Translations under genes and position numbers: made by a program
NCBI RefSeq assembly: GCF_001598795.1
Contig: NZ_BCZP01000020.1
Coordinates: 72,879-104,878 of the forward strand
Source: Delftia acidovorans NBRC 14950
GTDB lineage: Bacteria > Pseudomonadota > Gammaproteobacteria > Burkholderiales > Burkholderiaceae_C
Length of the DNA: 32,000 bases
Direction of reading: 5' to 3'
Shown: positions 1 to 32,000 of the stretch, piece after piece
How positions within the stretch are numbered: the stretch's first letter is position 1
Layout: each line of letters begins with the position of its first letter
Notes under the pieces: generated by a model
Told to the model about the DNA's origin: nothing
The model's database searches: none
The model's input: the letters and a program-made list of their open reading frames with translations, nothing else

Positions 1-1369
1 CACCTTCGTGAAATTCCACTGGCGGCCTGAGCTGGGCATCCAGTCCACGGTCTGGGACGAGGCCCTCAAGCTGCAGGCCGCAGACAACGACTACCACCGC
101 CGCGACCTGTTCGAGGCCATCGAGGCGGGCGACTACCCGGCCTGGGAGCTGTGCGTGCAGCTGTTCTCGCAGGAGCAGGCAGACGCCCTGCCCTACGACC
201 ACCTGGACCCCACCAAGCTCATCCCCGAAGAGGAAATTCCGCTGCGCAAGATCGGCCGCTTCGTGCTGGACCGCTGGCCCGACAACTTCTTCGCCGAGAC
301 CGAGCAGGTGGCCTTCTGCCCGGCCAATATCCCGCCCGGCATCGATTTCAGCAACGACCCGCTGCTGCAGGGCCGCCTGTTCTCGTACCTGGACACCCAG
401 CTGTCGCGCCTGGGCGGGCCCAACTTCACGCAGCTGCCCATCAACGCGCCCAAATGCCCGTTCGCCCACCACCAGCGCGACGGCCACATGCAGACCGAGG
501 TGCCCAAGGGCCGCGTGGCCTATGAGCCCTCCAGCCTGCAGGCCGACAGCCCGCGCGCCTCGGCAGCCCGCGGCTTGCGGCACTTTGCGCAGCCCGCGCA
601 GGAGGGCGCCAAGGGCCGCATCCGCCCAGAGAGCTTTGCCGACCACTACAGCCAGGCGCGCATGTTCTACCAAAGCCAGAGCGCGCAGGAGCAGGCCCAC
701 ATCGCCAGCGCCCTGGTGTTCGAGCTGTCCAAGGTACAGACGCCGCATGTGCGCTTGGCCGTGGTCGGCCACCTGCAGGTGATAGACGCCGACCTGGCAC
801 AGCGCGTGGCCGACGGCCTGGGCCTGCCCCAGTTGCCGCCTGCCGCCAAGCCTGCCGTGCCCCCGCAAAAGCTGCCGCCCAGCCCGGCCACGCGCATCAT
901 CGACCGCATGAAGCCCACCTTGCAGAGCCGCTGCGTTGCCATCCTGGTGGACGAAGGCTCCAGCGCCAGGCACGTTGCCGCCTTCCACAAGGCGCTGGTG
1001 GCGCAAAAGGCCAGCGTGAAGATCATTGCGCCCAAGATCGGCGGCGCCACGCTGGACGACGGCAGCCACCTGCCCGCCGACGGCCAGCTGGCCGGATCGC
1101 CATCCGCGCAGTTCGATGCCGTGGTGTCCATCATCACGCTGGAGCGCGGCCAGGCGCTGGCCCGTGAGGCAGCCGCGCAGGACTGGTTCCGCGACGCCTT
1201 CGGCCACCTCAAGGCCATTGCCGCCTGCAAGGCCACGCAGCACATCATGAAGACGGCCGGCATCACACCGGACGAGGGCGTGTTCCCCATCGACAAGCCC
1301 GAACCCTTCATCGAAGGCGCCAAGAAGCGCTTCTGGGCCCGCGAAGCGAAGTTGAGAACGCTGGCCTGA
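1..1369 (+). CDS. katE: Catalase HPII (large-subunit, KatE-type), 5'-truncated by the window edge
   Basis: The ORF frame of 8..1369 is open to the window edge. The translation ([100 protein letters not shown]) is colinear with the E. coli KatE core as I remember it. The roughly 150-aa C-terminal extension is typical of large-subunit catalases. Confidence 0.95.
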
Positions 1370-1462
1370 CCCCCCGCCCCGGCGTGCGCCACATCATTGC
1401 CACCAGATGGCACCGCGCCGGACTTCAACCAACCTTGTACCCGGGCCATTTACCTCGGGTCC

Positions 1463-1478
1463 AGGCATGGCGCTTGCC
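1463..1478 (+). promoter_or_regulatory. Candidate sigma-54 (-24/-12) promoter P1
   Basis: AGGCATGGCGCTTGCC has GG at 1464-1465, GC at 1476-1477 and exactly 10 nt between them, matching TGGCACG-N4-TTGCW. It is intergenic, and its GC lies 53 nt upstream of ATG 1531. It shares the extended -12 block GCTTGCCAC with P2. Confidence 0.5.
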
Positions 1479-1530
1479 ACGGCAACACCAAGGCCGGCCC
1501 GGCCTGCCACCCCTACAGGAGCAACTTCCC

Positions 1531-1719
1531 ATGATCACTTCGGTACCTGCACCCCCTGTCACCCCGCCTGTCACCCCGCCTGTTGCGCCCCCGGTCAACC
1601 CGCCCCCCACCGAGCCGCTGGTTCCCCCCGTGGGCGACCCGCCACCGGCCCCGGCACCTTCGCCCTACTCCGACCCGCCCATTGCCCCGCCGCCACCGCC
1701 GCCGCAGGGGGTGCACTGA
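1531..1719 (+). CDS. Small (62 aa) proline-rich protein ending PPPPPPQGVH
   Basis: ATG 1531 is preceded by AGGAG (1517-1521, 9-nt spacer). The sequence is MITSVPAPPVTPPVTPPVAPPVNPPPTEPLVPPVGDPPPAPAPSPYSDPPIAPPPPPPQGVH. Third-position G+C is high. Tandem 12-nt units at 1555-1602 encode PVTP/PVTP/PVAP/PVNP. It has no recognised family and could be a chance ORF in GC-rich DNA. Confidence 0.45.
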   Translation: MITSVPAPPVTPPVTPPVAPPVNPPPTEPLVPPVGDPPPAPAPSPYSDPPIAPPPPPPQGVH

Positions 1720-1781
1720 GCTCCGCGCCAGCCAGGGGCAGGGCAGCGAACGCAGACGGCCCCGGCCCTGCCCTGACCTAT

Positions 1782-2852
1782 GTGAACGACCGCATGCCCG
1801 GCTGGCGCCGCGTGCGGCACGGCAAGGGCTTTTCCTACGTGGCGCAGGACGGCAAGCCCGTGCGCGATGCCCAGGCGCTGGCGCGCATCCGCAAACTGGC
1901 CATTCCACCGGCCTATGTGGATGTCTGGATCTGCCCCGATCCCCAGGGCCACCTGCAGGCCACGGGCCGCGATGCCCGGGGCCGCAAGCAGTACCGCTAC
2001 CACCCGCAGTGGCAGGAACAGCGCAAGCAGGTCAAGTTCGACCGCATGCACGCCTTTGGCCTCCACCTGCCCGCCATCCGTCGGGCGGTGGCGCGCGACC
2101 TCAAGCCTGGCCGGCCGCAGCTGGACACCGTGGTGGCCGCCATCGTCTGGCTGCTGGACTGCACGGCCCTGCGCATAGGCAATGACGAGTATTCCGAGAG
2201 CAATGGCTCCTACGGCCTCACCACGCTCAGAAACCGCCATGCCCAGGTGCACGCGGGTGAGCTGACGCTGAGCTTCAAGGGCAAGAGCGGCGTGCTGCAG
2301 CAGGCCCGCGTGTCCGACCGGGCCGTGGCCCGCATCGTCAAGCGCTGCCAGGAGCTGCCGGGCCAGCGGCTGTTCCAGTTCATCGACGATGAAGGCGAAG
2401 TCCACCATGTGCGATCCGAGCACGTGAACGACTACATCCGCAGGATATGCGGCAAGGCTGCGGCCCATGGGGCTGATACCGCAGATGTCGGAGATGCCGC
2501 AGACAGCCCGGATTTCAGTGCCAAGGATTTCCGCACCTGGCATGCCAGCGTGTACGCGCTGGAACTGGCGCTGACCGCAGGCAAGGCAGCGCCGCAAGAA
2601 GGCGCAGGCACCAGTGCGGCGGCGTTGAACGCTCTGGTCACGCAGGTCGCCCGGCGCCTGGGCAATACCTGTGCGGTTTGCCGCAAGTTCTACATCCATC
2701 CCCAGGTGCTGGCCCTGTGCGAGCAACCTGGGCAGGACATTCCCACCGCACCGGACAGGCGCCCGCGCGGACTGAGCGCCAAGGAATGCCTGTTCCTGGG
2801 GCTGCTGCAGCCCCGCAGCGGCCGGCGCGCCAGTCGCCAGCCGCCTCCCTGA
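1782..2852 (+). CDS. DNA topoisomerase IB (bacterial/poxvirus-like type IB); start codon uncertain
   Basis: LTYVNDRMPGWRRVRHGKGFSYV..IPPAYVDVWICPDPQGHLQATGRDARGRKQYRYHP..LRIGNDEYSESNGSYGLTTLRNRH..FRTWHASV..CRKFYIHP (active-site Tyr context) is the bacterial TopIB signature. The frame is open from 1407. Homology starts at codon 1773, but the first conventional starts are GTG 1782 and ATG 1794, both inside the conserved block and without an SD (see finding). Confidence 0.85.
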   Translation: MNDRMPGWRRVRHGKGFSYVAQDGKPVRDAQALARIRKLAIPPAYVDVWICPDPQGHLQATGRDARGRKQYRYHPQWQEQRKQVKFDRMHAFGLHLPAIRRAVARDLKPGRPQLDTVVAAIVWLLDCTALRIGNDEYSESNGSYGLTTLRNRHAQVHAGELTLSFKGKSGVLQQARVSDRAVARIVKRCQELPGQRLFQFIDDEGEVHHVRSEHVNDYIRRICGKAAAHGADTADVGDAADSPDFSAKDFRTWHASVYALELALTAGKAAPQEGAGTSAAALNALVTQVARRLGNTCAVCRKFYIHPQVLALCEQPGQDIPTAPDRRPRGLSAKECLFLGLLQPRSGRRASRQPPP

Positions 2853-2984
2853 TCCCGCCTCCCGCACGCCCGGCAAACACTGTGCCTGTGGACTGACAAA
2901 GACGCCCGCATGCTCGCCCTTAAACTGGCCGATCATGAAATTTTGTCAAAACGCGTTGCGGCGAGGACCCCTGGAGGCCATGCA

Positions 2985-4616
2985 ATGAACCACGTGCTGA
3001 TCGTCGATGACGATGCGGATTCCGCAGCGACCATGCGCGAACTCGTGGGCGTGGACCGCTTCTCGGTCGCCGTGGCCCACACCCTGCGCGACGCGCGCCG
3101 GCAGATGGCCATGCAGCCGCCCAGCCTGGTGCTGCTGGACCTGCAACTGCCCGATGGCAACGGCATGGACCTTTTCGGCGACCAGCAGGTGCCGCAGGAC
3201 TCGCAGATCGTGCTGGTGACCGGCCACGCCAGCCTGGACTCCTCCATCGAGGCCCTGCGCCGCGGCGCCATGGACTACCTGGTCAAGCCCGTGGGCATCG
3301 GGCGGCTGGAGGACATTCTTTCGCGCTTTCTGATCCCCACGGCTGGCCTGCCGGAGACGGGCACCAGCACCGTCGCGGGCGCGGCCTTCGACCAGATCAC
3401 CCCGCAAGACAGGCCCGGCGCCGGCTACTGCGCGCAGGAAGGGCGCTTTGGCCGGCTGTGGGGCGGCTCGCCCCCCATGCAGCGGCTGTACCAGCAGATG
3501 GAGCGCGTGGCGGGTACCTCGGTCACGGTCTTTCTGACGGGCGAAAGCGGCACCGGCAAGGAAGTCGTGGCACAGACCCTGCATGAGCTGAGCCAGCGGC
3601 GCAGCCGGCCCTTCCTGGCGGTCAACTGCGGTGCCATTTCTCCGCACCTGATCGAAAGCGAGATCTTTGGCCATGAAAAGGGAAGCTTCACCGGCGCCGA
3701 CCGCCAGCACCAGGGCTTTTTCGAGCGCGCGGCCACGGGCACGCTGTTTCTGGACGAAATCACGGAAATGTCGATGGAGCTGCAGGTCAAGCTGCTGCGC
3801 GTGCTGGAGACCGGGCGCTTCATGCGCGTGGGCTCCACACAGACGCTGCAGACCGATGTGCGCGTGATCGCCGCCACCAACCGCTGCCCCTACGAGGCCG
3901 TGGCCAGCGGCAAGCTGCGCGAAGACCTGCTGTACCGCCTGAACGTCTTCCCCATCGAGCTGCCGCCGCTGCGCGAGCGCCTGACCGACGTTCCGCTGCT
4001 TGCGCAGCATTTCATGGAGGCCATCTCCCAGCGCGAGGGCCAGGCCAAGCAATTCACGGCATCGGCCCTCAAGCAGCTTGCGCAATACAGCTGGCCCGGC
4101 AATGTGCGCGAGTTGCGCAATGCCGTGCAGCGCGCCTATGTGATGGAGCCCGGCCCGCTGGTGGGCCAGGAATGGCTGCCCCGGCCGCCCGTGGCCATTG
4201 CCCAGCAGCCGGCCCCGGTGCATCCGGCCGCCCACGCCCTGCACCTGCCCCAAGTGCCGGAAATGCCGCAAATGCCACATATGCCGCAGGCGGGGTCCAT
4301 GCCAATGAGCGCGCCATTGACCACGCCATTGACTGCGCCCACCTCCCCCACCATCACAGCGCATGCGCCCGCCGACCACGCCCCTGCAGCCGCCACCTAC
4401 GACCTGCCCGACACGGAGCCGGCCACCATACAGCTGCCCATCGGCATGACCATGGCGCAGGCCGAGCGGTTGCTCATCCAGGCCACGCTCAAGCAGTGCA
4501 AGTACCAGAAGGAACGCACGGCGGCCGTGCTCGGCATCAGCCTCAAGACCCTGTACAACCGGCTCAGGGACTATGGGGGGGGCAAAAAGGGCGAAACGGA
4601 CGCCGAGCCCGGCTGA
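2985..4616 (+). CDS. Sigma-54-dependent transcriptional activator (NtrC-family response regulator: REC + AAA+ + Fis-type HTH)
   Basis: ATG 2985 follows GGAGG (2973-2977). The receiver domain is MNHVLIVDDD..LVLLDLQLPDGNG..LVTGH..YLVKP. The AAA+ domain has Walker A GESGTGKE, the GAFTGA-type loop as GSFTGA, and Walker B LFLDEI. The C-terminal HTH is RTAAVLGISLKTLYNRL. Confidence 0.93.
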   Translation: MNHVLIVDDDADSAATMRELVGVDRFSVAVAHTLRDARRQMAMQPPSLVLLDLQLPDGNGMDLFGDQQVPQDSQIVLVTGHASLDSSIEALRRGAMDYLVKPVGIGRLEDILSRFLIPTAGLPETGTSTVAGAAFDQITPQDRPGAGYCAQEGRFGRLWGGSPPMQRLYQQMERVAGTSVTVFLTGESGTGKEVVAQTLHELSQRRSRPFLAVNCGAISPHLIESEIFGHEKGSFTGADRQHQGFFERAATGTLFLDEITEMSMELQVKLLRVLETGRFMRVGSTQTLQTDVRVIAATNRCPYEAVASGKLREDLLYRLNVFPIELPPLRERLTDVPLLAQHFMEAISQREGQAKQFTASALKQLAQYSWPGNVRELRNAVQRAYVMEPGPLVGQEWLPRPPVAIAQQPAPVHPAAHALHLPQVPEMPQMPHMPQAGSMPMSAPLTTPLTAPTSPTITAHAPADHAPAAATYDLPDTEPATIQLPIGMTMAQAERLLIQATLKQCKYQKERTAAVLGISLKTLYNRLRDYGGGKKGETDAEPG

Positions 4617-4627
4617 CACCCGCCTGC

Positions 4628-4643
4628 AGGCACGCTGCTTGCC
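4628..4643 (+). promoter_or_regulatory. Candidate sigma-54 (-24/-12) promoter P2
   Basis: AGGCACGCTGCTTGCC has GG at 4629-4630 and GC at 4641-4642 with N10 spacing. It starts 12 nt after the EBP stop, and its GC lies 38 nt upstream of ATG 4681. Confidence 0.65.
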
Positions 4644-4680
4644 ACCTTGCTTGCACCTTCGTGCAACCAAGGACAAGCCC

Positions 4681-5208
4681 ATGGACTCCTCTCCTCCCCG
4701 CGCCTACGGTGTCTTCAAGCCCGTGGGCCACATGGTGGTCTCGTTTCCCACAGCTGCGCAGGCCGATGACGGCGTGGCCGCGCTGCAGGCGCTGGACCTG
4801 CCCGCCCAGGACATCCAGCGCTATACCGACCGGGAAATGCTGGCCCAGATCGATGAAGACCTGCGCCAGGCCAGCCCCGTTGCCGCCGTGGGCCAGGAGC
4901 TCAACCTGGTCAAGGCCCACCAGGCCCTGGCCGAACGCGGCTACCACTGGCTGGTGGTGCGCGTGGACAACGACGAGGCCGCACGCATGGCCGCCGATGC
5001 CCTGAAGGCCGCCGGCGCCGAGCGCGCCCAACTGTATGGCCGCTTCATCATCGAGGAATTGATAGAGCACGCCGCCGACCTGCCCCAGGTCAGCGAGTCG
5101 CCCGACCGGGGCCTGGATGCCCAGACGCCTTCGGGCCATGAGGCGGAGCGTGCAGAGATTCGCCCTGCCTCGGACCAGGACACCGCCCCTGACAAGCCGA
5201 GGCTCTGA
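4681..5208 (+). CDS. Hypothetical soluble protein (175 aa), predicted sigma-54-dependent
   Basis: ATG 4681 is preceded by AAGGA. Third-position G+C is high throughout. The translation starts MDSSPPRAYGVFKPVGHMVVSFPTAAQADDGVAALQALDL. There is no TM segment and I do not recognise a family. Confidence 0.7.
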   Translation: MDSSPPRAYGVFKPVGHMVVSFPTAAQADDGVAALQALDLPAQDIQRYTDREMLAQIDEDLRQASPVAAVGQELNLVKAHQALAERGYHWLVVRVDNDEAARMAADALKAAGAERAQLYGRFIIEELIEHAADLPQVSESPDRGLDAQTPSGHEAERAEIRPASDQDTAPDKPRL

Positions 5209-5224
5209 ACGGCCTGCAGGAGCC

Positions 5225-5240
5225 GGGCACGCCGATTGCC
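5225..5240 (+). promoter_or_regulatory. Candidate sigma-54 (-24/-12) promoter P3
   Basis: GGGCACGCCGATTGCC has GG at 5226-5227 and GC at 5238-5239 with N10 spacing. It is intergenic, and its GC lies 40 nt upstream of ATG 5280. Confidence 0.65.
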
Positions 5241-5276
5241 CTTGACCACCAACCGTAACTTTTTCTCAAGGGCAAT
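5235..5276 (+). other. Leader stem-loop: 11-nt perfect inverted repeat ATTGCCCTTGA / TCAAGGGCAAT with a 20-nt loop
   Basis: The arms are 5235-5245 and 5266-5276. The left arm overlaps the -12 element of P3. The right arm covers the purine-rich AAGGG just upstream of ATG 5280. Confidence 0.4.
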
Positions 5277-5279
5277 GCC

Positions 5280-5558
5280 ATGGACTTCCTCATCTGGCTG
5301 ATGGTGGGTGGCCTGATCGGCTGGATTACCAGCATGGTCACGAACACCCAGGCCGAGCAGGGCATTTTGCTCAACGTGGTCATAGGCGCCATTGGCGCAC
5401 TGCTGGGCGGCTGGCTGCTGGCGCCGATGCTGGGGCCTTCGGCCATGAATGCGCAGACGGAGGCGCCGGCCACCTCCATGTCCATCTTCGTCTCTCTGGC
5501 CTGCGCCGTTGCGCTGCTGGCCATCTTCAACCTGTGCAAGCGGAGCGTGCCGCGCTGA
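5280..5558 (+). CDS. GlsB/YeaQ/YmgE family (transglycosylase-associated) stress-response membrane protein
   Basis: The 92-aa product is MDFLIWLMVGGLIGWITSMV..GILLNVVIGAIGALLGGWLL. This is the typical Gly-rich three-TM pattern of the family. Confidence 0.85.
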   Translation: MDFLIWLMVGGLIGWITSMVTNTQAEQGILLNVVIGAIGALLGGWLLAPMLGPSAMNAQTEAPATSMSIFVSLACAVALLAIFNLCKRSVPR

Positions 5559-5576
5559 AAGCGGCCAGGCAGCCTG

Positions 5577-7148
5577 TCAGTCCAGCCTTTGCGCCAGGCA
5601 GTCCTGCGCCGCCATGGCCACGCGCGGCAGCACCAGTGAGACCGCCAGGCAGCGGCCATGCTCACCCTCGGCCCGCACCACGCCACCGCGCTCCAGGCAC
5701 AGGCGGCGCGCCAGGCTCAGGCCGCAGGTGGCGTCCGCATCGGCATCGTTCAATGGAGTGAAGACAGGCGGCGGGTCCTGCCTTTCCACACTTTCCAGCC
5801 GTGGCGCGCCCGCCTCGCCAGTACCGGAGCCGGTGCTGGCGGCGCCCGCCCCGTGGGCCAGGGCCTCGATGCGGATCTCCACCAGCGCATTCCCGCGAGA
5901 AGCTGCGGCCTGGTCCTCGGGCAGGGGCCGGGCGGCCATGTGCACCTGCGCGCCATCGGTCATCGCTTCGCGGATGGCAAGAAAAATACTGATCAGCGCC
6001 AGCTCCAGCTCATCCGGGTCCACATGCACGCCCAATCGCGGCGCCGGCTGGCCGGGCTGACTGGCCTCGGCAGGCTCCGCCACCTCCATCGCCATGCGCT
6101 TGCCCAGCACCACGGCCAGCGTGCCCTGCAGGCCGGGCAGCCAGCGGTACAGGTCCACCACCAGCGCATGCGTGCAATGGCGCGCCCCAAAACGCAGCAG
6201 TTGCTGCGTGAGGCGGCTGGCCGTGTCCACCGAGCGCAGCATGGCCTGGGCGGGCAGGCGCAGGCCCGGGTCCTCGGAGCGCCGCTCTATCAGATAGGCG
6301 CTGTTGCTCAGAATGCCCAGCTGGTTGTTGAACTCATGGGAAAACCGGCCTGCCAGCCGCCCCACCACCTGCAGGCGTTCGCTCTGGAGACGGGCAGCGG
6401 CCTCTTCGAGGCCGGCAGCGTCCACCGCAGCGCCATCGGGCCGGCCGGCATCACCGCCGCCCTGGCCCTGGCCATGGTCTTGCGCATTGCCGCCCATTGC
6501 CGGCAACACCAGGGCCGCGCTGCCCCGCAGCGCCAGCCGCGCCAATCCCAGGCCCGCCACCGCAAACAAAACGATGGCCACCCAGATCACCCCCTTCAGG
6601 GGCCGGGAGCATGCGGGGTCCAGCGCAGAACAGGGGACCCAGCTCACCCAGGTCCAGCCCTGGGCGGACTTGCTGAAGAAGGCCCGCAGCGGCCCGCCCT
6701 GCGCATCTGGCAGATCCAGCCAGCCCTGCGAAGCGTCCTGCCCTGCGCCCTGCCCTGCGCTTTGCTCTGCGCCTTGCCCCGCACTTTTCACGCCGGGCGC
6801 AGCCTGCGCCAGGCTGGCCGCCAGCCGTTCGCTGAAATCGGCGGGCAAGGCAGGCAGGTCGGCTGCCGCGCCGGGCCCGGCCGGCAGGGCGCGGCCTGTG
6901 CTGTCCACCAGAAAGCCGGGCCAGCCGGAGTCCAGCAAGGGCCGCAAGGCCGCCAGCACCTGGTCGGCGCCGGCCGTGCGCGGCTCCTTGTCCAGCAAAT
7001 GGGCCACGGCCATGCTGCTGACGCGCGCGGCCTGCTCCTGCGCCGCATGCTCGGATTGGTAGGCGCGCAACAGCAGCCAGGACGAGGCCGCCAGTACAAA
7101 GACCAGCAAGGCCAGCAGCAGCAGGACCAACCTCAGGCGTATGGACAT
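5577..7148 (-). CDS. Membrane sensor histidine kinase with an intact H-box but degenerate N/G1 ATP-binding boxes
   Basis: The start is at 7148 (MSIRLRLVLLLLALLVFVLAASSW, TM1). The longer 820-aa ORF extension is antisense to rpoN and was rejected. A second TM is KGVIWVAIVLFAVAGLGLA. The H-box is FSHEFNNQLG. The catalytic region reads ALISIFLAIREAM where NtrB-like kinases have LLNLxxNARDAM. It also reads EALAHGAGA in place of DxGxG. Confidence 0.8.
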   Translation of the reverse strand: MSIRLRLVLLLLALLVFVLAASSWLLLRAYQSEHAAQEQAARVSSMAVAHLLDKEPRTAGADQVLAALRPLLDSGWPGFLVDSTGRALPAGPGAAADLPALPADFSERLAASLAQAAPGVKSAGQGAEQSAGQGAGQDASQGWLDLPDAQGGPLRAFFSKSAQGWTWVSWVPCSALDPACSRPLKGVIWVAIVLFAVAGLGLARLALRGSAALVLPAMGGNAQDHGQGQGGGDAGRPDGAAVDAAGLEEAAARLQSERLQVVGRLAGRFSHEFNNQLGILSNSAYLIERRSEDPGLRLPAQAMLRSVDTASRLTQQLLRFGARHCTHALVVDLYRWLPGLQGTLAVVLGKRMAMEVAEPAEASQPGQPAPRLGVHVDPDELELALISIFLAIREAMTDGAQVHMAARPLPEDQAAASRGNALVEIRIEALAHGAGAASTGSGTGEAGAPRLESVERQDPPPVFTPLNDADADATCGLSLARRLCLERGGVVRAEGEHGRCLAVSLVLPRVAMAAQDCLAQRLD

Positions 7149-7476
7149 GGGATCTTCGGGTAGGGCATCACGCGGCGCCTCCCGTGGAACGGAATTTTGG
7201 GCCCCCGGGGGCGGGACCGTGTGGAAGCTGGTGGACTGGTACATGGCAAAGTTTGCAGAAAACCTTGCGCCCAAACGGCAATTTCTGCCGTGGACGCCAT
7301 GACCGGCCCCGCTGTTCCAGAACCGATCCCCCGCAGCGGCGGCAAAACCCTGGGCCCCGTGCCGCCTGCGCAGGGAGACCACAGCAGGTTTCGTGCCCAA
7401 AGTGTATCCAGACGATTCGCCGCCCGCATGGCGGCATGGAGCTTGCGTCTTCGGGTCATCGCACCAAGGAGATGAA

Positions 7477-9039
7477 ATGGGTTCCATGCACCTCAGGGCG
7501 GACATACGCCAGTCCCAGACGCTTTCTCCCCGCCTGCAGCTTGCAGTGCGGATGCTGCAGATGTCCTCGCTGGACTTTGCCGCCGTGGTGCGCAGCAAGC
7601 TGGAGGACAACCCGTTCCTGGAAGACCCGCAAGATGCGCAGGACGGCGAGTACGAACAGGGGCTGCTCGACGGCAAGGAGCTGGGTGAAGAGGACCGGGA
7701 AGGCGGCATGGGCAGGCTGGCCCCGGAGGCAGGCCTGGCCCCGGACACGGGCATGGATGACGGCATCGGCATGGGCATCGGTCTGGACATGGACCGCGAT
7801 CTCCCCGGCATGCAGCACCCGCCCGACCCGGCCGACCACCTGCCCGGCCCCGCCACCGAACCCGCCGACGACCGCGACCTGTGGCTGGCCGACATGCATA
7901 CCGGCGCGCGCCAGGGGGTGGATGGAGAAGGCACCGCCATGGATCTGGCGGCCTGCGAGACCACGCTGGCCATGCACCTGCACGGCCAGCTCAATGTGAT
8001 GACGATGACGCCGCGCGACCTGTGCATGGCCCGCGCCATCGTGGAGTCGCTGGACGACGACGGCTATCTGCGCACCGACCTGCAGGAGCTGGCCGGCCTG
8101 CTGGCCCTCACCCCCGCACCTGACGCGCAGGAAATGCTCATTGCCCTGCGCCTGGTGCAATCGCTGGACCCGGCCGGCGTGGCCGCCCGCAGCGTGGGCG
8201 AATGCCTGTTGCTGCAATGCCCGCAGATCGGCGATGCCCACCTGCGCCAGCTGGCCCAGGCCATGGTGCAGGACCACATGGATGCGCTGGCCGCCCGCGA
8301 CGTGCCCCGGCTGGCCCGGGCGCTGCAGGTGCCACCCGCGCAGATCACGCAGGCGCTGGACTGCATACGTCGGCTGAACCCCAGGCCGGGCTGGAACTTC
8401 GGCTCCTCCCACGTGGACTACATCGTTCCCGACGTGATCGTGCGCCGGGGCCAGAACGGCTGGGACGTGCACCTCAACCCCGCGGTCGTGCCGCGCGTGC
8501 GCCTGAACCGCGTCTACGAGCAGCTGTTTCAGCGCCACCGCCGCAGCGGCCAGAACCAACTGGCCGACCACCTGCAGGATGCGCGCTGGACGGTGCGCAA
8601 CGTGGAGCAGCGCTTTTCCACCATCCTCGACGTGGCGCAGGCCATCGTGCGCAAGCAGCAGCTGTTCCTGGAGTTCGGCGCCATGGCCATGAAGCCGCTG
8701 GTGCTGCGCGAGATTGCCGAGGAAGTGGGCGTGCACGAGTCCACCGTCTCGCGCGTGACCAACAACAAATACATGGCCACGCCCACGGGCGTGTTCGAGC
8801 TCAAGCATTTCTTCTCGCGCCCCATGCTCAGCGCCAGCGGCAATGCCTGCTCGGCCACGGCCATCCGCGAGCTGATCGGCGACATCATCGCGGCCGAGTC
8901 CGATGCCCGGCCGCTGTCGGATGTTGAAATCGCACGCCAGCTCGGTGCCCAGGGCCTGGTCGTGGCGCGCCGCACCGTCACCAAATACCGCCAGCTGCTG
9001 CGCATAGAACCGGCCGACCGGCGCAGGCGCCACGCCTGA
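7477..9039 (+). CDS. rpoN: RNA polymerase sigma-54 factor (RpoN), probably a paralogous/accessory copy
   Basis: ATG 7477 lies 5 nt after AAGGAG (7466-7471). Region I is LRADIRQSQTLSPRLQLAVRMLQMSSLDF. Region II is long and acidic. The HTH is IAEEVGVHESTVSRVTNNKYM and the RpoN box is ARRTVTKYRQLL. The flanking genes are not the lptB/hpf/ptsN set that normally surrounds the housekeeping rpoN. Confidence 0.93.
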   Translation: MGSMHLRADIRQSQTLSPRLQLAVRMLQMSSLDFAAVVRSKLEDNPFLEDPQDAQDGEYEQGLLDGKELGEEDREGGMGRLAPEAGLAPDTGMDDGIGMGIGLDMDRDLPGMQHPPDPADHLPGPATEPADDRDLWLADMHTGARQGVDGEGTAMDLAACETTLAMHLHGQLNVMTMTPRDLCMARAIVESLDDDGYLRTDLQELAGLLALTPAPDAQEMLIALRLVQSLDPAGVAARSVGECLLLQCPQIGDAHLRQLAQAMVQDHMDALAARDVPRLARALQVPPAQITQALDCIRRLNPRPGWNFGSSHVDYIVPDVIVRRGQNGWDVHLNPAVVPRVRLNRVYEQLFQRHRRSGQNQLADHLQDARWTVRNVEQRFSTILDVAQAIVRKQQLFLEFGAMAMKPLVLREIAEEVGVHESTVSRVTNNKYMATPTGVFELKHFFSRPMLSASGNACSATAIRELIGDIIAAESDARPLSDVEIARQLGAQGLVVARRTVTKYRQLLRIEPADRRRRHA

Positions 9040-9051
9040 AACCTGGCGTGG

Positions 9052-9066
9052 TGGCAAGCGGCGTGC
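9052..9066 (+). promoter_or_regulatory. Weaker candidate sigma-54 promoter P4
   Basis: TGGCAAGCGGCGTGC has GG at 9053-9054 and GC at 9065-9066 with N10 spacing. It starts 13 nt after the rpoN stop, but its GC is 142 nt upstream of ATG 9209, and the -12 element reads GTGC rather than TTGC. Confidence 0.3.
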
Positions 9067-9208
9067 CTGTCCAAAAGCCTGTCCGGCCCGTCCTGCCAAG
9101 CCCCACCGCCGTGCAGCGGCTTGTCGCTCCCGCAGGGCATGCCTTGTCCGACAGTTGCAGGCCGCCGCCCGGCCTAAGGTGAAAGCTCATGGACTGAAGG
9201 AGCCCGCC

Positions 9209-9523
9209 ATGGACAACTCACCCCGCCGAATGCATGCCCCCCTCGAACGCCAGCGCAGCGAGAACAACCACATCCGCGACGGACGCTGGCCCCTGCGCAT
9301 TGGCGCACTCACCGCCGCCGTCGCACTGATCCTGGTGCTGATGTTCAACTTCATGGCCCCCAAGGGCCGGCTGGATGCGCCCAGCGCCACTGGAGCGACT
9401 GGAACGCCTTCGCCCTCACCGTCTCCCGCGACACAGTCCGTGTCGCCGCCCGCGCCTTCCGCCGCGCCGCAGCAGGCTGATCCGGCCACGACGCCTGCCC
9501 CCACCTCCACGCCTGCGCGCTGA
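9209..9523 (+). CDS. Single-pass membrane protein with a Pro/Ser/Thr/Ala-rich tail (104 aa)
   Basis: ATG 9209 lies 6 nt after GAAGGAG. The N-terminus is basic, followed by a TM segment (LRIGALTAAVALILVLMFNFM) and a low-complexity tail (TGTPSPSPSPATQSVSPPAPSAAPQQ). I do not recognise a family. Confidence 0.55.
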   Translation: MDNSPRRMHAPLERQRSENNHIRDGRWPLRIGALTAAVALILVLMFNFMAPKGRLDAPSATGATGTPSPSPSPATQSVSPPAPSAAPQQADPATTPAPTSTPAR

Positions 9524-9571
9524 GCCGGCATCCACCGCTCATCACCACACACCCCCAAAAGGACACGCACC

Positions 9572-9766
9572 ATGAATCACCCTCTGCCCCACGCACCCAA
9601 TATTCCCCAGGTGCCGACCACGCCCAACGACCCAGTGGCCCCCGATGATCCCAACCGCCAGCCCGGCCGCCCGCGCGGGCCCGAGCCCATCGACCCGCCC
9701 ACCACGGCGCCGCCCATCGAGCTGCCACCGTCCCCGGAGCAGGAACAGACGCGCAAGGGAGAGTGA
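9572..9766 (+). CDS. Small (64 aa) proline-rich protein
   Basis: ATG 9572 is preceded by AAGGA. The sequence is MNHPLPHAPNIPQVPTTPNDPVAPDDPNRQPGRPRGPEPIDPPTTAPPIELPPSPEQEQTRKGE. Its stop (9764-9766) is 1 nt before the next ATG, and its last codons supply that gene's SD (AAGGGAGAG), which suggests translational coupling. Confidence 0.45.
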   Translation: MNHPLPHAPNIPQVPTTPNDPVAPDDPNRQPGRPRGPEPIDPPTTAPPIELPPSPEQEQTRKGE

Positions 9767-9767
9767 C

Positions 9768-9968
9768 ATGCCACAAGGTGACAAATCGGCCTATACCGAT
9801 AAGCAAAAGCGCCAGGCTCGGCATATCGAAGACAGCTACGAGTCGCGCGGCGTGGGCCACGAAGAAGCTGAAAAGCGCGCCTGGGCCACCGTGAACAGGC
9901 AAAGCGGCGGCGGCAAGCTGTCGGGCTCGGGCCGGGGCAGGCAAGCGGGCCAGTCCAAGTCAAAATAA
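9768..9968 (+). CDS. Small conserved stress-associated protein (66 aa; family often auto-annotated as plasmid stabilization protein)
   Basis: The sequence is MPQGDKSAYTDKQKRQARHIEDSYESRGVGHEEAEKRAWATVNRQSGGGKLSGSGRG. I recognise the KSxYTDKQKR...AWATVN pattern from small proteobacterial proteins, from memory only. Confidence 0.7.
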   Translation: MPQGDKSAYTDKQKRQARHIEDSYESRGVGHEEAEKRAWATVNRQSGGGKLSGSGRGRQAGQSKSK

Positions 9969-10011
9969 CCGCGACTGCGGCCAGGCCCGAGACCCGAGAC
10001 CCGCAATTGCC

Positions 10012-13000
10012 GTGGGAGAAAGTGTGAACTCAGAAGACAGTTTTCGATTCCTGCCGCAGCGCGGCGAAATGCCGGCACGCGTGCGTTCCCACGACTGGGC
10101 GGCCACGCCCCTGGGATCGCCGGATGGCTGGCCGCAGAACCTGCGCAATGCCGTGAGCCTGGCGCTGGGCTCGCGCTTTCCCATCACCATCTGGTGGGGC
10201 GAAGACTTCCGCCTGATCTACAACGATGGCTATATCCCCTTCCTGGGAACCAGCAAGCACCCCCAGGCGCTGGGCCAGGCCGGCGCGCACTGCTGGAGCG
10301 AGATCTGGAGCGATATCGGCCCCATGCTGGAAGGCGTGATGCGTACCGGCGAGGCCACCTGGTCCACCGACGCCCGCTACTTCTTCGACCGCGACCTGCC
10401 CCAGGAAGAGGTCTTCGTGACCTTCACCTACGGCCCCATCCTGGCCGATGACGGCGTCACCGTGCAGGGCGTGTTCTGCCCCTGCACCGAGACCACGGAA
10501 AAAATCGTCAGCCGCAGGCGCCTGGAGACGCTGCACCGCCTGGGCATACGCACGCTGGACATGCACAACGCCAGGGACGCCGCCCAGAAAGTCTGCGCCG
10601 TGCTGGACGAGAACCCCTACGACGTGCCCTTCGCCATCATCTACGAATGCGTGGACACCCCTGCCGCGGGCAGCGCAGGCGCCAGCGGCCCGGCCTTCAG
10701 GATGCTCTGCGCCACGGGCATGGATATGGACATGGAGCTGGCGGCCGACCCCTCGCGCTGGCCGCTGGACCGGGCCGTGCAATCCGATCCATCGGACCGA
10801 ACGGACCAGGCGCATCAGGCGGCCCAGCCGGGCCAGCCCGCCAATGTGGAACTGGCGTCCTTGGGCCTGTCCCTGCCCGGCGGCCCCTGGCCCGAGGTCT
10901 CGCGTCTGGCGCGCATCGTGCCTGTGCGCTGGTCGGGCGACGGCCAGGTCTCGGGCGTGATGGTGCTGGGCGTCAGCCCGCGCCGTCCGCTGGATGTGGA
11001 CTATTGCGCCTTCCTCGACATGGTGGCAAGCCACACGGGCAGCGTGGTCGCGCACGCCCAGGCCTACGAGCAGGAAGCGCGGCGCGCCAAGGCCCTGGCC
11101 GAGGTGGACCACGCCAAGACCGTGTTCTTCTCCAACGTCAGCCACGAGCTGCGCACCCCGCTGACCCTGATCCTGGGCCCGCTGGAAGATGCCCTGCGCG
11201 AGCACGGCGGCCAGGTGCCGGCCGGGCAGACGCAGATGATCCACCGCAACGCGCTGCGCCTGCAAAAACTGGTCAATGCCCTGCTGGACTTCTCGCGCAT
11301 CGAGGCCGGGCGCATGCAGGCCAGCTACGAGCCCACGGACCTGGCCCGCACCACGGCCGAGCTGGCCAGCATGTTCCGCTCGGCCGTGGAGCAAGCCGGC
11401 CTGCGGCTGCGCGTGGATTGCCCGCCGCTGGACGGACCGGTCCATGTGGACCGCGACATGTACGAAAAAATCGTGCTCAACCTGTTGTCCAACGCCTTCA
11501 AGTTCACGCTGCAAGGCGAAATCGCAGTGGCGCTGCGCGATGTGCCCGATGTGTCCGATGTGTCCGATGCGCACGGCGCGGGCGGGGCCGATGGTGCGGT
11601 GGAGCTGTCCGTCACCGACACCGGATCGGGCATTGCGCCCCAGCACCTGCCCCATCTCTTCCAGCGTTTTCACCGCATTCCCGGCAAGCCGGCCCGCACG
11701 CACGAGGGCACGGGCATCGGCCTGGCCATGGTGCAGGAGCTGGCACGACTGCATGGCGGCACCGTCACGGTCAGCAGCACGGAGGGCGAAGGCAGCCGCT
11801 TCACCGTGCGCCTGCCCAGGGGGCATGCGCATCTTCCGGCCGAGCACCGGCCCGCGCGCCCGCCTGCATCGCACCCGCAGGTGGATGAGGCCCTGCGCTG
11901 GCTGCCCGGCGAGCCCGCCCCGGCTGCCAGCGACGAAGTCAGGCCCATGCAGCGGGACATGCGCGGTACGCAGCCCCCACGCGCCCGCATCGTCTGCGCC
12001 GATGACAACGCCGACATGCGCAGCTACATCGGCCAGTTGCTGGAGCCGCTGTATGAAGTGGAGATCGTGGGCGATGGCCGCGCCGCGCTGGCCAGCATCC
12101 ACCGCCAGCGGCCCGACCTGGTGCTGGCCGACGTGATGATGCCCGTGCTCGACGGCTTCGAGCTGCTGCATGCGCTGCGCAGTGACGAGACCACGCGCGC
12201 CATTCCCGTCATCATGCTGTCCGCGCGGGCCGGCCAGGAGGCCCAGGTCGAAGGCCTGCGCGCGGGCGCGGACGACTACCTGGTCAAGCCCTTTTCGGCG
12301 CGCGAGTTGCTGGCGCGCATCGCATCGCTGCTGCAGCTGGTGCGTGTGCGCGAACAGGTCCACGCCGCCGTGCAGGCCAACGAGAAAAAGCTGCGCGCCA
12401 TCATCGACCAGATGCCTGCGGGCGTGGGCGTCTCCGACATGAGCGGCACCATGGTATTGAGCAATGCGCTCATGGACCGCTTCGTGCCGCGCGCCATTCC
12501 GTCCACCCTGGCGGACCGCCTGCCGCGCTGGAAGGGATGGGATGACAAGGGCCAGCCCATTGCCCCCGAGAACTGGCCCGGCAAGCGCGCGCTGCGCGGC
12601 GAAGTGGTCATGCCGGGTCTGGAGATGCTGCACACCGACGACGATGGCCGCGAATGGTGGATGCGCGTCAGCTGCGCGCCGCTGCGCGATGACGACGGCC
12701 AGCTCATAGGCACCTGCTCCGTCATACAGGACATCACCGAACTCAAACAGGCCGAGTACCACCTCAAGGAAGCCGACCGACGCAAGGACGAATTCCTGGC
12801 CACGCTGGCGCATGAGCTGCGCAATCCGCTGGCGCCCATCAGCCACGGCCTGCAAATCCTCAAGCGCACCGCCAGCGGCGACGACAGCGTGCGCCACAGC
12901 CACGAGATGCTGGAGCGCCAGGTCAACCACATGATCCGCATGGTGGACGACTTGCTGGAGGTCTCGCGCATCACCACGGGCAAGGTCCAGTTGCGCAAGG

Positions 13001-13884
13001 AACTGGTGGATCTGAACGATGTGCTGCAAGGCGTGGTGGCGGCCAGCGGCGCGGTCATGGAGGCAGGCAGCCACCAGTTGCGCCTGGAGCTGCCCGCCGC
13101 GCCCGTATCGCTGCTGGCCGACCCGATGCGGCTGGCGCAGATGGTCTCCAACCTGCTCAACAATGCCGCCAAGTACTCGCACTCCGGCGGCCACATCGTT
13201 CTGTCCGCCTGGACCGATGGCGCGCAGGCCGTGGTCTCGGTACGCGACAACGGCATCGGCATCCCGCCCGCCCTGCTGGGCAAGGTGTTCGATCTGTTCA
13301 TGCAGGTGGACCGCAACGGCCGCCGTGGGCAGGGCGGCCTGGGCATCGGGCTGACCCTGGTGCGCAGCCTGGTCGAGATGCACGGCGGCAGCGTGCAGGC
13401 GCTCAGCGGAGGCAAGGGCCAGGGCAGCGAATTCAGGCTGCACCTGCCCCTGCCCACCCAGGCGCAGCCCCTGGCGGGACAGGCACCAAATGCCCAGCCC
13501 GAGGATGCAACGGCCTTCGGCCGCATCCTGGTGGTCGATGACAACATCGACGCCGCCGACACCCTGGCCATGCTGCTCAGGCTGCTGGGCGCCGAAGTCG
13601 AGATTGCCCGCGACGGCCCCGGCGCCCTGGCCATGCACGCGGCGTTCAGGCCCGAAGTGGTGCTGCTGGACATCGGCCTGCCCGGCATGGACGGCCTGGA
13701 GGTCGCCCGCCGCATCCGTGCCGAGCACGGCCGCGACCAGGTCGTGCTGATCGCGCTCACGGGCTGGGGGCAGGAGGAGGACCTGAGACGATCGCGGGAA
13801 GCCGGCATGGACCACCACCTGGTCAAACCCGTGAGCTTCGACACGCTCGAGCGTCTGCTGGCGGGCCTGCGTCCCCTGCCGTGA
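10012..13884 (+). CDS. Double-core hybrid sensor histidine kinase (PAS/GAF-like - HisKA - HATPase - REC - PAS - HisKA - HATPase - REC)
   Basis: The start is GTG 10012 or GTG 10024 (GGGAG lies 5 nt upstream of the latter). The N-terminus is FRFLPQRGEMPARVRSHDWAATPLG. H-box 1 is FFSNVSHELRTPL and REC1 is RIVCADDN..LVLADVMMPVLDG. After the PAS domain, H-box 2 is EFLATLAHELRNPL with N-box NLLNNAAKY. REC2 is RILVVDDN..VVLLDIGLPGMDG. Confidence 0.9.
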   Translation: MGESVNSEDSFRFLPQRGEMPARVRSHDWAATPLGSPDGWPQNLRNAVSLALGSRFPITIWWGEDFRLIYNDGYIPFLGTSKHPQALGQAGAHCWSEIWSDIGPMLEGVMRTGEATWSTDARYFFDRDLPQEEVFVTFTYGPILADDGVTVQGVFCPCTETTEKIVSRRRLETLHRLGIRTLDMHNARDAAQKVCAVLDENPYDVPFAIIYECVDTPAAGSAGASGPAFRMLCATGMDMDMELAADPSRWPLDRAVQSDPSDRTDQAHQAAQPGQPANVELASLGLSLPGGPWPEVSRLARIVPVRWSGDGQVSGVMVLGVSPRRPLDVDYCAFLDMVASHTGSVVAHAQAYEQEARRAKALAEVDHAKTVFFSNVSHELRTPLTLILGPLEDALREHGGQVPAGQTQMIHRNALRLQKLVNALLDFSRIEAGRMQASYEPTDLARTTAELASMFRSAVEQAGLRLRVDCPPLDGPVHVDRDMYEKIVLNLLSNAFKFTLQGEIAVALRDVPDVSDVSDAHGAGGADGAVELSVTDTGSGIAPQHLPHLFQRFHRIPGKPARTHEGTGIGLAMVQELARLHGGTVTVSSTEGEGSRFTVRLPRGHAHLPAEHRPARPPASHPQVDEALRWLPGEPAPAASDEVRPMQRDMRGTQPPRARIVCADDNADMRSYIGQLLEPLYEVEIVGDGRAALASIHRQRPDLVLADVMMPVLDGFELLHALRSDETTRAIPVIMLSARAGQEAQVEGLRAGADDYLVKPFSARELLARIASLLQLVRVREQVHAAVQANEKKLRAIIDQMPAGVGVSDMSGTMVLSNALMDRFVPRAIPSTLADRLPRWKGWDDKGQPIAPENWPGKRALRGEVVMPGLEMLHTDDDGREWWMRVSCAPLRDDDGQLIGTCSVIQDITELKQAEYHLKEADRRKDEFLATLAHELRNPLAPISHGLQILKRTASGDDSVRHSHEMLERQVNHMIRMVDDLLEVSRITTGKVQLRKELVDLNDVLQGVVAASGAVMEAGSHQLRLELPAAPVSLLADPMRLAQMVSNLLNNAAKYSHSGGHIVLSAWTDGAQAVVSVRDNGIGIPPALLGKVFDLFMQVDRNGRRGQGGLGIGLTLVRSLVEMHGGSVQALSGGKGQGSEFRLHLPLPTQAQPLAGQAPNAQPEDATAFGRILVVDDNIDAADTLAMLLRLLGAEVEIARDGPGALAMHAAFRPEVVLLDIGLPGMDGLEVARRIRAEHGRDQVVLIALTGWGQEEDLRRSREAGMDHHLVKPVSFDTLERLLAGLRPLP

Positions 13885-13950
13885 GGACTGCTTTTTTCGC
13901 GCGAGAATTCGGGCTGCCCGATCCAGCTGCCCCAGACGCCACCGAGACCG

Positions 13951-15243
<1,293 letters not shown>

Positions 15244-15497
15244 GCGCCTGGCCTGCGGCCAGGGACCAAGGCGGCATAAAATAGCCCGCTTCCCTCTGGA
15301 GCAGGCACAAGCTGCTCCTTGGTGGAAGCCCCTGTGGCACAGATTGCGGAAATCCGCCCAAATAGCGGGTTTCCCAATGCAAGATGGCGGAACCACCCTC
15401 CCCGATCATCGACAACCCACCGCATGGGCGGCCCGGCACTGCCGGTCCGCTGCGAGAGGGTTGCACCGCCCCATCAGACCCTGGAGTTTCTTCTTTC

Positions 15498-16481
15498 ATG
15501 TTCCGCCAACTGATCACCTGCACCGCCGTGGCCGCCGCCATGGGCCTGAGCTTTTCCGCAGCCGCCCAAGGCACGGCGGCCGACTATCCGAACAAGCCCG
15601 TGCGCATGATCGTGCCCTTCCCGCCCGGCGGCGGCACCGACATCCTCGCGCGCGTGGTGTCCAACAAGCTCACCGAAGTCAGCAAGTGGACCGTGGTGCC
15701 CGACAACCGCGCAGGCGCAGGCGGCACCATCGGCATCACCGAGGCCGCCAAGGCGGCGCCCACGGGCTACGACATGGTCATGGGCCAGAAGGACAACGTG
15801 GTCCTGGGCCCCTACCTCTACAAGAACCTGCCCTGGAACCCCGTCAAGGACCTGGTACCCGTGGCCCACGTGGCCTACACGCCCATCGTGATCGCCACCA
15901 GCGTGAACTCGCCCTACAAGACCCTGGCCGACATCGTGGCCGCTGCCAAGCAGCACCCGGGCAAGGTGACCTACGGCTCGCCGGGCAATGGCACCAGCAT
16001 CCACATCTCGGGCGTGCTGCTGGAGAAGGCCGCAGGCATCCAGCTGGTGCACGTGCCCTACAAGGGCTCCAATCCGGCATTGATGGATGCGCTGGCCGGC
16101 AACGTGGACCTGCTGGTGTCCTCCGTGCCCTCGGCCATCGGCCAGATCAAGGCCGGCAAGCTGCGCGCCATCGCCGTGACCTCGGCCAAGCGCTCGTCCT
16201 CGCTGCCCGACACGCCCACGCTGGCCGAAGCAGGCCTCAAGGGCTTTGACGTGAGCACCTGGTACGGCCTGTTCATGCCCAAGGGCACGCCCACGGCCAT
16301 CGTGACCAAGGTCAACGCCGAAGTGAACAAGCTGCTGGCCATGCCCGAAGTGCGCGACGCCATCCAGACCCAGGGCGCCGAGCCCCAGGCCATGAGCGTG
16401 GCCGACTTCGACAAGATGTTCCAGGCCGACTTCAAGCAGTCCAAGCAGATCGTCGAGTCCTCGGGCGCCAAGATCGAGTGA
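15498..16481 (+). CDS. Bug-family (TctC-like) tripartite tricarboxylate transporter substrate-binding protein
   Basis: The signal peptide MFRQLITCTAVAAAMGLSFSAAAQG is followed by YPNKPVRMIVPFPPGGGTDILAR..NRAGAGGTIG, which is the Bug signature. Confidence 0.9.
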   Translation: MFRQLITCTAVAAAMGLSFSAAAQGTAADYPNKPVRMIVPFPPGGGTDILARVVSNKLTEVSKWTVVPDNRAGAGGTIGITEAAKAAPTGYDMVMGQKDNVVLGPYLYKNLPWNPVKDLVPVAHVAYTPIVIATSVNSPYKTLADIVAAAKQHPGKVTYGSPGNGTSIHISGVLLEKAAGIQLVHVPYKGSNPALMDALAGNVDLLVSSVPSAIGQIKAGKLRAIAVTSAKRSSSLPDTPTLAEAGLKGFDVSTWYGLFMPKGTPTAIVTKVNAEVNKLLAMPEVRDAIQTQGAEPQAMSVADFDKMFQADFKQSKQIVESSGAKIE

Positions 16482-16543
16482 CATGCCTGCGGTGCCAGGG
16501 CGGCATGCCCGGCACCGCCTGCAATGGCCAACGCCGCATTTCA

Positions 16544-16572
16544 TTGATGCAGATCAGCCTGATCTGCATCAA
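16544..16572. promoter_or_regulatory. 29-bp perfect palindrome containing two FNR/Anr-like boxes
   Basis: TTGATGCAGATCAG c CTGATCTGCATCAA. Each 14-mer matches TTGAT-N4-ATCAA with one mismatch. It lies 62-90 nt upstream of hemerythrin ATG 16634. No U-tract follows on either strand, so it is not a classical terminator. Confidence 0.45.
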
Positions 16573-16633
16573 GGAGCTATGTGACAGTCCCATGAATACT
16601 TCTCTGGAAATCACCGAATTCCTGGAGAACGTC

Positions 16634-17146
16634 ATGGCATTGCTGGTCTGGGTCCCCGAGCTGGACACCGGGATTGCAGAAATCGACCGGCAGCATCGCC
16701 GCATCGTCGATTACATCAACAAGCTCTACGAGCTGCGCTCGTCGCCCGACCGTGAGGCCCTGGGCGATGTCATCGGCGAGATGATCGACTACACCGTCTC
16801 GCACTTCGTGTTCGAGGAAAGCCTGATCGAGAGCGCCGGCTACATGTTCGCCGGCCCGCACAAGAAGGTGCACGAGCTGTTCACGCGCCGCGTGATAGAG
16901 ATGCAGACCCGCTTCGATGCAGGCGAGGACGTGGCCGCCGAGCTGCACGGCATGCTCTCGCGCTGGCTGTTCAACCACATCCGCAACGAAGACACCGGCT
17001 ACGTGGATTCGGCCAAGGCCTATCTGCGCATGGCGCGCGAGTCCAGTCCTGCCGCCGAGAAGGAAAGGCTCAAGAACGAAGTGCTGCAGGAGCTGGAACT
17101 GCAGCGCAAGAAAAAGGGCTGGCTGGCACGGCTGCTCAATCGCTGA
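16634..17146 (+). CDS. Bacteriohemerythrin (hemerythrin-like O2/iron-binding protein) with a basic C-terminal extension
   Basis: ATG 16634 lies 6 nt after GGAG. MALLVWVPELDTGIAEIDRQHRRIV..HFVFEE..HKKVH..WLFNHIRNEDTGY carries the H..HxxxE..H..HxxxxD diiron ligand pattern. An upstream in-frame ATG at 16592 has a poorly spaced SD. Confidence 0.85.
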   Translation: MALLVWVPELDTGIAEIDRQHRRIVDYINKLYELRSSPDREALGDVIGEMIDYTVSHFVFEESLIESAGYMFAGPHKKVHELFTRRVIEMQTRFDAGEDVAAELHGMLSRWLFNHIRNEDTGYVDSAKAYLRMARESSPAAEKERLKNEVLQELELQRKKKGWLARLLNR

Positions 17147-17173
17147 TCACCCTCTCCCCTTGCAGCGCACCAA

Positions 17174-17206
17174 GAAAAACGGCTCCCGAGGGAGCCGTTG
17201 ACGTTT
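17174..17206. terminator. Bidirectional rho-independent-type terminator between convergent genes
   Basis: The stem AACGGCTCCC / GGGAGCCGTT (17178-17187 / 17190-17199) is flanked by an upstream A-run (GAAAAA) and a downstream T-containing tail. It lies between the hemerythrin stop (17146) and the usp stop (17237). Confidence 0.6.
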
Positions 17207-17236
17207 CACCCGGCGAAGGGCCGAGCGGCCCGGTGA

Positions 17237-17674
17237 TTACTCGCGCACCACCAGCACCGGCACGCGCACGGCGCCCAGCACGCGCTGGGTCACGCTGCCC
17301 AGCATCAGCTTTTCCAGGCCACGGCGGCCTTGCGAGCCCATGATGATCAGGTCGGCGCCCGTGCTCTCGAGCACGCGCACGATGCCTTCGTGCACCGCAT
17401 GGCCTTCGCCCACCACGGTGGTGGCGGTGATGCCGGCCTCGTCGGTGATCTTCTTGACGGCATCCAGCGTGGTGTTGGCCTCGGCCGTGGCCGCGCTCAG
17501 GTACTGCGACTGGCCGTAGGCGAAGTCGGCGCCCACGCCCGTGAATGGATAGGGGTCCACCACGTAGACCGCCGTCAGCGTGCTGCCAAAGGCCTTGGCC
17601 AGCTCCACGCCCTTGTGAACCGCCAGCATCGAGCTGTTGGAGCCGTCCACGGGAACCAGGATGTGCTTGAACAT
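17237..17674 (-). CDS. Universal stress protein (UspA family)
   Basis: The start at 17674 lies 6 nt after AAGGAGA. MFKHILVPVDGSNSS..AVYVVD..ADLIIMGSQGRRGLEKLMLGSVTQRVL..VPVLVV is the canonical Usp fold motif set. Confidence 0.9.
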   Translation of the reverse strand: MFKHILVPVDGSNSSMLAVHKGVELAKAFGSTLTAVYVVDPYPFTGVGADFAYGQSQYLSAATAEANTTLDAVKKITDEAGITATTVVGEGHAVHEGIVRVLESTGADLIIMGSQGRRGLEKLMLGSVTQRVLGAVRVPVLVVRE

Positions 17675-17763
17675 GCGTTTTCTCCTTTGTGCTTGGCCGC
17701 CGTCAACAATCGGGGGCGGCCGGGTCGATGAACCAAAGTGTGCGCCCATCATGCGCCAGCGTC

Positions 17764-17777
17764 TTGAGCTGCATCAA
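17764..17777. promoter_or_regulatory. FNR/Anr-like box upstream of usp
   Basis: TTGAGCTGCATCAA matches TTGAT-N4-ATCAA with one mismatch. Its centre is about 96 nt upstream of the usp ATG. It overlaps the stop codon of the upstream dioxygenase gene and shares the CTGCATCAA core with the hemerythrin palindrome. Confidence 0.4.
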
Positions 17778-18556
17778 TCCTTGCGGCGACGCGTCAGCTC
17801 CGAGCCCTGGAAACCCTGGCGGCGATAGGTCAGCACCAGGGTATCGCGCACGCCGCCCGGCTGCTCTGGCTGGATGGGCGTGGTCTCATGGATCATGCGG
17901 GCATCGTCCAGCAGCATCACCGACCAGGGCTCGGTCAGCGTGAAGCGCTGGCCGCTGGGGCCCGTGGCCTCGAAGATGCGTGTCTCGCCGCCCTTCACGC
18001 CCTCGCGCCCGACCAGGATCACGGCCACCAGGTCCACGCCGTCGCGGTGCGCGCCTTCGGGCGTGGGCCGGCCAATGCCGTCCGTGGTGTCGATGCGGAA
18101 CTGGTGGGACTCGATGAACCAGCGCTCGTGCTGCACATCATCACCCTGGGCGCAGAACACCTGGTCGGACAGGCCCGCCAGCGCCAGCAGCAGCCGGCTC
18201 CAGGTGGCGCTTTGCGCCGTGGCGTCGCGCATGGGATCGAACATGCGCAGCATGCCGCCATGCAGGGCGTTGTATTCCACCGGCTGCCAGTGCGCGCGGT
18301 GCTCCACCTGCTGCAGCCCGTCCTCCCCGGCGATGAAGCAGGAATGGCGGCGGCGCCGGTAGCGCCCGCCGTCCTTCAGAAAGGCATCTGGCGGCAGCTG
18401 GGCCCAGTCGGCATCGAGCGCATGCAGCTCGGTCAATGACACGCTTGCCCAGGCCGCGAATTCATCGGGGCGCAGCACCGCATAGCCTGCGTCGCGCAGC
18501 GACTGCGCTGCATTCTGGGGGGCGATATAGGGAGGGGGAAACGTGATGTGCGCCAT
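17774..18556 (-). CDS. 2OG-Fe(II) dioxygenase family protein (2OG-Fe_Oxy_2 / isoleucine-dioxygenase-like)
   Basis: The 260-aa product has RRRRHSCF..PEGAHRDGVDLVAVILVGREGVKGGETRIF..HETTPI, i.e. an HxD...H facial triad in the context I remember for the PF10014-type family. Confidence 0.75.
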   Translation of the reverse strand: MAHITFPPPYIAPQNAAQSLRDAGYAVLRPDEFAAWASVSLTELHALDADWAQLPPDAFLKDGGRYRRRRHSCFIAGEDGLQQVEHRAHWQPVEYNALHGGMLRMFDPMRDATAQSATWSRLLLALAGLSDQVFCAQGDDVQHERWFIESHQFRIDTTDGIGRPTPEGAHRDGVDLVAVILVGREGVKGGETRIFEATGPSGQRFTLTEPWSVMLLDDARMIHETTPIQPEQPGGVRDTLVLTYRRQGFQGSELTRRRKD

Positions 18557-18687
18557 AACCCGACAAGCTTACTCCTCGCCCGCACCCGTCCGGGCGAGGC
18601 GGGCTGCAAATTTGCGCAATGCTGTGGCGACAGACGCGCATCAATGCGGGCGCAGCCTCGGCGGCGCGCGGGGCCTCACACCGGTTC

Positions 18688-19902
<1,215 letters not shown>

Positions 19903-19968
19903 TCATGCCATGGCCTGCGCCCAAGATTAGTTTTGAGGCAGCGCAAAGACGAGGGGCTGCAGCACGCG

Positions 19969-20006
19969 TTGCGCGGTGATCGCGCAATCTGCGCGACAAT
20001 CGCGCA
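19969..20006. promoter_or_regulatory. Candidate PobR/PcaU-type operator (repeated TCGCGCA/TGCGCGA half-sites) in the pobA-pobR divergent region
   Basis: One inverted repeat is TTGCGCG gtgat CGCGCAA (19969-19987). It is followed by TGCGCGA caa TCGCGCA (19990-20006). IclR-type PobR/PcaU regulators are known to bind a palindrome plus an additional repeat. Confidence 0.4.
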
Positions 20007-20033
20007 CTACCTGCATGCCCGCCCTCCCCGCCC

Positions 20034-20816
20034 ATGAACCAGCCTTTTCCCATCGACCCGGATGACTTCATCGCCGGACTGGCCAAGGGCCTGGCCGTGC
20101 TGGAGAGCTTCGACACCGAGCGCCAGCGCCTGAACGCCACCATGGCGGCCGAGCGCTCTGGCATCACGCGCACGGCCGCGCGCCGCCATCTGCTGACCTT
20201 GACGCACCTGGGTTATCTGGAGACGGACGGCAGCCATTTCTGGCTGGCGCCCAAGGTGCTGCGGCTGTCGGGCAGCTACCTGGCCTCGGCGCGGCTGCCG
20301 CGCATCGTCCAGCCCGTGCTCTACCGGCTGGCGGCGCAGACCCAGTTGTCGTTTTCCTGCGTGGTGCGCGATGGCCACGAGGTGGTCATCGTCGCGCGCA
20401 GCGCCCTGCACGAGCGCGGCCAGCGCCTCATGGCCCACGGGCTGCACCTGGGCAGCCGCCTGCCCGCCCATGCCACCTCCACGGGCCGTGTGCTGCTGGC
20501 CGCCCTGCCTGCGGCCGAGCTCAGGCAATGGCTGGCATCGCACGATCTGCGGCGCCTGACCGCCCACACGGTCACCGACAGCGCCGCGCTGGAAGGCGTG
20601 CTGGACGAAGTGCGCCGACAGGACTTCTGCCTGGCCCTGGAAGAGCATGAGCTGGCCGTGCAGGCCCTGGCCGTGCCGTTGCGCAACATGGAGGGCCGCA
20701 CGGTGGCCGCGCTCAACATCGTGACCTCGCCCCAGCGCATGGCGCCCGCCGACATGGCGGCCGAGCTGCTGCCGCTGCTGCAGGAGGCGGCGCGGGAGCT
20801 GCGGCCGCTGCTCTGA
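20034..20816 (+). CDS. pobR: IclR-family transcriptional regulator (PobR/PcaU/PcaR type)
   Basis: FIAGLAKGLAVLESF..LNATMAAERSGITRTAARRHLLTLTHLGYLE is an IclR-type HTH, and the C-terminal part is an IclR effector domain. The gene is divergent from pobA. The symbol is assigned from context. Confidence 0.8.
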   Translation: MNQPFPIDPDDFIAGLAKGLAVLESFDTERQRLNATMAAERSGITRTAARRHLLTLTHLGYLETDGSHFWLAPKVLRLSGSYLASARLPRIVQPVLYRLAAQTQLSFSCVVRDGHEVVIVARSALHERGQRLMAHGLHLGSRLPAHATSTGRVLLAALPAAELRQWLASHDLRRLTAHTVTDSAALEGVLDEVRRQDFCLALEEHELAVQALAVPLRNMEGRTVAALNIVTSPQRMAPADMAAELLPLLQEAARELRPLL

Positions 20817-20856
20817 GGCCTGCTGACCTGCGACCTGCCGCGGTCGCTGCAACCGC

Positions 20857-21756
20857 TCAGAGCGGCGCGCACACCAGCCGGCTCAGTTCGCGCAGGGCCA
20901 GCGAGGTCTTGCGGATCAGCGGCGTGGCCTTTTTCTTGGCCGACTGCGCCAGGCACAGCGTGCTCACCACATGGGGCGACTCGATGGGAATGCCCACCAG
21001 CTCGGCATCGGTCAGGTGGCTGCGCATGGCGCTGTCGGTCAGCGCGGCGTAGCCGTAGCCGCCGCGCACCAGGTCCAGGATGGCCGGCACGCTGGACACT
21101 TCCCAGACCACGTTGAGCTTGACCTGGGACAGCGTGGCCTGCGCTTCCATCAGCTTGCGGAAGATCTGGCCGTGCTGCGGCATGATCAACGGAAACTGCG
21201 ACAGCTCGTCAAAGCGCACGCCGCTGCGCCCGCCCAGGGTGCGCGCCGGGCCGATCAGGCACAGGCGCTCTTCCAGCACGGGCGTGACCTCGATGTGCGG
21301 ATGCGGCTCGGGCGTATAGACCAGGCCCAGGTCCATGCGGCCCGAGGTCAGCCATTCGGCGATGTTCATGGAAAAGCCCTCGACCACGGCCAGGCGGGCC
21401 TTGGGCATGTCCTTGCTGAACAGGTCGATCAGCGGCAGCGTCAGGCGCCGCGCCAGGCTGGGCGGCAGGCCCACCACGATGCGGCCCACGGGCTCGTCGC
21501 GCTGGCTGCCCAGATCCTCCTTGGCCAGCGCCACACGCTGCATGATGGCGTGGCCGTGCTCCAGCAGGCGGCGGCCCGCGTCGGTCAGCGTCACGCCGCG
21601 GCCGGTGCGGATCAGCAGGGTTTCGCGCAGCTCGGTCTCCAGCGCCCGCACCTGGCGGCTCAGTGCGGGCTGGGCCGTCTCCAGCAGCACGGCCGCCTTG
21701 CTGAAGCTGCCGGTCTCGGCCACATGCACAAAGGTCTCTATCTGCTGCAAATTCAT
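20857..21756 (-). CDS. LysR-family transcriptional regulator
   Basis: MNLQQIETFVHVAETGSFSKAAVLLETAQPALSRQVRALETEL is a LysR-type HTH. The protein is 299 aa and is divergent from a Bug binding-protein gene. Confidence 0.9.
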   Translation of the reverse strand: MNLQQIETFVHVAETGSFSKAAVLLETAQPALSRQVRALETELRETLLIRTGRGVTLTDAGRRLLEHGHAIMQRVALAKEDLGSQRDEPVGRIVVGLPPSLARRLTLPLIDLFSKDMPKARLAVVEGFSMNIAEWLTSGRMDLGLVYTPEPHPHIEVTPVLEERLCLIGPARTLGGRSGVRFDELSQFPLIMPQHGQIFRKLMEAQATLSQVKLNVVWEVSSVPAILDLVRGGYGYAALTDSAMRSHLTDAELVGIPIESPHVVSTLCLAQSAKKKATPLIRKTSLALRELSRLVCAPL

Positions 21757-21960
21757 GTTCTATCGTCTCCTCACTTATGCCATTTTGCTATAGCTGCTAG
21801 CGGCGGCGATGGCTAGGTGCTTTGCGGCGAACTGACACAATGCGGCGACTGGATCATCCAGCCGCTCCCGCAAGAGAGCGTAAAAAACAAGAGCGGCCCG
21901 TGCATTCCCGGCATAGGGCCAAGCCACCCAGCAAGCCCAACAGCGACTCGGAGACAAACC

Positions 21961-22968
21961 ATGAAAGACAGCGCCTTCAGCATCAATCGCCGCCAGGCGG
22001 GCCTCGCCCTTGGCGCCCTGGCCCTGGGCGCGCTGGCGCCCGCGCGTGCCCAGTCGGGTGCCGCCGCCAACTGGCCCACCAAGCAGGTGCGCATCATCAA
22101 TCCGTTCCCCGTGGGCGGCGGGCCGGACGGCACTTCGCGCCTGGTGGCCGACAAGCTGGCGCGCCTGTGGAACCAGCCCGTCATCGTGGAAAACCGCCCC
22201 GGCGGCAACGGCTTCATCGCCATCGAGGCCTTCAAGCGCGGCGCCACCGACGGCACGGACATCATCCAGCTGGACAACGTCCACCTGGCCGCCTATCCCC
22301 ATCTGTTCAAGAAGCTGCCCTACAACATCGACAAGGACTTCGAGGTCGTCCTGCCGCTGTTTCGCACCTTCTTCTTCGTCTGCGTGCCGGTCAACAGCCC
22401 CTACAAAACCGTGGCCGACCTGATTGCCGACGCCAAGGCGCGCCCCGGCAAGCTGAACTACGGCTCGTGGTCCGTGGGCAACCCGGTGCACCTGGGCTCG
22501 GCCCTGCTGGAGTCGCTGACGGGCACCAAGATGGAACACGTCATCTACAAAGAAACCAGCCAGCTGTACACCAGCGTGGCCACGGGCGAGCTGGCCTTTG
22601 CCTTGGGCTCCTCGGGCACGGCCGGCCCGCTGATGCGTTCGGGCAAGCTGCGCTTCCTGGCCGTGCTGGCACCCCATCGCCTCAAGGGCTATGAAGACGT
22701 GCCCACCGTGGCCGAGTCCGGCGGCCCGGCCGACGCCGTGGTCACCGGCTGGAATGCCTTTGCCGTCTCCAAGTCCACGCCGCCCGCCGTGGTCGAGAAG
22801 ATCCGCCAGGACACCATGAAAGTCCTGCGCGAACCCGACATCCAGCCCAAGTTCCAGACCTTCGGCTACGAGAACTACTTCCCCACGCCCGAGGAGTTCA
22901 AGGCCTTCATCGTCGAAGAGAACAAGCGCTTTGGCGACGTGATCCGCCGCGCCAAGATCGAGCTGTAA
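21961..22968 (+). CDS. Bug-family (TctC-like) substrate-binding protein
   Basis: ATG 21961 lies 6 nt after GGAGA. The signal peptide is Tat-like (INRRQAGLALGALALGALAPARAQ). It is followed by WPTKQVRIINPFPVGGGPDGTSR..NRPGGNGFIA. Confidence 0.9.
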   Translation: MKDSAFSINRRQAGLALGALALGALAPARAQSGAAANWPTKQVRIINPFPVGGGPDGTSRLVADKLARLWNQPVIVENRPGGNGFIAIEAFKRGATDGTDIIQLDNVHLAAYPHLFKKLPYNIDKDFEVVLPLFRTFFFVCVPVNSPYKTVADLIADAKARPGKLNYGSWSVGNPVHLGSALLESLTGTKMEHVIYKETSQLYTSVATGELAFALGSSGTAGPLMRSGKLRFLAVLAPHRLKGYEDVPTVAESGGPADAVVTGWNAFAVSKSTPPAVVEKIRQDTMKVLREPDIQPKFQTFGYENYFPTPEEFKAFIVEENKRFGDVIRRAKIEL

Positions 22969-22995
22969 GCCACAGGCCACAGCAGGCCGCAGACG

Positions 22996-23034
22996 CAAAA
23001 AAGCCGCCGTGCCGCAAGGCCGGCGGCTTTTTTC
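22996..23034. terminator. Bidirectional rho-independent terminator
   Basis: AAAAAAGCCGCCG tgccgcaagg CCGGCGGCTTTTTT is a GC stem flanked by an A-run and a T-run. It lies between the convergent genes ending at 22968 and 23044. Confidence 0.7.
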
Positions 23035-23043
23035 ATGCCGTCT

Positions 23044-24201
23044 TCAGCGCGACAGCCCGCGCGCCGCAATCGGCCACAGCGCGTGCACCACGCCGTCGTG
23101 CAACACCACCAGCTCGTCGTGCAGGTTGAATGTCGGGTCCACGTGCGAGGGCAGAAGCTGCAGCACGCTGCCCAGGGCGGGCGCCTGGGCGCCCGGCTCC
23201 ACGCGCACCACGCTGTGCTCGTCGTTGATGGCCACGCAGCGCAGGCCCGGCGTGCCGTACATGGCAGGCGGCCCGCATTCGGCCGAGGTGGACTTCAGGC
23301 CCACGTCCAGGATGACGCGGTCCGGCGCGGGCGTGCTCATCACCGTGGACAGCAGGAACAGGCTGCTGCGAAAGGCCAGCGCCCCGTCCCACTCGTTGGC
23401 GCCGTAGTCGCCATCCATGAAGGCATAGGAGCCCGGCTGCAACTCGGTGTAGACGCCGCTGGCCGCGTCGAACTCCACGCTGCCCGTGCCGCCGCCCGTG
23501 ATGGTGTGGCAGGCCATGCCGTTGTCGCGCAGCAGTTGCGCGCATGCCGCCGCCTGGCGCGCCGCCTCCCGGCAGACCTGCGCACGCTCTTCGCGGCTGC
23601 GCCGGTGCTGCACCGCGCCGTGGTAGGCCTGTAGGCCTGCGAAATTCACGCCCGGCAGGTCATGCGCCTGCCGCGCCAGGGCCAGCACGGCCTCGGGGCC
23701 CGTGACGCCGCAGCGGCCCTGGCCCACGTCCACTTCCACCAGCACGTCGATCTCCACGCCCGCCTGCGACATGGCCCCGGACAACTGCACCAGGTTGGCC
23801 GCGTTGTCCACGCACACCGCCATGCGCGCACTGCGCGCCAGCCGGGCCAGCAGCGCGTGCTTGGCGGGTCCCACGACCTCGTTGCTGATCAGGATGTCGC
23901 GCACGCCGGCCGCCACAAAGGGCACGGCCTCGCTCACCTTCTGGCAGCAGATGCCGCGCGCGCCCAGCGCCAGCTGGCGCAGCGCGATCTGCGGGCACTT
24001 GTGCGCCTTGGCATGCGGGCGCAGCGCCACGCCGTGGCGGTCGGCCCAGTCCTGCATGGTGCGCAGGTTGGCGTCGAAGACGGTCAGGTCCAGCGCCAGG
24101 CTGGGTGTATCGACCCGGTCGAGCGGATCGCCGGGCCGTGCGGCAGGCTCCATTGCCAGGCCGCTGGAGTCATCGTGCAGGGGCATGGGGCTGTGCCTCA
24201 T
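23044..24201 (-). CDS. DSD1-family PLP-dependent enzyme (D-serine deaminase-like / D-threonine or D-3-hydroxyaspartate aldolase type)
   Basis: LDTPSLALDL..RPHAKAHKCPQIA (PLP Lys context)..QKVSEA..the alanine-racemase-like N-domain, then the C-terminal HVDPT motif. Start 24201 forms an ATGA overlap with the stop of the upstream GFA gene. The alternative ATG 24186 (MPLHDD) has a better SD. The 534-aa ORF extension was rejected. Confidence 0.85.
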   Translation of the reverse strand: MRHSPMPLHDDSSGLAMEPAARPGDPLDRVDTPSLALDLTVFDANLRTMQDWADRHGVALRPHAKAHKCPQIALRQLALGARGICCQKVSEAVPFVAAGVRDILISNEVVGPAKHALLARLARSARMAVCVDNAANLVQLSGAMSQAGVEIDVLVEVDVGQGRCGVTGPEAVLALARQAHDLPGVNFAGLQAYHGAVQHRRSREERAQVCREAARQAAACAQLLRDNGMACHTITGGGTGSVEFDAASGVYTELQPGSYAFMDGDYGANEWDGALAFRSSLFLLSTVMSTPAPDRVILDVGLKSTSAECGPPAMYGTPGLRCVAINDEHSVVRVEPGAQAPALGSVLQLLPSHVDPTFNLHDELVVLHDGVVHALWPIAARGLSR

Positions 24202-24602
24202 TCCTGCGGGGGCGCGTATTGGGCGATGACCTCGGCCTCGGTCATGGTCGGCGTCTGGTTGGCGAAGTCGTAGTAGCCGGGCTTCTTGTCGATGTAGATC
24301 TGCGTGGCCAGCTCGAAGTCCTGCGACTCGAAGGCGCCGGCCGGCACAAAGTACTCGCCCGTGGCGTGCAGCCGGTAGTACAGGTGCGTGCCGCACTGCT
24401 TGCAGAAGGCGCGCTCGGCCCATTCGGAGGATGCATAGGTGCCGATGTGCTCGCCGCCCTCGAACTTCACATCGGGCCCGCAATGCACCGCCAGCATGGG
24501 GCCGCCGCCCCAGCGCCGGCAGTACCCACAGTGGCAGGCCCCGATTTCCCGGGCCTGGGGAGAGACAAAGCTGACTGCGCCGCAAAGACAGTGACCGTTC
24601 AT
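24198..24602 (-). CDS. GFA-family protein (glutathione-dependent formaldehyde-activating / CENP-V-like Zn-Cys fold)
   Basis: MNGHCLCGAVSF..CHCGYCRRWGGG..FCKQCGTHL is the characteristic Cys pattern of the GFA family (134 aa). Confidence 0.85.
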   Translation of the reverse strand: MNGHCLCGAVSFVSPQAREIGACHCGYCRRWGGGPMLAVHCGPDVKFEGGEHIGTYASSEWAERAFCKQCGTHLYYRLHATGEYFVPAGAFESQDFELATQIYIDKKPGYYDFANQTPTMTEAEVIAQYAPPQE

Positions 24603-24712
24603 GGTGCGTGGACCTTTCCGTGGGTTGCAAGTAGCTGTGATTATTCACAGGTGCCGCGCATCATAGGCGATGGCGCAGCGCCTGCAAACCGCGGCGCCCT
24701 ACACTGCGCGCC

Positions 24713-25252
24713 ATGCAGCTTTTTCACTTCAGCGAAGACGGAGATATCCGGCAATTCCAGCCCCGCCCGGTCCTGAAGGCGGCACCCCGCCGCCAGGGAC
24801 AGGAATGGCTCAACGGCCCCCTGGTGTGGGCCATCGCCCATACGCATCAGCGGCTGTACCTGTTTCCGCGCGAATGCCCGCGCATCGTCATATGGCCGCA
24901 CGAGCACAGCACCCGCGAAGACAGGGCCCAATGGCTGAACGCCCTGCCCGCCGCAGCGCTGGCCGTGGCCTATGTGGAGACCGCCTGGGCCGCGCGCCTG
25001 CAAGCGGCCCGGATACACCGGTACGAGCTGCCAGCCGATACGTTTGAAAGTCTGGAGGACGCCGGCATGTACGTGAGCCGGCAGGCCGTGCAGCCCCTGC
25101 GCCGGGACCTGCTGGTCGATCTGCCGCAAGCGCTAGCGGAATGCGGCACCGAGCTGCGCATCGTCGATTCGCTGCAGCCGCTGCGCGGCGTCTGGGACAG
25201 CTCGCTGCATGCCAGCGGCATACGGCTGCGCAATGCGGCCAGCTGGGCCTGA
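24713..25252 (+). CDS. Conserved hypothetical protein (179 aa; resembles the DUF6886-type family, from memory)
   Basis: MQLFHFSEDGDIRQFQPRP..LVWAIAHTHQRLYLFPRECPRIV. Coding-type third-position G+C is present. No SD is visible. The gene sits directly upstream of the small phosphatase gene. Confidence 0.65.
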   Translation: MQLFHFSEDGDIRQFQPRPVLKAAPRRQGQEWLNGPLVWAIAHTHQRLYLFPRECPRIVIWPHEHSTREDRAQWLNALPAAALAVAYVETAWAARLQAARIHRYELPADTFESLEDAGMYVSRQAVQPLRRDLLVDLPQALAECGTELRIVDSLQPLRGVWDSSLHASGIRLRNAASWA

Positions 25253-25289
25253 GCGCACTTGCATTCAAAGACCAACGCCTCTTTCCAAC

Positions 25290-25637
25290 ATGCCCCGCAA
25301 TGACAACCGCCTCAAGGTCCTCTTCGTCTGCAGCCGCAACCAGTGGCGCAGCCCCACGGCAGAGCAGGTCTGGCGCAGGCACCCTGCCTTGCAGGTGCGC
25401 TCGGGCGGCACCAGTGCGGGCGCCCGCCACCGCGTGTCGGCCGACGATGTGGCCTGGGCCGACGTGATTCTCGTGATGGAGGAAAGGCACCAGTCCCGCC
25501 TCAAGGCCGATTTCGGCCGGCTGCTGGCGCAAAAGCGCGTGCATGTGCTCGATATCCCTGACGAGTACCGCTACATGGACCCCGAGCTGGTGGACATGCT
25601 GCAGACCGCCGTCAGCGCACTGCTGCAACTGGACTGA
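25290..25637 (+). CDS. Small low-molecular-weight phosphatase-family protein (CX5R P-loop)
   Basis: MPRNDNRLKVLFVCSRNQWRSPTAE has the CX5R(S) motif CSRNQWRS in the LMW-PTP/ArsC-like N-terminal position. At 115 aa it is shorter than canonical LMW-PTPs. Confidence 0.7.
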   Translation: MPRNDNRLKVLFVCSRNQWRSPTAEQVWRRHPALQVRSGGTSAGARHRVSADDVAWADVILVMEERHQSRLKADFGRLLAQKRVHVLDIPDEYRYMDPELVDMLQTAVSALLQLD

Positions 25638-25802
25638 GCGCCGGACGCCACGGCGACGGCAACCATAGGCAAGCACGTAGGCAAAAACAGTCAATTGCAT
25701 TCGGACGTACGCTATAGTAACGAACGGTATCAAAAGCACGGTCTGCCGTATGACAAATGGACGACTGGATACCCTCCAGGAGGACCCCCAACCGAGGCTG
25801 AA

Positions 25803-29891
<4,089 letters not shown>

Positions 29892-29908
29892 ACCGAGGAT
29901 GAAGTCAC

Positions 29909-30694
29909 ATGACCACCCAGCTGCAGAATACTGAACCGTTGCTCGCATTCCGCCTTGCCTATCTGCGGGCCATCGCCCGCTCCTGGCAGGATGACGCCTA
30001 CCGCCGTGATCTGCTGGGGCAGCGCGACATCCAGCCCATGCTGCACCGCGACTTCAGCCTGCCGACCCAGTGGCCCCAGGTCGATGTGTCGCTGCGCCTG
30101 AGCGACGACCCCACCCAGCGAGCCGAATGGAAGCCCGTGCTCACGGCCGGCTGGATCGGTCCTGACGATGAATTCGTCATCGTCCTGCCCCAGGCGCCCC
30201 AGACCCATGCCTCCGAGGCGCTGGCCGCCTACTACCAGCTGTTCCCCAACTTCATGGGCATCAGCACCTCGTTCGAGGAACCGAGCAACGGCACGCTCAG
30301 GGCCGCCCTGCCCACGGGCCTGGGCATCCCCGGCGGCGGCCCGGACTCGCTGCTGGCCTTTGGCGGCGTGGTGCTGCGCGCCATCGCCCTGGCCTGGCAG
30401 TCGCCCGAGTTCCATGCAGAGCTGACGCGTGACGATGGCAAGGACAAGGCCCCCGTGCTGAGCCAATGGCTGGGCTACAACAACCCGTTCAACTTCCAGG
30501 TGCGTTTCGAGACCGAGCAGGCCTTCACCTGGGATGCGGCACGCGGCGAATGGAACCTGCAGCGCGCAGACGGCACGGCCATCAAGAACGGCATCGTGCT
30601 GAACTACCCGGTGGCACCCGCCGAGCAGGACCTGTGGGCCATCGCCCTCACCTCCTACAACAACACCGGTGACGCCTACCCCTTCACCTGCTGA
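29909..30694 (+). CDS. RiPP precursor candidate: two tandem nitrile-hydratase-leader-like (NHLP-related, BMA_0021/BMA_0022-type) domains fused in one 261-aa ORF
   Basis: ATG 29909 lies 10 nt after GAGG and 18 nt after the kinase stop. Half 1 reads EPLLAFRLAYLRAIARSWQDDAYRRDLL...EFVIVLPQAP. Half 2 reads DSLLAFGGVVLRAIALAWQSPEFHAELT...NGIVLNYPVAP. Both resemble the NHLP pattern (..KAWxDxxFKxxLL....LVLPxxP). The C-terminus is ..SYNNTGDAYPFTC. Confidence 0.75.
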   Translation: MTTQLQNTEPLLAFRLAYLRAIARSWQDDAYRRDLLGQRDIQPMLHRDFSLPTQWPQVDVSLRLSDDPTQRAEWKPVLTAGWIGPDDEFVIVLPQAPQTHASEALAAYYQLFPNFMGISTSFEEPSNGTLRAALPTGLGIPGGGPDSLLAFGGVVLRAIALAWQSPEFHAELTRDDGKDKAPVLSQWLGYNNPFNFQVRFETEQAFTWDAARGEWNLQRADGTAIKNGIVLNYPVAPAEQDLWAIALTSYNNTGDAYPFTC

Positions 30695-31535
30695 TACGGC
30701 ACCGGCGCAGCTGCAAGGGGCCACGGCCACCTTGCTGCTGACGCTGGCGGCACGTGCCCGGGCGGCAGGTCCGGCAGCTTCCACGGAACTGCCGGACCTG
30801 CCGCCTTTTTCCGACCCCGAGGCGCGCCGCATTGCCGCCGCCCTGCCCCAGGCCAGCGAGGCCCATGCGGCCGACCCCGCCTTTGTACGCAGCGTGGTGC
30901 TGCGCTCGCAGCTGTTCGACCGGCTCACCACCGAATTTCTGACCACCCATCCGTCCGGCCTGTGCATTGCGCTGGGTGCAGGACTGTGCACGCGGCGCAA
31001 CCGCCTGGCACCCGAGGCCGGCACCGCACGCTGGCTGAACGTGGACCTGCCAGACGCCATCGCCCTGCGCGCGCAATACATTGCAGGCCCTGAAGCCAAC
31101 CTCGCCTGCTCCATCCTCGACACCTCCTGGCTGGACACCGCCGCCCTGCCCGGCAACCAGCCCGTTCTGGTGCTGCTGGAAGGCGTCTGCCCCTATCTTC
31201 CCCAGGCTGCGCTGGAGGCCATGCTGCAGCAGCTGGCCCAGCGCTTTGCCGCGCCCGGCAGCCCGCCGTGCACCGTCGTACTCGACCATGTGCACCCGGC
31301 CCTTGCGCGGCTGCCCATGCAGGTGGGCGGAATGCGCCTGCCCGTCGTCTCCGGCTTTGCGGACGGCGCGCAGATAGAGCGCATCCACCCCGCCATCCGC
31401 ATCAGCCTGCAAGAGCACCTGTATGCCCGCTTCTCGCAGCAGCACCAGCTGTTCGAGACCGCCTTCCACGCCACCACCGGCCAGCACCCCTATGCCGTCG
31501 TCCGCCTTGAACTCGGAGCACAGCCTCTTGCCTGA
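30669..31535 (+). CDS. Class I SAM-dependent O-methyltransferase (LCM / TcmP-like, PF04072-type); start uncertain
   Basis: VVLRSQLFD..CIALGAGLCTRRNRL..WLNVDLPDAIALR..VLVLLEGVCPYLP match the leucine-carboxyl-methyltransferase/TcmP family motifs. The only upstream in-frame starts are GTG 30669 (26-nt overlap with the precursor), CTG 30711 and TTG 30732. None has a strong SD. Confidence 0.75.
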   Translation: MTPTPSPADTAPAQLQGATATLLLTLAARARAAGPAASTELPDLPPFSDPEARRIAAALPQASEAHAADPAFVRSVVLRSQLFDRLTTEFLTTHPSGLCIALGAGLCTRRNRLAPEAGTARWLNVDLPDAIALRAQYIAGPEANLACSILDTSWLDTAALPGNQPVLVLLEGVCPYLPQAALEAMLQQLAQRFAAPGSPPCTVVLDHVHPALARLPMQVGGMRLPVVSGFADGAQIERIHPAIRISLQEHLYARFSQQHQLFETAFHATTGQHPYAVVRLELGAQPLA

Positions 31536-32000
31536 GCCCACGGCCCCGGACCTGTTCGTCCACGCCTTTCGCTGGCACGAGAAATTCCTGCCGCCCGTGC
31601 AGCAGGGCGACCGCCTCTTGCTGGCCAGCGAACGCGACACCCTGGCCCTGGGCTCTGCCGCCGTGCTGGCGCTGAACGCCCCGCTGCAGGCCGGCACCAG
31701 CCTCATGCAGCACTGCGCCGCAGCGCCCGATGCGCCGCTTGCACAGATGCTGCACGCCCTGGGCGCCCTGCTGCGCCAGGGCCTGGTCCAGCCGGTGCTG
31801 CACAGCGACTTGAACGGCCACGGTTATCTGCAACCGGATTTCTCGGCCCCGCCCGTGCGCCTGCAGGCATCGGAGCAGATCGACATCGTCATGCTGACTG
31901 CAGCGCTGGACAGCACAGCTGCCTGCCGCTGGGCTGCGGCCGTTGCCGGGGCCGTGGCCACGCAGGCACCCGCCCCCGCCCCCACCCCCGCCCCCGCCCC
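31492..32000 (+). CDS. N-terminus of a TOMM precursor leader-peptide-binding / cyclodehydratase-type protein (3'-truncated by the window edge)
   Basis: This frame is not in the supplied track because it has no stop. It is open from 31378 to 32000. ATG 31492 overlaps the methyltransferase 3' end by 44 nt; TTG 31528 with GGAG 9 nt upstream is the alternative. The translation is ..DLFVHAFRWHEKFLPPVQQGDRLLLASERDTLALGSAAVLALNAPLQAG..IDIVMLTAALDS.., ending in a QAPAPAPTPAPAP linker. It resembles the RRE-like N-terminus of TIGR03882-type proteins (from memory). Confidence 0.55.
   Translation, partial: MPSSALNSEHSLLPEPTAPDLFVHAFRWHEKFLPPVQQGDRLLLASERDTLALGSAAVLALNAPLQAGTSLMQHCAAAPDAPLAQMLHALGALLRQGLVQPVLHSDLNGHGYLQPDFSAPPVRLQASEQIDIVMLTAALDSTAACRWAAAVAGAVATQAPAPAPTPAPA

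Follow-up and report, generated by a model that had tools for sequence, protein, structure and literature searches.

A probable second rpoN locus in Delftia acidovorans with a linked activator, two classes of predicted sigma-54 promoter and stress-type genes

The window, a stretch of 32,000 nucleotides from Delftia acidovorans NBRC 14950, contains an rpoN gene together with genes for an enhancer-binding protein, two kinase-type proteins and several small proteins, interspersed with short sequences of the -24/-12 type. A preliminary description had read most of this region as a self-contained sigma-54 module with an out-of-context rpoN, a dedicated activator, a degenerate kinase and three to four promoters. 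The features are:

2-1369, plus strand: 3' part of a katE-type large-subunit catalase gene (Catalase, Catalase-rel and Catalase_C domains)
1464-1477, plus strand: P1, -24/-12 site GGCATGGCGCTTGC, then C at -11 (exact match)
1531-1719, plus strand: gene of a 62-aa proline-rich small protein (RBS conserved)
1782-2852, plus strand: bacterial topoisomerase IB (Top1B_N_bact and Topoisom_I domains)
2873-2886, minus strand: reverse cargo-class site GGCACAGTGTTTGC, then C (one mismatch), 98 nt before the start codon of the activator gene
2985-4616, plus strand: NtrC-type enhancer-binding protein, proposed cognate activator (Response_reg, PF00072; Sigma54_activat, PF00158; HTH_8, PF02954)
4629-4642, plus strand: P2, -24/-12 site GGCACGCTGCTTGC, then C (exact match)
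4681-5208, plus strand: conserved 175-aa protein with no Pfam domain (1336 homologues, 60-75% identity across genera)
5226-5239, plus strand: P3, -24/-12 site GGCACGCCGATTGC, then C (exact match)
5280-5558, plus strand: GlsB/YeaQ/YmgE (Transgly_assoc) small membrane protein (PF04226, E value 3.3e-5; 24.5 bits, slightly below the 25.3-bit cut-off)
5577-7148, minus strand: membrane pseudokinase, retaining the DHp/H-box but with its ATP-binding boxes lost and a receiver absent
7246-7268, no strand: 23-bp near-dyad GCAAAGTTTGCAGAAAACCTTGC, candidate enhancer, 165 nt upstream of the rpoN promoter
7384-7397, minus strand: site with one mismatch, GGCACGAAACCTGC, oriented towards the pseudokinase gene and placed back-to-back with the promoter of rpoN
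7433-7446, plus strand: predicted sigma-54 promoter for the rpoN gene, GGCATGGAGCTTGC followed by G at -11 (exact match)
7477-9039, plus strand: rpoN2, complete sigma-54, probable paralogue (Sigma54_AID, PF00309; CBD, PF04963; DBD, PF04552)
9054-9067, minus strand: P4, exact cargo-class match, candidate, 15 nt past the rpoN stop
9209-9968, plus strand: three small ORFs of 104, 64 and 66 aa, the third of the KSxYTDKQKR/AWATVN type
10012-13884, plus strand: intact hybrid sensor kinase, proposed sensor (PAS/GAF, two HisKA, two HATPase_c and two receivers by Pfam)

The product of rpoN2 scores above the NCBIfam cut-offs of both TIGR02395 (410 against 277) and NF009118 (501 against 396), and aligns with the solved sigma-54 of K. 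pneumoniae/E. coli (E value 1e-85). Region I, the core-binding part and the DNA-binding part with its HTH are all present, together with an RpoN box reading ARRTVTKYR. The recognition helix SRVTNNK(Y/F) and the RpoN box ARRTVTKYRQ, both of which we consider unusual, are invariant in the RpoN2 clade. The gene is flanked by the pseudokinase gene and the small ORFs and not by lptB, hpf or ptsN, and its description as an out-of-context paralogue agrees with the two RpoN proteins catalogued for another strain, D. acidovorans SPH-1, and likewise for A. citrulli (Francke et al. 2011).

The activator has the position previously assigned to it and contains a receiver, an AAA+ domain and a Fis-type HTH; its AAA+ loop reads GSFTGA (GAFTGA type). 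It falls under every named NCBIfam equivalog cut-off, the best scores being 353 with AtoC (cut-off 714) and 349 with NtrC (cut-off 559), and is by these scores a member of an unnamed NtrC-type subfamily. Relatives with 55-66% identity are close to rpoN2 in many loci, and the activator beside the Ralstonia rpoN2 has 57% identity with that of the window. The distance to rpoN2 is at most 10 kb in just about one quarter of the loci, which counts against the cascade explanation given below. This co-conservation across related loci is in keeping with a dedicated activator. Lundgren et al. report GSFTGA or GAYTGA loops for four Ralstonia activators, and attach a footnote to Rsp1667 and Rsp1668.

The kinase divergent from rpoN2 retains the H-box sequence SHEFNNQL. 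The label 'degenerate' is correct, because the N, G1 and G2 boxes have been lost and there is no receiver. In profile searches, HATPase_c gave no match and HisKA only E = 0.11, and the protein does not qualify as a histidine kinase. In other loci its relatives are 761-aa kinase-receiver proteins that are intact and whose genes follow sigma-54 sites (cluster C9). At most, the pseudokinase modulates phosphotransfer. The likely sensor of the system is the hybrid kinase, which lies outside the region previously described, is kept beside the module in Delftia and has a related kinase in the Ralstonia rpoN2 locus.

The strict -24/-12 pattern, GGCAYG-N4-TTGC, has five matches in the 32 kb, where 0.60 would be expected; none of 100 shuffles gave five, and all matches are confined to positions 1464-9067. 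P1, P2 and P3 begin at 1464, 4629 and 5226, respectively, and place their GC 53, 38 and 40 nt before an ATG, exactly as had been reported. The extended block GCTTGCCAC common to P1 and P2 was also confirmed, and is found in the minus-strand reading of P4 as well. Of the three to four candidate promoters first proposed, P1-P3 stand as sites. P4 needs correction: it has two mismatches on the plus strand, is exact only on the minus strand (9067 to 9054), and is present in the window and in D. acidovorans MMO-42 (L001) and absent from D. tsuruhatensis L002. A comparable site in two other loci (L005 and L007) putatively drives a convergent small gene. The fifth site, overlooked before, is that of rpoN itself, 30 nt before the rpoN ATG. 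All three Delftia, i.e., the window, L001 and L002, share P2, P3, the rpoN promoter, the reverse site upstream of the activator and the site facing the pseudokinase gene; P1 is kept in L002 and deleted in L001 (two of three). Among 14 sequences (13 loci and the window), 8 have a reverse site at a distance of 84-111 nt ahead of the activator start. The 'wrong' orientation of two consensus sites (2886 and 9067) also counts against the cascade explanation. No common enhancer was found upstream of P1-P3, where the intergenic spacers measure just 64-160 nt. The near-dyad, present in a single copy in the window, keeps its position in Delftia, Comamonas, Acidovorax, Ottowia, Roseateles and Mitsuaria loci, and is a candidate enhancer for the rpoN promoter.

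Among the genes behind these sites, the 62-aa proline-rich protein belongs to no Pfam or NCBIfam family. It is nevertheless a real gene, since the changes among the three Delftia are mostly at synonymous third codon positions. The topoisomerase IB gene is probably co-transcribed from P1; TopIB recurs close to rpoN2 in Comamonadaceae, Roseateles and Burkholderia loci, and in Burkholderia it has a one-mismatch sigma-54 site in front. The 175-aa protein always adjoins a receiver domain, with receiver-only regulators beside its homologues in two loci (L084 and L085); its structural model has a ferredoxin-like core, and the PII/ACT-like matches are weak (E values of at least 0.15). GlsB genes stand behind a strict site in 15 sequences (conserved cargo cluster C5). 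The three small ORFs after rpoN2 had no family matches in Pfam or NCBIfam. The third has a relative near rpoN2 in an Acidovorax locus (L008) with 80% identity over the matched stretch. Conservation among Delftia is about 95% over the 120 nt that precede 9209. A 108-aa protein type possibly related to this third ORF (unaligned) occurs behind strict sites elsewhere (cluster C35). The catalase gene is indeed adjacent, but no sigma-54 site was found upstream of katE in L001 and L002, the two Delftia loci with the region available. Therefore, katE is a neighbour and not a demonstrated cargo gene in Delftia.

The comparative set comprised 80 related loci (1.47 Mb), some counts being made over 82 sequences. 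Related rpoN2 modules occur in many Burkholderiales, those of Ralstonia and Burkholderia among them. It contained 274 sites against 21 in simulations, an approximately 13-fold enrichment. Of 280 sites, 226 (81%) lie between genes and point towards the start of a gene in the same orientation within 300 nt (median 61 nt), and just 10 are intragenic; when the orientation is flipped, productive sites fall from 226 to 91. In these respects they behave like sigma-54 promoters. The families behind them, identified by Pfam, include DUF883/ElaB, BON, GlsB, PRC-barrel, hemerythrin, phospholipase D/cardiolipin synthase-like proteins, outer-membrane barrels and receiver proteins. The view of the cargo as general-stress-type thus held for the window and the related loci, whereas 'dormancy' received no specific support.

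A strict site precedes rpoN in 69 of the 82 sequences, and the base at -11 divides the sites into two classes. In the 69 rpoN-own sites it is G (69%) or A (30%) and never C, whereas C occupies this position in 190 of the 211 other sites (90%; background 34%; Fisher p = 4e-47). The second class, found in the Comamonadaceae and Sphaerotilaceae, reads GGCACG-N4-TTGCC, and its presence, conservation and orientation are observed directly. C at -11 is not a general rule, because the cargo sites of Burkholderia and Ralstonia read TTGCT or TTGCA.

Second rpoN genes have been described before. In Ralstonia solanacearum, rpoN2 (RSp1671) was published with the adjacent activators Rsp1667 and Rsp1668 (PMC4676750), and an rpoN2-lacZ fusion showed no expression in an rpoN1 mutant, whereas minimal medium induced it (PMC4371752). 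As in Delftia, this second rpoN is out of context, with a GSFTGA-type activator adjacent, a hybrid kinase near and a sigma-54 site ahead of it (63 nt in Ralstonia), and a small protein gene likewise follows such a site; the window has both marks of an RSp1671-type locus, namely a sigma-54 site in front of rpoN2 and an orthologous activator linked to it. The two RpoN2 proteins share only 42% identity, and it is the shared neighbours that link them. Ralstonia differs in having TTGCA/TTGCT instead of TTGCC, an extra AAA-only activator-like gene and a megaplasmid location, and no stress regulon was proposed there. In B. pseudomallei, cells grown for 48-72 h need RpoN2 (chromosome 2) to express katE (PMC4745423), a paralogous sigma-54 thus being tied to a stationary-phase/oxidative-stress gene. 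In Delftia, katE is adjacent but has no detectable sigma-54 site. The B. pseudomallei paper defines neither an activator nor a wider regulon. A similar island at a Burkholderia rpoN2 locus, not that of B. pseudomallei itself, has sigma-54-like sites before BON, PRC, TopIB, DUF2383 and DJ-1 genes and before rpoN. Knockouts of the second rpoN in Ralstonia and Burkholderia had almost no phenotype, and its role has been called 'enigmatic' in print.

More distant systems are also comparable. KatE, OsmY/BON, ElaB/YqjD (DUF883), YmgE/GlsB and PRC-barrel proteins are cargo of the general stress regulons under RpoS and EcfG. The regulons of RpoS (gamma- and betaproteobacteria) and EcfG (alphaproteobacteria) overlap with the Delftia module in cargo types, but both are sigma-70-family factors working without an ATP-dependent activator, in contrast to the -24/-12 promoters of the module. 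In Rhizobium etli, rpoN2 depends on NifA and sigma-54 and is linked to a peroxiredoxin operon, a context of symbiotic nitrogen fixation and not of small stress proteins. The title of a work cited in PMC3162934 states that the second R. etli rpoN is regulated unlike the housekeeping copy. In Cereibacter (Rhodobacter) sphaeroides, RpoN1-4 have the cognate activators NifA, FleQ/FleT and AprX, and discrimination of promoters at -11 is reported (Poggio 2006, as summarised in PMC3162934; PMC11999139). The pairing of each paralogue with its own activator resembles Delftia, but the lineage is another one, the cargo consists of nitrogen fixation, flagella and an Xre repressor, and specificity is experimental there and inferred in Delftia.

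Taken together, we regard the window as probably the Delftia version of a Burkholderiales rpoN2 module, in which a second sigma-54 heads a two-step cascade. A signal would be sensed, probably by the adjacent hybrid kinase, which would phosphorylate the receiver of the activator. By analogy with Ralstonia, rpoN2 would be transcribed from its own promoter (TTGCG) most likely first by the housekeeping RpoN1, a step in which the near-dyad may act as enhancer. The RpoN2 holoenzyme, opened by the same activator, would then transcribe the second promoter class, located 30-90 nt ahead of small stress-type genes, which in the window would be those of the proline-rich protein with topoisomerase IB, the 175-aa protein and GlsB. 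That the TTGCC promoters are read by RpoN2 is suggested by the sequence dichotomy, its one basis. The term 'self-contained' is doubtful for such a module, because the promoter of rpoN2 is of another class and the Ralstonia rpoN2 is silent without rpoN1; in addition, the likely sensor lies outside. Nor can the system be called undescribed, given the publications on Ralstonia and B. pseudomallei: this kind of rpoN2 is known, and the new proposals concern what its regulon contains and the existence of two classes of promoter.

The strongest competitor, which we consider unlikely, is that all promoters, TTGCC included, are read by any sigma-54 present, with RpoN2 a redundant or dose-raising copy and the -11 difference reflecting promoter strength or tightness, or another activator, instead of sigma specificity. 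RpoN2 of Ralstonia and B. pseudomallei complements E. coli rpoN mutants and therefore reads canonical promoters, and the ordinary TTGCT/TTGCA cargo sites of Burkholderia and Ralstonia point the same way. Redundancy does not, however, account well for the co-conservation of rpoN2 with promoter-bearing cargo in three families, for a clade with an invariant and unusual recognition helix and RpoN box, or for a contrast at -11 (0/69 against 190/211) that is too sharp for drift.

We give very little credence to the repeated element being no promoter but an operator for a dimeric transcription factor with the palindromic shell GGCA-N7-TGCC. The element is a near-palindrome when -11 is C, conserved reverse copies (2886, 9067) lie upstream of plus-strand genes, such copies recur upstream of the activator gene, and the shell is enriched farther upstream of the sites too. 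An operator would hardly explain the strong orientation bias, the conserved inner asymmetry (CAYG against NTT), the short and fixed distance to the start codon, the tight linkage to a sigma-54 gene and, in Ralstonia, the experimental dependence of the rpoN2 site on rpoN1. Equally improbable is the view that the module was acquired horizontally and is now decaying, with little function left in Delftia. The degenerate kinase, the loss of P1 from one Delftia and of P4 from another, the patchy occurrence of the second rpoN in the Comamonadaceae and the lack of a Ralstonia rpoN2 phenotype fit decay, but every ORF is intact, three Delftia keep P2, P3 and the promoter of rpoN, the small proline-rich ORF is under purifying selection and the module is conserved across families.

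The cascade remains our preferred reading, and the comparative picture offers a concrete predicted regulon for the enigmatic rpoN2, i.e., small membrane, periplasmic and stress proteins, topoisomerase IB and, in some genera, catalase, along with a candidate activator and sensor and a cascade from RpoN1. The single-base feature, C at -11, might be what keeps two sigma-54 factors separate within one cell. More tentatively, and with the balance of probability somewhat against it, we speculate that RpoN2 and its activator act as master regulator of a general stress response that runs on sigma-54 in the Comamonadaceae, Sphaerotilaceae and Burkholderiaceae, with RpoN1 switching the system on and a -11 C dialect, matched by the SRVTNNK helix and ARRTVTKYRQ box specific to the clade, insulating the Comamonadaceae/Sphaerotilaceae regulon from the housekeeping sigma-54. 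If true, RpoS, EcfG and SigB would be joined by another type of sigma system for general stress, one in which the ATP-gated, tightly off sigma-54 mechanism serves a general stress programme and which would constitute a natural pair of orthogonal sigma-54/promoter sets.

The out-of-context sigma-54 of the window, RpoN2, is a complete sigma factor with three of three Pfam domains and scores above the NCBIfam cut-offs, and it aligns with solved sigma-54 structures (E value 1e-85). The best protein match is from Delftia sp. SD018 (98% identity), and the following gene order is also found in D. acidovorans MMO-42 and D. tsuruhatensis:

2-1369, + strand, large catalase (katE type), 3' part
1531-1719, + strand, proline-rich ORF, 62 aa
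1782-2852, + strand, topoisomerase IB
2985-4616, + strand, NtrC-type activator (receiver, AAA+, HTH_8)
4681-5208, + strand, 175-aa protein without a family
5280-5558, + strand, GlsB/Transgly_assoc protein
5577-7148, - strand, kinase-like protein
7477-9039, + strand, rpoN (rpoN2)
9209-9968, + strand, three small ORFs
10012-13884, + strand, hybrid sensor kinase, 1290 aa

The kinase-like protein was suspected in the preliminary description to be degenerate, and it is a pseudokinase: the H-box SHEFNNQL is kept, while the N, G1 and G2 boxes, still visible in an intact 761-aa relative, are gone and there is no receiver. The proline-rich ORF might have been an artefact of a longer overlapping ORF (1407-2852), but its changes among three Delftia species fall mainly at synonymous third positions, a coding-type pattern that rules this out: it is a real gene. 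Rfam and tRNA scans gave no match. Between 1300 and 10100, a terminator scan remained at chance level and a sigma-70 scan found 0 consensus promoters (0.6 expected), so that no basal promoter is evident for the activator. Elsewhere in the window, 25803-29891 (+) encodes a 1362-aa protein in which a Ser/Thr kinase domain is joined to a nucleotide cyclase domain, an AAA_16 ATPase and TPR repeats.

The motif GGCAYG-N4-TTGC, here called strict, occurs five times in the 32 kb against 0.60 expected; no shuffle gave five, and all five sites are confined to 1464-9067. A looser scan (TGGCACG-N4-TTGCW with three mismatches) was uninformative, with 77 found and 84 expected. Of four -24/-12 sites proposed earlier, P1, P2 and P3 are exact strict matches, their GC lying 53, 38 and 40 nt before the proline-rich ORF, the 175-aa gene and the GlsB gene, respectively. 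The fourth, P4, does overlap a strict match, but on the minus strand, 15 nt past the rpoN stop and directed into rpoN; its plus-strand reading carries two mismatches. An additional site, overlooked in the preliminary description, lies at 7433-7446, 30 nt 5' of the rpoN ATG. P4 is common to the window and D. acidovorans and absent from D. tsuruhatensis, and D. acidovorans MMO-42 has a deletion of P1, its proline-rich ORF immediately following katE. Two one-mismatch sites, 2886 (-) and 7397 (-), the latter facing the pseudokinase gene, are kept in all three Delftia. Directly downstream of P2, at 4647-4662, there is a perfect 6-bp inverted repeat (TTGCAC-CTTC-GTGCAA), close to where transcription of the 175-aa gene is predicted to begin.

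When species-representative genomes were scanned, 80 loci with RpoN relatives (51-93% identity) came up, from Delftia, Comamonas, Acidovorax, Ottowia, Hydrogenophaga, Roseateles/Mitsuaria/Pelomonas, Ideonella, Rubrivivax, Aquabacterium and many metagenome-assembled genomes; Burkholderia and Ralstonia rpoN2 loci are comparable. Within 10 kb, many of the 80 loci contain topoisomerase IB, the activator, the 175-aa protein, GlsB and a kinase, and some have katE within 10 kb of rpoN. The lptB/hpf context is absent at the three loci with annotated neighbours (the window, the Ralstonia locus L081, and L082). In the 1.47 Mb of loci there are 274 strict sites, compared with 21 by first-order Markov simulation, and 69 of 82 sequences have one a short way upstream of rpoN itself. 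With the window included, 226 of 280 sites are intergenic with a co-oriented gene start within 300 nt (median 61 nt), and only 10 are intragenic; this 81% is a lower bound, since the ad hoc gene caller was trained on the codon usage of Delftia and does not work for the Comamonas and Ottowia loci, whose GC content is lower. When the orientation is flipped the productive sites fall from 226 to 91, a bias which disfavours a symmetric operator and favours promoters.

The sites are of two sequence classes, distinguished by the base after TTGC (-11). At the 69 sites of rpoN itself this base is G (69%) or A (30%) and never C (0%), whereas it is C at 90% of the 211 other sites, against a background of 34% C (Fisher p = 4e-47). 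The window obeys this split, with TTGCG before rpoN and TTGCC at P1, P2, P3 and the minus-strand P4. The rule is lineage-specific, a Burkholderia rpoN2 locus having TTGCT and Ralstonia TTGCA/TTGCT. In the RpoN proteins of this clade the recognition helix SRVTNNK[Y/F] and the box ARRTVTKYRQ are invariant, in contrast to SRVTTQKY and ARRTVAKYRE in the Klebsiella sigma-54. The -11 dichotomy and these clade-specific DNA-binding residues suggest that the TTGCC class would be read by RpoN2. In Cereibacter sphaeroides it is established that sigma-54 paralogues each have a cognate activator and that promoters are discriminated at -11 (PMC3162934, PMC11999139).

The ORFs behind strict sites were clustered and the cluster representatives scanned with Pfam.

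Table. Products encoded behind strict sites, with number of sequences
rpoN itself, 69 (window included)
DUF883/ElaB-like, 18
Receiver-only regulator, 18
GlsB, 15 (window included)
Outer-membrane beta-barrel, 12
Sensor kinase-receiver, 9
BON lipoprotein, 8
Crp-like regulator, 8
Phospholipase D/cardiolipin synthase-like, 7
175-aa protein, 5 (window included)
PRC-barrel, 5
GT4 glycosyltransferase, 4
Hemerythrin, 4

YkuD-like proteins and several unnamed small proteins were also found behind strict sites. In Hydrogenophaga a one-mismatch TTGCC site lies upstream of katE; katE has no sigma-54 site in the two Delftia loci that include its upstream region. Around the Burkholderia rpoN there are genes for BON, DUF2383, DUF4142, DJ-1, topoisomerase IB, PRC and DUF3175 proteins, and one-mismatch sites, all in productive orientation, precede PRC, topoisomerase IB, DJ-1, an 84-aa unnamed ORF, DUF2383, BON and rpoN. 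This is the content one expects of a general stress regulon such as those of RpoS and EcfG. The literature on whether Comamonadaceae lack RpoS offered nothing useful. Two genes 7-8 kb downstream of the module have no strict site: one (16505-17146, +) encodes a hemerythrin, a product that other genera have among their sigma-54 cargo, and the other (17237-17674, -) a universal stress protein.

The 175-aa protein falls into no Pfam family and has more than 1300 homologues; with 60-75% identity across genera, its conservation exceeds that of RpoN2. Its gene always stands beside a receiver domain (window 4681-5208; 10001-10504 in locus L084 and 10001-10498 in L085), which belongs to the activator in Delftia and to a receiver-only regulator in other genera. 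A structural model has weak likeness to PII/ACT-like folds and nothing stronger. It is possible that this protein is a signalling partner.

A 23-bp near-dyad (7246-7268), which precedes the rpoN promoter by about 165 nt and whose position is kept from Delftia to Roseateles, is a candidate enhancer. It is unique to that position: no counterpart was found for P1-P3, and a dyad-enrichment search upstream of the promoters returned no shared enhancer, only a promoter-like GGCA-N7-TGCC and a few lineage-specific dyads. The block CCCAAAGTGTATCCAGACGATTCG (7405-7428), just upstream of the rpoN -24 element and kept in Delftia, Comamonas terrae and Acidovorax, may be the site of a bending protein or a second regulator. 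Of 14 sequences (13 loci and the window), 8 have a reverse site of the TTGCC class that precedes the activator start by 84-111 nt: at 2873-2886 (-) in the window, between topoisomerase IB and the activator, and in L001 (D. acidovorans MMO-42; 5466), L002 (D. tsuruhatensis; 5228), L007 (1605-1618), L005, L039, L058 and L065. In Aquabacterium (L039), where topoisomerase IB is divergent from the activator, it may thus be the topoisomerase promoter. In Delftia and Ottowia it is directed into the 3' end of topoisomerase IB; outside L039 one may speculate about an antisense transcript, or a seat for holoenzyme that dampens activator expression. Ahead of the first small ORF (ATG 9209), a stretch of 120 nt (9090-9210) is about 95% identical in three Delftia species, the sequence immediately before being diverged; these 120 nt show no Rfam match and no sigma-54 or sigma-70 consensus, and could be a regulatory leader.

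Two RpoN proteins are listed for D. acidovorans SPH-1, A. citrulli AAC00-1, B. pseudomallei K96243 and R. solanacearum GMI1000, and one for Variovorax, Polaromonas, Leptothrix, Methylibium and Diaphorobacter (Francke et al. 2011, supplement). Since SPH-1 has two, the objection that this might be the only rpoN in the genome is answered at the species level and stands only formally for the present strain; the best 120 protein matches were all relatives scoring near the query, the housekeeping RpoN not being among them. The rpoN2 of R. solanacearum (RSp1671), whose role "remains enigmatic", has the site TGGCACAGCCTTTGCA 63 nt upstream, is silent in rich and induced in minimal medium, and is not expressed in an rpoN1 mutant (PMC4371752). 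We found the published site again in L081, where rpoN2 neighbours an activator (57% identity to that of the window); close by are a hybrid kinase and a small protein whose gene follows a sigma-54 site. Divergent from this full-length activator is a second activator-like gene (L081 6785-7945), which matches only residues 155-387 of the window activator (AAA+ domain; 60% identity). Lundgren et al. (PMC4676750) list the activators Rsp1667 and Rsp1668 and give rpoN2 as a possible target. In B. pseudomallei, the katE transcript and activity are lost at 48-72 h in an rpoN2 mutant (PMC4745423).

By homology with Ralstonia, the rpoN2 promoter would be fired by the housekeeping sigma-54, and the module is then not self-contained, contrary to what had been proposed. 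Judging by linkage, the adjacent activator would be the cognate partner, and the intact downstream hybrid kinase may be its sensor. The original observation is sound, and is extended here; its interpretation is largely right with two further reservations. A role in dormancy is unsupported, and the system is not of an undescribed kind, since the rpoN2 of Burkholderiales, with its enigmatic role, has been published. We found no description of an rpoN2 module in Comamonadaceae. What is new is the stress regulon that we infer, the division of the promoters into two classes, and how widely the module is conserved.

What the first reader, a model, noticed from the sequence alone, without database searches (positions are those of the whole stretch)
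29909..30694. Precursor is an internal duplication of a nitrile-hydratase-leader-like domain with one Cys, at the extreme C-terminus
Residues about 9-117 and 147-261 align with each other:
- LLAFRLAYLRAIARSWQ against LLAFGGVVLRAIALAWQ.
- EFVIVLPQAPQTHASEALAAYYQLFPNF against NGIVLNYPVAPAEQDLWAIALTSYNNTGDAYPF.

The two halves are joined by a Ser/Thr/Gly-rich linker, GISTSFEEPSNGTLRAALPTGLGIPGGGPDS. The GGG lies at 30332-30340, and GG is a classical leader-cleavage motif.

In relatives this family is, as I recall, encoded as two adjacent small genes, so the family is two-chain. Here the two are fused. That suggests either a gene fusion or a single pro-protein cut at the GG site into two chains.

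The only Cys in 261 residues is the last residue (..AYPFTC-stop). Thiazole-rich chemistry is therefore excluded. Candidate modification sites are the C-terminal Thr-Cys and the STS patch in the linker.
Basis: partly seen in the sequence, partly recalled or inferred. Interest (0 to 1): 0.85.

Follow-up and report, generated by a model that had tools for sequence, protein, structure and literature searches.

The report
Fused two-domain NHLP-Burk YcaO substrate
This Delftia gene encodes a known but never characterised protein: two copies of one small domain and an almost invariant tail ending in cysteine, probably modified by the neighbouring YcaO enzyme, and this fused form was already described in 2010.

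Summary
ORF 29909-30694 encodes a 261-aa protein made of two homologous domains (hhalign 99.2%, E 4e-19). The domains are joined by a disordered linker, and the only Cys is the last residue.

It is not new. Both halves pass the curated model TIGR03795 (NHLP-Burk, "BMA_0021/BMA_0022 family TOMM bacteriocin"). Haft, Basu and Mitchell (2010) already reported the Delftia and Acidovorax fusion, the C-terminal Cys and the large kinase neighbour.

The proposed GG cleavage is not supported:
- The GGG columns are Gly in only 29-35% of 225 two-domain relatives.
- The linker varies from 11 to 79 residues.
- No peptidase or exporter is linked.

What I add:
- The fused form is the rule across phyla, and split pairs are the exception.
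- The tail YNxTGxxYPF(T/S)C is nearly invariant (N251 and C261 100%).
- Kinase/cyclase, substrate and YcaO are syntenic almost everywhere.
- A carboxyl-methyltransferase-type gene is present in every sampled locus where Cys is the final residue (40 of 40).

Most likely the YcaO makes a C-terminal thiazoline, which is methyl-capped in Delftia. The product and its function are unknown, and I found no experimental work.

The parts
29909..30694 (+). Whole ORF (261 aa plus stop): fused two-domain NHLP-Burk protein, TIGR03795 x2 / PF27793
   Evidence: Uniform coding signal.
29895..29899 (+). Shine-Dalgarno-like GAGGA, 9 nt before the ATG. The kinase/cyclase stop codon is at 29889-29891, so the genes are operonic.
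   Evidence: read directly
29930..30262 (+). N domain (aa 8-118), the Cys-less copy. It ends ..EALAAYYQLFPNFMG, a degenerate counterpart of the C-terminal tail.
   Evidence: TIGR03795 at 47.2 bits; hhalign; pLDDT mostly 84-98
30263..30343 (+). Linker (aa 119-145). It is variable in length and sequence across the family. Only P135 (63%) and G139 (89%) are semi-conserved.
   Evidence: pLDDT below 50 at aa 133-143; column statistics and 11-79 residue length range
30332..30340 (+). GGG (aa 142-144). It is conserved only among close Comamonadaceae relatives and is not a family-wide motif.
30344..30658 (+). C domain (aa 146-250), the better-conserved copy
   Evidence: TIGR03795 at 122 bits; pLDDT 91-98
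30659..30691 (+). Flexible tail NNTGDAYPFTC (aa 251-261). It is nearly invariant across the family and is the inferred YcaO target (Thr260-Cys261).
   Evidence: pLDDT 61-73
25803..29891 (+). TOMM system kinase/cyclase fusion protein: Ser/Thr kinase, cyclase-like, AAA_16/STAND and TPR domains. The longest ORF starts at 25695.
   Evidence: TIGR03903 at 1279.5 bits against a cutoff of 705.75; Pfam domains; syntenic in almost all loci
25290..25637 (+). 115-aa ORF with a partial low-molecular-weight phosphatase (LMWPc) match
   Evidence: PF01451 at 31.1 bits, covering model positions 1-41 only. A full-length 137-aa LMWPc gene occupies the same position in Shewanella.
30669..31535 (+). LCM-type (carboxyl) SAM methyltransferase. 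Its start codon is uncertain; TTG at 30732 is an alternative.
   Evidence: PF04072 at 45 bits; co-occurrence with a terminal Cys
31492..32000 (+). N-terminus of the fused E1-like/YcaO cyclodehydratase (739-743 aa), cut off by the end of the window
   Evidence: In L001: TIGR03882 at 99 bits, TIGR03604 at 211 bits and PF02624 at 268 bits. Window and L001 are collinear to base 32000.

Best explanation
This is the Delftia member of the NHLP-Burk family (TIGR03795 / PF27793). It is a ribosomally made substrate protein for the fused E1-like/YcaO cyclodehydratase encoded two genes downstream.

Shown:
- The protein consists of two homologous alpha/beta domains of about 105 aa, joined by a disordered linker.
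- The first helix of each domain carries the nitrile-hydratase-alpha/NHLP 'motif 1'.
- Only the second copy keeps the near-invariant flexible tail ..YNNTGxAYPF-T-C.
- Across phyla the gene sits between a STAND-type Ser/Thr kinase/cyclase and the YcaO.

Inferred:
- The YcaO uses ATP to cyclise the terminal Cys onto the Thr260 carbonyl, giving a C-terminal thiazoline. Thr260 may also become a methyloxazoline.
- No FMN dehydrogenase is linked, so the ring probably stays an azoline.
- In lineages where Cys is the last residue, the adjacent LCM-type carboxyl methyltransferase methyl-esterifies the exposed terminal carboxylate. Elsewhere one or more follower residues cap it.
- The two domains serve as the built-in recognition scaffold. 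They are not cut apart at GG.
- The kinase/cyclase, FHA and phosphatase-like neighbours control or read out the modification.

Unknown: whether the modified tail is released or the whole protein is the functional product.
For: - Family membership: both halves exceed the TIGR03795 cutoff.
- Duplication: hhalign E 3.9e-19.
- Structure: confident two-domain model with pLDDT 87.7 and pTM 0.85, a disordered linker and a floppy tail.
- Tail conservation in 225 two-domain relatives: N251 and C261 100%, P258 99%, Y250 and G254 98%, Y257 93%, F259 92%, T260 82% and otherwise Ser.
- The YcaO has a leader-binding/E1-like domain (TIGR03882, 99 bits) plus a SagD/YcaO domain (TIGR03604 at 211 bits; PF02624 at 268 bits).
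- The order kinase/cyclase, substrate, YcaO on one strand is kept in nearly all of 57 genome loci, from Comamonadaceae to Shewanella, Sorangium, Myxococcus and Fibrobacteres. It is also kept in Burkholderia.
- No nitroreductase/SagB, C39 peptidase or ABC exporter appears in the recorded Pfam lists within 10 kb.
- Methyltransferase and terminal Cys: Cys is the last residue in 37 of 37 genome loci that carry the methyltransferase. 19 of 20 loci with follower residues lack it.
- Two distant terminal-Cys members chosen as a test (40-44% identity) both have the methyltransferase. Two of three follower-residue controls lack it.
- Burkholderia (tail FTCC) has no methyltransferase.
- Purifying selection: 2-10 nt differences between assemblies, all synonymous.
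- PF04072 members are carboxyl O-methyltransferases, for example PP2A Leu309 methylation by LCMT1 and TcmP (established knowledge, not tested here).
Against: - No experimental data exist for any member, as far as the searchable literature shows.
- The YcaO scores just below the TIGR03604 cutoff (211 against 219 bits).
- The YcaO C-terminus in Delftia (..NPQALYV) only partly keeps the PxPxP-type ending that I recall for azoline-forming YcaOs. That recollection is from memory.
- The methyltransferase correlation is largely confounded by phylogeny. It has two exceptions, where the methyltransferase is present with FTCN (L045) or FTCG (L076).
- One locus (SAR324, L045) has the substrate, kinase and methyltransferase but no YcaO within 10 kb.
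- A hyper-conserved 'core' and two folded 'leader' domains are atypical for RiPP precursors.
Confidence: 0.6

Rival explanations
1. The protein is a pro-protein cut at the GG(G) in the linker into two chains, which together form a secreted two-peptide TOMM bacteriocin.
For: - Burkholderia encodes the two chains as separate adjacent genes, so two separate polypeptides can work.
- The linker is disordered and would be accessible to a protease.
- GG occurs somewhere in the linker of 128 of 225 relatives.
- Databases name the family a 'bacteriocin'.
Against: - The GGG columns are Gly in only 29-35% of relatives and gapped in 39-50%. Many members have no GG at all.
- Haft 2010 lists the GG cleavage motif as N/A for this family and notes that no transporter homologues are present.
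- No C39 peptidase, ABC exporter or immunity gene lies within 10 kb.
- The fused state is maintained in most lineages across phyla.
- Both halves are folded, conserved domains rather than a leader plus a variable core.
Confidence: 0.08
2. It is not a natural-product precursor. The full-length, YcaO-modified protein is the functional entity: an intracellular partner or ligand of the STAND Ser/Thr kinase/cyclase. Its modified C-terminal tail would be read by the TPR sensor, with FHA and phosphatase proteins as the phospho-signalling output.
For: - Both domains are conserved along their whole length and are predicted to fold confidently.
- The Cys-less N copy has been retained and kept fused across phyla.
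- The tail is hyper-conserved instead of hypervariable.
- No protease or exporter is linked.
- The kinase/cyclase is the most constant neighbour.
- An FHA gene is present in Comamonadaceae, Burkholderia, Shewanella and metagenomic loci.
- A phosphatase (LMWPc) gene lies upstream of the kinase in Shewanella, and a remnant lies there in Delftia.
Against: - The argument is purely contextual. Regulators are often encoded next to biosynthetic clusters.
- FHA was not detected in the myxobacterial loci at my threshold.
- The YcaO is of the TOMM/leader-binding type used for peptide products.
- No component other than the generic kinase domain matches known defence-system models.
Confidence: 0.22
3. 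It is a conserved-core RiPP of the PQQ or mycofactocin kind. The invariant YPF(T/S)C tail would be modified, then excised by an unlinked or lineage-specific hydrolase. The result would be a small cofactor, chelator or signal containing an azoline.
For: - An invariant C-terminal tail on a conserved carrier resembles PqqA and MftA in logic (established knowledge; resemblance only).
- Shewanella loci carry an Amidohydro_2 gene between the substrate and the YcaO.
- The tail is flexible and exposed.
Against: - No peptidase is conserved across the family.
- The carrier is far larger and more structured than PqqA or MftA.
- No radical SAM enzyme or oxidase partners are present.
- The Delftia-type clusters contain only the methyltransferase and the YcaO as enzymes.
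Confidence: 0.1

Closest known systems
NHLP-Burk family (TIGR03795 'BMA_0021/BMA_0022 family TOMM bacteriocin', Pfam PF27793 RNP_Burkhold), described by Haft, Basu and Mitchell 2010, BMC Biol 8:70
   Same: - Both halves pass the family model.
- It lies next to a TIGR03903 kinase/cyclase and a fused cyclodehydratase/docking YcaO.
- It has a C-terminal Cys.
- The 2010 paper explicitly names the fused form in Delftia acidovorans and Acidovorax avenae.
   Different: Nothing essential: this protein is a member. Compared with the Burkholderia pairs:
- The two chains are one polypeptide here.
- The tail is YPFTC-stop rather than YLFTCC.
- A methyltransferase gene is inserted before the YcaO.
- The N copy is more diverged. 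Both Burkholderia chains score better against the C-half profile.
NHLP leader peptide RiPP precursors (TIGR03793; proteusin-type and TOMM-type NHLP)
   Same: - They share 'motif 1' (..RAIAxAWxDxxF..LL) in the first helix.
- 20 of 38 family members give hits to TIGR03793, best E 3e-7, not compared with that model's cutoff.
- They are processed by the same class of fused E1-like/YcaO enzyme.
   Different: - The window protein itself gives no TIGR03793 hit at E up to 10.
- There is no conserved GG 'motif 2'.
- There is no hypervariable Cys/Ser/Thr-rich core. Instead there is an 11-residue invariant tail with one Cys.
- The domain is duplicated.
- No peptidase-containing ABC transporter is linked.
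Nitrile hydratase alpha subunit (PF02979 / TIGR01323)
   Same: There is local similarity over about 20-30 residues, matching NHase alpha KVVVKAWTDPEFKKRLLADGTEA. 21 of 38 members hit PF02979, the best at 25.4 bits against a cutoff of 27.2.
   Different: - The window protein scores only 10.9 bits.
- It lacks the CxxCSC metal site, having only one Cys.
- A profile search against PDB sequences gives no hit.
- Foldseek of the confident model against PDB gives nothing (best E 0.45, TM about 0.1).
- It is not an enzyme subunit.
Protein and small-molecule carboxyl O-methyltransferases of the LCM family (PF04072; PP2A LCMT1, TcmP). This comparison concerns the neighbouring gene.
   Same: The downstream gene matches PF04072 (45 bits). 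In all 40 sampled loci where the substrate's last residue is the conserved Cys, that gene is present. This fits capping of a C-terminal carboxylate.
   Different: Its activity and substrate are untested. It scores below the TIGR00027 cutoff (38.7 against 93.55 bits). There are two exceptions to the correlation.

Membership tests
NHLP-Burk (TIGR03795 / PF27793) | Sequence scores above the curated cutoff of the family model | tested here: met
   Whole protein 167.8 bits, N half 47.2 bits and C half 122 bits, against a cutoff of 41. PF27793 is recorded for the identical protein.
NHLP-Burk (TIGR03795 / PF27793) | Encoded next to a fused cyclodehydratase/docking (E1-like plus YcaO) protein | tested here: met
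   A 739-aa YcaO lies two genes downstream, with TIGR03882 at 99 bits and PF02624 at 268 bits. Its start is inside the window at 31492.
NHLP-Burk (TIGR03795 / PF27793) | Accompanied by the large TOMM kinase/cyclase fusion protein (TIGR03903) | tested here: met
   1279.5 bits against a cutoff of 705.75, directly upstream
NHLP-Burk (TIGR03795 / PF27793) | Two copies, tandem or fused, with one copy ending in Cys or Cys-Cys | tested here: met
   Two domains, with Cys261 as the last residue. The Burkholderia pair ends ..ITIME and ..FTCC.
NHLP-Burk (TIGR03795 / PF27793) | Actually modified by the YcaO to give an azol(in)e product | not testable with these tools
   No experimental report was found. 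Co-expression and mass spectrometry are needed.
NHLP leader peptide precursors (TIGR03793) | Scores above the model cutoff | tested here: not met
   The window protein has no hit at E up to 10. 20 of 38 relatives hit at E up to 10, best 3e-7, not compared with the model's cutoff.
NHLP leader peptide precursors (TIGR03793) | Conserved double-glycine leader cleavage motif (motif 2) before a variable core | tested here: not met
   The GGG columns are Gly in 29-35% of relatives and gapped in 39-50%. Haft's Table 3 lists the motif as N/A. The tail is invariant, not variable.
Nitrile hydratase alpha subunit (PF02979 / TIGR01323) | Scores above the gathering threshold and has the CxxCSC metal-binding motif | tested here: not met
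   10.9 bits against a threshold of 27.2. There is a single Cys at the C-terminus. No PDB sequence or fold match.
Thiazole/oxazole-modified microcin (TOMM) cluster in the classical sense | Cyclodehydratase plus an FMN-dependent SagB-type dehydrogenase | tested here: not met
   The cyclodehydratase is present. No nitroreductase/SagB family appears in the recorded Pfam lists within 10 kb in six Delftia loci.
Double-glycine-leader bacteriocins (class II / two-peptide) | C39-peptidase ABC transporter and immunity gene linked to the precursor | tested here: not met
   None within 10 kb. Haft 2010 also found no transporter homologues in species carrying NHLP-Burk.
Known anti-phage defence systems (PADLOC) | Components match the defence-system models | tested here: not met
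   Only the generic kinase domain matches (PD-T4-6, mad6). The substrate, methyltransferase, YcaO, FHA protein and 111-aa ORF give no hits.

The most novel reading that the evidence does not exclude
RiPP-type machinery has been co-opted for protein-level signalling. A YcaO installs a C-terminal azoline on a folded, pseudo-dimeric two-domain protein. The azoline is methyl-capped where Cys is terminal. The modified tail is the ligand or switch for a STAND Ser/Thr kinase/cyclase, with an FHA and phosphatase read-out. On this reading the product is an intracellular regulatory or stress module rather than a secreted bacteriocin.
Probability: 0.22. Interest if true: 0.7.

Novelty: already known. Interest (0 to 1): 0.3.

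Why it matters
As submitted, the finding repeats a 2010 bioinformatic description and a standard annotation, so it changes nothing by itself.

The family is still worth attention. It is widespread: 509 cluster representatives at 50% identity match the profile, from Burkholderiales to myxobacteria, Shewanella and Fibrobacteres. I found no experimental characterisation of any member. It also breaks the usual RiPP rules: it has two folded domains, an invariant one-Cys tail, and no linked protease, exporter or dehydrogenase.

The first is a -18 Da change at Thr260-Cys261 made by the YcaO. The second is a +14 Da carboxyl methyl ester made by the LCM-type methyltransferase, expected in lineages where Cys is the last residue.

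Tried and rejected
- Sequencing or assembly artefact (hidden stop or frameshift at 30300-30350): rejected. The coding signal is uniform. Identical proteins are encoded by assemblies that differ only at synonymous sites. 57 genomes carry fused orthologues.
- Nitrile hydratase alpha fold: Foldseek of the confident model against PDB found nothing. The family profile found no PDB sequence. Only motif 1 similarity remains.
- GG cleavage site and STS patch: rejected on conservation.
- Apparent short 'single-chain' hits P0242, P0243 and P0244 as evidence for split genes: rejected. The P0243 contigs break about 40 nt upstream of the call, so that call looks like a truncated fused gene, and P0242 begins inside the linker. 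P0244 is only inferred to be the same, because it starts mid-domain.
- Known defence system: only generic kinase-domain hits.
- Literature searches for experimental work found only Haft 2010, Cox 2015 and passing mentions. One search was wasted on the prefix 'Daci'.
- Orthology of the Burkholderia Cys-less chain to the N half: inconclusive, at 62 against 58 bits.
Full report
**1. What is there**

ORF 29909-30694 on the + strand encodes 261 aa. A GAGGA lies 9 nt upstream of the ATG, and only 17 nt separate it from the stop codon of the upstream gene. The window has about 68% G+C, so long spurious ORFs are common. One example is the 1686-aa antisense ORF at 24888-29948.

This ORF, however, has the coding signature of the genome: GC3 0.88 and GC2 0.47. 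The signature is uniform from start to stop, including the region 30300-30350.

The translation has one Cys, at residue 261, the last one. GGG is aa 142-144, nt 30332-30340.

**2. Is the duplication real?**

Yes. Three lines of evidence agree:
- NCBIfam TIGR03795 matches twice. The N half scores 47.2 bits (E 2e-12) and the C half 122 bits (E 1.5e-35), against a cutoff of 41.
- BLASTP of one half against the other is only marginal (E 1e-4 over 41 residues).
- Profiles built from 38 relatives align N halves to C halves with hhalign probability 99.15% and E 3.9e-19 over 97 columns.

An AlphaFold2 model built on the 38-sequence alignment is confident (pLDDT 87.7, pTM 0.85). It shows two similar alpha/beta domains at aa 10-111 and 145-250. 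The linker is disordered (aa 133-143, pLDDT below 50). The C-terminal tail is less confident (aa 251-261, pLDDT 61-73).

**3. Not an artefact**

- The identical 261-aa product is indexed in 68 blocks of the assembly collection.
- Six independent assemblies differ from the window by 2-10 nt within the 786-nt gene, yet all encode the same protein.
- 57 species-level genomes carry a fused orthologue.

The closest named genomes are Delftia tsuruhatensis and D. acidovorans at 98% protein identity, so the window is from Delftia.

**4. It is already described**

TIGR03795 is the 'NHLP-Burk' family of Haft, Basu and Mitchell (BMC Biol 2010; PMC2887384). That paper makes the following points:
- The family occurs as tandem gene pairs in Burkholderia.
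- One member of each pair ends in Cys or Cys-Cys.
- The clusters carry a large Ser/Thr kinase.
- The GG 'motif 2' is not applicable to this family (Table 3).
- No NHLP-type transporter homologue occurs in these species.

Cox et al. 2015 (PMC4603692) repeat the point. Public annotations already name the orthologues 'BMA_0021/BMA_0022 family TOMM bacteriocin' or 'ribosomally synthesized peptide (two-chain TOMM family)'. I found no experimental characterisation of any member.

**5. Neighbourhood**

Inside the window:
- Upstream, at 25803-29891, is the TIGR03903 TOMM kinase/cyclase fusion protein (1279.5 bits). It contains Ser/Thr kinase, cyclase-like, AAA_16/STAND and TPR domains.
- Before that, at 25290-25637, is a 115-aa ORF with a partial low-molecular-weight phosphatase match.
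- Downstream, at 30669-31535, is an LCM-type methyltransferase (PF04072).
- At 31492 starts a 739-aa fused E1-like/YcaO protein that runs off the window. It matches TIGR03882 (99 bits), TIGR03604 (211 bits against a cutoff of 219) and PF02624 (268 bits).

Beyond the window follow a 314-aa FHA protein and a conserved 111-aa ORF.

No SagB-type dehydrogenase, C39 peptidase or ABC exporter appears within 10 kb. The rest of the window (1-25000) holds unrelated regulators and metabolic genes.

(a) The fused form is the rule.
- An exhaustive HMMER search finds 509 representatives at 50% identity with E up to 1e-3.
- The top 150 are almost all proteins of 240-360 aa matched end to end.
- Fused loci occur in Comamonadaceae, Rivihabitans, Aquabacterium, SAR324, Shewanella, Desulfogranum, Sorangium and other Polyangiaceae, Myxococcus and Fibrobacteres.
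- The split arrangement is confirmed in Burkholderia. There the order is FHA, kinase/cyclase, a 114-aa chain ending ..ITIME, a 16-nt gap, a 120-aa chain ending ..YLFTCC, then the YcaO, with no methyltransferase.
- Both Burkholderia chains resemble the C half more than the N half (79 against 59 bits, and 62 against 58 bits).
- The order is the same in both forms: Cys-less copy first, Cys-bearing copy second.

(b) The tail is nearly invariant. In 225 two-domain members the conservation is as follows:

| Residue | Conservation |
|---|---|
| N251 | 100% |
| C261 | 100% |
| P258 | 99% |
| Y250 | 98% |
| G254 | 98% |
| Y257 | 93% |
| F259 | 92% |
| T260 | 82%, otherwise Ser |

The Cys is either the last residue or is followed by 1-6 residues, which often include further Cys.

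(c) The linker is not conserved.
- Its length ranges from 11 to 79 residues.
- The GGG columns are Gly in 29-35% of members and gapped in 39-50%.
- The STS patch is variable.
- Only P135 (63%) and G139 (89%) stand out.

(d) Synteny. The order kinase/cyclase, substrate, YcaO on one strand is kept in almost all loci.

(e) Methyltransferase and terminal Cys.
- In the 57 genome loci, Cys is the last residue in all 37 loci that carry the methyltransferase. 19 of 20 loci with follower residues lack it.
- I tested this as a prediction on distant metagenomic members. Two terminal-Cys proteins at 40-44% identity both have the methyltransferase immediately downstream.
- Two follower-residue controls lack it. 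One, ending FTCG, has it.
- The P0243 loci (terminal Cys) have the methyltransferase. Burkholderia (FTCC) has none.
- Taken together, every sampled locus with a terminal Cys has the methyltransferase (40 of 40). The methyltransferase also occurs with a single follower residue in two cases.
- The association is partly phylogenetic, so it is suggestive rather than proven.

(f) Shewanella loci differ in two ways. An Amidohydro_2 gene replaces the methyltransferase, and a full-length LMW phosphatase gene sits before the kinase.

**7. Relationship to NHLP and nitrile hydratase alpha**

The relationship is real at the family level, but it is local and weak.
- Of 38 members, 20 hit TIGR03793 (best E 3e-7), 17 hit TIGR01323 (best 6.8e-6) and 21 hit PF02979 (best 25.4 bits against a cutoff of 27.2).
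- The PF02979 and PDB matches lie over the first-helix motif ..RAIAxAWxDxxF..LL.
- The window protein reaches only 10.9 bits on PF02979 and gives nothing on TIGR03793.
- The family profile finds no PDB sequence.
- Foldseek of the model against PDB finds nothing (best E 0.45).

'Nitrile-hydratase-leader-like' is therefore acceptable as a clan-level statement, not as a fold or membership statement.

**8. Mechanism**

Shown:
- A two-domain folded protein with an exposed invariant ..YPF(T/S)C tail.
- It is co-inherited with a leader-binding YcaO and a STAND kinase/cyclase.

Inferred:
- The YcaO cyclodehydrates Cys261 onto the Thr260 carbonyl to give a thiazoline. With no dehydrogenase linked, the ring probably remains an azoline.
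- The LCM-type enzyme belongs to a family of carboxyl O-methyltransferases (established knowledge). It probably caps the terminal carboxylate where no follower residue does so.

Not supported: cleavage at GG into two chains.

Open: whether the tail is released, or whether the intact modified protein works together with the kinase/cyclase, FHA protein and phosphatase. I rate the 'protein-level signalling' reading at about 0.2. PADLOC gives no support for a known defence system.

**9. Verdict**

The duplication, the fusion and the C-terminal site hold. The GG cleavage and the STS patch do not.
- The finding as stated is already known. It is a named member of a published, curated family, and Delftia is mentioned explicitly in the 2010 paper.

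Residual interest lies in the family being uncharacterised and atypical, and in the testable prediction about the terminal Cys and the methyltransferase.

Noticed in passing
window 30669-31535 (methyltransferase gene) and loci L007-L063, L065-L077: The LCM-type methyltransferase gene directly after the substrate gene is present in every sampled locus where the conserved Cys is the very last residue (40 of 40). It is absent from 22 of 24 loci with follower residues. The exceptions are L045 (FTCN) and L076 (FTCG).
   Followed up: yes
window 25290-25637 (+); L046 5416-5829: A 115-aa ORF upstream of the kinase/cyclase matches only the first 41 positions of the LMW phosphotyrosine phosphatase model. 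Shewanella has a full-length 137-aa LMWPc gene in the same position. A phosphatase may be an unrecognised component of the system.
   Followed up: partly
L064 2710-3084 (protein P0174, metagenome contig): This 124-aa single-domain variant sits directly after the kinase gene. It starts like the N copy (PLLDFRLAYLRAV) and continues like the C copy through to ..AYPFTC. It looks as if recombination between the two repeats deleted one unit. A misassembly is not excluded.
   Followed up: no
protein P0248 (142 aa, metagenome): This single-domain protein carries both NHase_alpha (PF02979) and RNP_Burkhold (PF27793) hits and ends ..YPFTFC. It may be an intermediate between the NHLP/NHase-alpha families and NHLP-Burk.
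   Followed up: no
L046 10922-12163 (also L047, L049, L063): In Shewanella loci an Amidohydro_2 (PF04909) gene lies between the substrate (tail FTCC) and the YcaO, in place of the methyltransferase.
   Followed up: partly
L045 (SAR324 MAG) 2719-14128: This locus has FHA, kinase/cyclase, substrate (FTCN) and methyltransferase genes but no YcaO within 10 kb. It also has a separate 422-aa adenylate/guanylate cyclase gene upstream.
   Followed up: partly
L001 15067-15402 (outside the window, about 4.4 kb downstream of the substrate gene): A 111-aa ORF after the FHA gene is conserved across Comamonadaceae loci (phmmer 39-246 bits). It has no Pfam, NCBIfam or PADLOC match.
   Followed up: no
L001, L048 and others: C-termini of the YcaO proteins: The YcaO ends ..LNPVPLFV or ..LNPVPLLV in the myxobacterial and Fibrobacteres loci shown, and ..LNPQALYV in Delftia and ..LNPHWLYI in Shewanella. 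This only partly matches the Pro-rich C-terminal motif that I recall for azoline-forming YcaOs.
   Followed up: no
window 2910-4616, 7393-9039, 10012-13884: An NtrC-type sigma-54 activator, an RpoN-like sigma-54 gene (500 bits on NF009118) and a 1290-aa hybrid histidine kinase with two kinase cores are clustered here. They are unrelated to the finding.
   Followed up: no
window 16478-17146 (+): A bacteriohemerythrin (NF002007, 248 bits) with an N-terminal extension of about 50 residues relative to the model. The called start codon may simply be too far upstream.
   Followed up: no
window 24888-29948 (-): A 1686-aa antisense ORF overlaps the kinase/cyclase gene and the start of the substrate gene. 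The codon-position GC pattern favours the + strand genes, so this ORF is a high-GC artefact.
   Followed up: yes
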